In this document: piece after piece, positions 1 through 60,703 of the stretch | Layout: every line of letters starts with the position of its first letter | How positions within the stretch are numbered: position 1 is the first letter of the stretch | Made by a program: the position numbers and the translations under genes | Source of the DNA: Patescibacteria group bacterium | GTDB lineage: Bacteria; Patescibacteriota; Minisyncoccia; UBA9983 | DNA: 60,703 nucleotides | Assembly: GCA_040752125.1 (NCBI GenBank) | Contig: JBFMFK010000005.1 | Span: forward strand, 1-60,703 | Direction: 5' to 3' | The notes under the pieces: model-generated | Databases searched by the model: none | Seen by the model: only the letters and a program-made list of their open reading frames with translations | Told to the model about the DNA's origin: nothing

Positions 1-1092
1 GAAGCAGCTCTGATAAAGGGCGTAAAAATATTCAGCTGCAAAAACTTAGAAGAGATATACCGTCACTTTAGTCCCAAGGAGAACTTTAGCTTAAATAATC
101 ATCCCGAAACAAAAATTAATTTTGATGATTTACAAAGAGAGATACTTTTGGATCTTTCTGATATCAAAGGTCAAGAGACGGCAAAAAGAGGATTGGAGAT
201 TGCAGCAGCTGGCGGGCACAACATTTTAATGTATGGACCAGCTGGGACAGGGAAGACAATGTTGGCCAAGGCCTTTGCCGGAATTCTGCCGCCTTTGTCC
301 CTTGATGAAATTTTAGAAACAACCATGATTCATAGTGTGGCGGGGTTATTGGAGGGGCCGTTTTTAACCCAAAGACCTTTCCGCAGTCCGCATCATACTG
401 CCTCTTATGTGGCCTTAGTTGGAGGTGGAGCATATCCAAGACCTGGTGAAATTACCTTAAGTCATCGCGGTGTTCTTTTTCTGGATGAATTCCCTGAATT
501 TGAAAGAAGAGTGATTGAAGCTTTGCGCCAACCCCTAGAAGAGGGGAATATCAATATTTCTCGCGCAAAAGAATCTTTGACCTTTTCTGCAAGATTTATC
601 TTAATCTGTGCCATGAATCCATGCCCTTGCGGCAATCTGGGATCAAAGACAAAACCCTGTGTCTGTTCTCAGGGTGCCCTGATGAAATACCAGAGAAAAA
701 TCTCAGGCCCAATTATGGACAGAATTGATTTATGGCTGGAAGTTCCCAAGATAGAGCACGAGAAATTATCAGATATTAGAACAACAGGAGAATCTTCAAA
801 AGAGATTCAGCAAAGAGTAATAAAAGCCAGAGAAGTCCAAAGAAAGAGATTTAGCGGGTATCATAAAGAAATTCTCGCCAACAGTGAGATGGGAGTAAAA
901 GAGTTGAAAAAATTTTGCTTATTATCTGGCAATGTGACCAATATTCTCAATCAAGCTGCCAGGCGTCTAGACTTATCTGCTCGCGCCTATCATCGAATAA
1001 TAAAAATCAGCCGCACCATTGCTGATTTGGAAGGATCAACAGAAATAAAAGAACAACATATCTTAGAGGCTTTGCAATATAGACCAAAATAA
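1..1092 (+). CDS. comM: ComM/YifB-family Mg-chelatase-like AAA+ ATPase; the 5' end lies outside the window
   Basis: Frame 1 is open from base 1 (EAALIKGVKIF...) into the tracked ORF. Walker A GPAGTGKT, Walker B LFLDEFPEF, Cys cluster CPCG..CVC, and a C-terminal HRIIKISRTIADLEG block typical of ComM/YifB. Confidence 0.85.
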   Translation, partial: EAALIKGVKIFSCKNLEEIYRHFSPKENFSLNNHPETKINFDDLQREILLDLSDIKGQETAKRGLEIAAAGGHNILMYGPAGTGKTMLAKAFAGILPPLSLDEILETTMIHSVAGLLEGPFLTQRPFRSPHHTASYVALVGGGAYPRPGEITLSHRGVLFLDEFPEFERRVIEALRQPLEEGNINISRAKESLTFSARFILICAMNPCPCGNLGSKTKPCVCSQGALMKYQRKISGPIMDRIDLWLEVPKIEHEKLSDIRTTGESSKEIQQRVIKAREVQRKRFSGYHKEILANSEMGVKELKKFCLLSGNVTNILNQAARRLDLSARAYHRIIKISRTIADLEGSTEIKEQHILEALQYRPK

Positions 1093-1102
1093 AGACACAA
1101 GT

Positions 1103-2149
1103 TTAAAAGGGATTTCTTGCACCGCGAACTTCAAAGTGGAGATGACAACCACTTGTTTTTCCTGTTAAACCGATATAACCAATGATTTGTCCTTGCACGA
1201 TGTGCCACCCCATACTGACAATGGATTTACTTAAATGGGCATAAAGAGTTTGTGTGCCGTTTGGATGAGAGAGAACAATATAGTTTCCATAACCTCCGTT
1301 CCATCCGTAATCCTTACTAATTAAGACATCACCGCTTGCTGCGGCCATTACTGGTGTGCCGCAGGAATCAGCCAAATCAACAGCATTATAACTATGATAA
1401 CTCTGTGATCTTCTACCTACCTTAACAGGTTTTAGATAATAGCCGCTATAAGTGGAAGAATTTTGAGGCACAATTTTTTTGGAACCCGAAGATTGTGTCT
1501 GGGAATTGCTTTGTTCTTCTTCAATATATTCGCCATTCGGAACAATAACGATATTGCCGGCAACAAGTTTTTCCTTTGGATTTATGTCATTAAAGTTATA
1601 TAAATCATCAACATCAACTTTGAATTTTTTGGCAATGCCCTGAGGAGTATCACCGTCTTTCACTGTATATCTGATGCCTGATACTGGGAGAATGACAATG
1701 ATTTGTCCTGGTTTGATAGCCTCACCAACCCGAAGATTATTGGCCCAACGAATGGTATTCATAGAAACATCAAACATATTGGCAATCTGGGAAATATTGT
1801 CTCCTTCCCTGACTACATAAAGACTGATTTTGTCTGTTTTTTTGCTTTTGGCATCAGGTATATCTGCAGCAGTGCCCAAAGGCCCAGAATCAGGCAAAAG
1901 AGCATTTTGGTTCACAATCGTTATATCACCGCCTCCAATTCCATAAGTAGAATCTGGCGACAAAGATCCGACCAAAAGAGACATATTTTGGGAACTAAAA
2001 ATTCTTTCATTATTAGAGGCATTGTCTGTTCCCAGAAAACTGTCTAAGAACGAAAAAATACCTGCATAAGCAGGCAGAGAATAACAAAACACAGTTGACG
2101 ACAAAAATACAGTCATCAAAATGCCTAGGAATTTCCTAATGAATTTCAA
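1103..2149 (-). CDS. Secreted LysM-domain peptidoglycan endopeptidase (peptidase M23)
   Basis: N-terminal signal/TM segment. Two LysM-like repeats (YVVREGDNISQIANMF..., YTVKDGDTPQGIAKKF...). M23 motifs (YNAVDLA, HLHFEV) at the C-terminus. Confidence 0.85.
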   Translation of the reverse strand: MKFIRKFLGILMTVFLSSTVFCYSLPAYAGIFSFLDSFLGTDNASNNERIFSSQNMSLLVGSLSPDSTYGIGGGDITIVNQNALLPDSGPLGTAADIPDAKSKKTDKISLYVVREGDNISQIANMFDVSMNTIRWANNLRVGEAIKPGQIIVILPVSGIRYTVKDGDTPQGIAKKFKVDVDDLYNFNDINPKEKLVAGNIVIVPNGEYIEEEQSNSQTQSSGSKKIVPQNSSTYSGYYLKPVKVGRRSQSYHSYNAVDLADSCGTPVMAAASGDVLISKDYGWNGGYGNYIVLSHPNGTQTLYAHLSKSIVSMGWHIVQGQIIGYIGLTGKTSGCHLHFEVRGARNPF

Positions 2150-2347
2150 TATTTGACCCCTTTCTTCGCATTTAGCATCTGGATTATCTCTTTGAGAGGG
2201 GCTTTTTGAGTTTGTATAAATAAGCCTAAATATAAGGTGTCCCCAGCAATTATCCGAAAAAACGGCTTAAAATAAGGTTTTGTAGGGATAAACCGCTTGA
2301 AACACATTATTAATTTTACCGCAGATTCTTTTTTAAAGTCTAATTAG

Positions 2348-2356
2348 TTATCCACA
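2348..2356 (+). promoter_or_regulatory. Perfect DnaA-box consensus TTATCCACA, 18 nt upstream of the pcrA -10 box
   Basis: Exact 9-mer read in the sequence, in an intergenic position. Function unproven. Confidence 0.3.
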
Positions 2357-2385
2357 GATATCTTCTTATGTTATATGATAGTTGT

Positions 2386-4293
2386 ATGGATTTATTACAA
2401 GGACTCAATGAGGCTCAAAAAGAGGCAGTTTTGTATAGAGAAGGCCCACTTTTGGTTTTGGCTGGTGCTGGAGCTGGTAAGACAAGGGTTATCAGCCACC
2501 GGGTGGTTCAGTTGATTAAACAAGGCATTGAGCCAAACAGAATTTTGGCCATTACCTTTACCAACAAGGCAGCAGAAGAGATGAAAGAAAGAATCAATAA
2601 ATTATTACGAGTTATGAGTCATGAGTTACACATTGCTCCATTTGTCAGCACCTTCCATTCTCTTTGTGTTTTTATTCTAAGAAAGAGCGGAAAGGATATG
2701 AATGTGCCTAAAAATTTTTCTATTTTAGACAGCGAAGACAGTCTTTCAATTATTAAATCATCAATGAAAGAATTGAATATTAACGTCAGGCAATTTCAGC
2801 CAAGCAGAGTGCAATCCATTATCTCACGTTATAAAGGCGACCTCATCACTATGGAAGAATTTAGAAGCACTCTTGGAGAGGATTTTTTTCCAAAAACCAT
2901 TGGTTTGATTTGGGGAAGATATGAAGACCACCTAAAAAGAAATCAGGCTCTAGACTTTGACGATCTGATTTTAAAGACGGTGATGCTTTTTCAAAAAAAT
3001 GAAAATATAAGAAAGCACTATCAAAATTTTTGGCAATACATTCTTATTGATGAATATCAGGATACAAACAGGGCGCAATATGAACTTTCAAAGATTTTAG
3101 CAGCAGGTCATAAAAATATCTGCGCCATTGGTGATATTGATCAGGCAATCTATGGATGGCGTGGAGCAGATTTTAGAAACATTATAAATTTTGAAAAAGA
3201 TTTTCCTGAACACAGAACAATTCTGTTTGAAGAAAATTATCGGTCCACTCAAAATATCCTAGAAGCAGCGGCAAGGGTGATTGAAAAAAATAAACTAAGG
3301 AAACCCAAGGGGCTTTTTTCTAAAAAGGAAAAAGGCAGAACCCTCTCTTTTTTTGAGGCAATGACAGAGGAAGAGGAGGCAGAATTTATTGTTCACAAAT
3401 CCAAAGAATTATTAAAAAAAATCGAACCATCAGAGATAGCAATTTTGTACCGGGCCAATTTCCAGTCAAGAATTATTGAAGAGAAATTTTTACAACACGG
3501 CATTCCTTATCAGGTTTTGGGCATTCAATTCTATGAGAGAAAAGAGGTGAAAGATATTTTTGCCTTCCTCAAAGCGGCTCTTAACCCGAAAGATCTTCTA
3601 AGTATAAAGAGAATAATCAATATTCCTCCAAGGGGGTTGGGTAAGGCGACAATTTTGAATTATTTTGCCTCTAAAAAAATACCTAAAGAAGCAGAAGAAA
3701 AACTAAACTCTTTTTTAAAAATTTTGGGGGGAATAAAAGAAAAAGCCGAAAAATCAAAACCTTCGGAGCTAATTCGTTATACCCTAAAAGAATCAGGATA
3801 TCAGAAAGAGTTGGAAAAAGGGAATGATGAGAATAGGGAACGGTTGGAAAATCTAAAAGAATTGGTAACTATTGCCAGCCGCTATGATCATTTTCGTCCC
3901 TTGGAAGGGATTGAAAAAATGTTGGCTGATGCTGCCTTAATGAGCGAGCAAGATGCTTTAATAAAAAAACAGGAAGCAGTAAAATTGATGACTGTTCATG
4001 CCGCCAAAGGACTTGAATTCAAAATTGTTTTTATCATCGGGCTTGAAGAAGGCTTGTTCCCCCATTCCGGACATGGAGATAATATTGCTGATAAAAATGA
4101 AGAAGAGAGGCGGCTTTTTTATGTTGCCTTGACGCGTGCCAAAGAAAAAATTTTTTTATCCTTTAGTGTTTCGCGCACAATCTTTGGAGCCAGACAGTTA
4201 AATTTGCCCTCTAAATTTCTTTCAGATATACCTGATCATCTTTTAGAAATAGAGAAATTTCCTAAAAAGGAAGAGATTATAGAGTATTTATAA
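2386..4293 (+). CDS. pcrA: UvrD/PcrA-family ATP-dependent DNA helicase
   Basis: Motifs LAGAGAGKTRVI (Walker A), IDEYQDT, TVHAAKGLEF, YVALTRA. The start is placed at MDLLQGLNEAQ (ATG 2386), 6 nt after TATGAT. The tracked ORF begins at 2368. Confidence 0.85.
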   Translation: MDLLQGLNEAQKEAVLYREGPLLVLAGAGAGKTRVISHRVVQLIKQGIEPNRILAITFTNKAAEEMKERINKLLRVMSHELHIAPFVSTFHSLCVFILRKSGKDMNVPKNFSILDSEDSLSIIKSSMKELNINVRQFQPSRVQSIISRYKGDLITMEEFRSTLGEDFFPKTIGLIWGRYEDHLKRNQALDFDDLILKTVMLFQKNENIRKHYQNFWQYILIDEYQDTNRAQYELSKILAAGHKNICAIGDIDQAIYGWRGADFRNIINFEKDFPEHRTILFEENYRSTQNILEAAARVIEKNKLRKPKGLFSKKEKGRTLSFFEAMTEEEEAEFIVHKSKELLKKIEPSEIAILYRANFQSRIIEEKFLQHGIPYQVLGIQFYERKEVKDIFAFLKAALNPKDLLSIKRIINIPPRGLGKATILNYFASKKIPKEAEEKLNSFLKILGGIKEKAEKSKPSELIRYTLKESGYQKELEKGNDENRERLENLKELVTIASRYDHFRPLEGIEKMLADAALMSEQDALIKKQEAVKLMTVHAAKGLEFKIVFIIGLEEGLFPHSGHGDNIADKNEEERRLFYVALTRAKEKIFLSFSVSRTIFGARQLNLPSKFLSDIPDHLLEIEKFPKKEEIIEYL

Positions 4294-4294
4294 A

Positions 4295-5065
4295 ATGATG
4301 AAAACGAATAAAATTTTAGGACAGCACTTCCTCAAATCAAAGAAAATCATTAAAAATATCATTAAAGCCGCTGAATTAAAAGAAGAAGACGCGGTTTTGG
4401 AGATTGGGCCTGGTAGGGGAATTTTGACTGAAGAATTAATTAAACATAGCGGCAAGGTAATAGCCATTGAGAAAGATAAAAGATTAGCAGAATATTTAAG
4501 GACAAAATTCAGCGATAGCATAAAAATGTCACAATTAAAGGTGATTCATGGAGATATATTAAAAATTAAAAACCAATTTCGCCAAGTTGGGACAAAATTC
4601 AAAATTGTTGCAAATATCCCGTATTATTTAACTTCAAAATTATTTAGACAATTTCTTCAATCAGATTTTCAGCCATCCAAAATAGTTTTTATGGTCCAAA
4701 GAGAAGTGGCCGAAAGAATAGTGGCCAGAGGCGGGAAAGAAAGTATTCTCTCCATCAGTATTAAAGTCTACGGCAAGCCAAAAATTATATGTAATGTTCC
4801 AGCAAAATATTTTTCCCCAAAACCAAGAGTGCATTCCGCAATTCTCCTTATAGATAATATCTCCAAAAATTTTTTTAGAGATATCAATGAAAAAAACTTT
4901 TTTAATCTCGTAAAAAAAGGGTTTTCCAGCAAGCGTAAATTATTAAAGAATAATCTTATGTCAGACACTCGGTATCTAAGAGAGTGTAAAATTTCAGAAA
5001 GGGCCCGGGCAGAAAATTTATCTCCCAAGGATTGGAAATGCCTTCTAAAAACCCTGAAATTATGA
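4295..5065 (+). CDS. rsmA: 16S rRNA (adenine1518/1519-N6)-dimethyltransferase
   Basis: LGQHFL and EIGPGRGILT SAM-binding motifs, NIPYY motif. Length is typical of KsgA/RsmA. Confidence 0.9.
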   Translation: MMKTNKILGQHFLKSKKIIKNIIKAAELKEEDAVLEIGPGRGILTEELIKHSGKVIAIEKDKRLAEYLRTKFSDSIKMSQLKVIHGDILKIKNQFRQVGTKFKIVANIPYYLTSKLFRQFLQSDFQPSKIVFMVQREVAERIVARGGKESILSISIKVYGKPKIICNVPAKYFSPKPRVHSAILLIDNISKNFFRDINEKNFFNLVKKGFSSKRKLLKNNLMSDTRYLRECKISERARAENLSPKDWKCLLKTLKL

Positions 5066-6649
5066 AAAAATTTACCATCTTCTTTGTTTTGTTTTTGTCC
5101 TCTTCTTTTCTTCTTGATTTGGCCTTTGAAAAATCTAATTTTTGGATCCTTGTCCTAATTGGCCTTATCCCCTTATTTTTATTTATTGAATGGTCAAAGA
5201 ATTGGAAAAGAGCCTTTTGGGGAGGATGGCTTCAGGGAATGATTTTTTTTGGCATTTCGTTCCGTTGGCTTTTTTCTATCTTTCCTAATGAAACACTTGG
5301 TTTAACCAGCGATTTAAAGGGTTATTTATTTATTTTTTTTGTATGGTTTATCCTTTTTACTAGCAGTGCTTTTGCTTTTGGGCTTTTTGCTGGCACTGTA
5401 AACTGTAAAATTTCTTAAGGTTTTTGATTGGAAAAAGTACCAGATGCTTTTATCAATCCCAGTCATATGGATGATTACAGAATATCTCAGGGCATGGATT
5501 TTTAGCATAGTTACCTGGGGTAAGGGCGCACTTCTCGGTCCTTTTTGGACGTTTTCGCATCTTGGTTATATTTTGGCAGACACGCCAATCTTTTATTTAT
5601 CACGTAGCATTGGCCTCTATGGATTAAGTTTTATTGTGGCAATGATGAATGTTATAATTTTTTTATTAATTAAGAACGGGAAATTAAAAATTATAATTTT
5701 GTTATTAATGATTTTCTTTGGTGTCAGTTATTTTTATGTCCATCTTTTTTCTAAAGAGAATCATATTGACAGTCAATCATCAATTAAGGTGATGCTTCTT
5801 AGTATTCCGGCAAGCGATGCCTCTTTTTATCGCGAAGGTTTTTTAAAAATACTTGATGATGAAAAAATAACTTCTGATAATCAGCCGAACATTGTTCTTT
5901 TCCCTGAAGGACTCTCTTTTTTAAGTTTGTATGGAGAATTGGAAAGGCCGGTTTTAGAAAAAATTTTTCCGAACCAAGAAAGAAACGGCTATGTTATTGC
6001 TAACAAAATGTCATTTACAGAGAGAGGAAGAATAAGCGAGATTGTTTACCGTGACCAAAAAGGAAATTTGATAAAAAGGCAAGAAAAAAATTTCTTAATT
6101 CCTGCTGGAGAAGTATTGCCCTTGGGCTTAAAAATTTTCTCAAAAATTATCCATGCAGAAAATAACATAAAATCCTTCTCGGCCAATCGAGAATTAGCAA
6201 GCGGCGCAGGAAACAAAGCAGTTAGTTTGGGCAAGATGAAAATAGGGGCATTTTTATGTTCAGAATTATTATCGCCATTGTTTTCTCGTCTTCTCGTTAA
6301 TGATGGCGCCCAAATTATCTTTAATTCTTCAAGCCACTCTTTATGGCGAGGCAATCAGCGTCTGGATAGAGAGTTGGAATTAATGGCAAGATTTGTGGCT
6401 ATGTCCAATAAAAGATACTTTTTGCAGTCAACTTTTGATGGCCCAATATATGCAATAAATACAAGGGGTTTTATTTTTCAAAAGTTCTTTGGCCAACTTC
6501 CATCCATTAGTTTGGTTGCAGCAGGATTGGAGAACAGCAAAACCTTAACAACTCGCACAGGCGATACCCCTATAATTTTATCAGGATTGTTGGTTTTGGT
6601 TATTTTTATATATCACAGCCGCAGATTCCGGTCATTGGATCCCAAATAG
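5062..6649 (+). pseudogene. lnt: Apolipoprotein N-acyltransferase (Lnt)-like gene split by a frame change near 5400
   Basis: The N-terminal polytopic part is in frame 1 (ATG 5062 overlapping the rsmA stop as ATGA, stop at 5416-5418). The remainder is in frame 2, open from 5402. That part carries the TEYLRAWIF..W membrane motif and a C-N hydrolase domain (LFPEG, CSELL). Combined length is about 520 aa, as in Lnt. Confidence 0.6.
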
Positions 6650-7253
6650 CATTGCAGCATGCACAAACTGCATTTAAGCATCCACAAGGAGCCTTTCCGC
6701 AAAAACAAGCACAACAAGGTGCCCAAAGATTGACTCCAGGTATAGGGCCTATGCCTGCACCGGGTTTAGCGCAGATCTGCGCTTCTGTTTTTTCCCCAAA
6801 GACTATTTTTTTAATTAAATCAAAAAGATTGGAAGAGGATTGGGTTTGATTATTTCCTCTGCATGAGGATGAGACAAAATGAGGGGATTGTTTGATGCTT
6901 AAAGGCAGGAGGCCGCTCCGATAATTTGCAGCCTCAATCTCGTTTATCTTTTTCCATTCTGCAAGGCCTGTAGCAAGAAACCGGTCCGCATCTTCTTGGG
7001 GTATCATATTATGATCTTTAAGATAGATTATTGCTTTTTGGGCGAATTCAAAAATCTCTTCTTGATTTTGAAAAGAAACCCGGCTTTCAGTTTTAATAGA
7101 TTTTTCATCTACAAGCATATCCTGCCAGTGAGAAAGGAGGTCTCTATATGATTGAGGATACATTTTCTGGAAAATTTTTTGTTCAAGCTGAGGATCAAGC
7201 GGCGAGACCTTGTAAATCAGCTTAGAACTTTCAATTGGCTTGTTTTCAGGCAA
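6606..7253 (-). CDS. Hypothetical protein with an extremely Cys-rich C-terminal tail
   Basis: 215-aa ORF with no signal peptide. The last ~58 residues contain 12 Cys (..APCCACFCGKAPCGCLNAVCACCNAIWDPMTGICGCDI). The 3' end overlaps the convergent lnt 3' end by 44 nt. Confidence 0.5.
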   Translation of the reverse strand: MPENKPIESSKLIYKVSPLDPQLEQKIFQKMYPQSYRDLLSHWQDMLVDEKSIKTESRVSFQNQEEIFEFAQKAIIYLKDHNMIPQEDADRFLATGLAEWKKINEIEAANYRSGLLPLSIKQSPHFVSSSCRGNNQTQSSSNLFDLIKKIVFGEKTEAQICAKPGAGIGPIPGVNLWAPCCACFCGKAPCGCLNAVCACCNAIWDPMTGICGCDI

Positions 7254-7507
7254 TGTCTCCTCAATTGTTTCTGACTTCCTATTAAAGTAAAGGAAAAAGT
7301 TTTTCCTTTTTCAAAAAAGCGCTGCAGAGCTTGGCTCTTAAAGATTTCATTTTTTTGCTGATCACTGCTGTAAATATCATTTCTTGCCGGAATTTGTTCT
7401 TTGGTGCTAATATTGTTTTCCCTATTAAAAATAAAAAACAGGGCCAAAATTAAAAGAATTAAGACAACAACTGTGGCAATGATTATGAGTTTTGTCTTTT
7501 TGGACAT
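7217..7507 (-). CDS. Small N-terminally membrane-anchored protein
   Basis: MSKKTKLIIIATVVVLILLILALFFIF anchor. TGcTATAAT promoter-like box on the minus strand, 12 nt upstream of the ATG. No family recognised. Confidence 0.45.
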   Translation of the reverse strand: MSKKTKLIIIATVVVLILLILALFFIFNRENNISTKEQIPARNDIYSSDQQKNEIFKSQALQRFFEKGKTFSFTLIGSQKQLRRHCLKTSQLKVLS

Positions 7508-7646
7508 AACTTAATAACAATTATAGCACTTTTTTGAAAAGAGAATTAAAATATCCACAGCCAGGTTAATTTTTTAAGTTTTTCTCAAAAAAAGTGCTAT
7601 AATTTAAAAAGGCAGAGGTTTAAAAACGGCCTTAAGCCGATATATT

Positions 7647-8627
7647 TTGGATTATCTTCCTACAAAAAAATTTGTTCTTATTTTACTTTTGCTTCTTATC
7701 ATTGGAGGAGGGGCGTTTTTGTTATTTAAAAAATGGGATCAGGTAAGAGAAAAAAACCCTTTTCTCAAAAATCAGGAATCCAATCTCGCAATGATCAAGG
7801 GAGCCCAAATAGATTCTGACAATGATGGATTAAAAAACTGGGAGGAAATTTTATGGAGAACCAATCCTGATAATCCTGACACAGACAGCGACGGTCTTTT
7901 TGATGGCGAGGAAGTAAGACTTAATAAAAATCCCCTCAAACCCGGACCCAATGATTCTTTAAGCGATGTGAAAAAAGATTTGGGTGAAAATGCAACAACA
8001 TTGCAAAATCCACCAGAGAATCTTTCACAAACAGAGTCTCTGGCAAGAAGTCTTCTCTCTTCCTATTTTCTTCTCAAACAAGAGGGAAACTGGAATGAGG
8101 AGACACAGCAAAAACTTGTAGATGCAGCTCTGAAGACGATTACTCAAGACGATTTTAAAAATGAATACTCTCTTGCCAATATAAAAATCATTAAAGACAA
8201 CAGCACCCAGAATTTAAAAAATTATGGCAATGAAATTGTTGAGACAATGAACAGGGATTCAATCAATATTACAGAAAATGAACTGACTGTTCTTAATCGC
8301 ATTACCACCAAAAAAGAGCCAGTTGAAGAATTTGATGTTTTTATTGACTCCTACAATAAAATTATCAATGACCTTCTTAAACTGGCAGCCCCTTCAGATA
8401 TTGCTGAATTGCATTTAAATTTGATTAATAATTTTTTTAAGATCAGGACGAGCGTGGAGAAGATGAAGCAAATAAATAACGACCCCTTAGCAGGATATGC
8501 TGGATTGAATTTATACACCACAGCTGCCAAGGAAATTTATTCAACCAAAAGGGCAATAGCCGATTTTTTTAAAAACAGAGGAATTGTCTTTACGGAAAAT
8601 GAACCAGGTAATTTTTTTAATAATTAA
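7647..8627 (+). CDS. Membrane-anchored protein with thrombospondin type-3-like Ca-binding repeats (first gene of the T4SS-like locus)
   Basis: TTG start in the track. N-terminal TM segment. DSDNDGLKNWEE..NPDNPDTDSDGLFDGEE Asp-rich repeats. Confidence 0.55.
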   Translation: MDYLPTKKFVLILLLLLIIGGGAFLLFKKWDQVREKNPFLKNQESNLAMIKGAQIDSDNDGLKNWEEILWRTNPDNPDTDSDGLFDGEEVRLNKNPLKPGPNDSLSDVKKDLGENATTLQNPPENLSQTESLARSLLSSYFLLKQEGNWNEETQQKLVDAALKTITQDDFKNEYSLANIKIIKDNSTQNLKNYGNEIVETMNRDSINITENELTVLNRITTKKEPVEEFDVFIDSYNKIINDLLKLAAPSDIAELHLNLINNFFKIRTSVEKMKQINNDPLAGYAGLNLYTTAAKEIYSTKRAIADFFKNRGIVFTENEPGNFFNN

Positions 8628-8645
8628 TTTTAATGATTTAAATAT

Positions 8646-9506
8646 ATGCAAATAAAAAAAATATTTATCATCCTTTTGATAACAGTGGTTTTGCTGACAT
8701 CTGAATTTTTGAATATCCAGAGAGCAGAGGCAGCCGTGCCTGTGTTTGAAATCGGAGCTAATTTGGCTGTCAATACCATCACCCTTGCAATGACCACTGA
8801 ATTGCAACTAAAAGAGTGGGTTACGGATTTGCTGGCTTGGGTTGCGACCACAAAAATTTTGGAAATTTTCACGCAGATGACTGTTAATTGGATTAATTCA
8901 GGGTTTAATGGCAGTCCCACTTTTGTAACCAATCCCCAGAGTTATTTTACTGATCTTTTTGATGAATCTACCAGAATCTTTTTAAATGAAGTAAGTCAGA
9001 CAAGTTCTCCATTTGCCAATACTATGACCCAGCTTTTTCAGGCTCATCAATCCTATGCAACATCTCCTAATTCTTTTCAAACAACAATGAGCAGGAATCA
9101 GCTACCTAATCTTCAGCAGTTTTACGGAGATTTTTCAGCTGGCGGTTGGAATAGCTGGCTGCAAATGGTGGATAATCCTTCTAATAATCCTTATGATGCC
9201 TATCTCCGTTCTCATGATGAATGGCAGAGAAGAAGTCAGATTACTATGGAAAGAGGGAAGAATGAGCTTCAGCAGGGACAGGGATTTTTAACTCTCAAGG
9301 AATGTGCGCAAGAAGATAATGCAGGTAATTGTATTGACTGGCAAAACACCACTCCGGGCAAAGTGATTGTTGATAATCTTAGCAAGGCCTTGGGAATGCC
9401 AATGGAAAGAATAGCCAATGCTGATGAGCTTCAAGAAGTAATTGGAGACATATTGACTGACTTAGTCAATCAATTGATTAATCAGGGTTTGAGATACATT
9501 AGTTAA
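8646..9506 (+). CDS. Secreted hypothetical protein (T4SS-like locus)
   Basis: Signal peptide ending in ..QRAEA|AVP. No recognisable family. Co-directional and closely spaced with its neighbours. Confidence 0.55.
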   Translation: MQIKKIFIILLITVVLLTSEFLNIQRAEAAVPVFEIGANLAVNTITLAMTTELQLKEWVTDLLAWVATTKILEIFTQMTVNWINSGFNGSPTFVTNPQSYFTDLFDESTRIFLNEVSQTSSPFANTMTQLFQAHQSYATSPNSFQTTMSRNQLPNLQQFYGDFSAGGWNSWLQMVDNPSNNPYDAYLRSHDEWQRRSQITMERGKNELQQGQGFLTLKECAQEDNAGNCIDWQNTTPGKVIVDNLSKALGMPMERIANADELQEVIGDILTDLVNQLINQGLRYIS

Positions 9507-9534
9507 TCCAGAATGATAGATTTTTAAATTTTTT

Positions 9535-11589
9535 ATGATAAGAAAATTCTTATCTTATAGTCTAATATCGGGAATAATTCTAGTAATTGCCCTGGGCCCT
9601 TTTCTGGTTCATTATGCCCATGCCTCTATTTTTGGTTGGCTTTTTGGAGATGTTCTTATTGACCTTGTATGGGGTTCTTTTGTGAAGATTATTGCCTTTG
9701 TTGGCAATATTATACTTTGGCTGGTGGCACGAGTTTTGTGGCTTACTGCCCAATTATTTAGTTCAACATTAAAATTAACACTTTTAAACAATACTTATTC
9801 TGAAATACCAGCAGTAACTGTTGGCTGGAGTTTAAGCCGCGACTTAGTTAATCTTTTTTTTATTTTTATTCTTTTATATATTGCTATTGCCACGATTTTG
9901 CAAATATCTGGATATGGAATAAAAGATCTTTTGGTTAGAGTGATTATCATCGCCCTTTTAGTTAATTTCAGCTTAATGATAACAAAGGTGGTCATAGACG
10001 CTTCTAATATCTTAGCTTTGGGATTTTATAATCGTATTCAGACAATAACCCCAGCAGGAGTTGTAAATTATGGAGATATAACCGGCGTTTTGATGCAAGG
10101 AACCCATATGAACGATATTTTTAATGTTGATGGATGGGAAGGTTTTGATCCTAATGATAATTCTGAACAAACAATGAGAAGTGTAATCATCAACACTATT
10201 TTTGGGTCTATTTTAATTTTGGTCTTGGCTTTTGTTTTTTTCGCTGCCACTATTTTGTTTATTATCCGGACCATTGTCCTTTTGTTTTTAATGATTCTTG
10301 CTCCTTTGGCTTTTTTGGCAATGGCCTTGCCAGCCACAAGATCTTTAGCTCATAGATGGTGGACTACCTTGTTTCATCAAGCATTTTTTGCCCCTATTTT
10401 TCTGTTTTTTGTCTGGATTGTGGCCAATATTATTGCTTCTGAACAGTTTAATAATGCAATTAATATGACCGGCGTTGATGCAGCCAGCAGAATTTCTGAG
10501 GCATTTGGAACAGCAACTGGCGACCCCAGCCCTCATACCGGCATTATTGTCAATTACCTTTTATTAATAGGATTGAGCATTGGTTCTTTGGTTGCAGCAA
10601 AACAAATGGGAGCCTATGGTGCTGGCTCAATGATAAAATTGGGCAGATGGGCCAAGGGCCAGGCATTGGGAGCTGTAGGAAAGGTGACTCTTGGTCGTAC
10701 AGCCAGCAGGGTTGCTCAATCAGAAACACTGAGACAGGCAGCAGCAGAAGGAAAAATGTTTGCCATGCCTATGCTCAAAGGGATGGAACGTATGGCCAAG
10801 ATTGGTGATTATGAAAAGGATCGAGAGAAAAGGATTCAGACTGCCATGAACCTGCCGCCGCAATTAAGAGCCCAAACAATGGCCACTATGAACAAAAGAG
10901 ACAGAGAGGAAATGTTTAAGAAGATGTCTGCCAATGAAAGGGCGCAAATTTATGAAAAGTCTAATCTGGAGATGAAAGGGCATCTTGATGAATTTATGTC
11001 AGAGATGTCTTATGAAGAACAAGAGAAAACAAGAAAGGCAAGAGCTGATTTAGCGCTTAAAAAGAGAGACGAAGAATTGGCCAAGTTTTTCTTTGAGAGT
11101 CCTGATGATCTAAAACAGGAAATAATTACCTCAATGAAAGAGGCAAAAAGAACTGGTTTTGTTGATGAGCTCAAGAAATCACAAGAAGAACTAGACGAGA
11201 TTCTTAAGGCAGAAGACGAAACCTCCAAATCTATCTCCAAGATAATCTTGGCTATTGATCCAACCCTAGAAAAAGACCAGGAAAAGAGACGAACAATAAT
11301 GATGGAGCTTAAAGCATCTGATGCAAAATATCTTTCTCATGACGCCAGAATGAACCCGAGCATTACTGTTAATCTCACGCCAAGGCATTTGGAGAACCTG
11401 ATGAAGAGCGAAACATTGACCAATGAAGAAATAACAACCATAAAGAATAATGCCACTGAAGATCAAAAGAAATATATAGCGCAAGGACCATCAAGGGTTT
11501 TCTGGGGTTATGGAGAAGAAAAAAAAGAAGAACCCATGATTAAAGAGGCAGGCAAGTATGAAAGTCTGGATAAGTATAAGGCCACATAA
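9535..11589 (+). CDS. Polytopic VirB6/TrbL-like membrane protein with a long K/E-rich cytoplasmic tail
   Basis: About 7-8 hydrophobic segments over the first ~370 aa, then a ~300-aa charged coiled-coil-like region. Sits upstream of PrgI-like and VirB4 genes. Assigned from topology and context, not motifs. Confidence 0.5.
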   Translation: MIRKFLSYSLISGIILVIALGPFLVHYAHASIFGWLFGDVLIDLVWGSFVKIIAFVGNIILWLVARVLWLTAQLFSSTLKLTLLNNTYSEIPAVTVGWSLSRDLVNLFFIFILLYIAIATILQISGYGIKDLLVRVIIIALLVNFSLMITKVVIDASNILALGFYNRIQTITPAGVVNYGDITGVLMQGTHMNDIFNVDGWEGFDPNDNSEQTMRSVIINTIFGSILILVLAFVFFAATILFIIRTIVLLFLMILAPLAFLAMALPATRSLAHRWWTTLFHQAFFAPIFLFFVWIVANIIASEQFNNAINMTGVDAASRISEAFGTATGDPSPHTGIIVNYLLLIGLSIGSLVAAKQMGAYGAGSMIKLGRWAKGQALGAVGKVTLGRTASRVAQSETLRQAAAEGKMFAMPMLKGMERMAKIGDYEKDREKRIQTAMNLPPQLRAQTMATMNKRDREEMFKKMSANERAQIYEKSNLEMKGHLDEFMSEMSYEEQEKTRKARADLALKKRDEELAKFFFESPDDLKQEIITSMKEAKRTGFVDELKKSQEELDEILKAEDETSKSISKIILAIDPTLEKDQEKRRTIMMELKASDAKYLSHDARMNPSITVNLTPRHLENLMKSETLTNEEITTIKNNATEDQKKYIAQGPSRVFWGYGEEKKEEPMIKEAGKYESLDKYKAT

Positions 11590-11597
11590 AATAATTT

Positions 11598-12107
11598 ATG
11601 GAATACACTCAAGAACAATTAAAGACTGCTTATAAAAATCTTCCACCAGACCTCCAAGACGCCATTTTTAATGTTGAATCTGCGCAAGTAATACAAATTA
11701 TTGGCAAGAATAATAATCTTACTGCAGAGCAAATCGGCAGTCTGGCTGAAGAAATAGCCCTGATTATGCTAGGGTTAAATCATCCAACAGAATTTATTCC
11801 AAATCTTTCTCATCATTTGAATATTGACAAGGAGGCTGCAAAGAAAATTGCCCAAGAGGTCAATGACCAGCTTTTTTCAAAAGTCAGGCATTCACTCAAA
11901 AAAATCTATCACCTAGAGGAAACGTCACAGATAAAAACAGAAATTATCAAGGAAATTGAAAAAGAAGAGCCGAAAATTACAGATATTCTCCAGAACCTCA
12001 AGGCACCGACAGAAGAAGGAGTTTCCAGAGCACCGATGCAGGAATCTGAACATTCAAATTCAGACGCGAGATATCCTCAGGGAGATCCCTATCGGGAACC
12101 CATATGA
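11598..12107 (+). CDS. Soluble acidic hypothetical protein (T4SS-like locus)
   Basis: 169-aa ORF with no TM segment. The stop overlaps the next start (ATGA). Confidence 0.45.
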   Translation: MEYTQEQLKTAYKNLPPDLQDAIFNVESAQVIQIIGKNNNLTAEQIGSLAEEIALIMLGLNHPTEFIPNLSHHLNIDKEAAKKIAQEVNDQLFSKVRHSLKKIYHLEETSQIKTEIIKEIEKEEPKITDILQNLKAPTEEGVSRAPMQESEHSNSDARYPQGDPYREPI

Positions 12108-12514
12108 AAAAGTTTCAAGTTCCACAATTTATAGAAATTGAAAGCAGAATTTTTGGCCCTCTGACACTGAAACAATTTATCTATCTGATCGGAGGAGCAG
12201 GCATTATTTTTATTCTTTATAAATTTTTGCCATTTTGGTTAATGATTTTTTTCTCCATTCCCGTAGGGGGAATTGCTGTAGCCCTCGCCTTTTATAAGGT
12301 TAATAATCAGCCATTTATAAGAGTTTTGGAAAGTGCCTTTCATTATACGACTTCTTCAAAAATATATATCTGGAAAAAGCAACAGATAGAGAAAAAGCCA
12401 GAGGCCAAAAGAGAAACAAAATTGCCTGAACATCGGCAAATGTATATACCCAAAATCACAAAAAATAAATTAAAAGATTTGGCTTGGAGTTTGGATATTA
12501 AAGAAAATAGATAA
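12104..12514 (+). CDS. PrgI/VirB3-like small two-TM T4SS protein
   Basis: The N-terminus MKKFQVPQFIEIESRIFGPLTLKQFIYLIGG followed by two TM helices is the PrgI-family signature. It sits immediately upstream of VirB4, as in Gram-positive T4SS. Confidence 0.65.
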   Translation: MKKFQVPQFIEIESRIFGPLTLKQFIYLIGGAGIIFILYKFLPFWLMIFFSIPVGGIAVALAFYKVNNQPFIRVLESAFHYTTSSKIYIWKKQQIEKKPEAKRETKLPEHRQMYIPKITKNKLKDLAWSLDIKENR

Positions 12515-12515
12515 T

Positions 12516-13190
12516 ATGGCAATTGTCTCAAAAGCAACACAAGAATTTTTGCCAATAAGAGAGATTAGAGAGGGAGTGGTTACTCTCAAAGACGGTTCTC
12601 TGCGCGTAATTTTAATGGCGTCGTCTTTGAATTTTGCATTAAAATCTGAAGATGAACAAAATGCCATCATTGCCCAATATCAGAATTTTTTAAATTCCAT
12701 TGATTTCCCTCTCCAGTTTTTTATTGAATCCAGAAGATTGGATATTGAGCCGTATTTGCTTACATTAGACGATGCATTGAGGAAGCAGATTAACGAACTT
12801 TTAAAAATTCAGATCAGAGAATATATAGAATTTATAAAAAATTTTGTAAAATCAACAGACATTGTTTCAAAAACATTTTATGTTGTTGTGTCCTATACTC
12901 CCACTGTTGTCATTCCCGTCAAACAAACAGGCCTAAAAAAATTTATGGGTTTTGGAGGGGGGGCCGGAAAACAGACTGAAAAAGAGGAAAAGGATACAGA
13001 ATTTGAAGAGGCAAAAATCCAGCTCCAGCAAAGAGCATCGGTGATTGAAAGTGGCCTTGCCCGAGTGGAAATCAAGGCAGTGATATTGAATTCTGAAGAG
13101 CTGATAGAACTTTTTTACAAATTATTCAACCCCGGAGAATCAGAAAAATATTTTAAGGGCAATAAGGCGATGCTAGAAGGGGCAATATAA
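12516..13190 (+). CDS. T4SS accessory protein resembling a VirB4/TrsE N-terminal domain
   Basis: TQEFLPIREIREGVVTLKDGSLRVILMASSLNFALKSEDEQNAII... resembles the N-terminal region of Gram-positive VirB4-like ATPases. No Walker motifs. Confidence 0.4.
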   Translation: MAIVSKATQEFLPIREIREGVVTLKDGSLRVILMASSLNFALKSEDEQNAIIAQYQNFLNSIDFPLQFFIESRRLDIEPYLLTLDDALRKQINELLKIQIREYIEFIKNFVKSTDIVSKTFYVVVSYTPTVVIPVKQTGLKKFMGFGGGAGKQTEKEEKDTEFEEAKIQLQQRASVIESGLARVEIKAVILNSEELIELFYKLFNPGESEKYFKGNKAMLEGAI

Positions 13191-13202
13191 TTAATTTTCA
13201 AT

Positions 13203-15071
13203 ATGGCGTCATCAATATCAGATTTATTAAAAAGAAACAAAAAGCCAGAAAAGAATCAAGAAGAAACGGTTCCTTTGATTCCTCAAGAGATATACGAAAC
13301 CGAAACCGGTGTTCTTGAGCTTCAGGACATTATTGCACCTTCGGCACTGGAGATAAATTCCAGCATGATAAAAATAGGCGAGAAAGTTGCCAGAATATTT
13401 TTTATCATTTCTTATCCGCGCTATCTGGCAATGCAATGGTTCTCCCCTGTGATCAATTTGGATAAAATTTTTGATGTTTCTATTTTTATTCACCCAGTAG
13501 AAACCGGCACTGTTCTACGTCAGATGCAAAAAAGGGTTGCCGAAGTTCAATCGCAGATTCATATGCGTGAAGAAAAAGGACTTGTCAGAGATCCAATGCT
13601 TGATACTGCCTATCAGGATTTGGAAGATTTGCGAGATAAATTGCAGCAGGCTCAGGAAAAATTATTTTCTGTTGGCATCTATATAACCATTTACGCTGAT
13701 AATGTTGAAGAATTAAACAGGTTGGAAAGGGAGGTCAGAACTGTTTTGGAATCAAAATTAGTTTATGCCAGACCAGCACTTTTCCAGCAAATGCAGGGCC
13801 TGAAAAGTGTTCTGCCATTCTGCACTGATGAACTGGAGGTCAATATAAAAATGAATTCCGCACCTCTTTCTAGCATTTTCCCCTTTGTTTCATTTGATCT
13901 TTCTGCTGATAAAGGAATTTTATATGGAATCAATCGTCATAATAGCAGTTTAGTCCTTTTTGACAGATTTTCTTTAGAAAATTACAACTCAGTCATCTTT
14001 GCCAAGGCCGGTGCCGGGAAATCTTATGCTACCAAATTAGAAATTTTAAGAACAATGATGTTTGAGACCGATGTGATAGTAATTGATCCAGAGCGGGAAT
14101 ATGAATATCTGGCCGAGGCAGTTGATGGAAGATATTTTAATATTTCCTTAACTTCTAAGCACCATATCAATCCCTTTGAGCTTCCTCCTGTCGGAGAGAA
14201 TGAATCTCTAGACGATGTCCTGCGTTCAAATATCATCAGTTTGATTGGTTTATTTAGATTGATGCTGGGCGGACTGACGCCAGAAGAAGATGCCATTATG
14301 GATAAGGCAATCACAGAGACTTATGCTGCAAAGGATATCACCCCAGAGGTAAATTTTTCCAATGCAGTTCCGCCAACACTGTCTGATTTGGAACTGGTCT
14401 TGGCTGGAATGGAAGGAGGCGATTCTTTGGCCCAAAGATTATCAAAATACACCAAGGGAACCTGGTCGGGATTTATTAATCAGCCAACCAACGTTGATAT
14501 CAACAAAAAACTTGTTGTCTTTTCAGTCAGAGATATGGAAGATGAATTAAGACCAGTGGCAATGTATATTATCACTCATTTTATCTGGAATATTATTAGA
14601 AGAAACTTAAAGAAAAGACTGCTCGTAGTTGATGAAGCGTGGTGGATGATGAAATCACCGGACACAGCCTCTTTCTTGTACAGCATTGCCAAAAGGTGCA
14701 GAAAATATTTTTTAGGTCTAGCAACAATTACTCAGAATGTTGAAGATTTTATGAGTTCGCCCTATGGTGTGCCAATCATCACCAATTCTTCTGTTCAGTT
14801 ACTCTTGAAGCAGTCTCCTGCATCAATTGATGTTGTGCAAAAGACATTTAATCTTACTGATGAAGAAAAATTTCTCTTGCTGGAATCAGATGTTGGTGAA
14901 GGCATTTTCTTTGCCGGACTAAAGCATGTGGCTATAAAGATTTTGGCTTCTTATACTGAAGACCAGATTATCACTTCAGATCCGGCCCAGCTTTTGGCAA
15001 TTAAAAAGGCAAAAACTGAATTTTCGCAGGAAAAAGAGCAAACATTATCAGCACCCAATTTGCAAAAATAA
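13203..15071 (+). CDS. virB4: VirB4/TraC-type T4SS ATPase
   Basis: Walker A FAKAGAGKSYATK, Walker B LLVVDEAWWMM, and an N-terminal IAPSALEI...YPRYL block typical of VirB4-like proteins. Confidence 0.8.
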   Translation: MASSISDLLKRNKKPEKNQEETVPLIPQEIYETETGVLELQDIIAPSALEINSSMIKIGEKVARIFFIISYPRYLAMQWFSPVINLDKIFDVSIFIHPVETGTVLRQMQKRVAEVQSQIHMREEKGLVRDPMLDTAYQDLEDLRDKLQQAQEKLFSVGIYITIYADNVEELNRLEREVRTVLESKLVYARPALFQQMQGLKSVLPFCTDELEVNIKMNSAPLSSIFPFVSFDLSADKGILYGINRHNSSLVLFDRFSLENYNSVIFAKAGAGKSYATKLEILRTMMFETDVIVIDPEREYEYLAEAVDGRYFNISLTSKHHINPFELPPVGENESLDDVLRSNIISLIGLFRLMLGGLTPEEDAIMDKAITETYAAKDITPEVNFSNAVPPTLSDLELVLAGMEGGDSLAQRLSKYTKGTWSGFINQPTNVDINKKLVVFSVRDMEDELRPVAMYIITHFIWNIIRRNLKKRLLVVDEAWWMMKSPDTASFLYSIAKRCRKYFLGLATITQNVEDFMSSPYGVPIITNSSVQLLLKQSPASIDVVQKTFNLTDEEKFLLLESDVGEGIFFAGLKHVAIKILASYTEDQIITSDPAQLLAIKKAKTEFSQEKEQTLSAPNLQK

Positions 15072-15074
15072 TTT

Positions 15075-15587
15075 ATGCCAGAAGAAACGACAATAGAAGA
15101 AGAAAGAATGGCAAACTTGCAAACAGCCAGGTTTCAAGATGAACAGGATGAACAGGCAGATGAAGAAGAGGAAAAAAAGATTCAGAAAACCAAACAAAGA
15201 ATAAGCAATATTACTGCCATACTAATAATTATAGTAGCTCTTCTCTATGACGGTCTTGATGCCTTGATATCCCTTTTGCAAGCCATCCCGGTTATAGGCG
15301 GTGTTATCGCGATTTTTTTTGGTTCAATATTAGATATTTGGGCTTGGCTCACATTTTATGTATGGTTTAAAGTAAAAGGTGTAAGTTTAAGCGACAGTAT
15401 TGCAAGGGCAATATGCTATAATGCAGGTCTGTTATTAGAATTAATACCCGTACTTGGAGCATTACCGTTTTGGACTTTATCTGTTATAATAATGATATTA
15501 ATAGTAAAGGCAGAAGATAAATTGGCAAAAGTGCCAATAGTTGGCAAGGCGGTGTCAATGACTACCGGAGCAACAGCAGGCGAATAA
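15075..15587 (+). CDS. Membrane protein with an acidic N-terminus (T4SS-like locus)
   Basis: D/E-rich N-terminal 40 aa, then 4 hydrophobic segments. No family recognised. Confidence 0.45.
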   Translation: MPEETTIEEERMANLQTARFQDEQDEQADEEEEKKIQKTKQRISNITAILIIIVALLYDGLDALISLLQAIPVIGGVIAIFFGSILDIWAWLTFYVWFKVKGVSLSDSIARAICYNAGLLLELIPVLGALPFWTLSVIIMILIVKAEDKLAKVPIVGKAVSMTTGATAGE

Positions 15588-15592
15588 AATAT

Positions 15593-16645
15593 ATGCAGAA
15601 AAATATTTTAATAATTTTCTTTTCAATATTGCTGCTGATTGTCTTTAGTTTTTTCTTTCAAAATCAGGCAAAAGGACAGGGATTTAGTTTACCAAATTTA
15701 AATATATCTCTTCCTCCTTCTGACCAGATTTCCTCCCCCGATGAGGTGAAAAATTTTGCCCTGGATTTGAAGCCAAAATATCCTGGACCAAATCAGGAAG
15801 TCAATGTCAGTGCCAAAAGTTATTCTTTTGACATTGACCGTGCTGTAATCACCTGGTCAATAAACGGCATCCAAAAATTAAAGGGCGTGGGAGAAAAAAA
15901 TTTTACCTTTCGGACTGGAGATGTTGGTTCAAAAACCACCATTAATATTATTGTCGTCTCTTTGGATGGTCTCAAATTGGAAAATAATCTTATTATCATT
16001 CCTGCTGATGTAGATATTTTATGGGAGGCAGAAAATTATATTCCCCCGACATATAAAGGAAAAGCATTACCAACTTCTATCTCTAAAATAAAAATCTCTG
16101 CACTGCCAAATGTAGTCATTGATGATGTTAAGTTTTCTCCTTCCAAACTTATCTACAATTGGGAAATTAACGGCAAAAAGAAAATTGATATTTCTGGCTA
16201 TGGAAAAAATTCTTTTTCATTTAAAAGTTCTGCCATGATCGGCCAGGATAATATCAAACTGACAATGACTGATTATAACAAAAAGATTCTTGTAGAAAAG
16301 AGAGTATTAATTAATATTGTTCAGCCAAAAATTATTTTTTACGAGAAAAATCCCTTGGCTGGAATAAAATACAATTTGGCACTTTCAGATAAGATTGATT
16401 TAGGTGGCGGAGAGATGAGTATTAAAGCTGAACCGTACTTTTTTTCTCTCAGTGATTTAGACCAGCTTTTCTATCAATGGAATATGAATAATAAAGATAT
16501 TAATATGGAAAATGATCCCGCAATTTTGAATCTAAGGACGCCCGAAGGAGGCAGTGGTTATTCATTTATTAATCTAAGAGTTAAAAATCCTCTAAGCATC
16601 CTTCAGTTCGCAGACAAATCTTTAACAATTAATTTTGGAAGATAG
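15593..16645 (+). CDS. Secreted beta-rich hypothetical protein (T4SS-like locus)
   Basis: Signal peptide (..FFFQNQAKG). Composition suggests repeated Ig-like modules. No family recognised. Confidence 0.5.
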   Translation: MQKNILIIFFSILLLIVFSFFFQNQAKGQGFSLPNLNISLPPSDQISSPDEVKNFALDLKPKYPGPNQEVNVSAKSYSFDIDRAVITWSINGIQKLKGVGEKNFTFRTGDVGSKTTINIIVVSLDGLKLENNLIIIPADVDILWEAENYIPPTYKGKALPTSISKIKISALPNVVIDDVKFSPSKLIYNWEINGKKKIDISGYGKNSFSFKSSAMIGQDNIKLTMTDYNKKILVEKRVLINIVQPKIIFYEKNPLAGIKYNLALSDKIDLGGGEMSIKAEPYFFSLSDLDQLFYQWNMNNKDINMENDPAILNLRTPEGGSGYSFINLRVKNPLSILQFADKSLTINFGR

Positions 16646-16649
16646 GTTT

Positions 16650-17531
16650 ATGATAAAAATTATTTTTTCAATTATCGTCATAATGGCCATAATAGCACCA
16701 ATTGCCCTTTTTGCTCAAGATTATCGCTTGTTAGAACCCTTACCCGGTCTCCCAGGTTCCTTGCCAGTCGAAAGTGGATTTAGTCAATATCTTGGCTGGG
16801 TTTATAAATTCGCCATCGCAGCAGCAATCTTCTTGGCTGTTCTAATGATTGTGATCGGCGGCATTCAGATAATTGCTGGCGGAGCAAGTGAGACAGCACG
16901 GTCAAATGCCAAAAAAAGAATCAAGGACGCCATTCTGGGTCTTCTTCTGGTGCTTATTGCTTATCTGATTTTATATTGGATTAATCCTGATTTAGTGACT
17001 GGAAGGTTTAATATTCCCACAGCACAAATTAGAGGCGCTCCTCCGCCCACACCCACACCTACACCATCTCCAGGAATAACTTTTAATAACAATCCTTCTA
17101 CTGAATTAAGTAATTTTATGGATTGTATGATCAATAGTCCATGGGGGATACGCAACCTAAGAATAACCTCTACAACTGATAACAATATTGCTACAGGAGC
17201 TTGCAACCCCACTGATCCTAATGAACTTTTTAATAACAGAGACAATTGTCAACATCGCCAATATTCTTGTCATTATGGTGGACACAATTGTATAACAAGA
17301 GGATCATTTGCTATAGATGTTGGTATCACTGGTACAGACGGCACAAATATTGCCTATAGAGATGTAGCTAGAGTAGCAGCTGATTGCGGTGCCCGATTTG
17401 GAAGTCACGACCTGACAGCCAGATGCAAGAATGAAAGCAGTACCAGCGCACCCCATTATCACCTTAGTATCGGACCTTTTTTTATGTGTGGTTGCGATAC
17501 TAGTATGACACTTTGCGCTGCTCAAGATTAA
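16650..17531 (+). CDS. VirB2/TrbC-like T4SS pilin domain fused through a Pro/Thr linker to a Cys/His-rich putative LAS-type (M15-like) hydrolase domain
   Basis: Signal peptide MIKIIFS..ALFA|QD. LEPLPGLPG...IAAAIFLAVLMIVIGGIQIIAGGASETARSNAKKRIKDAILGLLLVLIAYLIL matches the two-helix T4SS pilin pattern. Linker PPPTPTPTPSP. The C-terminal domain has SCHYGG..GSFAIDVG and HYHLS motifs. Confidence 0.6.
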   Translation: MIKIIFSIIVIMAIIAPIALFAQDYRLLEPLPGLPGSLPVESGFSQYLGWVYKFAIAAAIFLAVLMIVIGGIQIIAGGASETARSNAKKRIKDAILGLLLVLIAYLILYWINPDLVTGRFNIPTAQIRGAPPPTPTPTPSPGITFNNNPSTELSNFMDCMINSPWGIRNLRITSTTDNNIATGACNPTDPNELFNNRDNCQHRQYSCHYGGHNCITRGSFAIDVGITGTDGTNIAYRDVARVAADCGARFGSHDLTARCKNESSTSAPHYHLSIGPFFMCGCDTSMTLCAAQD

Positions 17532-17534
17532 AAA

Positions 17535-18746
17535 ATGGAAATGAATAAAAAAATAATCATCATTGCAATCGTTGTTACAGTAATTCTAGGATTGATCGCT
17601 GGAGGTTATTTTCTATTTATTAAAAATAAGGGCAAAACAGGCGGTATCGCAGATATAATTTCAGGTTTTTTCCCAACCGGGCAAGAGAAAGATATCTTGC
17701 AAAATAATCTCATTCCTTCCAATGGCGAAAATATTGGTGCCAATCTCGCGGGTTCAGGAAATTTTTTCCAGATTTCGCATAATCCGGTTTCCGGCGCTTT
17801 TGCCACAAGCGCTTTTGTCAGATATATTGAGCAGTCAACCGGCCACATTTATGAAGTAGATTTACAGAAAAAAAGTTCTAAAAGAATTTCTAATACAACC
17901 ATCCTTGGCTCTTTTAATTCTGTTTGGTCATTTAATGGCGATAAATTGGTTATTGGTTATCTTGATGAATCAGATTATGGTCTTCAGGTTAAGAATTTTT
18001 CTCTTAAGATTTCAGATGAAACTGCTACCTTCACAGGAACCTCCACCGCACAAGGAATTTTCCTGCCCACTGATACAATTAGCATTGCCTCATCACCATC
18101 AGAAGATAAAATATTTTATCTTGAGAAATCAGGCGATTCTACAACCGGGATAATCGCTACTTTTGAAGACAAAAAAAGGGCAGCCATTTTTTCTTCAGTC
18201 ATCAGTGAATTTAATGTCAGTTGGCCAAATAAGAATAACATTGCTCTTTTAACTAGGCCATCAGCAGCAATCACAGGATTTTTATATTTTATAGATATAA
18301 AAACAGGTGCCCTCCAGAAGATTTTAGGCGACATAAAAGGATTAACAGCGCTTGTTTCGCCTGATGGAGGGCAAGTTTTTTACAGCGAGAACAGAAATAA
18401 TAACATCGTCACTAAGATCTACGATGTTAAAAACAAAACTGCTGATGAATTTTATCTAAGGACACTACCGGAAAAATGTGTTTGGAGTAGAAAGGAAAAA
18501 GATATTATTTTCTGTGCAGTGCCGACAAATCTTCCACAAGTTGATTACCCGGATTACTGGTACCAAGGTTTGATTTCTTTTGAAAATGATTCTATCTGGA
18601 AGATAAATTTTGTTTCAGGGGAGACCACCGAGCTTTTAAAAGACACAAATTTGGATATAATCAATCCTCTATTCACTCTATCAGAAGATTATTTGATTTT
18701 TATCAATAAAAAAGACAACACTCTTTGGGGCTTGAAGTTAAAATAG
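17535..18746 (+). CDS. Membrane-anchored periplasmic/extracellular beta-propeller-like protein (TolB-like by composition)
   Basis: N-terminal TM anchor. Repeated short strands with SPDG/..D-G-..-I-.. patterns. Last gene of the co-directional block. Confidence 0.45.
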   Translation: MEMNKKIIIIAIVVTVILGLIAGGYFLFIKNKGKTGGIADIISGFFPTGQEKDILQNNLIPSNGENIGANLAGSGNFFQISHNPVSGAFATSAFVRYIEQSTGHIYEVDLQKKSSKRISNTTILGSFNSVWSFNGDKLVIGYLDESDYGLQVKNFSLKISDETATFTGTSTAQGIFLPTDTISIASSPSEDKIFYLEKSGDSTTGIIATFEDKKRAAIFSSVISEFNVSWPNKNNIALLTRPSAAITGFLYFIDIKTGALQKILGDIKGLTALVSPDGGQVFYSENRNNNIVTKIYDVKNKTADEFYLRTLPEKCVWSRKEKDIIFCAVPTNLPQVDYPDYWYQGLISFENDSIWKINFVSGETTELLKDTNLDIINPLFTLSEDYLIFINKKDNTLWGLKLK

Positions 18747-18790
18747 AAAGACTCAAGATGAGAAGCAAATAAAAGTTCAGAGTTACATTG

Positions 18791-18820
18791 AAGAGCGATG
18801 CTTAAGTAGCGCTCTTTTTA
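18791..18820 (+). terminator. Intrinsic terminator after the T4SS-like locus
   Basis: Stem aAGAGCG/CGCTCTt with a 12-nt loop, followed by TTTTATTT on the plus strand. Confidence 0.5.
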
Positions 18821-18821
18821 T

Positions 18822-20822
18822 TTAAAACAATAAGGGTATCAAAAGAAGGGCAATTATATTGACGACCTTGATCATTGGGTTAATGGCAGGACCAGCAGTG
18901 TCTTTATAAGGATCGCCGACAGTGTCGCCAGTCACAGCTACCTGATGGGCAAAAGATCCCTTGCCACCAAATTCACTGGTTGGCGAACTTTCCTCAATAA
19001 ATTTTTTGGCATTATCCCAAGCAGCTCCGCCAGAGGTCATGGAAATTGCCAGAAAAAGTCCTGCAATAATTGCTCCGATTAATAAGCCGCCAAGAGCCTT
19101 TGGTCCTAAAATAAAGGCGACAAGAATAGTAATGATAATTGGCAATATGGCAGGTTTAATCATTGCTTTTAAGGCGGATTTAGTAGCAATATCAACGGCC
19201 TTGGCATAATCAGGTTTTGATTTTCCTTCCATAATTCCTTTAATGTCTTTGAATTGTCTTCTTACTTCTTCAACAATACTTGAGGCTGCCTTGCCAACAG
19301 CCTTCATAGCCATTGAGGCAAAGAGAAAAGGAAGAAGGGCACCAATCAAAAGCCCTGATAAGACAATTGGGTCTTGCAGCTCAATTTTGATTGATTGAGA
19401 AAATTTCTCTATTTCAGAAATATAGGAACCGAATAAAACCAAAGTTGCCAAGCCAGCTGAGCCAATTGCATAACCCTTTGTCACTGCCTTGGTTGTATTG
19501 CCAACAGCATCAAGAGCATCTGTTGATTTTCTCACTTCTGGAGGCAGGTTTGCCATTTCAGCAATACCACCAGCATTGTCAGTTATTGGACCGAAAGAAT
19601 CAATAGCCACAATAATTCCAGTTAAAGAAAGCATTGCCACAGCCGCGACCGCAATCCCATAAAGTCCAAAAAGCCAATGTGCAAAAAGCATGCCAATGGC
19701 AATGACAATAACCGGCAGGGCTGTTGATTCCATAGAAACAGCCAGCCCGGTAATTATATTTGTTCCGTGACCAGTGGTTGATGCTTTAGCAATGGATTGA
19801 ACCGGAGAGAATTTTTTTGAAGTATAATATTCTGTAAAAACAACGATAAGGAAAGTAATTAAAATCCCGATAATTCCGGAAAGATATAATTTAATCCAAT
19901 CTCCAGAAATATTACTAAATCTCGCCGCTGGAAGAAAGAAGAGAGCGGAAATAATCGCAGCGGCAGTCAATCCTTTATATAATCCAGCCATAATATTTAT
20001 TTCTCCCAAGGATTTTTTTGGGAGACGGACAAAAAAAGTACTGATTAAAGAAGCAATAATAGCCAATCCTCCTAAAAGAAGAGGGAAAAGAACAGCTAGC
20101 ATATTTGATGAAAAAAGAAGAGAACCCAAGAGCATCGCAGCAATAATGGTAACAGCATAGGTCTCAAAAAGATCAGCAGCCATTCCTGCACAATCACCAA
20201 CATTGTCACCAACATTGTCAGCAATAACCGCAGGATTTCTTGGGTCATCTTCAGGAATACCTGCTTCAATTTTTCCTACTAAATCAGCACCAACATCAGC
20301 CGCCTTAGTATAAATTCCTCCTCCCAGACGCGAAAAGACAGAAATTAAAGAACCACCAAAACCAAGACCAATGAGAGAATTTATATCTTTTGTGATTATC
20401 CAAAACAAAGAAACAACCAGCAGGGCCAAACCAGCGACTAAAAACCCGGTGACCGATCCTCCTAAAAAGGCCAATCTAAAAGCTTGATTAACCCCGGATT
20501 TTGCTGATTCTGCCACCCGAGAATTAGTCATTACTGCTGTAAGCATACCAAAATAGCCTGCTAGGGCAGAGGCAAAGGCACCGATTAAAAATCCCAAGGC
20601 TGTTTTGAAATTAAAAAAATACCAGAGTAAAATGATTAAAACAATTGCCACTAAAGAAATAGTTTTATACTGTCTTTTCAGATAGGTCTTTGAACCTTCC
20701 TGGATTGCCTTACTTATCTCCTGCATTTTCTCATTTCCTGCTGATTCTTTAAGAATTTTCCCGCGGATAAAAAATGCGGAAGCAATGGCGATTAAAGATG
20801 ATAAGATTGCAAAATAAACCAT
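18822..20822 (-). CDS. hppA: Membrane-bound H+(or Na+)-translocating pyrophosphatase
   Basis: Polytopic protein with diagnostic V-PPase blocks ([45 protein letters not shown]). The start is taken at MVYFAILSS (ATG 20822) rather than the tracked 20927. Confidence 0.9.
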
Positions 20823-20927
20823 AATTTTTAGAATGTAATACGTAAACTGTAATAAATAATCCGTAATATTTAATTTATCAAAATAATCTCCAAAATACAA
20901 TTTCAAAAATTTACCACACACCTGCAA

Positions 20928-20970
20928 CAGACAACGATGTGCAGCACTCGGTGCTGCACATCGTTGTCTG
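20928..20970 (-). terminator. Perfect 20-bp G+C-rich hairpin between nusA and hppA (attenuator, terminator or processing site)
   Basis: CAGACAACGATGTGCAGCAC / tcg / GTGCTGCACATCGTTGTCTG. No canonical U-tract on either strand, so terminator function is uncertain. Confidence 0.35.
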
Positions 20971-20995
20971 AAAATTACTGATTACTTGTTACTTG

Positions 20996-22153
20996 TTACC
21001 CTGTTGCAATTCCTTCTCCTTCTACTTCTCCTTCTTCATTGGCCTTGGCTATAGATTTTCCCTCTTTTGAGCGAATGTCTATTTTCCAGCCAGTCAGCTT
21101 AGCTGCTAGGCGGACATTTTGTCCGTTTTTGCCGATAGCCAATGAGAATTGATCTTCTTCAACAAGCACCTTCGCCTCTTTGGTTTTCTTTTTTGCTTCA
21201 ACATCTAAAATTTTGGCCGGAGAAAGAGCATTGGTGATGAATTGTTCAATATCGTCTGACCATTCAATGATATCTATTTTTTCTCCCCCCAATTCGGCAA
21301 TGATTGTATTAATTCTGATCCCACGCTGACCCACACACGAACCTACGGGATCAACATCTTCTTGGTTGGAAAAAACAGCGATTTTAGAACGTGAACCAGC
21401 TTCGCGGGCAATATTTTTTATTTCTACGATTCTATTGGCAATCTCCGGCACTTCCATCTCAAAAAGTTTTGCGATAAATTTTGGATGAGATCTTGAAAGA
21501 TAAATGCTAATGCCTCTGGCCGTTTGCTCCACAAGAAAGATAAGTGCCTTAACTCTCTCGCCAATTCTATATCTTTCTCCCCTTATTTGTTCATCTTTTG
21601 GGAGAATGGCTGTGATTCGACTAAGATCAACAAAAACATTATTGTTTTCAATGCGCTGAACTATGCCGCTGACAATTTCGCCTTCTTTGTTTTTAAACTC
21701 ATCAAAAACAGATTCTTTCTCTGCCTCTCTTATTCTCTGGATGATAACCTGTTTAGCTGTCTGGGCAGCGATGCGTCCGTAATCTTTGCGCGGCTCAAGA
21801 GGAAAGATTAATTCATCTTCTGGCTTAACATTTTTCTTTATCTTTTTTGCCTCCTCGATCATTATATGGTGTTCTGAATTAAATTTGACCTTATGGATTT
21901 CATCTGTCTCTTCCTCTTTAATTTCTTCATCTTCTCTTAACATGGATGAGTCAACAACTATTTTGATTTGATAAAAAGATGTTTCACCTGTATTAATATC
22001 AAATTTCGCCCTTATAATCTGGCCCTTTTTGCCAGCATCTTTTTTATAAGCAGCAGCCAGGGCATCCTGGATAGATTCTATGATTTTTTCTCTGGGAATA
22101 CCCCTTTCCATCTCCAGTTGCTCAAGGGCTGATTGTAATGCTTTTATATCCAT
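20996..22153 (-). CDS. nusA: Transcription termination/antitermination factor NusA
   Basis: The N-terminus MDIKALQSALEQLEMERGIPREKIIESIQDALAAAYKK, S1 and two KH regions (GSCVGQRGIRI, AIGKNGQNVRLAAKLTGWKIDI). The start is chosen at ATG 22153. Confidence 0.9.
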   Translation of the reverse strand: MDIKALQSALEQLEMERGIPREKIIESIQDALAAAYKKDAGKKGQIIRAKFDINTGETSFYQIKIVVDSSMLREDEEIKEEETDEIHKVKFNSEHHIMIEEAKKIKKNVKPEDELIFPLEPRKDYGRIAAQTAKQVIIQRIREAEKESVFDEFKNKEGEIVSGIVQRIENNNVFVDLSRITAILPKDEQIRGERYRIGERVKALIFLVEQTARGISIYLSRSHPKFIAKLFEMEVPEIANRIVEIKNIAREAGSRSKIAVFSNQEDVDPVGSCVGQRGIRINTIIAELGGEKIDIIEWSDDIEQFITNALSPAKILDVEAKKKTKEAKVLVEEDQFSLAIGKNGQNVRLAAKLTGWKIDIRSKEGKSIAKANEEGEVEGEGIATG

Positions 22154-22258
22154 ATTTTTATAAGTTTTTATAAAATTAAAGTCCGTTTGAAGACGGACTA
22201 ATTTAAATATAAACAATTAAGTTTTCTTGTCAAGGAAAAATTTGCTATATTATACATA

Positions 22259-23209
22259 ATGCAGTTTTTAAAAAATATTTTTGAACAGCTGAATTTTGTC
22301 AGCCAGTGCAGAAAATACAACATCAAAATGTGGCAATGTCCACAATTTCTCTTTATTTTGATGGGTATTGTCATCATTAGCAGTATTCTGGCTACGGATT
22401 TTGTGGCGCGCAATTTTACTGAACCAGAAATTGTTGCCTTGATTGTTTTGGGATTGACGATTTTTCTTTTCATCATCGGCTACATCATTATCAAATCCTT
22501 TGAAAGGATGGCCAATGCTGCCAGAGACAAACTAGAATTTATCAGAATAATTTCACATCGTTTCCGCTCTCCTCTTTCAGCCATAAAATGGCAATTAGAC
22601 TTGCTCTCTAATAAAAACAATCTTTTGGGGTCTGATCAATCAGAACTTGTTTTGTGGGAGATCAAAAAACAGAATGATAAGATGATCAGAATTGTTAATG
22701 ATCTTTTGGAACTGAATTTTATTGAAGATAACAAACTCATTCTCAATCCTACCGCCTTCTCATTGAAAGATTTAACAGAAGAAATTATTCAATCACAAAG
22801 AGAAAATGCTGATAAGCAGAACATAGAAATGTTCATTTCTTCTCCGCCATCCCTGCAGCCTGTTTTTGCCGATAGAGAAAAAATAAAAAATGTTATCTTT
22901 CATTTGATTGACAATGCCATAAGATATAATCCCAACGGAGGCAAAGTCACTGTTAATCTGGAAAATATAGCTGACTCTATCTGTTTATCAGTGAACGATG
23001 AGGGGGTAGGGATTTCCAAACAGGAATCAAAGAAAATCTTTGGTAAATTCTTCAGGAGTGAAGGATCACTTAAATACCAAACAGAAGGAACCGGTATAGG
23101 ACTTTTTATTTCCAAGTCTATAATTGAAAATTCCGGCGGCAAGATGGGATTTAGAACCATAGAGGGCAGAGGATCAACATTTTGGTTTACACTTCCTATT
23201 AGCAGATAA
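22259..23209 (+). CDS. Sensor histidine kinase
   Basis: Two N-terminal TM segments. H-box ISHRFRSPLSAIKW. N, G1 and G2 boxes (DNAIRYN, DEGVGI, GTGIGL). Confidence 0.8.
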   Translation: MQFLKNIFEQLNFVSQCRKYNIKMWQCPQFLFILMGIVIISSILATDFVARNFTEPEIVALIVLGLTIFLFIIGYIIIKSFERMANAARDKLEFIRIISHRFRSPLSAIKWQLDLLSNKNNLLGSDQSELVLWEIKKQNDKMIRIVNDLLELNFIEDNKLILNPTAFSLKDLTEEIIQSQRENADKQNIEMFISSPPSLQPVFADREKIKNVIFHLIDNAIRYNPNGGKVTVNLENIADSICLSVNDEGVGISKQESKKIFGKFFRSEGSLKYQTEGTGIGLFISKSIIENSGGKMGFRTIEGRGSTFWFTLPISR

Positions 23210-23234
23210 ATCAATAATAGACAATAATAGATTT

Positions 23235-23600
23235 ATGTCAAAAAAGATTCTTTTTATAGAAGACGAGATGAAACTCCACAAGGTCTTTGAACAGGTTTTT
23301 AAAAAGGAAGATTTTGAATTGATTTCTGCTTATGACGGAGAAAACGGCTTAAGATTGGCTGAAGAAAAATATCCTGACTTGATTTTACTTGACTTGATTT
23401 TACCCAAGAAACACGGTTTTGATGTTCTGGATAATCTAAAGAAAAATCCAAGATTATCCAATATCCCTGTTATTGTCCTGACCAATCTTGAAGGACCAGC
23501 TGATATAGAAAAAGCATTATCATCAGGCGCTCAGGCGTACCTGATAAAAACTTCTTATTCTATGGAGGAAATAATGAAAAAGATAAAGGAATTTCTTTAA
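23235..23600 (+). CDS. Stand-alone response-regulator receiver domain (CheY-like)
   Basis: ILFIEDE...LILLDLILP...VIVLTN..KAL receiver signature. No output domain (121 aa). Confidence 0.85.
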   Translation: MSKKILFIEDEMKLHKVFEQVFKKEDFELISAYDGENGLRLAEEKYPDLILLDLILPKKHGFDVLDNLKKNPRLSNIPVIVLTNLEGPADIEKALSSGAQAYLIKTSYSMEEIMKKIKEFL

Positions 23601-23603
23601 TCT

Positions 23604-25352
23604 ATGAGGGTTGAGCCTCAACAACTAAAGATGTTTTTGCTTGACTCAGGTTTGGTTTCCAGTGATGATATCAATGTTGCCGAAGAAAAAGCGAAGAAAA
23701 ATAAAAAATATTTAGGCAACATTCTGGTAGAAGAAGGAAAAATTTCAGAAGATGATCTGAGACGTTTAGAAGCCTATATTCTGGGTGTGCCATTTGTAAG
23801 TCTTGAGAATGAAAAGATAGATTTTGAAGTTTTAAGTTTAATCCCAGAACCCATTGCCAGAACACACAATATAGTTGCCTATAAAAAAACTGATAATAAT
23901 TTAGAGGTGGCCATGCTGGACCCAGAAGATCTGGGAACGATTGATTTTATTAAAAAGAAGTTAAATTATAGAATTCTGCCGCGACTGACAGATGTCCAGT
24001 CAATCAAAAGCGTTCTCACTCAATACCAAAAAAGTCTACAGGCTGAATTTGGCGACATCATCCAAAAAGAGGCCCTCTCTTTAAGAGTCGTGTCAGAAAA
24101 AGAAAAAGAAACAGCAGAAGAAGATTTGAAAAAATTAGCTGAGGAGGTGCCGGTGGTGAGAATAGTGGACACGCTTTTTCGTCACGCCATTCTTCAGAAG
24201 GCAAGTGATATTCACATTGAGCCAATGGAAAAAGAAGTTATCGCACGTTATAGAATTGATGGCATCTTAAGAAATGCTATGGTTCTTCCCAAAAACGTTA
24301 GCGCCGGTCTTATAGCGAGGATAAAAGTTTTAGCCAATCTCAAATTAGATGAGAAGAGACTTCCCCAAGACGGTAGATTTAAACTTGAAACCCCTGACGA
24401 ACGAGTTTCATTTCGCGTCTCCATTCTCCCGGTTTTTTATGGAGAGAAGGCTGTTTTAAGAATTTTAAGAGAGAATGTTAAGGGTTTTACTTTGGAAGGT
24501 TTGGGTTTTGGCGAGTTGCAGATTGAACATTTACATCGGGCAATAAAAAGACCCCATGGCATGATCTTGGTAACAGGCCCCACTGGCTCTGGAAAGACAA
24601 CCACACTTTATAGTGTTATGGAAATTTTGAATATCCCTCAAGTTAATATTTCTACTATTGAAGATCCTATTGAATACCAAATACCTAGAGTGAACCAGAC
24701 GCAGGTCAAGCCCGAAATTGGCTTCAGTTTTGCTTCAGGTTTGAGATCTTTGGTGCGTCAGGATCCTGATATCATTATGGTAGGAGAGATTAGAGATAAT
24801 GAAACTGCCTCTCTGGCTGTCAATGCGGCCCTGACTGGTCACCTCGTTCTCTCCACACTCCATACGAATTCTGCGGCTGGAGCCATACCAAGATTATTGG
24901 ATATGAAAGTTGAGCCGTTTTTATTAGCTTCCACTTTAAACTTGATTGTTGCTCAAAGATTAGTAAGGAGACTTTGTTCTGTGAAAGAAAAATATTTTTT
25001 AAGCAAATTACAATTAAATGATCTAAAATATAGTATTGATATAGAAAAAGTACATCAGCTTTTAATTGAGAGAAAGATAATCCATTCTCAGGACAATTGG
25101 GAAAAGATACCGTTTTACAAGCCAAAAGAGTCCAAGGATTGTACAGATGGATATAGAGATAGAATTGGCATCCACGAAGTTTTAGAGGTGAGAGAATCTA
25201 TCAAGAACTTAATTATGTCTAATGCAACCTCTGACGACATTGAAAAACAGGCCAAGAAAGAAGGTATGAGCACAATGGTAGAAGATGGGATTATTAAGGC
25301 CGTTCAAGGAATTACTACAATAGAAGAAGTTTTAAGAGTAACCAGGGAATAA
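23604..25352 (+). CDS. pilB: Type IV pilus assembly ATPase (GspE/PilB family)
   Basis: N-terminal GSPII-E N-domain-like region. Walker A GPTGSGKTTT, Asp box, Walker B MVGEIRD, His box LVLSTLHTN. Confidence 0.9.
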   Translation: MRVEPQQLKMFLLDSGLVSSDDINVAEEKAKKNKKYLGNILVEEGKISEDDLRRLEAYILGVPFVSLENEKIDFEVLSLIPEPIARTHNIVAYKKTDNNLEVAMLDPEDLGTIDFIKKKLNYRILPRLTDVQSIKSVLTQYQKSLQAEFGDIIQKEALSLRVVSEKEKETAEEDLKKLAEEVPVVRIVDTLFRHAILQKASDIHIEPMEKEVIARYRIDGILRNAMVLPKNVSAGLIARIKVLANLKLDEKRLPQDGRFKLETPDERVSFRVSILPVFYGEKAVLRILRENVKGFTLEGLGFGELQIEHLHRAIKRPHGMILVTGPTGSGKTTTLYSVMEILNIPQVNISTIEDPIEYQIPRVNQTQVKPEIGFSFASGLRSLVRQDPDIIMVGEIRDNETASLAVNAALTGHLVLSTLHTNSAAGAIPRLLDMKVEPFLLASTLNLIVAQRLVRRLCSVKEKYFLSKLQLNDLKYSIDIEKVHQLLIERKIIHSQDNWEKIPFYKPKESKDCTDGYRDRIGIHEVLEVRESIKNLIMSNATSDDIEKQAKKEGMSTMVEDGIIKAVQGITTIEEVLRVTRE

Positions 25353-25353
25353 A

Positions 25354-26562
25354 GTGCATTTTAGTTACATAGCCAAAAAAATATCTGGAGAGGAAATTAA
25401 GGGAGTAATGGACGCTAAGGATAAATTTGATCTTGCCAGAATGTTAAGACAGCAGGACTATTTTCTGGTTTCCTGCAAAGAAGAATCCGGGAAGAAAAGT
25501 CTCTTACATTTTAGATCATTACTCGGCAGAGTTTCCATTTCAGAAAAGATGTTTTTCAGTAGAAACATTTCCATAATGATTTCTGCCGGTGTCTCTATTG
25601 CACGCAGCCTTGATATTTTATGCCGACAGACAAAAAATAAAAGTTTTAAAAAAATTATCATCAGTCTCGCAGATAATATAAAGAAAGGAAATACTCTAAG
25701 CGAGAGCATGAAAATTTATCCCAAAATTTTTCCCCCATTTTTTACAGCCATGGTTAAAGTGGGAGAAGAGAGCGGAAATTTAAGCGAGTCTCTCAGACTT
25801 ATTGGCGAGCAGCTTGAAAGAGATCATACCTTAAGGAAAAAAATTAAAGGAGCCCTGGTATATCCTGCTATAATCATTACGGCTATGGTCGGTATTGGCA
25901 TTCTAATGCTGATTTATGTTGTACCAACACTTGTTTCCACATTTCAGGAATTGGGGGTAGATTTGCCCATTAGTACGCGCATAGTCATTGCCACCAGCAA
26001 TTCCTTGTTGAATTACCCTCTGGTTTTTGTTGCAGCTCTTTTTATACTGGCATCATTACTGCTTTTCTTTTTCCGTTCTCAAAAAGGCAGATATTTGATG
26101 AGCAATATTTTAATGCGTCTCCCTCTTTTCTCATCCTTGGTCAAAAAAATAAACTCCGCCAGAACTGCCAGAACCCTATCGTCATTAATTAGTGCTGGAG
26201 TTGATATTTTGAATGCCTTGACTATAACAAAAGATGTTCTAACGAACTATAAATATCAAGAGGTTATCCAAAGGGCCAGAGATGATATTCAAAAAGGCAT
26301 GCCGATTTCTGAATCTTTTAAGAAAGCCTCTAATGTTTACCCCATTTTGGTTGGAGAAATGATGGCGGTGGGAGAGGAAACTGGAAAGCTGTCGGAAATG
26401 CTTTTGCGCATAGCCGGATTTTATGAAGATGAAGTGGCAGAGACCACAAAAAATATGTCCACTATTATTGAACCGATTTTAATGGTAATCATTGGTGCAG
26501 TTGTGGGGTTTTTTGCTGTATCTATGATCAAGCCAATGTATTCTATGGTCAATAATATGTAA
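25354..26562 (+). CDS. pilC: Type IV pilus platform protein (GspF/PilC family)
   Basis: GTG start. Two T2SS-F repeats (..MISAGVSIARSLDIL.. and ..LISAGVDILNALTI..) and 3 TM segments. Confidence 0.85.
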   Translation: MHFSYIAKKISGEEIKGVMDAKDKFDLARMLRQQDYFLVSCKEESGKKSLLHFRSLLGRVSISEKMFFSRNISIMISAGVSIARSLDILCRQTKNKSFKKIIISLADNIKKGNTLSESMKIYPKIFPPFFTAMVKVGEESGNLSESLRLIGEQLERDHTLRKKIKGALVYPAIIITAMVGIGILMLIYVVPTLVSTFQELGVDLPISTRIVIATSNSLLNYPLVFVAALFILASLLLFFFRSQKGRYLMSNILMRLPLFSSLVKKINSARTARTLSSLISAGVDILNALTITKDVLTNYKYQEVIQRARDDIQKGMPISESFKKASNVYPILVGEMMAVGEETGKLSEMLLRIAGFYEDEVAETTKNMSTIIEPILMVIIGAVVGFFAVSMIKPMYSMVNNM

Positions 26563-26567
26563 TAATT

Positions 26568-27020
26568 ATGAAAGGATTTACCATTATTGAAATTCTTATT
26601 TTTTTGGCAATTATGGTTATTGTTATTTCCATTGTCTTTGTTTCTTTTACATCCCTCAGAAAGACACAATCTTTAGACAATGCCGTTGACAACATTGTGG
26701 CGTTAATCAACGAGGCGCGCTCTAGAACGCTTGCCTCAAAGGATTTTTCTCAGTATGGCGTCCATTTTGAATCATCCCGGGCAGTGCTTTTCAAAGGAAC
26801 AATGTTTTCCGAACCTAGTTCAGACAATTCTGAATTTGCACTTCCTGCAATTCTTGAAATTTCCGGCATCGCTTTAAATGGCGGAGGAAGCGATACTGTT
26901 TTTCAAAGAATTACCGGCAAGACGGATAATTTTGGTACAATTACCTTAAGGATTAAATCTGACACAGGAACAATAAAAAATATCAATATTAGATTAACTG
27001 GAATGATTGATGCCAATTAA
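26568..27020 (+). CDS. Prepilin-type N-terminal methylation-domain pseudopilin (GspH/FimT-like)
   Basis: MKG|FTIIEILIFLAIMVIV class-III signal peptide with Glu at +5. Confidence 0.75.
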   Translation: MKGFTIIEILIFLAIMVIVISIVFVSFTSLRKTQSLDNAVDNIVALINEARSRTLASKDFSQYGVHFESSRAVLFKGTMFSEPSSDNSEFALPAILEISGIALNGGGSDTVFQRITGKTDNFGTITLRIKSDTGTIKNINIRLTGMIDAN

Positions 27021-27498
27021 AAAAATAAAAAATTATAAAAACGGAATCGGACTAATTGAAGTGGTGATAGGAAGTACGATAATACTGCTTGCATTTTTGG
27101 GATTGATGTCAGTCGCCAATATGTCTTTGAGAATTTTAGAGGTCAATAATCATAATCTTCAGGCCTCTTTTCTTTTGGAAGAGGGGGTGGAAGCGATAAA
27201 ATCTTTCAGGGACTCTGGATGGAATCAGAACATCGCCACTCTTTCCTCTGGGAACAATTATTATTTAGACTTCAACGGAGCATCTTGGCAATCTACGACT
27301 ACAAATATTTTTATAGATAATTTTTTTGAAAGAAAATTTACAATTGAAGACGTGAGAAGAGACGCCGATAATGATATTTCAACATCCGGGAATATAGATC
27401 CCGGGACAAAGAAAATCAATGTTTATATTTCTTGGGTGGAGAGAGGAGCAACGACAACCAAATCCATCTCAACTTATTTAACAAACATTTTTGAATAA
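27007..27498 (+). CDS. Minor pilin-like protein
   Basis: ..NGIGLIEVVIGSTIILLAF.. is a degenerate prepilin N-terminus. Lies within the pilin gene run. Confidence 0.55.
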   Translation: MMPIKKIKNYKNGIGLIEVVIGSTIILLAFLGLMSVANMSLRILEVNNHNLQASFLLEEGVEAIKSFRDSGWNQNIATLSSGNNYYLDFNGASWQSTTTNIFIDNFFERKFTIEDVRRDADNDISTSGNIDPGTKKINVYISWVERGATTTKSISTYLTNIFE

Positions 27499-27501
27499 TT
27501 C

Positions 27502-28011
27502 ATGAAAAAATCAAAGGGAGTCAGTCTAATAGAAGGGATAATTTATATGGCAATTTTTATTGTGATTTCTGTTGCAGTGATAAATTCCCTTATCATTGTT
27601 TTGGGGTCTTTCGGCAAGGCAAAATTGCTCAGCGCAATTGATTATTCTGGAGAGGCGGCCATGGAAAGAATGATCAGAGAAACAAGAATGTCTTATGATG
27701 TTGATTCTTCCTTTAGTGTTTTTGGTTCCAATCCCGGCCGGCTGGTTTTAAAAAAATATATTTCAGGCGGCGCCACAACAACAGTTGATTTTTATATAAA
27801 CAACGGCTTATTGTTTGTTTCAGAAGGAGGAGAAGCAGGAGAAACTTTAATTTATTCCGGTGTTTCAGTAAGCAACTTTACATTAAATTCCATTTCTAGT
27901 TCAACAACTTCTAAGGCAATAAAGATATCCCTGGAACTAATGGCAAATAGGGGCGATTATCAGCGTACAGAAAGATTTTATGACACCGCTATTTTAAGAG
28001 ACAGTTATTAA
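27502..28011 (+). CDS. Minor pilin-like protein
   Basis: MKKSKGVSLIEGIIYMAIFIVISVAV is a prepilin-like N-terminus. Confidence 0.6.
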   Translation: MKKSKGVSLIEGIIYMAIFIVISVAVINSLIIVLGSFGKAKLLSAIDYSGEAAMERMIRETRMSYDVDSSFSVFGSNPGRLVLKKYISGGATTTVDFYINNGLLFVSEGGEAGETLIYSGVSVSNFTLNSISSSTTSKAIKISLELMANRGDYQRTERFYDTAILRDSY

Positions 28012-28012
28012 A

Positions 28013-29299
28013 ATGAAATTTAAAAATCAAAATAATTACAAAGAAGGCCAGGCAATAATAACAACAGTTGTTTTTCTTATTTTTGTTTTGATTATTATTG
28101 TTGCGAGTTTTTCTTTTTCTGTTTTAAAAGGCGCAAAAATATCGCGCAATTCCTTAGATTCTAAAAAAAGTTATTTTCTGGCTGAGGCAGGCGTTGAAGA
28201 TGTTTCTTACAGAATGATAAAGGGCAAACTCTATTCTAATATGGAGGTCTTAATTCTTGATGGGCATTATGCTACCACCACAGTGATTGTTGGTTTTGGC
28301 AATGAAAAAGAGGTGGTTGCTGAAGCTGACGTTGATAAAGCCATCAGAAAGACTAAAACCACTCTCACAACTGATGCTGGCACTTCCTTTTTTTACGGAG
28401 TTCAAGTAGACGACGGAGGATTGGTTATGGAAAACAATTCTACTGTAACAGGCAATATCTATTCTAACGGTCCTGTTAATGGTGCTAATTCAAATTTGAC
28501 CAAGGGAAGTGTAGTATCAGCAGGACCGAGCGGCTTAATCAATGGCATCAATGCCACAAGTTCGGCCTATGCCCACACCATTTCAAACAGCACCATAGAT
28601 GGCGATGCCTATTACCAGATTATTTCAAATACCACTGTCAACGGTCAGATTTTTCCGGGCAGCCCGGATCAGCCCTCTAGTGAGCTGCCAATTACAGACG
28701 AGATGATTACTGATTGGGAAAATGCAGCTACTGTTTCAGTTATAAGTTCCCCCTGCCCCTACATTATAAATTCTGATACTCTCTTGGGTCCGGTAAAAAT
28801 TAATTGTAATCTGACAATTCAAGGTGACCCTACAATTACTTTAACAGGAATGGTGTGGGTAGTTGGCAACATTACTATTGAAAATACCGCCATTATCCGC
28901 TTAGACTCATCGCTTCTGGATAAAAGCATTGCCATTATTGCAGATAATCCGGCTAATAGATTAACTAGCAGCAAAATTAACCTCCAAAACAGTGTTCAGT
29001 TCCAGGGTTCAGGAACAGAAGGTTCTTATATTCTGCTTGTCTCTCAAAACAACAGTGCTGAAAACGGAGGTTCTGAAGCGGCAATCAATGTCCAAAATTC
29101 CGTTTCCGGCAAGTTGCTTGTCTATGCCGCTCACGGCGAAATACAATTGCAAAACAGCGTTAATCTGAAAGAAGTTACGGGATATAAAATTAGATTAAAG
29201 AATACAGCAAATATAATTTATGAAACAGGATTAGCTAGTTTGCTTTTTGAAACTGGACCCGGCGGCGGTTATAATCTGATTGATTGGGAGGAAATATAA
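28013..29299 (+). CDS. Large PilX-like minor pilin / putative tip protein with beta-helix-like repeats
   Basis: The N-terminus ..EGQAIITTVVFLIFVLIII is PilX-like. The central region has repeated N-x-T-V-x-G-x-I motifs suggesting a parallel beta-helix. Confidence 0.5.
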   Translation: MKFKNQNNYKEGQAIITTVVFLIFVLIIIVASFSFSVLKGAKISRNSLDSKKSYFLAEAGVEDVSYRMIKGKLYSNMEVLILDGHYATTTVIVGFGNEKEVVAEADVDKAIRKTKTTLTTDAGTSFFYGVQVDDGGLVMENNSTVTGNIYSNGPVNGANSNLTKGSVVSAGPSGLINGINATSSAYAHTISNSTIDGDAYYQIISNTTVNGQIFPGSPDQPSSELPITDEMITDWENAATVSVISSPCPYIINSDTLLGPVKINCNLTIQGDPTITLTGMVWVVGNITIENTAIIRLDSSLLDKSIAIIADNPANRLTSSKINLQNSVQFQGSGTEGSYILLVSQNNSAENGGSEAAINVQNSVSGKLLVYAAHGEIQLQNSVNLKEVTGYKIRLKNTANIIYETGLASLLFETGPGGGYNLIDWEEI

Positions 29300-29319
29300 A
29301 AAATGATAAAATAAATTTT

Positions 29320-30087
29320 ATGAAAAAATTAATTGTCGCAAACTGGAAGATGAACCCTGCCTCGCTTAAAGAGGCAAAAGGGATTTTTAATGAAATTAAG
29401 AAAGTAGCGAGTAAATTAAAAAATGTGGAAACTGTTATCTGTCCGCCATTTGTGTATCTATCAGCTATCAGCTATCAGCTATCAGCTATCAAATTGGGTG
29501 CTCAAGATGTTTTTTGGGAGAATCCAGCAACTGGCGGAGGTGCTTATACTGGAGAAATTTCCCTAAAGATGTTGAAGAATTTTGGCGCAAGATATGTTAT
29601 CATAGGCCATTCTGAGAGAAGAGAAAATCTTCAAGAGACTGACGAGATGGTTAATAAAAAAGTTAAAAGTGCTTTGAAAGGTGGATTCAGGGTTATTTTT
29701 TGTATAGGCGAAAAAAAGAGAGATGACGAAAGTTATCTTTATTTTATAAGGGATGAAATTTTAAATGATCTAAAAGATATTAATCGTAAACTACTTAAGA
29801 ATCTAATCATTGCCTATGAACCCATTTGGGCCATTGGCAAGACAGGCAAAGCCGCCGATTCTCCAGAGAATGTTTTTCAGATGGGGATTTTTATTAGAAA
29901 AACCATTATGCACGTAGCAGGTGAAAAATTATCAAGAAATATCCCCATACTTTATGGAGGGTCGGTTGATTCAAAAAATTGCGCAGGTTTTTTCAAAGAA
30001 GGAAATATGCAAGGACTCTTAATAGGAGGCAAAAGTCTTATTCCCAAAGAGTTCAACAAGATCTTAAAAATTGCCAACAAAGCTTAA
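29320..30087 (+). CDS. tpiA: Triosephosphate isomerase
   Basis: MKKLIVANWKMN, IIGHSERR, AYEPIWAIGTGK-like and YGGSV motifs. The start is at ATG 29320; the tracked ORF starts at 29284. Confidence 0.9.
   Translation: MKKLIVANWKMNPASLKEAKGIFNEIKKVASKLKNVETVICPPFVYLSAISYQLSAIKLGAQDVFWENPATGGGAYTGEISLKMLKNFGARYVIIGHSERRENLQETDEMVNKKVKSALKGGFRVIFCIGEKKRDDESYLYFIRDEILNDLKDINRKLLKNLIIAYEPIWAIGKTGKAADSPENVFQMGIFIRKTIMHVAGEKLSRNIPILYGGSVDSKNCAGFFKEGNMQGLLIGGKSLIPKEFNKILKIANKA
29456..29491. repeat. Heptanucleotide tandem repeat (TCAGCTA x4 plus partial units) inside tpiA
   Basis: Four perfect copies at 29461-29488. Encodes ..LSAISYQLSAI.. Confidence 0.9.
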
Positions 30088-30096
30088 TGATGCTTA

Positions 30097-31179
30097 ATGA
30101 CCATCAGAGGAATAAAAAATTTGAATTTAAAAAATAAACTAGTGATCCTACGCGCTGATTTTAATGTTCTCATAAAAAATGGAAAAGTTGCTGATGATTT
30201 CAGGATTCAGCGAACAATGCCGACAATCAGGCTTTTAAGAAGAAAAGGAGCCAAAATAATAATCTTAAGTCATATCACCGAAGGACGAGCCGCTTCCTTG
30301 AGGCCAGTCGCAAAATACCTGAATAAATATTTTAAGACAAATTTTTATCCTTTGTCTTTTAACAAAAAAATATTTGAGAAAATTTCAGAAATGAAAAACG
30401 CCGATGTTATCTTGTTTGAGAACATAAGAAGATATAAAGCAGAAGAAAAAAATGATGAAAATTTTGCCAAGAAATTGGCAAGGATGGGAGATATTTATAT
30501 CAATGATGCCTTCAGCGTGTCTCATAGGAGTCACGCTTCGATTTCAGCGATTACTGGATATCTTCCTTCTTACGCTGGTTTGCTTTTTGAAGAAGAATAT
30601 AAAAATTTAAAGATAGCCTTTAATCCACCGCACCCCTTTCTCTTAATTCTCGGAGGAGTGAAGTTCAGGACAAAATTGGGGGTCTTAGAAAGATTTAATA
30701 AAATTGCAGACCACATTTTTATTGGTGGAGCACTGGCAAATAATTTTTTTTGGGCGAGAAAAATTGATGTTGGCGATTCAATTATTGATAAAAAAGTAGA
30801 TATAAAAAAATATTTAAGGAATCCAAAGATCGTCGTACCCTTAGATGTTAGAAGAAAGGGGAAAAAGATTCTAGATATTGGGCCATTGGCAGAAAAACAG
30901 GTTGGCTCTCTTATTAAAGAGGCAAGATTTATTTTATGGAACGGCCCAGTTGGCGATTATGAAGTAAAAGGTTTTGAGAAAGGTACCCTTAGTATTGCCA
31001 GACTTATTTCCAGATCAAAAACCAAATCAATTATTGGAGGCGGAGATACAGTGGCCGCAGTGGAAAAAATTGGTTTAAAAAAATTTTCTTTTGTTTCTAC
31101 AGCCGGTGGCGCCATGTTGGAATTTTTGGCCAAGGGCACCTTGCCAGGTATTGAAGCGCTAAAAAAATCTAAAAAATAA
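30097..31179 (+). CDS. pgk: Phosphoglycerate kinase
   Basis: LRADFNV, SH..R, NDAFSVSHR and GGGDT motifs. Confidence 0.9.
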   Translation: MTIRGIKNLNLKNKLVILRADFNVLIKNGKVADDFRIQRTMPTIRLLRRKGAKIIILSHITEGRAASLRPVAKYLNKYFKTNFYPLSFNKKIFEKISEMKNADVILFENIRRYKAEEKNDENFAKKLARMGDIYINDAFSVSHRSHASISAITGYLPSYAGLLFEEEYKNLKIAFNPPHPFLLILGGVKFRTKLGVLERFNKIADHIFIGGALANNFFWARKIDVGDSIIDKKVDIKKYLRNPKIVVPLDVRRKGKKILDIGPLAEKQVGSLIKEARFILWNGPVGDYEVKGFEKGTLSIARLISRSKTKSIIGGGDTVAAVEKIGLKKFSFVSTAGGAMLEFLAKGTLPGIEALKKSKK

Positions 31180-31181
31180 AA

Positions 31182-31781
31182 ATGGATATTTTAAATTGGC
31201 TTGCTTCTCTGATAATAAATATCATTTCCGGAGCTGGTTACTGGGGTATTATTTTTTTTATGACGTTGGAAAGCGCCTGCTTGCCGATCCCTTCAGAAAT
31301 TATAATGCCCTTTTCCGGCTATTTGGTTTTTCTTGGGAGATTTAATTTTTGGCTGGTGGTCTTAGTCGGTGCCCTTGGCAATTTAATCGGTTCTTTTATT
31401 GCTTATTTTTTAGGTTTTTTTGAATTCAGAAAAATACTTGAAAAATACGGCAAATACATTCTCATTTCCAAAAAAGATTTAGACAGAGCTGATAAATGGT
31501 TTGCCAAATACGGACCAGAGGCGGCTTTCTTCAGCCGGTTATTGCCAGTAGTCCGCACTTTTATTTCTCTACCTGCAGGAATCGCCAGAATGAATATTAA
31601 AAAATTTGTTTGCTACACTTTTGCCGGTTCGTTTTTATGGTCATTGTTTTTAACTTATGTTGGATTTAAACTGGGCGAAAATTGGCAAGTCATACAAACA
31701 TATTTTCACAAATTCAATATCGTCATTGTTATAATAATTGCTTTAGGAATTTTCTGGTTTATTAGAAAACACTTAAAATAA
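31182..31781 (+). CDS. DedA-family membrane protein
   Basis: LESACLPIPSEIIMPFSGY and FFSRLLPVVRTFISLPAG signatures (SNARE-associated/DedA). Confidence 0.8.
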   Translation: MDILNWLASLIINIISGAGYWGIIFFMTLESACLPIPSEIIMPFSGYLVFLGRFNFWLVVLVGALGNLIGSFIAYFLGFFEFRKILEKYGKYILISKKDLDRADKWFAKYGPEAAFFSRLLPVVRTFISLPAGIARMNIKKFVCYTFAGSFLWSLFLTYVGFKLGENWQVIQTYFHKFNIVIVIIIALGIFWFIRKHLK

Positions 31782-31868
31782 AAATGTGCAACATTCAATG
31801 CAAAAGAAATATTTGAAATAATTCCAGGCCATTTCAAGCAAAGTAAAGAAACTGCCGCAAAGAAGATA

Positions 31869-32010
31869 TTAAGTTCTGCCCCAAACTAAGTTTAGGTCAA
31901 AGAATTTAGGTGATTCTCCTGCTTTGTATGGCTGGCCGTGCCAGTGCTGATAGCCGTCATTGGAAAAGGGGGCACAATGTGGAACAGATTTATTTTATGG
32001 AATTATGGAA
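31869..32010 (-). pseudogene. Decayed partial duplicate of the adjacent HIT gene (3' portion)
   Basis: The minus strand reads ..FHIVP(frameshift)PFSNDGYQHWHGQPYKAGES..*. This is clearly homologous at both nucleotide and protein level to the C-terminus ..HFHIIPRFSYDGYRHWHGQPYKEGES of the intact gene at 32179-32586. Confidence 0.6.
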
Positions 32011-32178
32011 CGACCACTTGGGAGATAAAGAAATAAAATTTTCTTTTACTTATTAACATATCTATCTACAAGAGCAAAATCTTCAGGATATTCTTTATTT
32101 TTAATTCCTTTTTACTTTCCGTTTGTTTGCTTATCTTTTCTGTTTCGAAATTATTTTGTTGTTCGAATCTTTCGAATT

Positions 32179-32586
32179 TCATAAAAACTTTTTGATTTTT
32201 TTGGCTACTTGTTGGGATTCACCCTCTTTGTACGGCTGGCCGTGCCAATGGCGATAGCCGTCATAAGAAAACCTCGGTATTATATGAAAATGCGCATGGG
32301 CCACCAATTGACCAGCAGATTTCTCGTTGTTCATATGGATGTTGATTCCGCTTGCATCCACGGCATTTTTTGTAGCAATGGCCAACTTTTTTAAAATTGG
32401 CGCCAGATTTTTTAATTCAGAATCTGGCAGGTCATATAAATTTTTAAAATGTTTTTTAGGAACCAATAAAATATGGCCGGGATTGACAGGCGTAATATCC
32501 AAGAACGCCAGAGCATTTTTATCCTCGTAAACTTTATCCGCCGGAATCTCGCCTTTTATAATTTTGCAAAATATGCAATCAGACAT
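32179..32586 (-). CDS. HIT-family nucleotide hydrolase/transferase
   Basis: CIFCKI N-terminus and histidine triad HAHFHIIPR. Confidence 0.85.
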   Translation of the reverse strand: MSDCIFCKIIKGEIPADKVYEDKNALAFLDITPVNPGHILLVPKKHFKNLYDLPDSELKNLAPILKKLAIATKNAVDASGINIHMNNEKSAGQLVAHAHFHIIPRFSYDGYRHWHGQPYKEGESQQVAKKIKKFL

Positions 32587-32592
32587 AGATTA

Positions 32593-32841
32593 TTATTTAT
32601 AATGATTATTTACATCGATAATTTCAATCCAATCTTTCTCTCGAAAAATAAAAATCACCCGATATTTGCGATCAATTCTAAAACTCCAGATTCTCATCTG
32701 TTTTGGTTCAAGAAGTTCTGTCTCTAGGCTGGGATAAAAGGGATTTTTCTGGAAAATTTTTATTTGTTTCTGGAATTTTTTCTCCAGTTGATGTTTTCTG
32801 ATATATTCTTCGATGTCCGGATGAATAGGGAAAATTCTCAT
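32593..32841 (-). CDS. RelE/ParE-superfamily type II toxin (putative)
   Basis: 82 aa. ..WSFRIDRKYRVIFIFREKDWIEIIDVNNH.. resembles the RelE/ParE core. 4-nt overlap with the upstream small ORF. Confidence 0.6.
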   Translation of the reverse strand: MRIFPIHPDIEEYIRKHQLEKKFQKQIKIFQKNPFYPSLETELLEPKQMRIWSFRIDRKYRVIFIFREKDWIEIIDVNNHYK

Positions 32842-33062
32842 TTCTTAAAATAATTTGATCGGCTTAACCCCTTCTCTAAACTTTTGATAAAATTTTTATT
32901 ATAGCATTTTGTCTTCTGAAATGCCGAAATAACTTCTTTGACATTTTTTGTCGGAGGAGGAGAAAAGATGTCTTTTTGCATCAGTTGCTGGAGATATTCA
33001 TAACGGAGTTTCTTTTCCATCAGGTCGCGATATTCTTTTTTGGAAATAGTTATCGTACTCAT
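32838..33062 (-). CDS. Putative cognate antitoxin
   Basis: Small (74 aa from MSTITISKKEY) ORF overlapping the toxin start. Assigned from position only. Confidence 0.45.
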   Translation of the reverse strand: MSTITISKKEYRDLMEKKLRYEYLQQLMQKDIFSPPPTKNVKEVISAFQKTKCYNKNFIKSLEKGLSRSNYFKK

Positions 33063-33098
33063 ACCTAAATTATACGCGCGGATTCTCAATAATCAATC

Positions 33099-33127
33099 TT
33101 GACAGGATTTATAAAAAGGTGCATAAT
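33099..33127 (+). promoter_or_regulatory. Canonical sigma70-type promoter TTGACA-17 nt-CATAAT (with upstream TG)
   Basis: TTGACA at 33099-33104, 17-nt spacer, CATAAT at 33122-33127. Followed by a ~60-nt leader and the AAAGGAGGA Shine-Dalgarno of ORF 33193. Confidence 0.55.
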
Positions 33128-33192
33128 TTAAAACAGAATCTTTCAAAACCCCTTATTTTAAGGGAAAAAATCAAATAAAAGGAGGAACAGCC

Positions 33193-33699
33193 ATGCCAAA
33201 ACATGGAACTACCCAAGCAGTAGAAGGAAGTTATGTGGAGTTTCAGGTCGCAGTATTAAGGGCATTACCGCGTGATATTGACGCTGATACGCGGCTCGGA
33301 TGGACAAAAAACGGCGAATCGCTTTCCCGGATCTTAAGGGAAGCGCTTATGCCAAATGAGATTGAGGAAAACAAAATTCTTAAACTCATCTCGGCTGGCG
33401 ATGAGCTTGTCCTTGACGCCGTTGATGGGAAAGATATTATTCCCTGTTCCAAAGATATGTTTAAAGTCGGGATCGATTCTGATTTTGTTAATTGGAATGC
33501 GAACGAGCCCGGTCCGGTAACAAAGGAAACTCAGGTTGCCGTGTACGAAATGGTGGCTAGTGCCACCTATACGCAGATGTTCAGTTCAATTCGTGCGGAT
33601 TTGAACTCACTGTGCCTGACACAGGCACAAATAAAGAATTTCATTATCCGCCGGAATTTCTTTTTTTACGATTTTGCAGAAGATACAATCATTCATTAA
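33193..33699 (+). CDS. Hypothetical protein with atypical composition, possibly foreign
   Basis: 168-aa ORF, visibly higher in G+C than its neighbours, with a strong SD (AAAGGAGGA, 6 nt spacer). Its stop codon overlaps the stop of the convergent HEPN gene. No family recognised. Confidence 0.5.
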   Translation: MPKHGTTQAVEGSYVEFQVAVLRALPRDIDADTRLGWTKNGESLSRILREALMPNEIEENKILKLISAGDELVLDAVDGKDIIPCSKDMFKVGIDSDFVNWNANEPGPVTKETQVAVYEMVASATYTQMFSSIRADLNSLCLTQAQIKNFIIRRNFFFYDFAEDTIIH

Positions 33700-34076
33700 A
33701 TTTCTTGAGATATTGTATTTTTTAATTTTTTAAACAATCCCAAATAACTCTTTAAATGAGAATAAACTTTGTCTGCATACTCTTCTTTGTATAAATGAGT
33801 GGTAAGATTGCGGTCATCAATCATATTCAGCCATTCATCGTCATAGTCAATTAATTTTAATTGAAAAGCTGTTTTGAAACATATACGAGGTGAATTACAT
33901 TCAACCCCTTGTTTTTTAGCTTGTTCTTTGATTGTTTTCCACGCCAAATCAAAACAAATTTCAAATCTTTTAATGGCTGAATCTCTTGTGATATCGGTTT
34001 TTTCCAAATTTAAAACTTCTTCCAAGCGCTCAATCGCCTTTTTAAAATCATCTAGAATCGGAAGATTAGTTGACAT
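33696..34076 (-). CDS. HEPN-domain toxin (HI0074-type nucleotidyltransferase substrate-binding protein)
   Basis: ..RDSAIKRFEICFDLAWKTIK.. and an R-x4-H motif (DDRNLTTHLY). Overlaps the upstream MNT gene. Confidence 0.75.
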   Translation of the reverse strand: MSTNLPILDDFKKAIERLEEVLNLEKTDITRDSAIKRFEICFDLAWKTIKEQAKKQGVECNSPRICFKTAFQLKLIDYDDEWLNMIDDRNLTTHLYKEEYADKVYSHLKSYLGLFKKLKNTISQEI

Positions 34077-34374
34077 ATTCTATATTTTTTAAAGCTTCTT
34101 TTTTAAAACTTTCAGAAACTCTTTTGAAATCTATAATATCAAATTTATAAAGAGTCGGCAAACTATCTATTTTTTCTTCAATGCTTAATTTTGCTGCAAT
34201 TGGAATTTCTTGCTGTCCTTCAATACCGATGTCAATGTCGGCTCGTGGGAAATTGTCTCCTTTGACCCTTGAGCCGAAAAAGAACACTCTATATGAACGA
34301 GGATTCAAATATTCGCTGATAATCTCCATAATTTCTTTTTTTAATTTTTCCACCGGATAAAATTCAAGTTGCAT
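34066..34374 (-). CDS. Minimal nucleotidyltransferase (MNT, HI0073-type antitoxin)
   Basis: FFFGSRVKGDNFPRADIDIGI (GS-x10-D-x-D). The start is taken at MQLEFYP (34374). Confidence 0.75.
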   Translation of the reverse strand: MQLEFYPVEKLKKEIMEIISEYLNPRSYRVFFFGSRVKGDNFPRADIDIGIEGQQEIPIAAKLSIEEKIDSLPTLYKFDIIDFKRVSESFKKEALKNIEYVN

Positions 34375-34541
34375 CTTTTTATTATTATCTACCCACGTTT
34401 CTCCAGCAATCTTGACAAAAAATCTTATTTGTGTCGGACCCAATTAATCTGGGTGTCAACATGGCAGGTTGACATGGTAACTGGAGAAAATTAGTTCAGA
34501 AATTCAGAAAACTGGGATAGGATGTGTTATAATCAGTCTGT

Positions 34542-36233
34542 ATGAAGCAATGGGTTTTGAGAGAACAGGTTTCGCCTGATTTGGTCAGGCAGATTTTGTT
34601 TTATAGAGGCATCAAAACAGAAGAGGAGATAGAGAAATTTTTAAATCCGGATTATGAACGGGATTTGCACGATTCCCTTTTGATTTTAAATATGGATAAG
34701 GCGGTGGAGAGGATTTTGCAAGCAATTAAAAATAATGAACGAATAATCATTTTCGGAGACTATGATGCTGATGGAGTTTGTGCCAGCGTGATTTTTTATG
34801 ATTTTTTTAAAAAAATCGGATTTGAGAATTTTCATATCCATATTCCCGACAGACATCTTGGCGGTTATGGTCTTACAAAAGAAGCCATTGATGAATTTGT
34901 CGGACAAAAAGCCAATCTTATTATTACTCTTGATTGCGGAATTACTGATTACGAAGAGATAGAAAAAGCTAAATCAAAACGCATTGATGTAATTATTATT
35001 GATCATCATCTCGTGCCGGAAAAACCTCCCAATGCTTTAGCTATTATTGATTTAAAACAAAAAGGAGAAAATTACCCCTTTAAAGAATTTTGCGGAGCAG
35101 GGCTTACCTTTAAGACAATTAAAGCGCTTATTAAGAAAGGACAGTTTAAAATTGTGCCGGGATGGGAAAAATGGCTTTTGGATCTTGTAGCTATTGCCAC
35201 TGTTGCTGATATGGTCCCGATTCTTGAGGAAAACCGTACCCTTGTTTATTTTGGACTCCGGGTTTTTAAAAAAACCAAAAGACAGGGATTACTTTTGTTT
35301 TTTAGAAGATTTGAGATAAACCCTGCCAATATTACCGAAGATGATATCGCTTTTGTTATTGCTCCCCGAATTAATCTTGCCAGCAGAATGGGACATGCCA
35401 ATACCAGCTTCGATCTCTTAACAACAGAATCATTTAACGAGGCAACTTGGATTACTAGTCATTTAGAAATGCTTAATAATGAAAGAAAAAGTATTGTTGA
35501 AGAAATTTTAAAAGAAATTGAAGAAGAAATTAATTATTCTGGCATTGCTGAAATAATTGTCTATGGAAATATTAATTGGTCTCCAGGTGTTTTGAGTATT
35601 GGTGCCACTAGATTAGTAGAGAAATATCATTGTCCGGTTTTTTTGTGGGGCAAAGGAGAAGCGAAAGAAATTAAAGGTTCAGCTAGAAGTGATGGCTCAG
35701 TTAATTTAGTAGAACTAATGCAAAAAATGCCAAACGATTTTTTTATTGATGCCGGTGGTCATTTTATGGCCGCTGGTTTTTCTTTAAAGGAAGACAAGAT
35801 TGATGATTTTAAAAGAGAATTGTTGCTAGCTTTCAAAAAAGTTTCCAAACAAAAAGTTGAAAATGAAATCTTATATATTGACAAAGAAATTTCTCTGGAT
35901 GATATTGACTGGAGTCTTTATTCTCTCATAGAAAAACTTCAACCATTCGGAATCGGCAATCCCAAGCCCCTCTTTTTGCTCTCTAATTTAGAAATTGCCA
36001 ATATGCGAAAATTCGGCAATGGCGGAATTCATTTACAGTTAGATTTTAAAAAATCTTTACCAGTTGGCGGAGAAGAAATTATTTCTGCCATAAATTTTTT
36101 CTCAAACAACAATGATTATCGTTTGCAATCAGGACAAAAAATAGACATAGTAGCCTCTCTGGAGAAATCCTTCTTCCGCCCTATTCCAGAGTTGCGATTG
36201 CGAATAGTTGATATAAATCTCCGTACTAATTAG
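34542..36233 (+). CDS. recJ: Single-stranded-DNA-specific exonuclease RecJ
   Basis: DHH-family motifs DYDADGV, LDCG, IIIDHH. DHHA1 motif GGH..AAG. Confidence 0.85.
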   Translation: MKQWVLREQVSPDLVRQILFYRGIKTEEEIEKFLNPDYERDLHDSLLILNMDKAVERILQAIKNNERIIIFGDYDADGVCASVIFYDFFKKIGFENFHIHIPDRHLGGYGLTKEAIDEFVGQKANLIITLDCGITDYEEIEKAKSKRIDVIIIDHHLVPEKPPNALAIIDLKQKGENYPFKEFCGAGLTFKTIKALIKKGQFKIVPGWEKWLLDLVAIATVADMVPILEENRTLVYFGLRVFKKTKRQGLLLFFRRFEINPANITEDDIAFVIAPRINLASRMGHANTSFDLLTTESFNEATWITSHLEMLNNERKSIVEEILKEIEEEINYSGIAEIIVYGNINWSPGVLSIGATRLVEKYHCPVFLWGKGEAKEIKGSARSDGSVNLVELMQKMPNDFFIDAGGHFMAAGFSLKEDKIDDFKRELLLAFKKVSKQKVENEILYIDKEISLDDIDWSLYSLIEKLQPFGIGNPKPLFLLSNLEIANMRKFGNGGIHLQLDFKKSLPVGGEEIISAINFFSNNNDYRLQSGQKIDIVASLEKSFFRPIPELRLRIVDINLRTN

Positions 36234-36244
36234 AATTTAGAATA

Positions 36245-36691
36245 ATGAGAATAATGGAAAAAATAATAGTCTATACTGATGGTGGATCGCGCGAGAATCC
36301 GGGTCCAGCAGGAATTGGTGTTATCATTGCCGATGAAAAAGGACAGATTATTAAGAAATATTCACAGAGTATTGGCATTCGGACCAACAATGAAGCAGAA
36401 TACGAAGCAGTCATTTTTGCTCTTCAAAAAATCAGGCATCTTTTTGGCAAACAAAAAATAAAAGATTTAGATATTGAGATAAGAATGGATAGCGAATTAG
36501 TGGCGCGTCAATTGGGAGGCAAATATAAAATTATTGAAGAAAAACTTTTCCCACTTTTTATAAAAATCTGGAATCTTAAAATGAACTTCGGCAATATTTA
36601 TTTTCTGCAAATTCCTCGCGAGAAAAACAGAGAGGCAGATAGGTTAGCAAATGAAGCAATGGATAAAAAACGAACTAGAAAACTTTTTTAA
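36245..36691 (+). CDS. rnhA: Ribonuclease HI-type RNase H
   Basis: YTDGGSRENPGPAGIG, NNEAEYEA, and C-terminal ..EADRLAN catalytic DEDD-like pattern. Confidence 0.8.
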   Translation: MRIMEKIIVYTDGGSRENPGPAGIGVIIADEKGQIIKKYSQSIGIRTNNEAEYEAVIFALQKIRHLFGKQKIKDLDIEIRMDSELVARQLGGKYKIIEEKLFPLFIKIWNLKMNFGNIYFLQIPREKNREADRLANEAMDKKRTRKLF

Positions 36692-36780
36692 ATCCCCCTC
36701 TACAATTTTGTATTTGTATGAAGCAAAAAATCAGAGTTGGCAGGCAAGCAATTTTTAATTATTGACATTCTAAAATTTTT

Positions 36781-36927
36781 CTAAGGGATATTTTGGAAAG
36801 TGCTGGAAAAATTGAACAGTATACTAAAGGTAAAAGCAAAGAAGAATTTCTAGATAATTAAGAAAAACAAGATGCTATTATGAAAAGATTGGAAGTTATC
36901 GGCGAGGCGGTAAAAAATATTCCTTAG
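36781..36927 (+). pseudogene. Truncated DUF86-type HEPN toxin remnant
   Basis: Reads LRDILESAGKIEQYTKGKSKEEFLDN*EKQDAIMKRLEVIGEAVKNIP*. This is the typical DUF86 N-terminal half, with an in-frame TAA at 36859-36861. It ends before the R-x4-H motif. Confidence 0.6.
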
Positions 36928-36934
36928 AAAAATT

Positions 36935-37231
36935 TTAGGATCTTTTCTTTTCATAAATTATCTTTTCATCCTTCAGGATATAATCTTTTAAGAGCGGCTT
37001 TATGGCGGTATATTCTACAAGGTCCACTTTTTTACCAAGCTTATCTTCCAGTTCAAGTTTTAATCCCACAAAATCAAACAAACTCTTTCCTTTCTTAAGT
37101 TTGACTAATAAATCAATATCACTTCGTTTTTTCGTTTCGCCCCGCGCGCAAGAGCCAAAAAGAGCCGCTTTGGTCACCCCTTGGCGTTTTAAAACAGGAA
37201 CAATTTTCTTTTTTATGGCTTGGATTGTCAT
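36935..37231 (-). CDS. Minimal nucleotidyltransferase (MNT antitoxin-type)
   Basis: ALFGSCARGETKKRSDIDLLV motif, 98 aa. Confidence 0.8.
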   Translation of the reverse strand: MTIQAIKKKIVPVLKRQGVTKAALFGSCARGETKKRSDIDLLVKLKKGKSLFDFVGLKLELEDKLGKKVDLVEYTAIKPLLKDYILKDEKIIYEKKRS

Positions 37232-37260
37232 ATATGAGTTATGTTATCATAATTTTAATT

Positions 37261-38721
37261 ATGAATCAAAGGACGGCTGCGGTTTTGCTGGGAGGGTTTG
37301 TTGCGGGTGTTTTGCTGCGTTCTTTTGTTGATTTCGGCTGGCAGTTTGCCGGCTTTTTTGTTTTGATTGGGATTGTTTTAATAATACTTTCTTTTATAAC
37401 GGAAAGCAGAAAATTATTTTTATTAACCGGCGTTTTCTTTTTTGCCCTGGCTGTCGGTGTGTTGCGTTATGAATTTAAAGATTACAAAAATAAAAATTTA
37501 TTAGAACAAAAAGTTGAGCAAAGAATCGCCATTGAAGGAATTATAGTTGATGAGCCCGATTCAAGAGAAAACTATACAAAATATGTCATTGAATCCGATT
37601 CGCCAGTTGGCGGAGAAAAAATCCTTGTTTATTCTTATCATTATCCTGAATTTCATTATGGAGATAAAATTAGAGCAGCTGGTTTATTAAAGAAACCGCA
37701 AAACATCAATGATTCTTTTAATTGGATTTCTTATCTTGCCAAGGATGACATTTATTATGGAATGATTTATCCGAAAATTGAATTTCTTTCTTCTAGGAAT
37801 GCATCTTTGATCAAAGAGAAACTTTTTACATTAAAAGAAAAATTTATCGGCAATATTAATAAAGTAATACCAGAACCACACTCTTCTTTTATGGGGGGGA
37901 TAACAGTTGGAGCGAGGCAGAGCATTCCTAAAGATTTGGTGGAGGATTTCAGGAAAACAGGTATAGTTCATGTTATTGTACTTTCTGGTTATAACATCAC
38001 TTTGGTGGCTGACACCACTATGAAAATTTTCAGTTTTTTGCCAAGGGTCGTGGGAACAAGTTTTGGTGTTTTAGGTATCGTCCTTTTCACCATAATGACA
38101 GGTGCTGGAGCAGCTACGGTAAGGGCTTCTATTATGGCGCTTTTAATTGTTCTTGCAAAGACAACAGGAAGAATCTACAGTATCATCTGGGCTTTAATTG
38201 TCACTGGGTTTTTGATGATTTTACACAACCCCAAAATTCTAGTTTTTGATACTGGATTTCAACTTTCTTTCTTGGCAACCCTATCTCTAATTTATTTAGC
38301 GCCTCATTTTGAGCAAAAATTGAAATTTATTACGAAAAAATGGAAATTGCGCGAAATTGCTTCCGCGACTCTAGCAACACAGGTTTTTGTTTTGCCTTTG
38401 TTACTTTATAAAACAGGATTACTTTCTCTGGTTTCTTTGCCCGTTAATCTTTTAATTTTAATTTTTGTGCCAGTCACGATGTTTTTTGGTTTCATTACCG
38501 GAGGCCTCGGAATGATAAGTCATCTTTTAAGTATTCCCTTTGGCTGGATTAGTTATGTTTTTTTGCAATATGAACTTTGGATTGTAGAATGGTTTGCTAA
38601 GTTATCTTTTTCGTCATTTACTATTTCTAATTTCCCATTAGGATTGACGCTGGGTGTGTATACAATTTATGGATGGTGGATTTATAAAATAAAAAAAGAG
38701 AATCAAAAGAATAAAAAATAA
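37261..38721 (+). CDS. comEC: ComEC/Rec2 DNA-uptake channel (OB/DUF4131 plus competence membrane domain only)
   Basis: Polytopic protein with ..GIVHVIVLSGYNITLV.., TGAGAATVRASIMA and FQLSFLAT motifs. The start is at MNQRTAAVLLGG (37261), 7 nt after CATAAT. Confidence 0.8.
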   Translation: MNQRTAAVLLGGFVAGVLLRSFVDFGWQFAGFFVLIGIVLIILSFITESRKLFLLTGVFFFALAVGVLRYEFKDYKNKNLLEQKVEQRIAIEGIIVDEPDSRENYTKYVIESDSPVGGEKILVYSYHYPEFHYGDKIRAAGLLKKPQNINDSFNWISYLAKDDIYYGMIYPKIEFLSSRNASLIKEKLFTLKEKFIGNINKVIPEPHSSFMGGITVGARQSIPKDLVEDFRKTGIVHVIVLSGYNITLVADTTMKIFSFLPRVVGTSFGVLGIVLFTIMTGAGAATVRASIMALLIVLAKTTGRIYSIIWALIVTGFLMILHNPKILVFDTGFQLSFLATLSLIYLAPHFEQKLKFITKKWKLREIASATLATQVFVLPLLLYKTGLLSLVSLPVNLLILIFVPVTMFFGFITGGLGMISHLLSIPFGWISYVFLQYELWIVEWFAKLSFSSFTISNFPLGLTLGVYTIYGWWIYKIKKENQKNKK

Positions 38722-38728
38722 TAAAAAG

Positions 38729-39583
38729 ATGGAAAATTTTAAAAAAAATTTTAAGTATTTCTTTGTCGGATTATTATTTTCAGTAACAATTCTTGTCTGG
38801 TATGCTGTTTTTGCAGAGACAAGGGACAGACTAATTGTGGCATTTTTAGATGTAGGACAAGGGGATGCAATTTTTATTCAGGCACCGAATGGCAATCAAA
38901 TTTTGTTGGATGGAGGACCAAACAAAATGGTTCTGCGCGAACTCTCAAAGGTTATGCCCTTTTATGACAAATCTATTGATGTAATTATTGAATCTCATCC
39001 CGACAATGATCATATCAATGGATTAGTTGATGTTTTAAAAAGATATAAAGTGGGGTTAACTATGGAATCAGGGGTAGAGAGTGATAATGCGGCCTATCAG
39101 CAAATTAAAGATATTATTAAAGAAAAAAATATTAAAAATATTCTGGCTCGTCAGGGAATGCGTATAAATATGGGTAACGGAGCATATCTGGATATTTTGT
39201 TTCCAGACAGAGATGTCTCCAGTTTAGAAACTAATTACGCTTCTGTTATTGCAAAATTAAATTATGGCAACAATTGCTTTATTTTCACTGGCGATGCGCC
39301 AAAATCAATAGAGCAGTATCTTGTTTCCATCTATAAAGAAAATCTGCAATGCGACGTGTTGAAAATCGGTCATCACGGTTCTGACACTTCCACCTCAGAA
39401 TCTTTTCTGGGTTATATAAATCCGCAATATGCAGTAATTTCTGTCGGCGAAGATAATAAATACGGCCACCCGCGCCAAGAAATTATTGATTTGCTAAACC
39501 AGTTTAAAATCAATATTTTACGCATTGATGAATCTGGTACAATAGAATTAAAATCTGACGGAGAAAATTTGATCGTCCAATAA
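38729..39583 (+). CDS. ComEC-type metallo-beta-lactamase domain encoded as a separate membrane-anchored protein
   Basis: LDVGQGDAIFIQ, SHPDNDHINGL, GDA and IGHHGS motifs, corresponding to the C-terminal domain of full-length ComEC. Confidence 0.8.
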   Translation: MENFKKNFKYFFVGLLFSVTILVWYAVFAETRDRLIVAFLDVGQGDAIFIQAPNGNQILLDGGPNKMVLRELSKVMPFYDKSIDVIIESHPDNDHINGLVDVLKRYKVGLTMESGVESDNAAYQQIKDIIKEKNIKNILARQGMRINMGNGAYLDILFPDRDVSSLETNYASVIAKLNYGNNCFIFTGDAPKSIEQYLVSIYKENLQCDVLKIGHHGSDTSTSESFLGYINPQYAVISVGEDNKYGHPRQEIIDLLNQFKINILRIDESGTIELKSDGENLIVQ

Positions 39584-39682
39584 ATGTTACCATTTAGAAG
39601 CGATCGCATTTATCTGGCAACATTTATTATTATCATTTTTACTCCGTTTGCAATAGAAGAAAAAAATTTTTAGAATTAGTAC

Positions 39683-40153
39683 ATGAAAGAAGAAAAAACT
39701 TTAATTATTATTAAACCGGATGCCTTGCAGAGAAGTCTGCTGGGTGAGATTATTCATCGATTTGAAAGAAAGGGGTTGAAAATTATGGGAATGAAGATGA
39801 TTCGGCTTGGAGATGCATTATTAGATGAACATTATTGTCATCATAAAGGCAAACCCTTTTTTGAATCATTGAAAAATTTTATGAAATCTGCGCCAGTGAT
39901 AGTAATGGTTTTGTCTGGTTTAAATGCCGTAAATGCAGTGCGCCTTATTGTCGGCCCGACCAAGGGATATGAAGCTGATGCCGGAAGTATTAGGGGTGAC
40001 TTTTCCATAAGCGGTCAGGCAAATATTGTTCATGCTTCTGATTCTAGAAAAACAGCTGAGGCAGAGATTGAAAGATTTTTTAAAAAAGAGGAGCTTTTTG
40101 AATATAAAAAAGCAGATTTTGAATTTATTTATGGAGAAGAAGAAAGGGGATAA
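39683..40153 (+). CDS. ndk: Nucleoside-diphosphate kinase
   Basis: TLIIIKPDA, GPTKG..A..GSIRGDF and NIVHASDS active-site region. Confidence 0.9.
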   Translation: MKEEKTLIIIKPDALQRSLLGEIIHRFERKGLKIMGMKMIRLGDALLDEHYCHHKGKPFFESLKNFMKSAPVIVMVLSGLNAVNAVRLIVGPTKGYEADAGSIRGDFSISGQANIVHASDSRKTAEAEIERFFKKEELFEYKKADFEFIYGEEERG

Positions 40154-40225
40154 TGGGTGGATAAACAGTTGAGATATTGCTGATAAAATGTTGCTAAAAA
40201 GATACGATTTGATATACTATAATCA

Positions 40226-40386
40226 GGTTATTGGAGAATACTTCTAGATCAAATAATCATTTTTGGGAGCTCTATATCCTGCTGATCTGCGGATTGGCAA
40301 TGCGGGCACCCACCTGGCATTTGGCTAGGGAAAGTATTACTCCAATAACCAATAGAGTTTTCCCGCCCTTGCGGGATTCTCTTTTT
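40226..40386 (+). ncRNA. Candidate structured ncRNA or cis-regulatory leader of unknown class, with its own -10 box and intrinsic terminator
   Basis: TATAAT at 40218-40223. A ~19-bp closing helix pairs 40226-40244 with 40330-40350, enclosing ~85 nt that includes a UGCG-capped hairpin. Terminator CCCGC-cctt-GCGGG at 40362-40375 followed by a T-rich tract. Confidence 0.4.
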
Positions 40387-40413
40387 ATAAAAAAATATTA
40401 AAATCTAATATTA

Positions 40414-40851
40414 ATGGATGATAAAAATAAATACCGTTTATTTTTGCTGTTTTCTCTTGTCTTTATTTTTTTTCTTCATGCTGTTGCAACATATTTTTAT
40501 CTTTACTGGATACTATGGTATCTTGATGATCTTTTACATTTTTTAGGAGGAGTTTGGCTTGGTTTGTTTGCTAGTTGGCTTCTTTTTCTTTCAGGGAAAA
40601 TTAATATTCAAACATCAAATTTTTTTATCATTATAATAATTTTAGGCATCAGTGCTCTTATTGGGCTTCTTTGGGAATTTTCAGAATTTTTATTGGATAA
40701 ATTATTGTCTATCATTAATATCGGTCGTGTTCATTTTTTTCAGCCAAGTATTGAAGATACTATGATTGATTTATTTTCTGATCTGTTGGGCGGCATCGTT
40801 GCAGCTATGTTTTTTTTGAAAAACAAAAGAAGGTATGGACAGCAACCTTAA
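40414..40851 (+). CDS. Small 4-TM membrane protein of unknown function
   Basis: Hydrophobic 145-aa ORF with conserved-looking H/E/D positions (LLHFLGG, WEFSEF, DTMIDLFSD). No family assigned. Confidence 0.45.
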   Translation: MDDKNKYRLFLLFSLVFIFFLHAVATYFYLYWILWYLDDLLHFLGGVWLGLFASWLLFLSGKINIQTSNFFIIIIILGISALIGLLWEFSEFLLDKLLSIINIGRVHFFQPSIEDTMIDLFSDLLGGIVAAMFFLKNKRRYGQQP

Positions 40852-42202
40852 ACTGTATTTTTTTGGCGGCGCCCAAGAAGTTACAGGGGCGTGTTATCTT
40901 TTAGAAGCCGAAGACGAAAAGATTTTGATAGATTGCGGCTTGTTTCAAGGTTTAAAAATCAATGAGGATAAAAACTATGAACCCTTCGGTTTCAACCCCA
41001 AAGAGATCAGTGCTGTTTTAGTAACACATGCACATTTGGACCATGTCGGACGGATTCCTAAATTATTTAAAGAAGGATTTAGAAATAAGATTTTTTCAAC
41101 ACCACCCACCCGGCCTTTAGCCAAATTGATTTTATTGGATAGTCTGGGAGTGATGGAAAAAGAAATGAGAAAAGATAAGAGAGATGAGAATCTTTATGAG
41201 GAAGCAGATATAAACAAGGCCATAGATCTCTGGGAGATTAAGGATTATCATCAAGATTTTAGGATTGGCGAATTTGAAATTGTTTTTAAGGACGCGGGTC
41301 ATATTTTAGGATCTTCAATCATAGAAGTAAAATATAAAAACAAAAAAATTGTTTTTACAGGAGATTTAGGTAATCCTCCTAACCCCCTTTTGAAAGACAC
41401 AGAAAAAATTATTGATGCTGATTACTTAATTATTGAAAGTACTTATGGAGATAAGACGCACGAGAAGATAGAAGAGGCAAATTTAAAACTGGAAAGAATT
41501 ATAGAAGATAATGTCCACAAACAAGGAGTTCTGATGATACCGGCATTATCTCTAGAGCGGACGCAAAAGATTCTTTTTGAAATCAATAATTTAGTTGAAA
41601 ACGGCAGGATTCCGCGGGTTTCTGTCTTTTTGGACAGTCCCTTGGCCATCAAGGCAACGGAAATTTATAAAAAATATCAAAATTATTTTAATGAAAATGC
41701 CAAAGAAATAATTCTTTCCGGAGATGAATTATTCGTCTTTCCTGGATTAAAGAACACTCTTTCAAGTCAGGAATCAAAAAAAATTAATAATGTGCCTCCG
41801 CCTAAAATCATCATTGCTGGCTCGGCTATGTCTAATGGAGGAAGAATTCTACATCACGAATACTCATTTCTTCCTGATGACAAAAATACACTCTTGCTCA
41901 TTTCTTATCAAGCAGTCGGGTCTTTGGGTAGATTTTTAGAGGAAGGAGCGAAATCGGTAAATATTTTCGGCGAAAATATCCCAGTCAGGGCTGCTGTAGA
42001 AAAAATACAGGGATATTCTGCGCATCCTGATATCAATGGTCTTACAGATTTTGCCCAGAATACAGCAGATTCTTTAAAAAAAGTTTTTGTTGTCCAGGGC
42101 GAGCCAAAAACTAGTCTGTTTTTTGTTCAAAGATTAAAGGATTGTTTATGCTTGGACGCCGTTGCTCCAAAACTTGGCGAATCATTTGAACTTCAGTTAT
42201 AA
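40835..42202 (+). CDS. Metallo-beta-lactamase / beta-CASP RNA-metabolising nuclease
   Basis: HAHLDHVGRIP (HxHxDH), beta-CASP region, and a C-terminal ..GYSAHPD.. motif. Confidence 0.8.
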   Translation: MDSNLKLYFFGGAQEVTGACYLLEAEDEKILIDCGLFQGLKINEDKNYEPFGFNPKEISAVLVTHAHLDHVGRIPKLFKEGFRNKIFSTPPTRPLAKLILLDSLGVMEKEMRKDKRDENLYEEADINKAIDLWEIKDYHQDFRIGEFEIVFKDAGHILGSSIIEVKYKNKKIVFTGDLGNPPNPLLKDTEKIIDADYLIIESTYGDKTHEKIEEANLKLERIIEDNVHKQGVLMIPALSLERTQKILFEINNLVENGRIPRVSVFLDSPLAIKATEIYKKYQNYFNENAKEIILSGDELFVFPGLKNTLSSQESKKINNVPPPKIIIAGSAMSNGGRILHHEYSFLPDDKNTLLLISYQAVGSLGRFLEEGAKSVNIFGENIPVRAAVEKIQGYSAHPDINGLTDFAQNTADSLKKVFVVQGEPKTSLFFVQRLKDCLCLDAVAPKLGESFELQL

Positions 42203-42211
42203 TTTAAGAAA

Positions 42212-42790
42212 ATGGAAAAGAGCGAAAAACACCCCCATTTTAAAATAAAAATTTGTGTTTCAGGCGCTGCAGATACCACCTACTGCGGTGACAATGCTCT
42301 AGAAAAAGGAAGAGAGCTTGGCAGAGAGATTATCCGTCAAAATGCAATACTGGTAACAGGTGCCACAACCGGTTTTCCTTTTTGGGCAGCAATGGGTGCA
42401 AAAGAAGAAAAAGGCTTGTCTATTGGTCTTTCTCCAGCTTCTTCTGAAAAAGAACATGTGGAAGCTTATGGTTTGCCATTGGATTATCTTGATGTAATAA
42501 TTTATACCGGTTTCGGCTATTCAGGAAGAAATTTACTTCTGACAAGATCTGCGGATGCGGTGATTGTTGGTTGTGGAAGGATAGGCACGATCAATGAGTT
42601 TACAGTAGCCTTTGAAGATAATAAGCCCACAGGTGTCTTGCAGGGAGATTGGAAGACAGATGAAATGATTGATAATATTTTAAGAGAGGCGCATCGGGGA
42701 TGCGGCAAGGTTGTTTTTGATTCTGACCCCAAAAGAATGGTGGAAAAGTTGATTGAAATAGTAAGACAGGAAAAATCAATCAATAGATGA
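42212..42790 (+). CDS. Rossmann-fold SLOG/LOG-like (TIGR00725-like) protein
   Basis: KICVSGAA...LVTGATTG...IVGCGRIGTINEF pattern. Family assigned by eye only. Confidence 0.5.
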   Translation: MEKSEKHPHFKIKICVSGAADTTYCGDNALEKGRELGREIIRQNAILVTGATTGFPFWAAMGAKEEKGLSIGLSPASSEKEHVEAYGLPLDYLDVIIYTGFGYSGRNLLLTRSADAVIVGCGRIGTINEFTVAFEDNKPTGVLQGDWKTDEMIDNILREAHRGCGKVVFDSDPKRMVEKLIEIVRQEKSINR

Positions 42791-43956
42791 TAAAACTTTA
42801 CATAACTGGCATTGGCATGATGATCGGGATGATTTTTGGGGCAGGTATTTTTGCCTTGCCTTATACCTTTTCTCAAGCCGGCCTTTTTTGGGGCAGTGTT
42901 CATTTTCTTGTCGCTTTCGTGATTTTGGTTTTTTTGCATTATTTATACGGCGAGGTGGCTTACTACACCAAAGGCAGGCATCGCTTTACTGGCTATGTGG
43001 AAATATTTTTAGGAAAGAAAGCGAAATTTTTCGCTTTTTTAACCACTATCGCTTCTTATTATGGCACTCTGCTTGTTTACGGCTTGTTGGGCGGTTTGTT
43101 TTTTTCTAATTTTTTGAACGGGGCGCATAAAAACACAATATCTCTTTTGTTTTTTGTTGCGGCTGGCCTAATTCTGCTTCTGAGAATGGCTAGAATAGCG
43201 GAAATCAATTTTTATCTCACCATCCCTCTTTTTGGCTTTATTATTTATCTTCTTTTCGTTGCTGTGCCCTCCATAGATATAGAAAATTTTTTATCAAATA
43301 TCAATTTTGGTTTTAGCAATAATTGGTTTTTGCCTTATGGTGTGTGGCTTTTCGCTTTGGGTGGTTTTGCCGCTTTGCCAGAGACGCGAGATATTTTTTC
43401 CGGCCATGGCTTGAGGCATTTTAAAAAGGCGATTTTTATCAGTTTAGTTGCTTCTGCAGTTTTTTACTTTTTATTTATTTTCGCTGTCTGGGGTGCAAGC
43501 AACAACAATACAACCGGAGACGCTCTTTCTGGATTGGCAAAAGTTTTAGGCCCAAAAGCCCTGATGATCGGTTCTCTTATCGGCTTTTTGGCAGTTTTTA
43601 CCTCCTATCTGGCCTTGGCTATTGATACGGAAAATATCTTTAGGTTTGATTATAGAATTAAAAAATTTTATGCCTGGTTTTTGACCGTTGTGCCGCCCAT
43701 CCTGCTTTTTTATCTTGGAGCAACAAATTTTGTAAAAACTTTAGGCATTATCGGCGCCATTGGTTTAGGTACGTTGGGAGTTTTTATTATTTTTATGGCA
43801 AGGAAATTGAGAAAAATAATAAAAGAAGGGGACAAATCAGACATTTTAATTCCTTTGGAAGGTGAATACATGAAGCCATCAAGAGCGCTCCAGATAATTG
43901 TTCTGGCAGGTGTCATATTCGGTGCTCTCCTCGAACTCTGGCAATTGCTTTTCTAA
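42787..43956 (+). CDS. Amino-acid permease-like transporter (aromatic amino acid/Trp-Tyr permease-like)
   Basis: About 11 TM segments and an N-terminal GAGIFALPYTF motif. Confidence 0.55.
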   Translation: MIKLYITGIGMMIGMIFGAGIFALPYTFSQAGLFWGSVHFLVAFVILVFLHYLYGEVAYYTKGRHRFTGYVEIFLGKKAKFFAFLTTIASYYGTLLVYGLLGGLFFSNFLNGAHKNTISLLFFVAAGLILLLRMARIAEINFYLTIPLFGFIIYLLFVAVPSIDIENFLSNINFGFSNNWFLPYGVWLFALGGFAALPETRDIFSGHGLRHFKKAIFISLVASAVFYFLFIFAVWGASNNNTTGDALSGLAKVLGPKALMIGSLIGFLAVFTSYLALAIDTENIFRFDYRIKKFYAWFLTVVPPILLFYLGATNFVKTLGIIGAIGLGTLGVFIIFMARKLRKIIKEGDKSDILIPLEGEYMKPSRALQIIVLAGVIFGALLELWQLLF

Positions 43957-44027
43957 ACGTAAACGACTTACGATGTCGTTTATCGCGTTTATCGTTATAT
44001 TTCCTAAAAATTATTTGTAAATTCTCC

Positions 44028-44036
44028 TGTGGATAA
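44028..44036 (-). promoter_or_regulatory. Perfect DnaA-box consensus (TGTGGATAA on the plus strand) abutting a TATAAT box
   Basis: Exact 9-mer. The -10 box is at 44038-44043 and the ATG at 44052. Confidence 0.3.
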
Positions 44037-44051
44037 GTATAATTGAAGGTA

Positions 44052-44909
44052 ATGAAACAGGGAGGATTACAAAGATCAATTAATTCCCTCAAGGATTATT
44101 TCTCAAAACGAGACGATATTTTGATGGCTTTTATTTTTGGTTCGCAAGTCAGAGGTAAAACAACACTGGAGTCCGATTTTGATATAGCCGTTTACTTTAA
44201 ACCGAAAAGTGGACGATTAGAATACGAGGATGATGTTTTTTATGACCAGGAAACAGAAATTTGGAATGACCTTGAGAAACTTTTGAGAAGCAAAGTGGAT
44301 TTTGTTGTTCTGAACCGATTACCATCTGTTTCTGCTTTCCCAATTATCAATAAGGGTATACCAATCATCATTAAAGATAGAAAAATATATCTTGATTTTT
44401 TATTACGTGTAAGTTCCCTGGCGATTGATTTCAGGGAGTTTATGAGAGATTTTGTGGCAATCAAAGCACGCTCGCACTCACTGAGCATAGAAGATAAAGA
44501 TAATCTTATTAAAATAGTCAATTTTCTAGAAAAAGAATTGATGGATTCTGAAGAATATGAAAAACTTGATTTCAGGACATACAAATCAGATGCTAAAAAA
44601 AGAAGAAGTGTTGAGCGATGGGTGGAAAACATCGTAAATGCGTCAATTGATATTGCCAAGATTCTTTTGGCTTCAAAAAAACAACAACTCCCAGACACTT
44701 ATGTTGATACCGTAAACCTCTTGTCGATTTTGGAGGAATTTGATGAAGAAATATCCAAAAAAATGGCTTCTTTTGTAAAGTTAAGAAATTTGATGGCACA
44801 TGAATATTTAGACTTGCGTTTCAGTCAAATTCAGGAATTTATCAAAGAAGCGAAAAAGATTTACGGTTATTTAATTGAATACGCCGATAATTTTATTAAG
44901 AAAAATTAA
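44052..44909 (+). CDS. Single-chain fusion of an MNT nucleotidyltransferase domain and a DUF86-type HEPN domain
   Basis: N-terminal FIFGSQVRGKTTLESDFDIAVY (GS..D.D). C-terminal ..RWVENIVNASIDIAK.. and RNLMAHEY (R-x4-H). The start is at ATG 44052; the track starts at TTG 44043. Confidence 0.7.
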   Translation: MKQGGLQRSINSLKDYFSKRDDILMAFIFGSQVRGKTTLESDFDIAVYFKPKSGRLEYEDDVFYDQETEIWNDLEKLLRSKVDFVVLNRLPSVSAFPIINKGIPIIIKDRKIYLDFLLRVSSLAIDFREFMRDFVAIKARSHSLSIEDKDNLIKIVNFLEKELMDSEEYEKLDFRTYKSDAKKRRSVERWVENIVNASIDIAKILLASKKQQLPDTYVDTVNLLSILEEFDEEISKKMASFVKLRNLMAHEYLDLRFSQIQEFIKEAKKIYGYLIEYADNFIKKN

Positions 44910-44916
44910 AAATCCG

Positions 44917-47304
44917 ATGAAAATTGTTGCGGATTTGCATATTCATTCAAAATATTCGCGGGCGGTTTCTCAAGAAATGACTCTGGAAAATATTGCTCTT
45001 TGGGCAAAGAAAAAAGGGATTCAGGTAATGGGAACAGGTGATTTTACTCATCCGCAGTGGTTTGATGACATCAAAACTAAATTAGAACCAGCAGAGAACG
45101 GACTTTACAATCTCAAATCTCAAATCTCAAATCTCAAATCTGAAGTTTCAAGTTTCAAGTTTCAAGATACGCGCTTTATGCTCACTGCGGAAATCTCCAG
45201 TATTTATTCAAAAGGCGGGAAAGTGCGGAGAATCCATAATTTGATTTTTGCGCCTTCAATAGAGGCAGTGGAAAAAATTAACACCAAACTCGGCTGGATA
45301 GGGAATTTAAAAGCAGATGGCCGGCCGATTCTCGGTTTGGATTCCAAAGAATTGCTGAAAATAATTTTAGAGGCAGATGAGAAATGTGTTTTGATTCCGG
45401 CTCATGCCTGGACACCCTGGTTTTCTATTTTCGGTTCTATGTCCGGTTTTGATTCTATTGAAGAATGTTTCGAGGAAATGTCACCTCATATTTTTGCCAT
45501 TGAAACAGGACTTTCATGTTATGATGAAAAGACTGAGGTTCTAGCCGAAAGTGGATGGAAGAAATTTGCTGACGTTAGACAGGAAGATAAAATCTGCACA
45601 CTCAATATTTCTACAGAAGAAATTGAGTATCAAAAACCGCAAGAGATTTACCACTCAAAATATCGTGGCAAGATGTATAGATTAAAAACTAAGCGAGCGG
45701 ATTTGCTCGTTACTCCAAATCATAATTTATTATATGCTCCTGTTGATTTTCGTGTGCGAAGGCCATACCGATTAAAAGAAGTCCGTTCTCTGTTCGGGAA
45801 ATCAAAAATATTAAGAAAAGACGGAATTTGGAAAGGAGAAAATCTGCATTATTTTACGTTGCCAGAAGTAAAAATACAACACGGAAGTAGATTTTATTCC
45901 GGTTTTCGGACTAAAAAAGAGAAAACAATTCCCATCAAACAATGGCTGAAATTTTTTGGCTTTTGGATAGCTGAAGGGTGGACAACGAAAGGTAATAATG
46001 GTGATTACGCTGTTTGTATTTCTAATAAAAATTATGAATTGATGACAGAAATGAAGCATATTTTAGAGAGTTTTGGATATAGTGTATTTTGGGATAAAAA
46101 AACAACAAACACAATTCGGGTAAGAGATTATCAACTTTTTCATTATTTGAAACAATTTGGGAAAGCATCTGAGAAACATCTTCCAATGGAAATTAAAACA
46201 TTATCAAGTAAGCTTCTTGAGATATTCTTGCAATATTATTTAAAGGGAGATGGTCATGTATACGGTAGAAATGGTAAGGGAAGATCAGCAACGACAATAT
46301 CAATACGTCTGCGCGATGATTTACAAGAAATTGCCTTGAAAACAGGAGATTCTGCATACTATAAGTTACTGAGAAAGAAAGGTTCTCCTTCCAACTCTCC
46401 GAGTCAGAAAAAACAATACTATCAGAGTGCAGATTCTTGGAATATCTATTTTATACGTCATAATCGCCATGCTATTATTCCTTCAACAATGAAGAAGTAT
46501 GGATACAAAGAGCAATGGGTTGATTATGACGGAATGGTATACTGTGTTTCAGTACCAAATCATACCGTATATATAAGACGAAATGGAATTCCTCTCTGGT
46601 GTGGGAATTCTGATCCGGCTATGAACTGGCGGCTTTCTAGCCTTGATAAAATCTCTTTAATTTCTAATTCTGATTCCCATTCTTTGCAAAAACTCGGCAG
46701 GGAAGCCAATGTTTTTGATTGCGAACTTTCTTATCGGGGAATTATTGACGCCATCAGGAGCAAAGACCCCAAAAAATTCTTGTATACCATAGAATTTTTT
46801 CCAGAGGAAGGCAAGTATCATTACGACGGCCACCGCGACTGCAGGGTGTCATTTCCGCCTGACGAAACAGAGAAACACAGAATGATTTGCCCGGTCTGCG
46901 GCAAGCAGTTGACCGTGGGCGTGCTTAATCGAGTTGCTCAATTAGCCGATTTACCCGCCGAAGCCGTAGCGAAGGCGGGCAGAATTCCCTTTAAGAATCT
47001 TATTCCCCTTGACGAAATAATCGGCGAGGCAATGAGCGTTGGCCCAAAATCAAAAAAAGTAATGGAGGAGTATGAAAAATTGGTTTCTAATTTCGGCAGC
47101 GAATTAAATGTTTTGGAAGAAGTTTCTTACGATGAAATTTCTAGGGTCGGGAATACCGAACTTGGCGAGACAATAAAAAGAGTGAGGGAGGGAAGAGTTA
47201 TTATCAAACCGGGCTATGACGGCGAATATGGAAAAATTTCTATTTTTACAGAAGACGAGAAAGAGAATATATTATCTGGTAGATCTCAATCAAGTCTTTT
47301 CTAA
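44917..47304 (+). CDS. EndoQ-like PHP-domain nuclease with Zn ribbon (COG1379-type), interrupted by an intein
   Basis: MKIVADLHIHSKYSRA and GTGDFTHPQW PHP motifs. CPVCGKQLTVGVLNRV Zn ribbon. C-terminal KPGYDGEYGKI. A 364-aa in-frame insertion lies between ..FAIETGLS and SDPAMNW.. Confidence 0.75.
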   Translation: MKIVADLHIHSKYSRAVSQEMTLENIALWAKKKGIQVMGTGDFTHPQWFDDIKTKLEPAENGLYNLKSQISNLKSEVSSFKFQDTRFMLTAEISSIYSKGGKVRRIHNLIFAPSIEAVEKINTKLGWIGNLKADGRPILGLDSKELLKIILEADEKCVLIPAHAWTPWFSIFGSMSGFDSIEECFEEMSPHIFAIETGLSCYDEKTEVLAESGWKKFADVRQEDKICTLNISTEEIEYQKPQEIYHSKYRGKMYRLKTKRADLLVTPNHNLLYAPVDFRVRRPYRLKEVRSLFGKSKILRKDGIWKGENLHYFTLPEVKIQHGSRFYSGFRTKKEKTIPIKQWLKFFGFWIAEGWTTKGNNGDYAVCISNKNYELMTEMKHILESFGYSVFWDKKTTNTIRVRDYQLFHYLKQFGKASEKHLPMEIKTLSSKLLEIFLQYYLKGDGHVYGRNGKGRSATTISIRLRDDLQEIALKTGDSAYYKLLRKKGSPSNSPSQKKQYYQSADSWNIYFIRHNRHAIIPSTMKKYGYKEQWVDYDGMVYCVSVPNHTVYIRRNGIPLWCGNSDPAMNWRLSSLDKISLISNSDSHSLQKLGREANVFDCELSYRGIIDAIRSKDPKKFLYTIEFFPEEGKYHYDGHRDCRVSFPPDETEKHRMICPVCGKQLTVGVLNRVAQLADLPAEAVAKAGRIPFKNLIPLDEIIGEAMSVGPKSKKVMEEYEKLVSNFGSELNVLEEVSYDEISRVGNTELGETIKRVREGRVIIKPGYDGEYGKISIFTEDEKENILSGRSQSSLF
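45109..45164. repeat. Heptanucleotide tandem array (AATCTCA x4, AATCTGA x1, AGTTTCA x3) inside the EndoQ-like gene
   Basis: Eight consecutive 7-nt units read directly. Encodes ..NLKSQISNLKSEVSSFKFQ.. Confidence 0.9.
45517..46608 (+). mobile_element. Intein with LAGLIDADG homing-endonuclease domain
   Basis: Starts with Cys (CYDEKTEVLAESG). Block B is LLVTPNHNLL (T-x-x-H). Two LAGLIDADG-type motifs (LKFFGFWIAEGWT and IFLQYYLKGDGHV). Ends ..VYIRRNGIPLWCGN with a +1 Ser. The flanks join to ETGLS|SDPAMNW. Confidence 0.8.
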
Positions 47305-47307
47305 AAT

Positions 47308-47339
47308 CTAAAAATAAAAAAGAGCTCCGCGAACGAAGC
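47308..47339 (-). terminator. Intrinsic terminator on the minus strand (UUCG-capped hairpin plus U-tract)
   Basis: The minus strand reads GCUUCG-UUCG-CGGAGC followed by UCUUUUUUAUUUUU. It lies ~205 nt downstream of the rplT stop. Confidence 0.6.
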
Positions 47340-47530
47340 CCTTATTATTTTTGTCTTTGTTGGGAATGTGCACTTTAGTGCAGGGGTTAAGAAAGGAGTT
47401 AGAATCTGGTTGAATTATTTTTTTTCAAAAGCACTTGGAGATTAGAATCTCCTTCTTCCCCTGCAAATTTCTATTTAAAATTGATCTGATTTTATTATAT
47501 TAAAAAGCGAGTAATATGTGCAACTGGGGA

Positions 47531-47539
47531 TGTGGATAA
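47531..47539 (-). promoter_or_regulatory. Perfect DnaA-box consensus (TGTGGATAA on the plus strand) just downstream of rplT
   Basis: Exact 9-mer. On the minus strand it lies 31 nt upstream of a TATAAT-like box. Confidence 0.3.
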
Positions 47540-47544
47540 GTAAG

Positions 47545-47892
47545 TTAATCCATTACCTGTTTTACAATAGTATCAAATATTTCCGGATGTTTTTCTGCCA
47601 TTTGGACCAGAATCTTTCTGTTAATTTCCATTTTTTTCTTTTTTAATTGGCCCATTAATTTACTATAGGAAATTCCTTTTTGGCGACTGGCGGCATTAAT
47701 TTTTATCTGCCAAAGCTTTCTGAACTCTCTTTTTTTCTTTCGTCTGTCATGAAAGGCGTGCCTGCCGGCATGAAGTAGCGCCTCTTTTGCTAATCTTTCT
47801 TTTGATTTTCTTCCAAAGCGAAATCCCTTCACTTGTTTCAGGATATTTCTTCTTCTCTTCATTGATATGATTCCTCTTTTTACTCTTGTCAT
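47545..47892 (-). CDS. rplT: 50S ribosomal protein L20
   Basis: MTRVKRG..RRRNILK..KGFRG..AFHDRR is the classic L20 sequence. Confidence 0.95.
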   Translation of the reverse strand: MTRVKRGIISMKRRRNILKQVKGFRFGRKSKERLAKEALLHAGRHAFHDRRKKKREFRKLWQIKINAASRQKGISYSKLMGQLKKKKMEINRKILVQMAEKHPEIFDTIVKQVMD

Positions 47893-47957
47893 AAAATGAG
47901 CTTGAAGTAGTCAGCTTTTAGCTTATAAACTTGCTATTATTGGCTGACTACTAATCA

Positions 47958-48146
47958 TTAATTCAATGGCAGGTATCTGCCTAAATCTTTTTTCTTAAGC
48001 TCAAAGCTTTCCCACTTCTTTTGGGATAATTGTTTCTTTCTTCTCTTTTTTGCACGGAAATGATCTTGGCCAGGTTTTCTTTTTAAAACCTTACCACTTT
48101 TTGTTATTCTCAATCTCTTTAATAATGATTTATTTGTTTTTTCCAT
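47958..48146 (-). CDS. rpmI: 50S ribosomal protein L35
   Basis: A 62-aa basic protein between infC and rplT, with a KTNKSLLKRLRITKSGK..HFRAKK pattern. Confidence 0.9.
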   Translation of the reverse strand: MEKTNKSLLKRLRITKSGKVLKRKPGQDHFRAKKRRKKQLSQKKWESFELKKKDLGRYLPLN

Positions 48147-48681
48147 ACTCTATTACTAAACTTATTCCTGAGGGGGTTCTTTGAGGACCATCAGCAATTT
48201 TATACTGCTCTGTTATAAGGTTTAATACTCTCTCCATTCTTTCCTTTAAAAAATTTTCAGCCAAAAATTTTGCCCGACCCCTCAATATTAAGTCAATTTT
48301 GACTCGGTTTTTTTCTTTTAAAAATGCGGATATTTTTTTTGCTTTTAATTCCAGATCGTGCTGAGAAGTACCAATTTTGACTCTAATAGATTTGGTTTCT
48401 GTTCGTTGGTTTTTTTTTGTTGTCTCTCTGGTTTTTTTCTGTTCTTGATATCGGAATTTGCCATAATCCATTATTTTTGCAACAGGAGGGCTGGCCGTAG
48501 GTGCTATTTCTATGAGGTCCAATTCTTTTTCCTTGGCAATTTTTAATGCCTCGCCCGCAGTCAAAATTCCGAGACTTTTTCCATTCTCGTCAATTAGCAT
48601 TAATTCTGGAGCAGTTATTTGATTGTTGATTCTTGTTTTTTTTATAAATTTAATTATATCCGAAACTACGTGGTTTACCAC
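48130..48681 (-). CDS. infC: Translation initiation factor IF-3 (true start possibly a downstream non-canonical AUA/AUU codon)
   Basis: INNQITAPELMLIDENGKSLGIL and the C-terminal domain KEIRVKIGTSQHDLELK.. are typical IF3. The tracked GTG start lies only 6 nt from the hairpin that follows the tmRNA. Confidence 0.85.
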   Translation of the reverse strand: MVNHVVSDIIKFIKKTRINNQITAPELMLIDENGKSLGILTAGEALKIAKEKELDLIEIAPTASPPVAKIMDYGKFRYQEQKKTRETTKKNQRTETKSIRVKIGTSQHDLELKAKKISAFLKEKNRVKIDLILRGRAKFLAENFLKERMERVLNLITEQYKIADGPQRTPSGISLVIEYGKNK

Positions 48682-48714
48682 GAGCGAGGTCTGCGTTTAG
48701 CAGACCGAGTCGAG

Positions 48715-49071
48715 TGGAGGTGGGGAGGGCGAACTCCCGTCCAAAAATTTATCCTAAAATATTTCTACAAACTTATCTGATTTTAAAATTTCAGAATAAT
48801 AAGTATAAAATCGGAAAAATCTCATTATTCTTATCTCCTTCCGCCAGATGGCAGATTTTCGGAAATTTCTCGGAGAAATTAAATTTCCTATTCCAATGAT
48901 AACACTCGGCCCTACCTATTGGACATCAGTAGGTAAGCGTGCTTTATGCGTATGCTAAAGCAGGTGTTCTAAATAAGTTTGCACTTATTGATTTTCTAAA
49001 AGTTTTACGAGCTTTTAGAATACTCGGTTTGCATATTTTATTCAAAATTATTGTCAAAACCAGTCACCCCC
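48715..49071 (-). ncRNA. ssrA: tmRNA (SsrA)
   Basis: The minus-strand 5' end GGGGGUGACUGGUUUUGACA pairs with the 3' end ..GGACGGGAGUUCGCCCUCCC-CACCUCC-A to form a 7-bp acceptor stem with a G3:U70 pair and a T-arm. An internal tag ORF reads GCA AAC UUA UUU AGA ACA CCU GCU UUA GCA UAC GCA UAA, giving ANLFRTPALAYA* (48944-48982). It is adjacent to smpB. CCA is not encoded. Confidence 0.85.
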
Positions 49072-49510
49072 GTTTCAATTCTCTTTCTATCTTTATTTTT
49101 GCCTCGCGCTTTTTTATTTTCTCCCGTTTATCAAATTTCTTTTTACCTTTTACCAAAGCAATCTCAGTCTTGATTTTTCTTCCTTTAGTATACACTTTCA
49201 ATGGCACTATTGTCAATCCTTTCTGGCTTAATTTTCCTTCTAAATCTTTTATTTCTCTTTTATTTAAAAGCAATTTTATGGTACGTTGTTCTTCAAAATT
49301 AGAAGGAAGATTTTGTGGTTGAAAAGGATGAAGTTCCACACCAATCAAAAAGGCCTCGCCTCCGCGAATGATAACTCTTGAGCCCAACAGTGATCCTTTT
49401 TTATTGCGAAGCGATTTTACTTCCCAGCCCCTCAATGCTAAACCCGCCTCCATTGTTTCCAGGAGTTTGTAGTCAAATTTCGCTCTTCTATTTTCTAGTA
49501 ATATAGACAT
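49064..49510 (-). CDS. smpB: SsrA-binding protein SmpB
   Basis: NRRAKFDY..E.GL.L.G.EVKSLR...L....V..I.GEAFL....I.PF is the canonical SmpB sequence. Confidence 0.9.
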   Translation of the reverse strand: MSILLENRRAKFDYKLLETMEAGLALRGWEVKSLRNKKGSLLGSRVIIRGGEAFLIGVELHPFQPQNLPSNFEEQRTIKLLLNKREIKDLEGKLSQKGLTIVPLKVYTKGRKIKTEIALVKGKKKFDKREKIKKREAKIKIERELKRG

Positions 49511-49595
49511 TACTTAGATATTATCAAATAAAATAAATTTTCTATATAGTTGCTATTTAATGATCATTGGTATATAATTTATATAATTTTTATTT

Positions 49596-51467
49596 ATGCC
49601 GGAAAAAAATTCTCCCAAATCTCTTTATAGAAACATTATTGCCGCGTTTTTAATCCTGATAAGCATCGCAGCTCTTTATTCTTTTATTAAAGAAAGTTTT
49701 AAAAAGACAGAAGAAATTCCCTTATCCCAGCTAGTGGCTGAAATAAATGCTGGCAATGTCACTAGTATCAAAGTGAGTGATCAAGATCTGGTAATAATAT
49801 TTAATGATGACTCAACAAAGATTTCCAGAAAAGAAACAGAGGCTTCGTTTACTCAGACACTAGATGATTACGGTGTTTCTCAGGATCAGCTAAAAAAGAT
49901 CAAATTGGAAATAGTCAACCCCTCGGGTTTTATGGTTTGGATTTTAAATCTTTTACCATTCTTAATACCCTTTTTTCTTATTGTCATATTTTTCTGGATA
50001 ACAGCGCGCCAAGTAAAAAGCACCAGCATGCAGGCGTTTAGTTTTGGGAAATCTCGTGCCAGAGTCATTGGTCCTGAAGATCAGAAAGAAAGAGTGACCT
50101 TTAAAAATGTGGCCGGGGTACATGAGGCAAAGGAGGAACTAATGGAAATCGTTGAATTTTTAAAAAATCCTAAAAAATTTTTGGATATGGGTGCTCGCAT
50201 ACCCAAGGGAGTTCTTCTTATGGGCCCACCAGGAACAGGAAAAACACTCTTGGCAAGAGCAGTGGCCGGCGAGGCTGGTGTCCCGTTTTTTATCATCTCT
50301 GGTTCGGAATTTGTAGAGCTTTTTGTTGGTGTTGGAGCCAGTAGGGTAAGAGATCTTTTTAAGATGGCCAAAAGAGCGGCTCCTGCAATTGTTTTTATTG
50401 ATGAAATAGATGCAGTCGGCAGGCAACGTGGCGCTGGTTTAGGAGGAGGACACGATGAAAGAGAACAAACATTGAATCAGATTCTTGTTGAGATGGATGG
50501 GTTTGAACCGCATGAAAAAGTAATCGTTATGGCGGCTACCAATCGTCCTGATGTGCTTGACCCTGCTCTTTTAAGGCCTGGCAGGTTTGACAGAAGAGTT
50601 ATTCTTGATCTGCCTGATATTGAAGGAAGGGAGGAAATTTTAAATATCCATGCCAAGATGAAGCCTTTAGATAATGACATCAATCTTAGAATTATTGCAG
50701 AAAGGACTCCAGGATTCTCTGGTGCTGATTTGCAAAACTTAATGAATGAAGGAGCAATTTTGGCAGCGAGGGCAGGGAGAAAGAAAATCAGCCAAAATGA
50801 TTTGATCAGGTCAATTGAAAAAGTGATGCTAGGACCAGAAAGAAAAAGTCATCTGCTTACCAAAGATGAGAAAAAAATTGCTTCTTATCATGAAGCCGGC
50901 CATGCACTGGTAGCTTCTGTTTTACCAAACGCCGACCCGGTCCATAAGGTTTCCGTGGTCTCGCGCGGCAGAGCCGCTGGTTATACTTTAAAACTTCCCC
51001 TAGAAGAGAGACATCTCTTTTCAAAATCTCACTTTTTGGATGAAATAGCTGTTGCGCTTGGAGGTTATGCTGCAGAGAAGATAATTTTTAATGACATCAC
51101 CACTGGCGCGGCAGATGATTTATACAGAGCAACAGAGATGGCGCGTGATCTCATAACTAGATATGGCATGTCTGAAAAAATCGGACCTGTTGCCTATGAG
51201 GGAAGAGAGGGAATGGTCTTTTTAGGCAGAGATTTTTATACAGAAAGAAATTATTCTGAAGAGATGGCAAAGGAGATTGATAAAGAAGTAAAAAAAATAA
51301 TGTACAATGCCTTAAAAAGAGCAGGGGCTGTGTTTTTAAAATACCGTCCCACCCTTGAGAAGGTAGCAATGGAGTTGATCGAAAAGGAAACTCTAGAAAG
51401 GAGTGAATTTGAGAAGATTATTACTGAAGCAGGTATAAAATTGAAAAAAGAATATCAACATACTTGA
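49596..51467 (+). CDS. ftsH: ATP-dependent zinc metalloprotease FtsH
   Basis: Two N-terminal TM segments. Walker A GPPGTGKT, Walker [13 protein letters not shown] region, and the HEAGHA zinc motif. Confidence 0.95.
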
Positions 51468-51477
51468 TTAAAATCAC

Positions 51478-51549
51478 GCGCGTGTAGCTCAATGGCAGAG
51501 CATCGAGCTTATACCTCGAGGGTTGTAGGTTCGAATCCTACCACGCGTA
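51478..51549 (+). tRNA. tRNA-Ile with genomically encoded UAU anticodon
   Basis: Cloverleaf folded by hand. Acceptor GCGCGUG/CACGCGU (G1-U72 wobble). D arm GCUC-AAUGGCA-GAGC. Anticodon arm UCGAG-CUUAUAC-CUCGA. Variable loop GGGUU. T arm GUAGG-UUCGAAU-CCUAC. Discriminator A. No encoded CCA. Confidence 0.85.
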
Positions 51550-51563
51550 TTTCAAATAAACTT

Positions 51564-52745
51564 ATGTATAGGGGGATTGCGACAATGACACTAGATTATG
51601 GAGAATGCCCGCGTTGGCTTTTTGAACGAATGGTCAAACTCGGTAGAGAAATGATTCGCGCTCTCATAAAGGAATATGGCCCGGATGAATTCATAAAACG
51701 GATGGCGGATCCAGTTTGGTTCCAGTCACTAGGGACAGTTTTAGCATTTGACTGGAATGCTTCTGGTTTGACCACTATTCTTACAGCCGCCCTCAAAGAG
51801 GCGATCCGGGGCCAAGAGAAAGAATTGGGTATTTTTATCTGCGGCGGCAAGGGGAAGACTTCGCGCAAGACTCCAGAGGAAATAATAAACTGGGGAGAAA
51901 AATTATCTTTGCCTGCGGATCAGACAAACAAACTGGTCTATAATTCACGGATGAGTGCTAAGGTAGATAGTGCTCTAGTGCAGGATGGTTTTCAAATTTA
52001 TCACCACAGTTTCTTTTTCTCGCGTTCTGGATATTGGGCTGTTGTTCAGCAGGGGATGAATCAAGAAAAGCAATCAGCCCGGCGTTACCATTGGTTTTCT
52101 GAAAAAATTTCTGATTTTGTCTGTGAACCGCATAGCGCTATAAGCTCGCAAACTTTTAATAAAAAAACACTCAATTTAGTTGCCAAGAAAAGCGGCCAAA
52201 CACGGAAACTTTCCGTAGAACTGGTTCAGGAAGGATATAAATCTTTGATGAAAGAGATAAATCTTATCAGAAAATATTTTTCACCCATTTCCCAGATGGT
52301 AAGTTTGCAAAAAAATAATGAACAACTTACCTTGCTTAATCTTGAAAATCGTGAATTTTATTATCACCCAGCGGTAAAAGAGGATTTTTCCAAAAGCCGT
52401 TATTTGGAAAAGATTTTGGCCAAGGCGGCAGAAATTTCACCTCATAACTATGAGGAGCTTCTTGCCATTGAAGGTGTTGGACCAAAAACTATGCGATCTT
52501 TAGCATTGGTGGGAGAGGTGATCTACGGAGCCCAACCTTCTTATGAAGATCCAGCTCGCTACAGTTTTGCCCTTGGCGGTAAAGACGCAACACCCTATCC
52601 TGTTGATCGGCCGACATACGACCAAACTATCTCTATTCTTCGGCACACAATCAGCAAAAGCAGTTTGGATCTTTCTGAAAAAAAGAAAGCTTTGGGGAAA
52701 TTAGATCGTAGAAATTTAAAACAAGGAGTGTATAATAAAATCTAA
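51564..52745 (+). CDS. DUF763-family protein
   Basis: ..CPRWLFERMVKLGREMI..YGPDEFIKRMADPVWFQSLGTVLAFDWNASGLTT.. matches the conserved DUF763 N-terminal block as I recall it. The start is taken at ATG 51564 because the tracked N-terminus overlaps the tRNA. Confidence 0.65.
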   Translation: MYRGIATMTLDYGECPRWLFERMVKLGREMIRALIKEYGPDEFIKRMADPVWFQSLGTVLAFDWNASGLTTILTAALKEAIRGQEKELGIFICGGKGKTSRKTPEEIINWGEKLSLPADQTNKLVYNSRMSAKVDSALVQDGFQIYHHSFFFSRSGYWAVVQQGMNQEKQSARRYHWFSEKISDFVCEPHSAISSQTFNKKTLNLVAKKSGQTRKLSVELVQEGYKSLMKEINLIRKYFSPISQMVSLQKNNEQLTLLNLENREFYYHPAVKEDFSKSRYLEKILAKAAEISPHNYEELLAIEGVGPKTMRSLALVGEVIYGAQPSYEDPARYSFALGGKDATPYPVDRPTYDQTISILRHTISKSSLDLSEKKKALGKLDRRNLKQGVYNKI

Positions 52746-55192
52746 TGAATCCTTTGAATTATGTTTTTTGGTATTATCTCAAGGCGCCTTTGGATATTTT
52801 AAAAATCTGGTCTAATTTCTTAAGATTTTTCTGGAAATATTTTTTGCCCATTCCCGAACTTTTCAAGACACTCTTTAAGCCCTGGAAAAGAGATATCACA
52901 AGATATTCAGTGGCTACACGGGGATTGGATTTGAAGATGATATTTGAGAGTATTGGTTTTAATCTCATCAGTCGAGCCATCGGATTCTTTATAAGATTAG
53001 CGGCAATACTCCTCGCTTTGCTCATAGAAATTTTTGTGCTTGTCTTCGGAGTTCTATTCTTCCTTTTTTGGTTTGTCTGGCCTATTTTTTTAATTTTCTC
53101 ATTTTTTTATTTCCAAAAACCCGTTTTTCTTATTGCCCTGATATTTGTTCTTGTTTCCTTTATTTTCTATCTTAATACCAGAGAAAGATCTCCTGAACAG
53201 ATGGATTTAAGAGAAATTTTAAATCAAAAATGGTCACCCAACATCTGGGCAAGATTAGGATTGACCTTTAAGGAAATACCATCTCGCGTCTTGAATGATC
53301 CGGAAAGCAATCTCATCGTTTTTCTTGAACAAAAAAACATAAAGCAGAAGGATTTTGAGACTGTTTTGAATTGGGAAGTGTCAGAACAGAAAGAAAAATA
53401 TTCCCAAAAAAGATTTTGGCAGGAACAGAATCTCTTCTCTTTCAAGGGTTTGGGGACGGATTGGACATATGGTTATGCAGCCTTACTTGAAGGTTATGCT
53501 AGACCGATCAAAGTTTTAACAGAACAGGAACATCTGATAGACCGAGAAGAAGAATTAAAATTGATAGAAATAAATCTTTTAAAAAGCAAACAGAGCAATG
53601 TTCTGATTATTGGGGAGGCAGGCGTCGGGAAAATGAGTTTAGTGCAAAAGTTTGCCCGAATGGTTGAGTCTGGAAATGTTTCTCCGAATTTGGCATATAG
53701 AAAGGTGCTTGCGCTTGATCTCAAACAGGTTTTGGCAGGCTTAAATACTGTTGGCCAGATGGAAGAAAGAATAATGAAAGTTCTCAATCAAGCCAAATCT
53801 GCAGGAAATTTTATTTTGGTTATAGACAATTTTCATGATTTTATTGGCGGCTCTGAAAATTTGGGCGAAAGGGATCTTAGCCATTTTTTAGCACCGTTTT
53901 TAGAAGGTGGTCATTTCCAGTTGATCGCCCTAACCACTTATAAAGGTTTGCATGAACGCATAGATAAAAGCGGATTGATGAAATTTTTTGAAAAAGTGGA
54001 AGTAAAAGAATTGGATAAAGAATATGTCAAAATTGTCTGCCAAGACAGCGTAGCTGAGATAGAATCTCGGGTTCCTGCAAAGATTACTGTCCAAGCCATA
54101 AATGAGATCGTAGAAAGATCTGATTTACTTATCACCGATATGCCGTTTCCTGAAAAGGCTGTTGATCTTATGGAGGAAACAGCCATTTATGTTGCCCAAA
54201 AAACTCAAGATTATTTTGTGATGCCAAATCATGTAGATCAAGTTTTAACAGAAAAAACCGAAGTTCCAATTGGTCAGCTTGAATCTGAAGAAAAACAGAA
54301 ACTAGCAAACCTAGAAGAAATTCTCCACAAGAAAATTATTGACCAAGAACAAGCAGTCAATGACATTGCCTCTGCAATGAGAAGAAGCCGTCTGGAATTA
54401 TCTGAAAAAAGAAGGCCGATTGGCAGTTTTCTTTTTATGGGGCCTACTGGCGTAGGTAAAACAGAGACAGCCAAGGCTTTAGCTGAAATATATTTTAGCT
54501 CTGAAGAAAGAATGAATCGATTTGATATGTCAGAATTTCAAGGGCCGGATGCTGTGGGGAAAATGATAGGATCAGACATCACTGGTTCAACCGGTCTTTT
54601 AACGACAACGGTTAAAGAAAATCCGTTTTCTCTTTTACTTTTAGATGAGATAGAGAAGGCAGATTCAGAAGTCTTAAATCTTTTTCTTCAGGTTCTGGAT
54701 GAGGGGTGGATTACGAATGCCTTTGGTGAGAAAGTAAATTTCAGAAATCAAATAATCATTGCCACTTCCAATGCCGGCTCAGAACTTATCAGGGAGAGCA
54801 TTAAGGATATAGCCAGTGGCCAGATTGATGAAAGAGAATTAAAACAAAAATTAATTGATTTTGTCTTGAAAAAAGGTTTATTTCGGCCTGAGTTCATAAA
54901 TCGTTTTGACGGTGTGGTTGTGTTTAGGCCCTTATCTAAAGAGCATTTAATAAAAATAGCGGAATTGATGCTTAATAGTCTAAAGAAGAGATTGGAAAAA
55001 CAGGACTTAATATTCAATTTCGGATCCAACCTGATAAACAAGGTGGCCGAGCTTGGATATGATCCTGAAAATGGTGCTCGGCCAATGAGAAGAGTGATTC
55101 AAGAAAAATTAGAAGATTTAATTGCCAAAAGACTTCTAAACGATAAAATTCAAAAAAAAGTTCCATTTGAAATCAAATCAGAAGATATTTAA
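52745..55192 (+). CDS. ClpB/ClpC-like double-AAA+ protein with an N-terminal membrane domain and a degenerate first nucleotide-binding domain
   Basis: About 4 TM segments in the first 150 aa. NBD1 has GEAGVGKMS and LVIDNFHDF. NBD2 is canonical: GPTGVGKTETAKALA, LLLLDEIEKA and the GARPMRR sensor 2. Confidence 0.75.
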   Translation: MNPLNYVFWYYLKAPLDILKIWSNFLRFFWKYFLPIPELFKTLFKPWKRDITRYSVATRGLDLKMIFESIGFNLISRAIGFFIRLAAILLALLIEIFVLVFGVLFFLFWFVWPIFLIFSFFYFQKPVFLIALIFVLVSFIFYLNTRERSPEQMDLREILNQKWSPNIWARLGLTFKEIPSRVLNDPESNLIVFLEQKNIKQKDFETVLNWEVSEQKEKYSQKRFWQEQNLFSFKGLGTDWTYGYAALLEGYARPIKVLTEQEHLIDREEELKLIEINLLKSKQSNVLIIGEAGVGKMSLVQKFARMVESGNVSPNLAYRKVLALDLKQVLAGLNTVGQMEERIMKVLNQAKSAGNFILVIDNFHDFIGGSENLGERDLSHFLAPFLEGGHFQLIALTTYKGLHERIDKSGLMKFFEKVEVKELDKEYVKIVCQDSVAEIESRVPAKITVQAINEIVERSDLLITDMPFPEKAVDLMEETAIYVAQKTQDYFVMPNHVDQVLTEKTEVPIGQLESEEKQKLANLEEILHKKIIDQEQAVNDIASAMRRSRLELSEKRRPIGSFLFMGPTGVGKTETAKALAEIYFSSEERMNRFDMSEFQGPDAVGKMIGSDITGSTGLLTTTVKENPFSLLLLDEIEKADSEVLNLFLQVLDEGWITNAFGEKVNFRNQIIIATSNAGSELIRESIKDIASGQIDERELKQKLIDFVLKKGLFRPEFINRFDGVVVFRPLSKEHLIKIAELMLNSLKKRLEKQDLIFNFGSNLINKVAELGYDPENGARPMRRVIQEKLEDLIAKRLLNDKIQKKVPFEIKSEDI

Positions 55193-55214
55193 TCATATCT
55201 TAAAATCTTCGCCG

Positions 55215-57326
55215 TTATTCTGGATGAAAATCTAGTTTTTGTTCCTTTAGTCTTTTAAAAATTAAGGGATAATTTTTTAGAGTCGGATCTTCTTTAATAA
55301 TCGCCTGCGATTCAATCTGTGCAGCCTCAACCATTTTTATGTTTTTTAATGCCTCCATACCAATATCAGAGATGCCCCATTGCTTTGTCCCGCCCAGCTC
55401 TCCTGGTCCCCTGAATTGTAAATCATATTCTGCCAATTCAAAACCATTCCTGGCATTTACTAAAGCATTTAATCTCTGTCTTGTTTTTAAAGAGTTAGAT
55501 TCAGTGAAAACAAAACAATAAGGCTGGAAGGTACTGCGGAGTACTCGGCCCCGTAATTGATGTAATTGAGCCAAACCAAAACGTTCTGCACCTTCAATAA
55601 CAATTATTGTGGCATTAGGAACATCTATCCCGACTTCAATTACTGAAGTAGAAACCAAAATCTGAATTTTATTATTCCGAAAATGATTCAAAACTTTTTC
55701 TTTTTCTTTAGGTAACATTTTCCCGTGGAGCATCCCTATTTTAAATTCCGGGAAGATCTCTTTCTGTAAGATTTCAAATTCTTTTTTAACAGCCTTGACA
55801 TTTAGGGCATTGAATTTTTCTAGATCTGGTTCATCAATACGCGGACAAATGATATACGCTTGTCGCCCGGATTTTATTTCTTTTCTTATTTTCTCATAGG
55901 CCTTCTCTCTCTCATCAGAACCGACAATTATGGTGATAATTTTTTTCCTTCCAACAGGCATCTCGTCGAGAAGGATTAAATCCAAATCATTGTAAATTGT
56001 CAGAGCCAAGGTGCGAGGAATGGGCGTGGCAGTCATAGATAAAAGGTGGGGGATTGATTCTGATTTTTGTCTTGCTAGAATCGCACGTTGTCTTGTACCA
56101 AAACGATGCTGTTCATCAATGATGACAAAAGCAAGATTTTTAAACTTTACCTTATCTTGGATGAGAGATTGTGTGCCGATTAAAATCGGTATCTCTCCGT
56201 TTTCCACCCATTTCAGCAACTGGCTTTTTGAGATATGAGTTGAATCTTTGACATTAATCTTAGAGGGATATTTTCTACATTCAGAAGATGTAATCAATCC
56301 TATCTTTGTGGTCAATTGCAATTGGGAGAAATAGTTTATAAATGATTGAAAATGTTGTTGGGCCAAAATTTCTGTTGGTGCCATATAAGCCACCTGATAA
56401 TTTTTTCTGATTATTGCGTATGAAGCAGCCACAGCCACAGCTGTTTTTCCAGATCCAACATCACCTTCTAGAAGACGACACATCGGATAATCTTTCGAAA
56501 AATCATCAATAATACGCTCAATTGCATTTTTCTGAGCATTAGTGAGAGTGAAAGAGAAAGTGGCCATAAAATTATTAATCTCCTCTCTATTGATTGTGAC
56601 CTTAAAAGAATGATGGCTTTTGTAATGAATTCTGTTTTTTAGTCCGGCAAGTTGTAGAAAAAATATTTCTTCAAAGGCAAATCTTTTACGTGCAGCTTCT
56701 GCATCTTTTGTGGTTTTGGGAATGTGGATATAGATCAAGGAGGATTTAAGTTTAGGCAGATGGTAAGTGTTGAGAATTCTTTCTGGGAGAGGATCTTGAG
56801 GAAATTCATCCAAATTTTTTAAAATTTTTTTTATAGCCGCTCTTATCCATTGGGAAGTAATCCCTCGGATTTCCGGGTAAATTGCCACAATATTTTTACC
56901 CTTGCCGATTTCTTGATAAGAATCTATTTTTTCATAAAGAGGGTTAGCAATGTAAAGTCCTGATTTACCAAAAGCAATTTTGCCAGTTAAGGCCACCTTA
57001 TCCCCGGGTTTTAAAATTTTTGCAATGTATGGCTGACGAAACCAGATGGCCTTGATAATACCAGTACTGTCGCTTATCTCGGCCTGGGTAAAGTAATATT
57101 TTCTATGAAACGATTTTTCAGAACTAACTTCTGCAATCTTTCCATAAACAATAGTTTTATCTCCTTCAACCAACTCGCTGATATTTTTTCTTTCTGAAAA
57201 AGATTCATAGCGCGAAGGAAAGTAAAAACACAGATCTTTAACAGTCTTCAAACCTAGTTTCAAAAGCGCATTTTTTTGTCTTTCGGCAAGTCTAAAATTT
57301 TTTTCAAGCAGAGAGTCAATTTGCAT
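55215..57326 (-). CDS. recG: ATP-dependent DNA helicase RecG
   Basis: OB wedge region. LLEGDVGSGKT (Walker A), IIDEQHRFG (DEQH), SMTATPIPRTLA, and the TRG-like motif QLHQLRGRVLR. Confidence 0.9.
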   Translation of the reverse strand: MQIDSLLEKNFRLAERQKNALLKLGLKTVKDLCFYFPSRYESFSERKNISELVEGDKTIVYGKIAEVSSEKSFHRKYYFTQAEISDSTGIIKAIWFRQPYIAKILKPGDKVALTGKIAFGKSGLYIANPLYEKIDSYQEIGKGKNIVAIYPEIRGITSQWIRAAIKKILKNLDEFPQDPLPERILNTYHLPKLKSSLIYIHIPKTTKDAEAARKRFAFEEIFFLQLAGLKNRIHYKSHHSFKVTINREEINNFMATFSFTLTNAQKNAIERIIDDFSKDYPMCRLLEGDVGSGKTAVAVAASYAIIRKNYQVAYMAPTEILAQQHFQSFINYFSQLQLTTKIGLITSSECRKYPSKINVKDSTHISKSQLLKWVENGEIPILIGTQSLIQDKVKFKNLAFVIIDEQHRFGTRQRAILARQKSESIPHLLSMTATPIPRTLALTIYNDLDLILLDEMPVGRKKIITIIVGSDEREKAYEKIRKEIKSGRQAYIICPRIDEPDLEKFNALNVKAVKKEFEILQKEIFPEFKIGMLHGKMLPKEKEKVLNHFRNNKIQILVSTSVIEVGIDVPNATIIVIEGAERFGLAQLHQLRGRVLRSTFQPYCFVFTESNSLKTRQRLNALVNARNGFELAEYDLQFRGPGELGGTKQWGISDIGMEALKNIKMVEAAQIESQAIIKEDPTLKNYPLIFKRLKEQKLDFHPE

Positions 57327-57783
57327 AAATTATGACAATATCTTCAATCTTGATGTTGTTTTTTTGCGCAAAACCTGAATTTGTCTCTAAAACATATCTT
57401 GCTGGCCCGACAGGATGATAAGTTGCACAACTTTGCTCTTTGCAGGGCAGGGCTTTTTGGATGTCTACTATCTTAAAATTATTGTTTATCCAGATTATAT
57501 CTAAGGGCAAGAAGGTATTTTTCATCCAAAAAGGATAATAATCTTCTTTGTCAAAAGTAAAAAGCATGCCGTAATTTTCTTTCAATTCCTTTCTAAACAT
57601 TAATCCACGAGCTTGGTCCATAGCTGTTTCGGCAATCTCTGATTTAACGCAAATATTATTATTAAAGCAGACAAATGCATACTTGGGGGAGATATTTCCA
57701 TCTTTTAACCAAAAGAAAAATAAAAACAGAAACAATGCAGAAAAAAGCAGTGCTGTTAAAAGAAAAAGTTTTAAAAAATTCAT
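57316..57783 (-). CDS. DUF192-family secreted/membrane-anchored protein
   Basis: ..ARGLMFR..L....GMLF.F......FWMKNT..PLDIIWI.. is the DUF192 signature. Confidence 0.7.
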   Translation of the reverse strand: MNFLKLFLLTALLFSALFLFLFFFWLKDGNISPKYAFVCFNNNICVKSEIAETAMDQARGLMFRKELKENYGMLFTFDKEDYYPFWMKNTFLPLDIIWINNNFKIVDIQKALPCKEQSCATYHPVGPARYVLETNSGFAQKNNIKIEDIVIIYAN

Positions 57784-57795
57784 TATACCCCAATT

Positions 57796-58596
57796 TTAAT
57801 GAAGCGTGCTATCAAAAAGAATGCCGTTTGCCCAATAGAATCCAGTCTCCCCCGAGGGTAATATATCATATGTTGAATCTTGATTACAGGGGACACGTTC
57901 TGTACTGACAACAGAGACACCGTTATAAATATCACCGGCCGCAAGATTACCAACAGTACGTCCGTCAATGGTGGGATGACCAGGAGAGATGAACAGCTTT
58001 CTGCCATTACCTAGCACCAAATAAACCATTTGATGTGTCATTGTTAGGGCCACTCTCGACGTCTTTATAATGACACCGGGAACACGAAGACCGGTTTTAT
58101 TAGTTGTCCAGATTGGCATTCCAATCTTTAAATCTTTGACTGGCACCAATCCTAAGGGCGTATCAATAAGCGTATCGCCAGCCAGACAGATGGGGCAGCC
58201 ACCATAGGGTGGCTGTATGACAATTTTATTAAAAGTTATAGTCTGGCCAGGAAAATCAATATTTATGAGTTTTTCTGATACGCCCTCACAGGTATATCCT
58301 ATATCATCTCCGATACGCAGAATTTTAGGAGAACCAGGATCATTTGGTCTCTCAATGGGATATTTTGCAAACCAAAGACCTTCAACACTGTCAGGATTAA
58401 TCTTTTGAATCAAGAAAGAGCCTTCTCTTTCACCAATGGTCTTATTTATTTTTTCAACATCGGGGATCGATGTTAGTATTGGTTTGGGAGGAGGAACAGT
58501 TTGCTGTTTCAAATAAAAATAAACGCCTGCGCTAGCAATCATAATGACAACTATGACTAAGATAATATTCACAAATCCTTTTTTGTTCATATTCAA
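57796..58596 (-). CDS. Membrane-anchored protein ending in a Hint (Hedgehog/intein-like) autoprocessing domain with no C-extein
   Basis: N-terminal TM anchor and a ~110-aa unknown domain. This is followed by ..PYGGCPI|CLAGDTLIDTPLGLVPVKDLKIG.. (intein block A-like), ..LFISPGHPT.. (block B-like) and ..FYWANGILFDSTLH* at the very C-terminus. Confidence 0.7.
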   Translation of the reverse strand: MNMNKKGFVNIILVIVVIMIASAGVYFYLKQQTVPPPKPILTSIPDVEKINKTIGEREGSFLIQKINPDSVEGLWFAKYPIERPNDPGSPKILRIGDDIGYTCEGVSEKLINIDFPGQTITFNKIVIQPPYGGCPICLAGDTLIDTPLGLVPVKDLKIGMPIWTTNKTGLRVPGVIIKTSRVALTMTHQMVYLVLGNGRKLFISPGHPTIDGRTVGNLAAGDIYNGVSVVSTERVPCNQDSTYDILPSGETGFYWANGILFDSTLH

Positions 58597-59387
58597 TTTT
58601 TTTGTCTTTGATAGCGCATGCTAAAGAAGGCAACTAGACCGACAACGGCAAGACCAACAAATATTAATGTGATTAATGATCTGTCAGTTTCCGCATACTG
58701 TTTGGTGCCTTGTGAAATCGGTATTGTTGTTATAACTGGAGATGAATCCTTGCTTTGAGTTGTTGGTTCCGCATTTTGAGTAATCTTGAAGTTTAATCCT
58801 GCACTTTTTACCAATGGTTCTTTTTTTAGCGTTGTGATCCATAATTGTTCTTCTCCGACAGGAACCTTGACAACTCCCCATAGATGGATAGTTGCTGCAG
58901 AAGAATTCTCAGAGACGATATCAAGGATTCCCAAGTCTTTAAATGAATCAATAAGATTTCTTATATTTCTTTCTGTCGCAGTATTATTGAATAGGACAAT
59001 TAATACAATGCCCCCATACTTTTCAATGTATGTAAATGAAACAGGCCATGAGCTGACTAAAATTGACATCTTGCCATACATCTCCTTGTCCTTGTTTATA
59101 ATTTCTTTCACCAAAGCATCGCGTAAAGAGAAATCATCAATAATTTCTTTGGGTATTTGGATATATGCCCGGAGAGAAGAAATTTGAACAAAAAATGGGC
59201 CCTCTTTCCATTGTAGATAATGAGAATTTATTACATTTTTTACTTGTTGTTCTGTGGCATTATTTGTAAACTCTACTATGATTTCGCCGGGAACATATTC
59301 ATTTTCTGCATTAACATTGAAAGTAGCGGCTAAAATCAAGAGTATCGCTATGAACAAAAAATTTTTGTTGTATATAAAAAATTCCAT
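58593..59387 (-). CDS. Secreted protein with two alpha/beta repeats (subtilase-propeptide-like by eye) and a C-terminal motif-TM-basic tail
   Basis: Signal peptide ..FNVNA|EN. YVPGEIIVEFTNNATEQQVKNVI and GGIVLIVLFNNTATERNIRNLI repeats. C-terminus YAETD-RSLITLIFVGLAVVGLVAFFSM-RYQRQKN. Confidence 0.5.
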   Translation of the reverse strand: MEFFIYNKNFLFIAILLILAATFNVNAENEYVPGEIIVEFTNNATEQQVKNVINSHYLQWKEGPFFVQISSLRAYIQIPKEIIDDFSLRDALVKEIINKDKEMYGKMSILVSSWPVSFTYIEKYGGIVLIVLFNNTATERNIRNLIDSFKDLGILDIVSENSSAATIHLWGVVKVPVGEEQLWITTLKKEPLVKSAGLNFKITQNAEPTTQSKDSSPVITTIPISQGTKQYAETDRSLITLIFVGLAVVGLVAFFSMRYQRQKN

Positions 59388-59472
59388 TTAAATTAATTTC
59401 AGAATACATCATCAATTGGTAAAATACAACAATCGCCAAATTTGATTTTAATATCTTTCGTTAAAAAGATTC

Positions 59473-60078
59473 TCAAAATGGAAGGTCGTTTGAATTATTT
59501 CCGAGGCGATAACCAATGAAATATCCTCCTGTACCGCCTAGATCCCATATAATTTTGCCGCATGAGGAGCCGTCCCCGTTATCCACTTTGTCATCCGCCT
59601 CTTCCACGACATCCAATAATGTCTGGTCCCAAATATTCAAAAATACACCGTTCCAAATCGACCCATCCGCGCATCCGTCACCATTCGTATCAAAGGTATC
59701 GCCATCATTGTCATAAACATAAAGATTTGTATCAATGCCGGCGTTTCCTGAGAGCCAATCGCCCAAAGCGAAGTTTTCTGCAAGACAAGTTATGGTCGGC
59801 TCATCCTCAGAACTTCCGGATGTCCCACACGTCGGTAAAAAATCATCCTCATGCCACCATTCTATGATACCTTCCTCTATTCCCCATCCCGCAAGGGCTT
59901 TTGCGATCTGATTAGAATCGCTGACAAGTTTTGCCGCTTTTGCTTTTGTCCTCGCGGAATTTAAACTCACCAAAACTATTGATGCCAGAATTCCGATTAT
60001 TGCTATTACAATCAGCAGTTCAATGAATGTAAATCCTCTCGGTATCAAAAAAAAATTAGATTTTTGTTTTATAAACAT
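59473..60078 (-). CDS. Type IV pilin (candidate major pilin) with an Asp/Gly-rich Ca-binding-like C-terminal region
   Basis: Class-III signal ..LIPRG|FTFIELLIVIAIIGILASIVLVSL. DNDGDTFDTNGDGCADGS motif. TATATT box 6 nt upstream of the ATG on the minus strand. Confidence 0.85.
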   Translation of the reverse strand: MFIKQKSNFFLIPRGFTFIELLIVIAIIGILASIVLVSLNSARTKAKAAKLVSDSNQIAKALAGWGIEEGIIEWWHEDDFLPTCGTSGSSEDEPTITCLAENFALGDWLSGNAGIDTNLYVYDNDGDTFDTNGDGCADGSIWNGVFLNIWDQTLLDVVEEADDKVDNGDGSSCGKIIWDLGGTGGYFIGYRLGNNSNDLPF

Positions 60079-60099
60079 TGAAAGAATATAAAATCGTAT

Positions 60100-60470
60100 C
60101 GAGAATACAGTAGTACTCTTGTTGCTGCCAGTATCTTATCGCGAGGTTCACAGCTTCTCTCGAAGCAGAACCGTTGGCTACATCAGCGATGCCACTTCCA
60201 TTTGCTTGCTGCGCTGGTGCGGGGAAACGGAACTGGCTGGGCTCGGCGGGCGGAATTCCTTCCACACCCCCCCTTCCGCCCGCCGAGCCCGCGTAGCAGG
60301 CGAGCCAAACCTTTCTTTTTTCAACTGGCGGTGTATTTTAAAAATAGCTCGAACTGAATTCTGTCCTCGCCGCGCACAGCGCGGCTCGGAATGGGCGGGC
60401 GAGCAAAAATGAGCGGCTCCGCCGCGAACATTCCAAACTGCAAAAGAACCTGAAAACAAATCGGCTCGAA
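60100..60470. other. G+C-rich, hairpin-dense non-coding island (candidate structured RNA or mobile-element terminus)
   Basis: Abrupt rise in G+C relative to the rest of the window. A perfect 16-bp inverted repeat pairs 60239-60254 with 60275-60290, with a 20-nt C-rich loop. A second hairpin is at 60369-60385. A recurring GGCGGGCG/CGCCCGCC motif is present. The ORFs here have no protein-like sequence. Confidence 0.4.
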
Positions 60471-60582
60471 CCATATTTTGTAAGGGCAAAAGAAATTTTT
60501 TCATAAATTCATAAATACATAAGAAATCTCCAAAAATGGCCTAAAATAGGCCTATTTTTGTCTATTTCCAATTAGACATAAT

Positions 60583-60703
60583 TATCCCCAATAGCTTGTA
60601 ATCACCTGAAGTGGGGTTTGCAAATTGATTCCTAAATGCAATCTCTGTTCATTGTAATATTTTAAATAATGAGACAGAGCTTTATTGATAATACTAACAT
60701 CTT
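60583..60703 (-). mobile_element. 3' end of a DDE (rve-type) transposase/integrase gene; the IS element continues beyond the window
   Basis: The minus strand reads DVSIINKALSHYLKYYNEQRLHLGINLQTPLQVITSYWG*, the characteristic YN..R.H..L...TP C-terminal block of rve-domain transposases. Confidence 0.6.

Follow-up and report, generated by a model that had tools for sequence, protein, structure and literature searches.

The locus at positions 7647–18746 of the window (the whole 60,703-nucleotide, or 60.7-kb, stretch of DNA analysed) is very probably a chromosomal Patescibacteria-clade type IV secretion system (T4SS), derived from MPF-FATA conjugation systems and arranged in the eleven-gene layout of Paceibacteria, that serves host contact and exchange rather than conjugation. 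An earlier note on this DNA proposed an undescribed apparatus; the Patescibacteria-clade T4SS is already published (Wang 2023, Cell; Quinonero-Coronel 2025, Microb Genom). Added here are the swapping of enzymes on the pilin, the modules of O2, the Ig repeats of O9, the propeller of O11, and the absence of the accessory genes from a Bacillota replicon with the same core. The locus comprises 11 co-directional plus-strand ORFs (O1–O11), at the coordinates the earlier note had given them. Five are T4SS parts (O3, O5, O6, O7 and O10), and around this core lie six lineage-specific accessory proteins (O1, O2, O4, O8, O9 and O11).

7519–7604, no strand: imperfect 36-nt inverted repeat, with an extended −10 box within each arm
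7647–8627, plus strand: O1, N-terminal anchor, TSP3 repeats and helical C-domain (Pfam TSP3_bac, 1.1e-6)
8646–9506, plus strand: O2, helical and secreted, bearing a Cys-Cys beta-hairpin that is conserved (signal peptide, ortholog alignment)
9535–11589, plus strand: O3, extended VirB6/TrbL-like polytopic membrane protein (multiple TM segments; orthologs match TrbL)
11598–12107, plus strand: O4, soluble protein with a conserved N-terminal domain (TM/signal prediction, alignment)
12104–12514, plus strand: O5, PrgI/VirB3-like protein with two TM segments (Pfam PrgI, 1e-10)
12516–13190, plus strand: O6, TrsD-like, counterpart of the N-terminal domain in full-length VirB4 (NCBIfam matches)
13203–15071, plus strand: O7, VirB4 ATPase without the N-domain, which O6 supplies (Pfam P-loop_TraG, 4.4e-26)
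15075–15587, plus strand: O8, small protein, acidic at its N-terminus, about four TM segments (TM prediction)
15593–16645, plus strand: O9, signal peptide or anchor and three Ig-like beta-sandwich repeats (invariant Trp spacing)
16635–17531, plus strand: O10, VirB2-like pilin with a C-terminal enzyme-like domain (Pfam T4SS_pilin, 1.1e-6)
17535–18746, plus strand: O11, membrane-anchored beta-propeller of the TolB/DPP-IV class (TM segment 7–25; PDB profile)
18790–18824, plus strand: intrinsic terminator hairpin, then UUUUUAUUU (sequence and folding)

The intergenic gaps from O1 to O11 are 18, 28, 8, −4, 1, 12, 3, 5, −11 and 3 nt, which agrees with the tight run described before except that the range is −11 to +28 rather than −11 to +30 nt. 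Direct reading of the sequence upstream revealed an extended −10 box (TGcTATAAT) at 7596–7604 on the plus strand and a mirror copy on the minus strand; the two probably act as divergent promoters, one for the T4SS operon and one for a minus-strand ORF (7217–7507). At the other end, the terminator previously placed at 18791–18820 is real, as judged by its stem (AAGAGCG/CGCTCTT, 18791–18816), the T-run that follows and the fold energy (−12.3 kcal/mol, z = −2.23); a consensus terminator scanner gave no call on this hairpin because its loop is >8 nt. The left flank carries ksgA and lnt, and the right flank hppA and nusA. The lnt and hppA genes had both been named as flanks and both are present, but lnt is split by a frameshift into two ORFs (5032–5418 and 5444–6649).

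Profile searches identified the core. In addition to P-loop_TraG, O7 matches Pfam AAA_10 and DUF87, has Walker A (GAGKSY) from residue 270 and Walker B (LLVVDEAW) from residue 473, and aligns with residues 222–773 of pCF10 PrgJ at an hhalign probability of 99.7%. Its identity to VirB4 proteins from Patescibacteria and Parcubacteria MAGs is 71–85%, and this identity to named MAG proteins suggests that it belongs to the Patescibacteria VirB4 clade. The best 25 plasmid VirB4 matches listed were all from Bacillota or Actinomycetota, several of them annotated 'CD1110 family'. O6 matches the NCBIfam models VirB4_plasma (5.6e-9), CD1110 (1.2e-7) and TrsD (3.5e-6), and a relative of it is labelled PF26593 TraC-like; as judged from these matches, VirB4 is split into two ORFs, a TrsD-like N-domain (O6) and an ATPase motor (O7). 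A hydrophobic or TM segment was looked for in O6 and none was found, so the protein is presumably cytoplasmic. Among 80 species-level Paceibacteria loci used for comparison, O6 was found in all 80 and O5 orthologs in 78. O3 has a charged C-terminal domain of ~300 aa without hydrophobic segments. No VirB6/TrbL match was obtained for O3 itself in Pfam and NCBIfam scans, but 7 of 46 orthologs match Pfam TrbL (best 1.3e-7), and the O3 family profile matches a 779-aa neighbour of VirB4 in Pontibacillus (4e-11).

The earlier note had thus correctly recognized the VirB4 ATPase by its two motifs, the two-TM PrgI/VirB3-like protein and the VirB2/TrbC-like pilin, and its VirB6/TrbL-like reading of O3 stands through the orthologs, not through the window protein. 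It had also stated that the other seven products all have signal peptides or anchors and belong to no family; O4 and O6 have no hydrophobic segment, and O6 has a family, that of the TrsD-like VirB4 N-domains.

After its signal peptide and two-helix hairpin, the pilin O10 continues through a Pro/Thr linker into a C-domain rich in Cys (17073–17528); it also matches the pilin-like family Mbov_0395 (NCBIfam, 1.2e-4). The C-domains of its orthologs are NlpC/P60, CHAP, VanY, YkuD, SLT, 3D or Amidase_5; judging by these domain assignments, the pilin bears interchangeable C-terminal cell-wall enzymes from species to species. No Pfam model detected the C-domain of the window copy in Pfam scans, and the top 15 matches of a PDB profile search were all Hedgehog-N (E-values 0.1–1.4). 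Its family has invariant SxH..G, AxD and HxH (S-x-H-Y-G-G ... A-x-D ... H-x-H), which align with SLHYEGRAVD and HIHCS of Hedgehog, a member of the LAS-family zinc hydrolases (M15/VanY, Hedgehog N-terminal domain, M23); these Hedgehog segments hold the zinc ligands. Three orthologs have the canonical LAS motif SxHxxGxAxD plus HxH or ExxH at the same position, and Pfam VanY is matched by one ortholog. This motif-level alignment, with its marginal E-values, suggests that the domain is probably a LAS/M15-type zinc peptidase. It differs from the LAS family in a Cys-containing insertion of ~5–8 residues between the His and Asp ligand motifs, and it carries 10 cysteines in all. The structure model of the domain was of too low confidence to support a fold (pLDDT 40.8).

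O1 has a TM segment (9–27) and calcium-binding TSP3 repeats, the latter matched by 18 of 41 orthologs (orthologs were detected in 46 loci); a PDB profile search matched its Ca-binding segments only, with no fold match for the helical C-domain. O2 is short in the window and in three relatives, whereas 42 of 45 orthologs exceed 350 aa and include F5/8-type-C, Ig-like, fn3 and CHB_HEX_C modules, some extensions being variable lectin or Ig modules. Its AF2 model (pLDDT 67.7) had no PDB match in structure comparison, and O2 is a candidate adhesin or pilus-tip component solely because of the modules fused to its orthologs. O4, with an invariant C-terminal tail (DPYREP), gave neither a Pfam nor a PDB match, and with no TM segment or signal peptide it is presumably cytoplasmic, possibly an adaptor. 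O8 is a fast-evolving membrane protein detected in 30 loci. The invariant tryptophans of O9 (W88, W190 and W296) are spaced about 100 aa apart; its orthologs, present in 77 of the 80 loci, match BiPBP_C (7 of 44), Ig_3 and PKD, weak Hoc/Ig matches were obtained in the PDB, and we infer a wall-spanning scaffold. The O11 family profile matches TolB in the PDB (E = 0.0016), and O11 orthologs match PD40, DPPIV_N and DUF5050, two of them also bearing PG_binding_1.

The order ksgA-O1...O11 is kept in those related loci that have enough flank. The synteny proposed for examination in the earlier note is conserved, in gene order and chromosomal position, across many Paceibacteria species, and the T4SS is not 'minimal' as described there, because all eleven genes form a conserved module. 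In Paceibacteria relatives the locus usually adjoins ksgA and usually lies beside dnaA; unlike most of them, the window copy does not adjoin dnaA/dnaN. Median identities were 73% (VirB4), 52% (TrsD) and 50% (PrgI) for the cytoplasmic core and lower, 26–37%, for the exposed parts, with variable C-terminal modules in O10 and O2.

No relaxase, T4CP, VirB11 or integrase was found among the window ORFs scanned, including every ORF of at least 360 aa, as the earlier note had observed; protein probes for pCF10 PcfC, PcfG and MobC and for integrase had no match in the window; and in the 80 relatives no relaxase, T4CP or integrase was found up to about 10 kb from virB4. The claim that the locus lacks all DNA-transfer functions holds for the window but not as a statement on the whole genome: most Patescibacteria genomes are reported to encode VirD4 homologues well away from virB4 (PMC12102498), so we claim no genome-wide T4CP absence, and a VirD4-like protein may be encoded elsewhere, which would make DNA transfer conceivable. 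The chromosomal location and the lack of a nearby relaxase or coupling protein indicate that this MPF-FATA-related machine was probably repurposed away from conjugation, in line with the Gram-positive-style, repurposed T4SS of the earlier note and with the literature (PMC10633639; PMC12102498; PMC12857230, a 2025 review). A 2025 survey found T4SS in 2,417 of 3,035 Patescibacteria genomes, their VirB4 forming a monophyletic clade inside MPF-FATA; TrsD, VirB3, VirB6 and VirB2 were encoded close to virB4, and the neighbours were ksgA/dnaA (Quinonero-Coronel 2025; PMC12102498).

The most likely function is that of a pilus-based host-contact and wall-breaching device. A membrane platform of VirB4/TrsD, VirB3 and VirB6 would pull the pilin out of the membrane and polymerise it into a predicted conjugative-type pilus. 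The extracellular C-domain of the pilin (a probable zinc peptidase here, different peptidoglycan enzymes in other species) would cut the cell wall, either where the machine assembles or at the host contact point. O2 may be the adhesin or tip, with lectin/Ig modules in many relatives, and calcium-binding O1, the Ig repeats of O9 and the O11 propeller may form a wall-spanning scaffold. The task of the machine would be contact with, and exchange across, the host-bacterium envelope. This role is suggested because Southlakia epibionticum was reported in 2023 to require a homologous cluster for its epibiotic growth, one that has pilins but lacks a recognisable relaxase or T4CP (PMC10633639), essentiality being known from this one Saccharimonadia species, whose cluster layout differs from that of Paceibacteria.

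A competence T4SS for DNA uptake, comparable to Helicobacter ComB or archaeal Ced and importing DNA with no need of a relaxase or T4CP, is unlikely. It would fit the lack of both in the window, where the T4SS could work with ComM (148–1092), the type IV pilus proteins PilB/PilC (23604–26562), RecJ (34542–36233), ComEC (37225–39583) and RecG, and T4SS genes of class ABY1 co-localise with comF, recG and radA (PMC12102498). However, the competence genes of the window lie 5–20 kb off in separate clusters with other genes between, the T4SS neighbours in most relatives are ksgA and dnaA rather than competence genes, and ComB-type VirB7/9/10 are absent. The two functions can be separated in S. epibionticum, where deletion of comEC abolishes competence without being lethal but the T4SS is essential (PMC10633639; PMC12857230).

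An effector-translocating or interbacterial killing T4SS, injecting e.g. variable peptidoglycan hydrolases like the X-T4SSs of Xanthomonas/Stenotrophomonas and building no attachment or uptake pilus, is very improbable, even though polymorphic enzymatic C-domains on a conserved N-terminal module resemble polymorphic toxins, Patescibacteria can parasitise or lyse their hosts (PMC11880426), and T4SSs without a T4CP can secrete proteins, e.g. Bordetella Ptl and Brucella (PMC12102498). In O10 a covalent fusion joins the enzyme to a pilin hairpin of two TM segments behind a Sec signal, so that it is tethered to membrane or pilus rather than a free cytoplasmic substrate; no immunity-gene candidate was identified beside O10, whose conserved neighbours are O9 and O11, and an XVIPCD-like signal and T4CP are absent. 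Wall breaching is common to this reading and the host-contact device. We give the least credence to a decayed or domesticated ICE, a non-functional remnant or one mobilised in trans after losing relaxase, coupling protein and integrase. Homologues of VirB4, TrsD, PrgI and the pilin do occur among the ICE and plasmid proteins of Bacillota and mycoplasmas, and such an element is the probable origin of the system (PMC12102498), but all eleven tightly spaced ORFs are intact, the GC content equals that of the flanks (0.370 in the cluster, 0.366 outside), and neither an integrase nor repeat boundaries or att-like repeats were found around the cluster, the lack of repeats having been noted before. 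The same gene order and chromosomal site across dozens of species point to vertical inheritance under selection.

The T4SS of the window resembles S. epibionticum SEML1_0006-0019 and the T4SS of the 2025 survey in being chromosomal, with VirB4 and a separate TrsD-like protein, PrgI/VirB3, a VirB6-like protein and a VirB2-like pilin, no relaxase or T4CP in the cluster, a ksgA neighbour (as reported for Paceibacteria) and monoderm MPF-FATA ancestry. In the Saccharimonadia prototype six divergent pilins form an array, and peptidase and lysozyme have genes of their own downstream of virB4, whereas the window has one pilin gene, its product fused to a putative peptidase, plus six accessory genes (O1, O2, O4, O8, O9 and O11), which may or may not occur in S. 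epibionticum. With MPF-FATA conjugation systems (pCF10 prgD-pcfH, the CTn2/CD1110 family and pGO1 trs) it shares a PrgI family protein, a machine-associated cell-wall hydrolase function and VirB4, the homologue of PrgJ (profile E = 2.5e-55); TrsD is found in pGO1 too. Unlike pCF10, it has no T4CP (PcfC), relaxase (PcfG), MobC or PrgB-type surface adhesin, and no VirB8-like protein (PrgL/PrgD) was detectable by profile searches and hhalign; a VirB2-like pilin such as it has is generally missing from Gram-positive conjugation systems (PMC10633639), and it is fixed in the chromosome whereas MPF-FATA plasmid and ICE systems are mobile. The NCBIfam matches tie O6 and O10 to mycoplasma ICE families (Mbov_0395, Mbov_0397). 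A common core is found on the 897-kb replicon of Pontibacillus sp. ALD_SL1 (Bacillota; NZ_CP062975.1, locus L082), typed non-mobilizable, with two VirB2-like pilins, the 779-aa VirB6-like protein, PrgI-like and TrsD-like proteins and a VirB4 that lacks the N-domain (34% identity), after which a peptidoglycan metalloendopeptidase is encoded. A profile search of that cluster found no credible counterpart of O1, O2, O4, O8, O9 or O11. Its hydrolase is a separate 1,050-aa protein and its pilins lie upstream of VirB6, whereas in the window the hydrolase-like domain is fused to the pilin, which lies downstream of VirB4.

Eleven plus-strand ORFs (O1–O11) lie between 7647 and 18746 in the window, with intergenic gaps of 18, 28, 8, -4, 1, 12, 3, 5, -11 and 3 nt. 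The measured range (-11 to 28 nt) bears out the co-directional, tightly spaced set that an earlier note had described from the sequence alone. The features of the locus are listed here in genomic order.

7519-7554 / 7569-7604, upstream of the cluster: imperfect 36-nt inverted repeat with TGcTATAAT in each arm
7647-8627, +: O1, accessory protein
8646-9506, +: O2, accessory protein
9535-11589, +: O3, VirB6/TrbL-like, assigned through orthologs
11598-12107, +: O4, accessory protein
12104-12514, +: O5, PrgI/VirB3 (Pfam, 1e-10)
12516-13190, +: O6, TrsD / VirB4 N-domain (NCBIfam VirB4_plasma 5.6e-9, CD1110 1.2e-7, TrsD 3.5e-6)
13203-15071, +: O7, VirB4 (Pfam P-loop_TraG 4.4e-26, AAA_10, DUF87)
15075-15587, +: O8, accessory protein
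15593-16645, +: O9, accessory protein
16635-17531, +: O10, VirB2-like pilin (T4SS_pilin 1.1e-6; mycoplasma ICE pilin-like family Mbov_0395 1.2e-4)
17535-18746, +: O11, accessory protein
18791-18816, downstream of the cluster: terminator hairpin AAGAGCG...CGCTCTT, then UUUUUAUUU

Judging from its sequence, the inverted repeat (7519-7604) resembles two extended -10 promoters that face away from each other. The downstream hairpin, with its AAGAGCG/CGCTCTT stem, folds at -12.3 kcal/mol (z = -2.2), confirming the intrinsic terminator proposed earlier; it was missed by the consensus scan because its loop is too long for the scanner. GC content is 0.370 in the cluster vs 0.366 in the rest of the window, and a repeat search around the cluster found no flanking direct repeats or other bounding repeats, as the earlier note had it. 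The locus is real, well delimited and was correctly called a T4SS.

The Pfam matches of O5, O7 and O10 uphold the PrgI/VirB3, VirB4 and pilin calls made previously, and O7 carries Walker A (GAGKSY, residue 270) and Walker B (LLVVDEAW, residue 473) motifs. The VirB6/TrbL call for O3 stands through its orthologs, of which 7/46 match Pfam TrbL (best 1.3e-7), and not through O3 itself, which has no direct Pfam or NCBIfam match. O3 is polytopic with a long charged C-terminal domain, i.e., an "extended VirB6", and its profile returned only coiled-coil noise from the PDB. O6 had been taken as unassignable; it belongs to the TrsD/VirB4 N-domain family, its NCBIfam matches covering the N-terminal part of all three models. 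It lies directly upstream of the virB4 gene O7 and is present in 80/80 related loci. The hhalign match between O7 and pCF10 PrgJ is confined to PrgJ residues 222-773, which together with the identity of O6 indicates that VirB4 is split into O6 plus O7. O4 and O6 have no hydrophobic segment, contrary to the suggestion that all seven products other than the recognised T4SS components are exported or anchored.

When the eleven families were compared with single pCF10 proteins (profile and hhalign), only the VirB4–PrgJ pair was recovered, a comparison too insensitive to exclude VirB8-like or PrgH-like relationships. By the same insensitive single-protein comparison, no VirB8-like (PrgL/TraM/TcpC) NTF2-fold subunit matching PrgL or PrgD was detected; O9 and O11 belong to other fold classes. 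Hidden paralogy inside the cluster, e.g., of O8 with the pilin, was rejected, as nothing exceeded 30% probability in an all-against-all hhalign of the eleven families.

Relatives of the O7 VirB4 number in the thousands, the closest (75–85% identity) coming from Patescibacteria, Parcubacteria and Paceibacterota MAGs. Scanning one genome per GTDB species gave 583 confirmed matches, and the best 80 of the 583 were kept as loci (VirB4 identity 71–80%); by title these are Terry-, Campbell-, Zambryski-, Taylor-, Nomura-, Kaiser-, Wolfe-, Adlerbacteria and others. All eleven products are conserved among relatives (tblastn), with median identities of 73% for VirB4, 52% for TrsD, 50% for PrgI and 26–37% for the exported proteins, and the order rsmA/ksgA-O1-O2-O3-(O4)-O5-O6-O7-(O8)-O9-O10-O11 was found in every locus with enough flank. 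Relatives typically have the gene order M23/LysM peptidase (-), uvrD, ksgA, the cluster, jag, yidC, yidD, rnpA, rpmH (-), dnaA, dnaN and PBP; with dnaA/dnaN and their companions as neighbours, the cluster sits at the replication origin. The window retains the left flank, with ksgA about 2.6 kb upstream of the cluster, and has an insertion after ksgA of a frameshifted lnt and two small minus-strand ORFs. Its right flank consists of hppA and nusA (18822-22216; compared with 14972-19464 of the related locus L083), and dnaA, dnaN, yidC, rnpA and the other usual origin genes are absent from the 60.7 kb. Among related loci this right-flank arrangement is shared by L004 only; it reflects a rearrangement particular to this lineage, by which either the cluster or the origin was moved. 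The housekeeping nature of both flanks, noted previously, was confirmed.

The lnt gene occupies two ORFs in different frames, 5032-5418 (LNT_N 1-93) and 5444-6649 (LNT_N 101-158 plus CN_hydrolase), and is either a pseudogene with a frameshift or an error of assembly. Almost all relatives lack lnt between ksgA and the T4SS; the exception, locus L005, has it there on the other strand. The M23 peptidase at 1103-2149 (minus strand) has two LysM domains, and M23/LysM-uvrD-ksgA-T4SS is a conserved left-flank synteny in relatives such as L083; the protein may or may not be a further wall hydrolase tied to the T4SS. Between hppA and nusA, a 20-nt palindrome without mismatches (20928-20970; CAGACAACGATGTGCAGCAC / GTGCTGCACATCGTTGTCTG, spacer of 3 nt) is probably a terminator or regulatory site.

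Elsewhere in the window, a type IV pilus cluster (22259-29299) begins 3.5 kb downstream of the T4SS, encoding a histidine kinase (22259-23209), a 121-aa ORF, a PilB/T2SSE ATPase (23604-25352), PilC/T2SSF (25354-26562), three small proteins of 150–169 aa that are possibly pilins, and a 428-aa protein without a Pfam match. ComEC is split into a Competence/DUF4131 ORF (37225-38721) and a metallo-beta-lactamase ORF in another frame (38729-39583); with ComM (148-1092), RecJ (34542-36233) and RecG (55215-57326), the window carries much of the machinery for DNA uptake and recombination no more than 40 kb from the T4SS. A nucleotidyltransferase domain (Polbeta / NTP_transf_2) and a HepT-like RNase domain are fused in the ORF at 44043-44909, which resembles an MNT-HEPN toxin-antitoxin pair made as one polypeptide; the end of this ORF and the start of the Endonuclease Q ORF overlap. 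A tRNA-Ile with anticodon UAU (tat; 51478-51549), uncommon in bacteria, would read AUA without lysidine modification; the DUF763 ORF called at 51492 overlaps it, so its true start is probably further downstream.

The six accessory products were characterised as follows. O1 has a membrane anchor, TSP3 calcium-binding repeats (matched in 18/41 orthologs; PDB profile matches were to Ca-binding segments only) and then an unassigned helical domain. O2 comprises a signal peptide and a conserved domain of ~280 aa in which G86, G89, P91, C220, C229 and P237 are nearly invariant. The window protein is this domain alone; 42/45 orthologs exceed 350 aa, some with F5/8-type-C (discoidin), Ig-like, fn3 or chitobiase-C extensions, making O2 a candidate modular adhesin. 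An AF2 model from 40 homologs (pLDDT 67.7, pTM 0.44) is helical with a beta-hairpin holding the Cys pair, and Foldseek found no PDB fold relative (nothing better than E = 1.5), leaving a VirB5-like or other known fold unsupported. O4 is soluble, with a conserved N-domain, a variable linker and a nearly invariant C-terminal DPYREP tail in the ortholog alignment; the tail looks like a short docking peptide, and the O4 profile had no match in the PDB. O8 is small, with about four TM segments. O9 contains three ~100-aa repeats with W88, W190 and W296 invariant, and its orthologs match Ig-like families (BiPBP_C in 7/44, plus Ig_3 and PKD). O11 is an anchored beta-propeller (profile vs TolB, E = 0.0016), its orthologs matching PD40, DPPIV_N and DUF5050, two of them also with PG_binding_1.

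In O10 a signal peptide and a VirB2-like hairpin (TM-like segments 9-27, 59-77 and 98-116) are followed by the linker PPPTPTPTPSP and then by a 150-aa domain that contains 10 cysteines. It thus has the signal peptide, two hydrophobic helices and pilin profile match of VirB2/TrbC pilins; T4SS_pilin was matched by 43/48 orthologs and TrbC by 7/48. Only the hairpin is conserved among orthologs, 51/61 of which are longer than 200 aa and 10/61 bare pilins. The extensions vary by species (NlpC/P60, n = 4; CHAP, n = 2; VanY, YkuD, SLT_2, SLT, 3D and Amidase_5), and every family identified is a cell-wall enzyme.

An exhaustive HMMER search returned 41 relatives of the O10 C-domain, mostly pilin fusions (23 match T4SS_pilin, 7 TrbC). 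Their pattern is ITSxTDxNI...CQH...SCHYGG...AxD...HxHxSIG...CGCD, with D36, C59, H61, S65, H67, Y68, A80, D82, H130 and C139 invariant in the alignment and H67, D82, H128 and H130 invariant in 31 sequences. Against the PDB, the top fifteen profile matches were all N-terminal domains of Hedgehog, a protein with the zinc-hydrolase fold of the LAS family, at marginal E-values (0.1–1.4); SCHYGG..AxD and HxHxS align with Hedgehog SLHYEGRAVD and HIHCS, segments that hold the zinc ligands. The spacing is H-x14-D, in contrast to H-x6-D in LAS zinc peptidases (M15 / Hedgehog-N-like), and three other O10 orthologs show the canonical motif SxHxxGxAxD together with HxH or ExxH in this position. An AF2 model from a two-sequence alignment was unusable (pLDDT 40.8). 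Given the Hedgehog-N alignment and the canonical motifs in the three orthologs, the domain is probably a LAS/M15-type peptidoglycan peptidase. Its predicted topology (signal peptide, then out-in-out) places it outside the cell. In F-type pili both pilin termini face outward, so by analogy the enzyme could decorate a pilus. We found no mention of a pilin-enzyme fusion in the survey PMC12102498 or in the other literature searched.

Among the plasmid-borne VirB4 matches listed, the best 25 come without exception from Bacillota or Actinomycetota, and several carry a CD1110 family annotation. One 898-kb Bacillota replicon, NZ_CP062975.1 of Pontibacillus sp. ALD_SL1, typed as non-mobilizable, encodes in order a pilin-like protein, 145-aa, 779-aa, 116-aa and 274-aa proteins, VirB4 and a 1,050-aa peptidoglycan metalloendopeptidase. 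Profiles of the window families matched as follows.

O10 (pilin) profile: 145-aa and 151-aa proteins, E 1.2e-15 and 1.5e-13
O3 (VirB6-like) profile: 779-aa protein, E 4e-11
O5 (PrgI) profile: 116-aa protein, E 2.6e-9
O6 (TrsD) profile: 274-aa protein, E 5.6e-42
O7 (VirB4) profile: VirB4, E 4.1e-137

The Pontibacillus locus (L082, 6015-17033; 350-361 kb of the replicon) therefore shares the core of two pilins, VirB6-like, PrgI-like, TrsD-like, VirB4 and M23 hydrolase proteins, and a pilin-bearing, relaxase-less core is not exclusive to Patescibacteria. Profiles of O1, O2, O4, O8, O9 and O11 had no credible counterpart in this neighbourhood; it is these six accessory genes that are lineage-specific. 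A few kb downstream of the Pontibacillus cluster there are flagellar genes. The replicon may offer a culturable model for such a machine.

Outside the cluster we scanned 22 ORFs of about 256 aa or more and some smaller flanking ones, covering all of at least 360 aa; they were housekeeping, type IV pilus or competence genes, with no relaxase, T4CP or integrase among them. Searches with the pCF10 coupling protein PcfC, the relaxase PcfG, MobC and integrase (phmmer) had no match in the window or the 80 related loci, and no relaxase or T4CP was found within about 10 kb of virB4 in these relatives, so the missing relaxase, coupling ATPase and integrase reported earlier near the cluster were corroborated. 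VirD4 homologues occur in most Patescibacteria genomes, far from virB4 (PMC12102498), and the broader claim of "lacking all DNA-transfer functions" is accordingly valid for the locus and the 60.7-kb window but not provable for the organism. A T4SS ATPase hidden in an intein-bearing 809-aa ORF (44875-47304), the one large ORF whose domain matches were all to inteins, was ruled out: the interrupted protein is Endonuclease Q, matched over residues ~590-794 (PDB 5zb8 and 7k30, E about 1e-43), and carries a LAGLIDADG homing-endonuclease intein at residues ~224-571.

Gene content, its conservation and the absence of mobility genes at the locus were observed directly. On these we would build a machine in which VirB4/TrsD, VirB3 and VirB6 form a membrane platform polymerising the O10 pilin, the tethered enzyme opens peptidoglycan of the cell itself or of a host, O2 mediates adhesion, and O1, O9 and O11 span the wall. 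Its purpose, judged from the analogous and essential system of Saccharibacteria, is probably host contact and exchange. That the cluster instead serves competence is unlikely, and that it injects toxins very improbable. An ICE or prophage-like island is ruled out by the GC content, the lack of boundary repeats and the conserved synteny, and a decayed ICE is scarcely credible, with no integrase in the window and no att-like repeats or distinct composition at the cluster.

Within the host-contact reading it is possible, if rather doubtful, that the Paceibacteria T4SS is a modular organelle for breaching the host envelope, in which a single VirB2-like pilin with an interchangeable peptidoglycan enzyme (LAS peptidase, NlpC/P60, CHAP, VanY, YkuD, SLT or amidase, by species) and an O2 with interchangeable lectin/Ig modules are both matched to host wall chemistry and set host range. 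If so, these two surface modules, both prone to swapping, would work as a polymorphic "key" system, comparable to the receptor-binding proteins and endolysins of phages. Patescibacteria make up a large share of bacterial diversity, and T4SS cargo and pilus formation matter there. What novelty remains lies in the modular architecture of pilin-enzyme and O2-lectin. A wall-cutting function of the VirB1 type is often joined to the pilin and exchanged among enzyme families. The analysis also provides an inventory of parts for the Paceibacteria layout: eleven conserved genes, with fold classes assigned to several products that had carried no label.

The claim of an undescribed apparatus does not stand, since the system is published (PMC10633639, PMC12102498, PMC12857230); the earlier inference otherwise matches the published reading. 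Southlakia epibionticum cannot grow as an epibiont without its T4SS cluster (Wang et al. 2023, PMC10633639), a requirement known from Tn-seq in that species only; the cluster resembles Gram-positive conjugative T4SSs and has essential pilins, without a recognisable coupling protein or relaxase (PMC10633639). Of 3,035 Patescibacteria genomes, 2,417 were found to have VirB4, and nearly all of these proteins fall into a single clade within MPF-FATA (Quinonero-Coronel et al. 2025, PMC12102498), with TrsD, VirB3/PrgI, VirB6 and VirB2-like pilins near virB4, relaxases rare, and KsgA, RnpA, RpmH, DnaA and DnaN as frequent neighbours in Paceibacteria (PMC12102498). In a 2025 review these systems appear as the most recent additions to the T4SS superfamily (PMC12857230). 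The relaxase and VirD4/TcpA of conjugative MPF-FATA T4SSs and ICEs were not found in the window or the 80 loci. Of the origin-region neighbours the window has ksgA, whereas dnaA, dnaN, yidC and rnpA are absent. Like the Patescibacteria clade, the cluster is chromosomal, with no relaxase or T4CP near virB4, and has adjoining TrsD, VirB3/PrgI, VirB6 (via orthologs) and a VirB2-like pilin; its VirB4 is 71–85% identical to those of Patescibacteria, Parcubacteria and Paceibacterota MAGs, vs 27–35% for the best 25 plasmid matches listed, all from monoderms. The cluster is most probably an ordinary member of the published T4SS family, a further case of a system whose distribution has been surveyed across thousands of genomes, and leaves the general picture unchanged.

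Follow-up and report, generated by a model that had tools for sequence, protein, structure and literature searches.

The 60,703-nucleotide stretch of contig JBFMFK010000005.1 analysed here (the window), from an ultra-small bacterium of the Patescibacteria group, contains a gene in which an in-frame segment of 364 codons separates two parts of a nuclease. The locus raises the question of what this segment is, whether it can still act, and how it came to lie there. An earlier note on this DNA had proposed a LAGLIDADG intein in the ETGLS/SDP block of an EndoQ-family nuclease (slashes mark insertion points and splice junctions). Profiles, a predicted fold and empty-site alleles agree with that proposal. 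Judged from sequence and modelling, the segment is very probably a full-length class-1-type intein with a LAGLIDADG endonuclease, apparently functional and horizontally spread, in the EndoQ-family nuclease of a CPR bacterium.

The precursor gene, split by one intein, occupies positions 44917..47304 on the plus strand and encodes 795 amino acids plus a stop codon (all features described below lie on the plus strand unless stated otherwise). Its open reading frame runs to 47304 without interruption from either a TTG at 44875, where the mechanical ORF call starts, or an ATG at 44917. The ATG is probably the true start, as MxFIADFHIHS opens the consensus of the homologues. The N-extein (44917..45516, 200 residues), assigned by alignment to PDB entries 5zb8 and 7k30, is the PHP-domain part and contains the equivalents of H8, H10, E76, H84, R114 and H139 of Pyrococcus furiosus EndoQ (PfuEndoQ) together with the pocket loop ETGL(S). 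The C-extein (46609..47304, 231 residues plus stop), aligned to the PfuEndoQ structures, comprises the sequence SNSDSHS with the equivalents of D193 and H195, a Zn ribbon (H..C / CPVCG) and a C-terminal helical domain. The intein lies between them (45517..46608) and has a GC3 of 0.27, as against 0.36 and 0.43 for the exteins. A tblastn search of the window gave no further intein copies. An antisense ORF of 82 residues at 45811-46059, inside the intein, was treated as a chance ORF.

The spliced exteins align to PfuEndoQ with residues 3-416 on 3-386 (E 1.4e-50), and the alignment crosses the junction. The spliced protein also covers positions 2-374 of the 374 positions of TIGR00375, with a score of 200.1 bits that is under the equivalog cut-off of 326.6. 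By sequence, the host is a family-level EndoQ relative and not a proven equivalog. EndoQ enzymes nick DNA on the 5' side of dU, dI or abasic sites. Identical residues are aligned in the exteins at H8, H10, E76, H84, H139, D193, R114 and H195 and at the pocket loop E167-L170; the roles of the metal ligands, the essential residues and the pocket loop of PfuEndoQ have been described (PMC5961232). The window protein thus shares the metal ligands, R114/H195 and the pocket loop with the P. furiosus enzyme (5zb8, 7k30-7k33), but the first Zn ribbon ligand is His in the window host and Cys in PfuEndoQ. PfuEndoQ has Ala at +1 and no intein, whereas the window host is bacterial (CPR) and has Ser at +1. 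The family of the C-extein is represented in Pfam by PF27218 (MJ0043_C), and intein-free close relatives are named 'endonuclease Q family protein' by NCBI.

Excision of the insert yields IFAIETGLSSDPAMNWR. Among the 120 closest intein-free homologues, 61 contain this exact string and 108 contain ETGLSSDP. The conserved block that the earlier note had seen restored by excision is found in natural alleles, and the exteins align contiguously to the intein-free homologues, with no unrelated sequence at the junction. In an independent contig with shared synteny (L001) the gene is present but its intein site is empty and reads ATTGAAACCGGTCTTTCA/TCTGACCCGGCCATGAAT. Its DNA alignment to the window (86.9% nucleotide identity) stops at 45517 and restarts at 46609; the insert is not due to chance, since the break falls exactly at these positions. 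Gene order upstream is kept in L001, and every blastn match (35145-43832 and the gene itself) is co-linear. As the window sequence was probably assembled from a metagenome, an insertion produced by assembly or binning, for instance through a chimeric contig, had to be weighed. The reading frame, however, is unbroken across both intein junctions, and more than 100 independent assemblies, drawn from several sources, show this gene organisation, leaving an artefact with a negligible probability.

The insertion point follows the residue equivalent to Ser171 of PfuEndoQ. The intein lies one residue past the Glu167-Leu170 loop (ELGL), which lines the lesion-recognition pocket of EndoQ, and parts this loop and the N-terminal metal ligands from the D193/H195 equivalents and the Zn ribbon. 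The position in the catalytic core that had been claimed for the insert is thereby sharpened.

To what kind of element the insert belongs is indicated by profile and structure comparisons. The TIGR01445 profile (intein_Nterm) scored 28.2 (cut-off 24.5) and LAGLIDADG_3 (PF14528) 47.5 (cut-off 22.5, E 2e-12). PF14890 scored 29.5 (E 7.5e-7), under its gathering score of 35.8, and the curated family profile searches gave no C-terminal intein profile match. The endonuclease part is also matched by NCBIfam models of two intein-bearing archaeal proteins, the PolII large subunit and RNA polymerase A''. An AlphaFold2 model of the intein (pLDDT 92.6, pTM 0.90) predicts with confidence a Hint splicing domain into which a LAGLIDADG homing endonuclease is inserted. 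Its best 16 Foldseek matches in the PDB are intein homing endonucleases (TliVMA, PI-TkoII, PhoVMA, PI-SceI and PI-PfuI; E 4e-15 to 7e-10), followed at lower rank by mini-inteins and by I-DmoI and I-Tsp061I (E about 1e-4, TM (target) 0.6). The solved inteins TliVMA/PhoVMA (7qss-7qsu), PI-TkoII (2cw7), PI-PfuI (1dq3) and PI-SceI (1vde/1lws) show the same architecture of Hint domain and two-motif LAGLIDADG domain and share Cys1, TxxH, the terminal Asn and the +1 nucleophile with the window intein (TM 0.5-0.63), but their sequence identity to it is just 9-16%. They sit in VMA ATPase, DNA polymerase or RNR, whereas the window intein sits in EndoQ and has a penultimate Gly instead of His, Cys or Ser instead of Asp at F:4, and an invariant Cys at G:5. 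The sequence and the model both identify the insert as a genuine canonical intein, an ordinary kind of element.

The splicing residues were compared in 116 homologues with an intein at this site. Block positions were assigned by manual alignment with the Mtu RecA intein. Block A, CYDEKTEVLAESG (45517-45555), begins with Cys1 (45517..45519), the N-terminal splicing nucleophile, which is conserved in 116/116 homologues and also in 166 related inteins of other host proteins. Block B, TPNH (45712..45723, residues 66-69 with Thr66 and His69), is likewise invariant (116/116). In block F, MVYCVSVPNHTVYIRRNG (46534..46587), F:4 is Cys343 (46543-46545), where Asp is usual, and F:13 is His349. Among the homologues position 343 is Cys in 89 and Ser in 27, and position 349 is His in 68, Arg in 26, Gln in 13 and Lys in 6. 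Block G, WCGN (46597..46608), contributes Cys362, Gly363 and Asn364; these three and the preceding Trp are each conserved in 116/116. In all 116 homologues Asn364 is followed by Ser+1 (46609..46611), the C-extein nucleophile, which is the same Ser as in the ETGLS-S-DP of intein-free alleles. The Cys start, the TPNH sequence, the two LAGLIDADG motifs and the WCGN ending before Ser, all read from the sequence in the earlier note, could thus be located. A class 3 (WCT) assignment was considered on account of the Cys at F:4. Class 3 inteins have Trp at B:12, Cys at F:4 and Thr at G:5 and usually lack a nucleophile at residue 1. In the hand-aligned blocks F:4 alone fits (Cys in 89/116); B:12 is Leu71 (114/116), G:5 is Cys362 and Cys1 is invariant, and the assignment was rejected.

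The penultimate His of block G normally assists cyclisation of the Asn; it is usual in inteins, though not obligatory. Chen, Benner and Perler are said to have reported in 2000 that some Methanocaldococcus jannaschii inteins without it still splice. The Gly noticed earlier at this position is present in 116/116 homologues, and GN is also the ending of 158 of the 166 full-length relatives from other hosts. Since this ending is so common among the relatives, the penultimate Gly is a trait of the clade and no sign of decay. The relatives outside EndoQ match end to end (query 1-364) at 28-58% identity, with 1495 representatives at E <= 1e-30. They form a 'CYD...W[CS]GN' clade whose other hosts include an XPB-type helicase, a large terminase, a DNA methylase, an RNA-ligase-like protein and others. 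These inteins have the same GN ending followed by S, T or C, but differ in host gene and insertion site; the copies at ETGLS/S of EndoQ (site b) form one tight group (55-99% identity).

The missing penultimate His, the departure from Asp at F:4 and a conservation that is unusually high and above that of the host could also speak for a domesticated LAGLIDADG/Hint module that no longer splices and serves as an extra DNA-binding domain, with the 795-residue protein as the mature enzyme. Against this, the residues required for splicing (Cys1, TxxH, the terminal Asn and Ser+1) are all invariant in 116/116 homologues, and ends of the form C...GN/S/T/C in 158/166 relatives in unrelated hosts make sense only for a splicing element. 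The insert moreover severs the lesion pocket from the D193/H195 equivalents, and close relatives mostly carry intein-free alleles. We regard this explanation as highly improbable.

Splicing might instead be conditional, for example redox-gated through Cys362 (G:5), Cys343 (F:4) and Cys1, so that the intein would be a post-translational switch of EndoQ as well as a parasite. Some other inteins are known to splice under disulfide control. Of the cysteines close to the splice junctions Cys362 is invariant and Cys343 is frequent, and with the intein in the substrate pocket the precursor should be inactive. Position 343, however, is Ser in 27/116 homologues, many relatives in other hosts have Ser at G:5 (W[CS]GN), and the patchy occurrence of the intein, whose site is empty in close relatives, speaks against a regulatory function that the host would need. 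We consider such gating unlikely.

In the endonuclease part, LAGLIDADG motif 1, LKFFGFWIAEGW (45946..45981), contains the acidic residue Glu153 at the end of a predicted helix (140-153), and motif 2, LEIFLQYYLKGDGH (46216..46257), contains Asp245 at the end of another (231-245). The first position is acidic in all 116 homologues (114 Glu, 2 Asp) and the second is Asp in 115 of 116. An intein that splices, as a working EndoQ would require, but whose endonuclease is dead, kept as a fixed and vertically inherited passenger of the lineage, was weighed against this. That state of the homing cycle is common among natural inteins, and of 151 highly conserved intein positions the window copy matches 148, differing from the consensus of the family by T10A, A89V and L256R. 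Against a dead endonuclease stand the two acidic residues, both of which the window copy has and at least 115 of the 116 homologues retain, and the conservation of the endonuclease domain (0.58-0.68), which is about equal to that of the splicing domain (0.63-0.73; exteins 0.48). Vertical inheritance is at odds with the closest extein relatives, the syntenic one included, which are without the intein, and with the decoupled histories of intein and exteins. The passenger explanation accordingly has a low probability.

How the apparently functional intein came to this gene is indicated by its distribution. At this site it was found in at least 116 protein clusters and at least 51 species-representative genomes; the bacterial carriers belong to CPR and Omnitrophota, the archaeal ones to DPANN and other groups. 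None of the 120 relatives closest to the window protein in the exteins (64-84% identity) has an intein, whereas the intein-bearing homologues reach 81.6% identity in the intein and just 66.4% in the exteins. Pairwise comparison of 47 loci gave a higher identity for the intein than for the exteins in 1037 of 1081 pairs, with a Spearman rho of 0.13 between the two, and cross-domain pairs have a mean identity of 62.8% in the intein and 46.6% in the exteins. Synonymous sites are saturated at the divergences among these homologues. Neighbor-joining trees from identity-derived distances, without bootstrap, need one change of the bacteria/archaea label for the exteins and six for the intein; several taxonomic labels of metagenome-assembled genomes are doubtful (e.g. 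'Gammaproteobacteria', 'Planctomycetales'), and bin contamination could inflate this mixing. Strong constraint, rather than recent transfer, could partly explain the high conservation of the intein. On sequence comparison, an intein more conserved than its host, a domain-mixed tree and intein-free nearest extein relatives form a pattern that fits active homing, and the intein seems to move between bacteria and archaea. As to a viral vector, IMG/VR contains inteins at 23-31% identity only and no EndoQ intein. A search for sequencing runs in which intein-bearing and intein-free alleles might coexist gave none. With invariant splice residues and discordant intein and extein phylogenies, the earlier description of a selfish element that is probably active appears apt.

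EndoQ also hosts a second intein at another point. This 'site a' intein (PAH/C...HN/CWTPW), seen in homologues, likewise occupies EndoQ-family proteins of DPANN and CPR organisms and adjoins the metal ligand His139 (Pfu numbering), but differs in insertion point and in its canonical HN/C ending. A search with a site-a-bearing homologue gave more than 100 matches to site-a inteins, among which M. jannaschii was absent; M. jannaschii was also not among the genome matches to the patterns ETGLSCYD and AL[KR]xG[MID]SAYY. The window gene is without the site-a intein, its PAHAWTPW being uninterrupted. InBase is reported to include an intein, 'Mja Hyp-1', whose host is MJ0043, a member of the EndoQ family. 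If so, a protein of this family has counted among the listed intein hosts since the M. jannaschii genome appeared. Literature searches on inteins together with endonuclease Q, EndoQ, COG1379, MJ0043 or Hyp-1 and with CPR/DPANN gave no paper linking inteins to EndoQ. The supposition that this host site is undescribed thus holds for the literature searched, but not for the databases, where at least 116 proteins carry the intein. Some carriers are automatically named 'DOD-type homing endonuclease domain-containing protein' in UniRef; other current names of intein-bearing EndoQ genes are 'hypothetical protein' and 'PHP domain-containing protein'.

From established intein chemistry we infer splicing and DNA cleavage activities, which would act in the following order. 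Translation would yield the 795-residue precursor, in which the intein interrupts EndoQ. Cys1, together with Thr66 and His69 of block B, would turn the Ser-Cys peptide bond into a thioester, and attack by Ser+1 would give a branched ester. Cyclisation of Asn364 would then free the intein, presumably without the usual penultimate His, as across its clade. An O-to-N shift would complete mature EndoQ with ETGLSSDP. The freed intein may cut EndoQ alleles that lack an intein, across the sequence GAAACNGGNCTNTCN/TCNGAYCCNGC, and recombinational repair would copy the intein into the cut allele (homing). The intein has very probably spread horizontally and repeatedly, crossing the boundary between bacteria and archaea. 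A more far-reaching reading takes the EndoQ intein as one visible member of a large, uncharacterised CYD...W[C/S]GN clade, marked by Gly in place of the penultimate His, Cys at G:5 and Cys or Ser at F:4. Its members might use a non-canonical or redox-gated C-terminal cleavage, EndoQ activity would then depend on splicing, and the interleaved bacterial and archaeal tree would reflect repeated direct gene flow between CPR and DPANN; taken together, we hold this to be unlikely.

For protein engineering, a compact, highly conserved Cys1/Ser+1 intein without the penultimate His may be a candidate, judging by its sequence, and its endonuclease could offer a new specificity. Inteins are frequent in EndoQ and occupy at least two sites in it, both beside active-site residues, in keeping with the rule that the best-conserved functional motifs are the targets of inteins. 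Conserved beyond its host gene, and with a tree in which bacteria and archaea are intermingled, the intein is a convenient marker of gene flow among ultra-small symbionts. The CPR and DPANN carriers have very small repair repertoires, and once the intein is recognised, many of their genomes can be seen to encode a complete EndoQ repair nuclease.

The precursor gene lies in an uninterrupted open reading frame at 44875–47304 on the forward strand. Translation most likely begins with the ATG at 44917, since a consensus drawn from over 100 homologues opens with MxFIADFHIHS. At the upstream junction the translation reads FAIETGLS followed by CYDEKTEV from 45517, and at the downstream junction GIPLWCGN followed by SDPAMNWR from 46609. 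The insert therefore comprises exactly 364 codons (45517–46608), in agreement with the earlier note. The features described there were all located by translation on the same strand: the initial Cys, TPNH (45712–45723), two LAGLIDADG-type motifs, LKFFGFWIAEGW (45946–45981) and LEIFLQYYLKGDGH (46216–46257), and a terminal WCGN (46597–46608) followed by Ser+1 (46609–46611), the first residue of the C-extein.

The N-terminal splicing profile TIGR01445 matched the insert with a score of 28.2 (cut-off 24.5) and the Pfam profile LAGLIDADG_3 with 47.5 (cut-off 22.5). Pfam Intein_splicing covered residues 10–358 (E = 7.5e-7) with a score under its gathering threshold. The profile search gave no match to any C-terminal intein profile in the insert, which we infer is attributable to its unusual ending. 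An AlphaFold2 model of the insert, calculated from 116 aligned sequences, was confident (pLDDT 92.6, pTM 0.90). The N- and C-terminal parts of the model are β-rich and enclose an α/β core, in which the LAGLIDADG motifs form the two long helices. The best 16 matches of a Foldseek search against the PDB were exclusively intein homing endonucleases (TliVMA, PI-TkoII, PhoVMA, PI-SceI and PI-PfuI; E = 4e-15 to 7e-10), followed by mini-inteins and by I-DmoI, a LAGLIDADG enzyme that stands free of any intein. A Hint fold is thus detectable by predicted fold and structural neighbours.

The intein is absent from all 120 closest relatives of the spliced exteins (64–84% identity, 394–467 residues). Their junction reads ETGLSSDP in 108 cases and exactly IFAIETGLSSDPAMNWR in 61, so that the block restored by removing the insert is indeed a conserved one. 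The insert at 45517–46608 is an intein, an element of the canonical kind.

One intein-free relative is encoded on an 83-kb contig, L001 (GCA_041643235.1), which shares the gene order 5' of EndoQ with the window. Co-linear blastn matches span 35145–43832, from a RecJ-like gene to a Trp/Tyr permease. The alignment stops at base 45517 (86.9% identity) and restarts at 46609 (72.4%), and the empty site in L001 reads …GAAACCGGTCTTTCA|TCTGACCCGGCC…. The two contigs are an insertion/empty-site pair as clean as sequence alone allows. The identity over the N-extein DNA is higher than that over the C-extein and the neighbouring genes (68–77%).

Between the permease and EndoQ, just 5' of the latter, domain matches revealed a fused MNT-HepT gene (44043–44909, forward strand, 288 residues) with a Pol-β-type nucleotidyltransferase domain (MNT, E = 1.6e-18) and a HepT/HEPN RNase domain (E = 5e-15). 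More commonly, MNT and HepT are encoded by two separate genes as a toxin-antitoxin pair. L001 carries no MNT-HepT gene at the matching position, and permease and EndoQ are 17 bp apart there. On the reverse strand, rplT (L20)-like and infC (IF-3)-like ORFs recognized by eye (47545–47892 and 48130–48681) and a tmRNA gene (48712–49071, tag ANLFRTPALAYA) confirm the bacterial origin of the window. At 51478–51549, the forward strand also encodes a tRNA-Ile whose anticodon, TAT (UAU), is uncommon in bacteria.

With the 364 residues removed, the exteins join to a product of 431 residues that matches Endonuclease Q from Pyrococcus furiosus (PfuEndoQ, PDB entries 5zb8 and 7k30–7k33) over residues 3 to 416 (E = 1.4e-50). 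The alignment is continuous over the splice junction, where IETGLSSDPAMNW of the spliced product pairs with LELGLSADSDMAD. The product also covers positions 2–374 of 374 of TIGR00375 (E = 7e-59, score under the equivalog cut-off). All metal ligands of PfuEndoQ (H8, H10, E76, H84, H139 and D193) as well as the essential residues R114 and H195 have identical counterparts. Three of the four Zn-ribbon cysteines are identical, and the first Zn ligand is a His. In the alignment, the insertion point directly follows the equivalent of Ser171. Glu167, Leu168, Gly169 and Leu170 of PfuEndoQ have been assigned to the pocket receiving the flipped-out deaminated base (PMC5961232). The intein consequently sits one residue past the pocket loop, with the N-terminal ligands and this loop on one side and D193/H195 and the Zn ribbon on the other.

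Searching with the complete precursor yielded at least 116 protein clusters of the same architecture (740–850 residues, 55–71% overall identity). When each GTDB species was represented by a single genome, scanning gave 52 loci. In 51 of them the intein is flanked by ETG[LIM]S and S[DN]P, and the remaining locus is truncated at a contig edge. By taxon labels, some of them doubtful for MAGs, the carriers are several CPR lineages (Nealson-, Taga-, Portnoy-, Roizman-, Wolfe- and Peregrinibacteria, Parcubacteria), Omnitrophota and Cloacimonadota, and the archaeal Pace-, Woese-, Nano-, Aenigm- and Micrarchaeota, Bathyarchaeia, Brockarchaeota and Nitrososphaerales. Cys1, Thr66-Pro-Asn-His69, Trp361-Cys-Gly-Asn364 and Ser+1 are invariant in 116 of 116 homologues. 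The acidic LAGLIDADG residues are Glu153 (Glu or Asp in all 116) and Asp245 (kept in 115). Mean column identity is similar for the endonuclease halves (0.58 and 0.68) and the Hint parts (0.63 and 0.73), and lower for the exteins (0.48) than for every intein part. Among 151 positions of high conservation, the window intein has the consensus residue at 148.

The earlier note knew of no description of this host protein as an intein site. No paper linking inteins to EndoQ, COG1379 or the carrier lineages was found in the searched literature, but UniRef already flags the endonuclease: several intein-bearing proteins are auto-named 'DOD-type homing endonuclease domain-containing protein'. In NCBI and JGI they are called 'hypothetical protein', 'PHP domain-containing protein' or 'PHP family Zn ribbon phosphoesterase'. 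The Pfam family of the C-extein carries the name MJ0043_C, and InBase reportedly lists an intein, 'Mja Hyp-1', in M. jannaschii MJ0043. There is a real chance that the EndoQ family, labelled 'hypothetical protein', has long been among the listed intein hosts.

Searching with the intein only gave 9848 cluster representatives at E ≤ 0.001, of which 1495 reached E ≤ 1e-30. The majority are matched end to end and embedded in larger proteins. By Pfam, hosts of these related inteins include an XPB-type helicase, large terminase, DNA methylases and an RNA-ligase-like protein. Among 166 full-length matches from the 149 best representatives, all start with Cys, and 158 end with GN and have Ser, Thr or Cys as the next residue. 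The penultimate Gly, noted earlier in place of the usual His, is therefore the rule in this clade and no mark of decay. A manual alignment with the classical blocks places Cys343 at F:4 (Cys in 89 and Ser in 27 of 116), the variable His349 at F:13 and the invariant Cys362 at G:5. Assignment as a class 3 'WCT' intein was rejected (B:12 is Leu, G:5 Cys and Cys1 invariant). Inteins lacking the penultimate His were reportedly shown to splice by Chen, Benner and Perler in 2000.

Based on the anatomy and conservation of the intein we propose the standard four-step class 1 pathway. An N-S shift at Cys1 would be followed by trans-esterification to Ser+1. Asn364 would then cyclise without a penultimate His, and an O-N shift would complete the pathway. 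Its products would be EndoQ with the restored ETGLSSDP and a free LAGLIDADG endonuclease. The latter would cut intein-less alleles, into which recombinational repair would copy the intein.

A second, unrelated intein occurs in EndoQ homologues directly after the metal ligand His139 (site a, PAH|C…HN|CWTPW) and has a canonical ending, HN|C. It is present in 106 of the 120 best matches (proteins P0390–P0509), 93 of which are empty at ETGLS|SDP (site b). Both inteins occur in loci L011 (site a upstream in the ORF, at about 2501) and L039; site a is empty in the window gene (PAHAWTPW). In a Cloacimonadota MAG (L033) the EndoQ frame runs 606 residues further at its C-terminal end, and the last part of this extension (…LHAAKGLEF…) resembles by eye a helicase motif of the UvrD type. 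NCBI/UniRef label several plain EndoQ proteins without an intein as 'DNA helicase UvrD'.

Two Nitrososphaerales MAG loci, L039 and L040, have site-b inteins of 99.2% and exteins of 93.4% identity. Only L039 carries the site-a intein; the two close relatives may differ by a recent gain or loss. No viral carrier of the EndoQ intein was found in IMG/VR, where inteins are only 23–31% identical to it. A search for sequencing runs that might reveal alleles with and without the intein side by side gave none.

For intein-bearing homologues, identity to the window protein is up to 81.6% in the intein and no higher than 66.4% in the exteins; for relatives without the intein, extein identity is up to 84%. 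Among 47 complete loci (1081 pairs), similarity is higher for the intein than for the exteins in 1037 pairs, and the two identities are nearly uncorrelated (Spearman 0.13). When a bacterium is paired with an archaeon, mean identity is 62.8% for the intein (maximum 74.9%) and 46.6% for the exteins (maximum 56.9%). In neighbour-joining trees, which are simple and without bootstrap and may include contaminated MAGs, the bacterial exteins form a single clade with one change of domain label, and the intein tree needs six changes versus about 15 for random labels. GC3 is lower in the intein (0.27) than in the N-extein (0.36) and C-extein (0.43). Together, identities, trees and GC3 fit a homing element that would have been gained repeatedly and moved between distant lineages, and that would have been lost from, or be absent in, close relatives.

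Follow-up and report, generated by a model that had tools for sequence, protein, structure and literature searches.

Closest described systems

B-type BIL domains, like Hint_2 domains, have the horseshoe-like, all-β Hint fold and motifs A, B and F but lack the C-terminal His-Asn; the secreted or surface proteins that carry them are variable and not conserved, and their classical hosts are proteobacteria (Amitai et al. 2003, summarised in PMC7765530). Hog domains are defined in part by an SRR or ARR (sterol- or adduct-recognition region) that follows the Hint module (PMC2362128). In the Ssp DnaE intein, a Cys engineered at position -3 relative to Cys1 (CPGC) makes N-cleavage reduction-dependent, and the same -3/+1 spacing of cysteines is native to the Pyrococcus abyssi MoaA intein (PMC3922620).

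Here we describe a Hint-family surface protein of a bacterium of the candidate phyla radiation (CPR), encoded in a window of 60,703 nucleotides (the whole stretch of DNA that was analysed). It belongs to a large, uncharacterised family present in both bacteria and archaea, and its Hint domain is a member or variant of the Hint_2 or B-type BIL kind.

Locus and protein architecture

The Hint gene lies in a closely spaced run of minus-strand genes, ordered by ORF calls as type IV pilin, a 264-aa protein, the Hint protein (also of 264 aa), DUF192 and recG. The successive junctions are of 85, 2 and 12 nt, followed by an 11-nt overlap between the end of DUF192 and the start of recG. The original prediction had drawn this order, with short or overlapping junctions, and the ORFs are where it had placed them.

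59473-60078, minus strand: type IV pilin-like gene (N_methyl, E 1.7e-7; TIGR02532, E 8.5e-9; prepilin motif RG/FTFIELL)
58593-59387, minus strand: gene whose 264-aa product has a signal peptide and is anchored by a TM segment at its C-terminus
57796-58590, minus strand: Hint-family surface-protein ORF, read from its ATG at 58590 as 264 aa
57316-57783, minus strand: DUF192 gene (PF02643, E 1.4e-31), with an N-terminal TM segment
55215-57326, minus strand: recG, with RecG domains found by family search

The ATG at 58590 is likely the true start of the Hint protein, since most of its 594 homologs start MNQKGF; an alternative TTG at 58596 would give 266 aa (57796-58596). The protein consists of a TM anchor, a Pro-rich linker, a β domain of ∼88 aa, a CPI tripeptide and a 127-aa Hint domain (264-aa numbering throughout):

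58504-58590, minus strand: N-terminal membrane or signal anchor, residues 1-29, MNKKGFVNIILVIVVIMIASAGVYFYLKQ (helix 3-29 in the AF2 model)
58462-58503, minus strand: Pro-rich flexible linker, residues 30-43 (AF2 pLDDT <50 at residues 31-41)
58198-58461, minus strand: all-β passenger domain of ∼88 aa, residues 44-131 (seven strands, AF2 pLDDT 81)
58186-58197, minus strand: junction Cys132-Pro-Ile-Cys135 (CPxC, marked by the invariance of C132 and C135), with the predicted scissile bond between Ile134 and Cys135
57808-58188, minus strand: Hint domain, residues 135-261 (Foldseek, profile against PDB sequences, Pfam Hint_2 in relatives, invariant columns)
Minus strand, coordinates checked: block A, CLAGDTLIDTP, beginning at Cys135
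57976-57987, minus strand: block B, SPGH, residues 202-205 (S202-P-G-H205)
57865-57867, minus strand: block F Asp, D242
Minus strand: block G, ANGILFDS, with Asp-Ser where His-Asn would be
57796-57807, minus strand: three-residue tail Thr-Leu-His and stop codon, with no C-extein

An N-terminal region preceding the Hint domain had been foreseen and is present, but its size had been put at ∼110 aa, whereas 134 aa precede Cys1 (Cys135). In relatives, the linker is a spot for variable inserts (TIG, PKD, PG_binding_1 and others), and lipobox or other hydrophobic leaders replace the anchor in other phyla. From the TM helix, these leaders and the extracellular-type passenger domains of relatives (TIG, PKD, dockerin, PG_binding_1, PEGA, β-helix), we infer that the Hint protein is exported and tethered at its N-terminus.

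The Hint domain

The AF2 model of the protein (pLDDT 85.6) matches inteins, BIL domains and Hedgehog HhC with a Foldseek probability of 1.0, E values down to 2e-6 and target-normalised TM scores of 0.66-0.79. The matches include the gp41-1, DnaB and RecA mini-inteins, Tetrahymena BIL2, the C. thermocellum BIL domain (2lwy, TM 0.79) and HhC (1at0, E 2e-4, TM 0.69). A profile of the Hint region finds inteins among PDB sequences at E 6e-7, aligning SPGH with block B, TYD with block F, and ANGILxGS opposite ANDILTHN. On its own, the window protein matches Pfam Hint_2 (PF13403) over block A only, at 20.7 bits (E 5.7e-4) against a gathering score of 28.4. The Hint call is therefore based on structure and on the wider family: Hint_2 is matched at E<=1e-3 by 78 of 81 relatives (best E 2e-10), and PF13403 is among the precomputed annotations of most database homologs. 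With this evidence the assignment is solid, and the Hint fold proposed for the C-terminal region is borne out by both profile searches and structure prediction.

C135, S202, H205 and D242 are invariant across the 81 relatives, which come from CPR, DPANN, Thaumarchaeota, Chloroflexi and Actinobacteria; the catalytic Cys is kept in all of them, as the original prediction required, and the motifs it had picked out (CLAGD as block A, SPGH as block B-like, ANGILFDS...TLH at the end) are all found at confirmed positions. Identity within the Hint domain is 55-70% across CPR phyla, and conservation of the block F/G region (TYDILPSGETGFYWANGIL) is very high, beyond the fold's own needs. Besides Cys1, the domain contains no cysteine in 82/83 relatives.

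His-Asn is absent from the Hint C-terminus in all 83 relatives, which end in ANGIL-x-(G/D)-S-T-L and terminate 0-9 residues past the conserved S-T-L. Gly/Asp-Ser in the place of His-Asn and the lack of a C-extein exclude splicing, as had been claimed; of the Hint reactions, the domain is predicted to retain just the N-S acyl shift and cleavage at its N-terminus.

Comparison with known Hint domains

The family resembles B-type BIL domains in its Hint fold, its set of motifs (A, B and F, with no His-Asn) and its diverse, extracellular-type passengers, and cleavage at the N-terminal junction would be expected in both. Some relatives already have the name 'Hint domain-containing protein' at NCBI. 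Unlike B-type BIL domains, its Hint domain is always at the extreme C-terminus, invariably ends in Ser-Thr-Leu and is preceded by an equally invariant Cys at -3 (CPxC), and it occurs in CPR, DPANN, Thaumarchaeota and Chloroflexi; the window protein, unlike Hint_2 members, scores below the Pfam threshold. Assignment as an A-type BIL domain was rejected, the required C-terminal His-Asn being found in 0/83 relatives.

Mini-inteins (gp41-1, Npu and Ssp DnaB, Mtu RecA) give the best structure and sequence matches, with blocks A, B, F and G alignable. Unlike them, the Hint protein has Gly/Asp-Ser for His-Asn and cannot splice, and its Hint domain is not set in a conserved host protein and carries no homing endonuclease. 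Identity as a splicing intein, which calls for a terminal Asn (or Gln/Asp) and for ligation of the N-extein to a C-extein whose first residue is Cys/Ser/Thr, was likewise rejected: the terminal Hint residue is an invariant Ser, and TLH alone follows it in the window protein.

Like HhC, the domain is a C-terminal Hint on an exported protein, with Cys1, a block B Thr/Ser-x-x-His and nothing downstream, and its passenger would likewise be freed from Hint through a thioester. The junction, GGCPI/C, differs from the GG/CF of HhC, and inteins and BIL domains are closer than HhC in both sequence and structure. The protein does not qualify as a Hog domain, as there is no SRR/ARR. A pretoxin-HINT of a polymorphic toxin, in which Hint frees a toxin domain located C-terminal to it, was also rejected, with no domain after Hint, no PT-HINT match and no immunity-like conserved neighbour.

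The junction shares with the engineered and native redox traps a C-P-x-C motif in which the second Cys is the Hint nucleophile, with the same Cys-3 spacing. Here, unlike in those inteins, the motif is invariant through a whole natural family of extracytoplasmic proteins, and cysteine parity suggests that Cys-3 pairs with the passenger and not with Cys1.

The junction, Hint-less relatives and the passenger

C132 and C135 are invariant in the 81 relatives irrespective of passenger domain, and CP[IVLK]C is found in 82/83. Many relatives have no Hint domain and end exactly at ...GGCPI, one residue before Cys1; among the best 150 representative passenger-domain clusters, 57 have a C-terminal end of exactly CP[ILV]. 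Four such Hint-less genes, read on DNA, stop at TAA, TGA or TAG, and downstream of these four there are unrelated genes or sequence and no Hint remnant. In the passenger-domain tree, Hint-bearing and Hint-less forms are interleaved, with ∼19 switches over 130 tips. The ends of the Hint-less relatives therefore place an exact domain boundary, and a functional one, between Ile134 and Cys135.

The passenger domain itself has no match in Pfam, nor any fold match in the PDB (best E 0.13), and is found in 165 representative clusters at E<=1e-3. Its Cys101 (58288-58290) is invariant in 130/130 sequences, and the passenger, with Cys-3 included, has an even cysteine count in 77/83 relatives.

Proposed autoprocessing

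From sequence and model, we consider it somewhat probable that this is a tethered surface protein with a β passenger and a C-terminal Hint cap that self-cleaves and is shed after export. Following export, Cys135 would attack the carbonyl of Ile134 (N-S acyl shift), aided by Ser202/His205 and Asp242, to give a thioester that water or some small nucleophile would most likely resolve. The 130-aa Hint domain would then be shed, while the passenger would stay on the cell, ending ...Gly-Gly-Cys-Pro-Ile. Cysteine parity and the invariance of Cys101 suggest that Cys132 (-3) is disulfide-bonded to Cys101 of the passenger; the tail would probably be pinned in this way, leaving Cys1 as the sole free thiol. 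The original prediction had suggested that the N-terminal domain may be released, but the membrane anchor sits on that domain, so cleavage would shed Hint and not the passenger.

If the thioester is simply hydrolysed, a stop codon in place of Cys1 would yield an identical product, yet the Hint domain is strongly conserved. The Hint domain may do something more, for example in timing, in folding help or in ligation.

Hedgehog-style ligation, an idea of the original prediction in which an acceptor (a lipid, a cell-wall or S-layer component, or another protein) attacks the Ile134 thioester, would fix the passenger C-terminus covalently, so that the protein would have a tether at each end or be linked to a partner. 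In its favour, the thioester-forming catalytic set is invariant, so that the chemistry is available, the C-terminal Hint with nothing downstream has the Hedgehog layout (PMC2362128), and ligation would explain strong selection on the Hint domain despite the existence of Hint-less forms. It is weakened, however, and in our view unlikely, since relatives end too soon for an adduct- or sterol-recognition region (the window protein ends 3 residues past its 127-aa Hint module; PMC2362128) and the Hint-less relatives finish with an ordinary carboxylate at the position of Ile134. In addition, the envelopes of the hosts are very unlike (CPR; Thaumarchaeota, with S-layers only; Chloroflexi), making a common acceptor hard to name, and no partner gene is conserved.

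The CPxC motif could instead gate the reaction by redox state, with an extracellular Cys132-Cys135 disulfide locking the precursor until reduction frees Cys1 and triggers cleavage, a natural counterpart of the engineered Cys-3/Cys1 intein 'redox trap'. The near-universal CP[IVLK]C motif with any passenger, the matching spacing in the Ssp DnaE and P. abyssi MoaA inteins (PMC3922620) and the extracytoplasmic location of the protein fit such gating. Nevertheless, the even passenger cysteine count and the invariance of Cys101 in every setting of the β domain, among them Hint-less forms with Cys132 but no Cys135, argue for the Cys-3/passenger disulfide and a free Cys1, and make gating quite unlikely. 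Gating of this sort would be compatible with both outcomes for the thioester, hydrolysis or ligation.

It is improbable that Hint makes a thioester of the CPI tail, which Cys-3 may trap as a thiolactone, and that the tail is then joined to an acceptor on the envelope or a host cell. This would amount to a prokaryotic Hedgehog-like protein-ligation system common to CPR bacteria, DPANN archaea and ammonia-oxidising archaea, with the Hint-less ...GGCPI forms as non-ligating counterparts.

We regard as very improbable a Hint fold that is a non-catalytic structural or binding module of a protein working at full length on the surface. The literature searched contains no biochemical or proteomic evidence of cleavage for any family member, and the window protein's Hint_2 score is sub-threshold, both of which favour such a module and count against the proposed cleavage; but the nucleophile and its helpers are invariant in bacteria and archaea, and the Hint-less forms stop exactly at the scissile bond, a precision hard to explain if the junction were chemically meaningless.

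Gene neighbourhood

The original prediction had placed the Hint protein in a pilin operon. This is not supported by a survey of 83 related Hint loci, 0/83 of which have a pilin, a homolog of the upstream 264-aa protein or DUF192 near the Hint gene. A scan for prepilin motifs within 4 kb found no neighbouring ORF with one at any of the 83 loci, its lone regex match lying inside the Hint-family ORF itself, and no Pfam family recurs in more than two of the 127 flanking genes. The proximity of the pilin gene looks accidental. The upstream 264-aa protein, which contains two weak subtilisin-propeptide-like (Fervidolysin_NPro-like) segments (Pfam E 2.9e-4), has just three homologs in a large protein database, none of the three adjoining a Hint gene; in one relative's assembly, different contigs carry its homolog and that of the Hint protein. 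A functional link between the 264-aa protein and the Hint protein is improbable. As no neighbouring gene family recurs, we propose that the pilin, the 264-aa protein and DUF192 are chance neighbours and that the Hint process is self-contained, needing no adjoining gene.

That the Hint protein is a pilus-associated factor, either minor pilin-like or a cargo on the co-encoded pilin or anchored protein, is barely credible, and the unconserved gene context already contradicts it. The protein shares a strand with the pilin gene across closely spaced genes, its leader MNKKG/F is superficially prepilin-like, and PilB and PilC are present elsewhere in the window, but after the Gly-Phe it has Ile/Leu at +5 and no Glu5, its helix runs into a disordered linker with no pilin head (AF2), relatives have lipoprotein or ordinary leaders, and promoter and terminator signals do not rise above background in a way that would delimit an operon.

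As had been noted, the window holds a second Hint element: a TIGR00375 (EndoQ-like) gene at 44875-47304 contains a true intein, which includes a LAGLIDADG domain.

Gene cluster and protein architecture

The Hint protein is encoded within a cluster of five genes that follow one another in tight succession on the minus strand (55215-60078), with intergenic spacings, from pilin to recG, of 85 nt, 2 nt and 12 nt, followed by an 11-nt overlap:

59473-60078, minus strand: type IV pilin-like gene (N_methyl E 1.7e-7; leader RG/FTFIELL)
58593-59387, minus strand: 264-aa protein with signal peptide and C-terminal hydrophobic/TM anchor, plus two segments weakly resembling subtilisin propeptides (Fervidolysin_NPro-like, E 2.9e-4)
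57796-58596, minus strand: ORF of the Hint protein (coordinates confirmed by translation)
57316-57783, minus strand: DUF192 protein (E 1.4e-31)
55215-57326, minus strand: recG

Homologs of the Hint protein begin with MNQKGF, making the ATG at 58590 the likely start and giving a product of 264 aa, whose numbering is used here. An AlphaFold2 model built from 83 homologs (mean pLDDT 85.6) divides the protein as follows:

residues 3-29: membrane-anchor helix
residues 30-43: Pro-rich disordered linker
residues 44-131: seven-stranded beta domain (the passenger)
Cys132-Pro-Ile: junction tripeptide directly before Cys135, the first residue (Cys1) of the Hint domain; Cys132 is hence Cys-3
Cys135 to Ser261: beta-rich domain (the Hint domain)
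after Ser261: tail Thr-Leu-His and stop

A prepilin-like reading of the MNKKGF leader was rejected, since it lacks Glu5, the helix runs into the disordered linker, and relatives carry lipobox leaders.

Assignment to the Hint fold

The proposal that the C-terminal half adopts a Hint fold is borne out by profile searches and by comparison of the structure model with the PDB. Taken alone, the window protein scores 20.7 bits against Pfam Hint_2, below the cut-off of 28.4, in a match spanning block A only; the same family is matched by 78 of 81 relatives from species-representative genomes (best E 2e-10). The top Foldseek matches of the model are exclusively Hint-fold proteins, each with probability 1.0, and include the gp41-1 intein (E 2e-6, TM 0.76), the Clostridium thermocellum bacterial intein-like (BIL) domain 2lwy (TM 0.79), the Hedgehog HhC domain 1at0 (E 2e-4, TM 0.69), the DnaB and RecA mini-inteins and the Tetrahymena BIL2 domain. 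At the sequence level, a profile built from the Hint region matches a consensus intein (E 6e-7) and the gp41-1 intein (E 2.9e-4). The motifs on which the original prediction was based, CLAGDTLIDTP (block A), SPGH (block B) and the terminal ANGILFDS, are all found in the protein.

In the profile alignment, SPGH falls on block B (T-x-x-H), TYD on the block F aspartate, and ANGIL-x-(G/D)-S on ANDIL-T-H-N, so that where inteins have a penultimate His and a terminal Asn, this family has Gly/Asp and Ser. Thr occupies the +1 position, and the window protein continues for just three residues past the Hint domain. A C-extein and a terminal His-Asn, reported earlier as missing, are absent from the window protein and its relatives alike. 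Judged from these sequences, the domain can neither splice nor cleave its C-terminus by an Asn-dependent route.

Conservation and distribution of the family

A large protein database contains 594 homologs at E<=1e-3, with 49-72% identity to the window protein in the top 120, and 176 loci turned up when each species was scanned through a single representative genome; a few relatives already carry the NCBI name 'Hint domain-containing protein'. The closest relatives are found throughout in genomes of the candidate phyla radiation (CPR, Patescibacteria), and the hosts as a whole comprise many CPR phyla, DPANN archaea, Thaumarchaeota, Bathyarchaeota, Chloroflexi and Ilumatobacteraceae. The homolog in the cultured Nitrosotalea devanaterra is 42% identical over residues 53-263. 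The sequences suggest a horizontal exchange between bacteria and archaea that share soil and groundwater habitats. Between CPR bacteria and Thaumarchaeota/DPANN archaea, the passenger-plus-Hint module is 42-48% identical (related archaeal loci, among them L042, L054, L063, L064, L072 and L075, the last from Nitrosotalea devanaterra LN890280).

Invariant columns among 81 aligned relatives are C132, C135, L136, I142, G147, S202, H205, T240, D242, T249, G250, Y252 and A254; the catalytic cysteine, whose conservation in orthologs had been set beforehand as a test, is thus fully conserved together with its helpers. Every relative ends 0-9 residues past a conserved Ser-Thr-Leu, and none has a C-extein, toxin domain or adduct-recognition region after the Hint module. 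The passengers are diverse, and include the 88-aa beta domain, a Cys-rich module, a Chloroflexi-specific domain and recognisable extracellular domains (TIG, PKD, PG_binding_1, dockerin, PEGA, beta-helix, pentapeptide repeats and glucose/sorbosone dehydrogenase). Relatives start with a TM helix, an ordinary signal peptide or a lipobox, and we infer that the family consists of exported proteins tethered by their N-terminus.

Passenger domain and Hint-less forms

The 88-aa passenger matched no Pfam or NCBIfam family, and Foldseek of a separate AlphaFold2 model of it against the PDB returned only insignificant matches to beta-sandwiches resembling small heat-shock proteins (E>=0.13, TM about 0.3). 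A search of 1.84 billion representative proteins with a profile of this domain recovered 165 clusters. Among the best 150 of these, 42 are full Hint fusions and 17 are fusions broken by contig ends, while 57 terminate in ...GGCPI, ...GGCPL or ...GGCPV, three residues past the domain; the last residue of these forms is the one that precedes Cys1 in the fusions. In a neighbour-joining passenger tree of 130 tips, a rough one given the short domain, Hint-bearing and Hint-less forms are interleaved, with ~19 state changes. This interleaving and the exact GGCP(I/L/V) ends imply that the Hint module has been repeatedly gained or lost exactly at the Ile134/Cys135 bond. In sequence, the Hint-less forms are the predicted cleavage product, made directly by nature; they predict the mature C-terminus of the passenger, and their ends are the strongest computational support at hand for the putative autoproteolysis at Ile134/Cys135.

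A TGA-encoded selenocysteine at the position of Cys1 was considered and rejected: four Hint-less genes lying within longer contigs end in TAA, TGA and TAG stops. Downstream of these four genes there is no trace of a Hint-coding region, only unrelated genes or sequence.

About twelve of the best 150 clusters, more distant relatives of the passenger, end instead in CPICW plus 5-10 residues (e.g. ...PCPICWHNKN). They keep both CPxC cysteines in the absence of a Hint domain (related proteins P0212, P0238, P0243, P0252, P0262 and others). Loci of this type are:

L084, 4001-4519
L086, 134-955
L087, 4001-4477
L090, 1713-2297

The CPxC junction

The motif CP[IVLK]C occurs at the junction in 82 of 83 relatives, whatever the passenger. 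[quoted passage not shown] As the main model for the present family, a redox trap was downgraded on a count of cysteine parity. Counted with Cys-3, the cysteines of the passenger are even in number in 77 of 83 relatives, and in 82 of 83 the Hint domain has no cysteine beyond Cys1; the window protein, alone among 83 family members, has an extra Cys234 (57886-57888; VPCNQD) there, at a position that is not conserved. Cys101 is invariant in all 130 beta-domain proteins (130/130), including the Hint-less forms, which keep Cys132 and lack Cys135. These counts point to a resting state other than the redox trap. On the simplest reading, Cys-3 would be disulfide-bonded to the passenger (to Cys101 here), pinning the tail and leaving Cys1 as the sole free thiol.

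Predicted mechanism and fate of the thioester

The best-supported mechanism is a two-step N-terminal self-cleavage by which the Hint domain would be shed. In the first step, after export, Cys135 would effect an N-S acyl shift at the Ile134 carbonyl. In the second, the thioester would be resolved and the Hint domain shed, with the N-terminally anchored passenger retained on the cell and ending in ...GGCPI. The original prediction had the N-terminal domain released; the anchor sits in the passenger, so cleavage would free the Hint domain instead.

A Hedgehog-style transfer, in which the thioester is passed to an acceptor instead of water, is possible but the less likely fate. In its favour, the Hint module is under strong selection, a puzzle if ending the gene with a stop codon yields the same product, and the Hint-less versions raise the question of what the Hint cap contributes. 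Against it, no SRR/ARR follows the Hint module, the Hint-less forms have a plain C-terminus, the hosts have very different envelopes, and there is no partner gene. Resolution of the thioester by water or a small nucleophile is the more likely fate. One demonstration of cleavage would annotate hundreds of 'hypothetical' surface proteins.

Genomic context

The link to a pilin operon did not survive comparison with 83 related loci, in which the context is not conserved. BLAST against the ORFs of these loci (flank up to 8 kb) gave 0 matches for the pilin, the 264-aa neighbour and the DUF192 protein, and placed recG near the Hint gene in only 3 of 83. A prepilin-motif scan of the 83 loci found no adjoining pilin gene, its sole match lying inside one locus's own Hint-family ORF. 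Pfam annotation of the 127 genes directly beside the Hint gene, from 67 loci, showed no family more than 2 times, and in all-against-all clustering of flanking genes no unannotated family recurred more than 3 times. The 264-aa neighbour has only three homologs among 5.8 billion proteins, which makes it nearly an orphan among surface proteins. One assembly encodes homologs of both this neighbour (57% identity) and the Hint protein (65% identity), on separate contigs and neither beside the other.

A promoter and terminator scan of the cluster gave no signal over shuffled background. Shared transcription of the cluster in this genome is possible, without being a functional signal, and the tight packing is attributable to the compactness of CPR genomes. 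The pilus link of the Hint protein is accordingly to be dropped, and for the window itself the gain is mainly better annotation.

Comparison with known Hint systems

Cleaving, non-splicing Hint domains are well known in animals (Hedgehog) and barely studied in prokaryotes. Judged by fold, motifs and Pfam assignment, the protein is of the Hint_2/B-type BIL kind (B-type BIL features as summarised in PMC7765530), and Hint-family chemistry is expected of it. The present family differs from that kind in its strictly terminal position, invariant Cys-3 and Ser-Thr-Leu end, and adds a novel passenger domain, a cross-domain distribution and Hint-less twins that stop at the junction. It is not a Hog domain, as it lacks the SRR/ARR that is part of the Hog definition (PMC2362128), nor a pretoxin-HINT, as no toxin domain follows the Hint module, and it is neither an intein nor an A-type BIL. 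No paper on this family came up in a literature search that combined Hint domains with CPR, Patescibacteria or Thaumarchaeota. The family is large and unusually conserved, and its members occur in CPR bacteria, in DPANN archaea and in ammonia oxidisers available in culture (e.g. Nitrosotalea devanaterra). For protein engineering, the minimal 127-aa Hint domain and its invariant Cys-3 could be attractive as a self-cleaving tag.

Other features of the window

The window does carry a second Hint-fold element, as had been proposed: a true intein in an EndoQ-like gene (intein N-terminal splicing region, Intein_splicing and LAGLIDADG_3, roughly residues 215-575). This gene and further features are as follows:

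44875-47304, plus strand: 809-aa ORF, TIGR00375 (EndoQ-like), match split in two by the intein
60100-60400, just 5' of the pilin gene: GC-rich island (50-69% GC, against ~36% for the genome)
23604-26562 and 37225-38721, plus strand: PilB-type ATPase (T2SSE, E 1e-127), PilC/GspF and ComEC
9535-11589, plus strand: 684-aa ORF, no Pfam or NCBIfam match
13203-15071: TraG-like P-loop ATPase
48712-49071, minus strand: tmRNA, tag peptide ANLFRTPALAYA
51478-51549, plus strand: tRNA-Ile with the unusual anticodon TAT

The GC content of the window is low (about 36%). A perfect 17-bp hairpin lies around 60233-60299 in the GC-rich island, whose predicted folding is more stable than that of shuffled controls on either strand (z -3.1 and -4.05). 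The island matched no family in an Rfam search; it may be a novel structured RNA or a mobile-element remnant. The PilB, PilC/GspF and ComEC genes, 20-35 kb from the pilin gene, fit the type IV pilus and competence machinery that is typical of CPR genomes. The 684-aa ORF may be part of a conjugation or type IV secretion-like module, given the TraG-like P-loop ATPase nearby.
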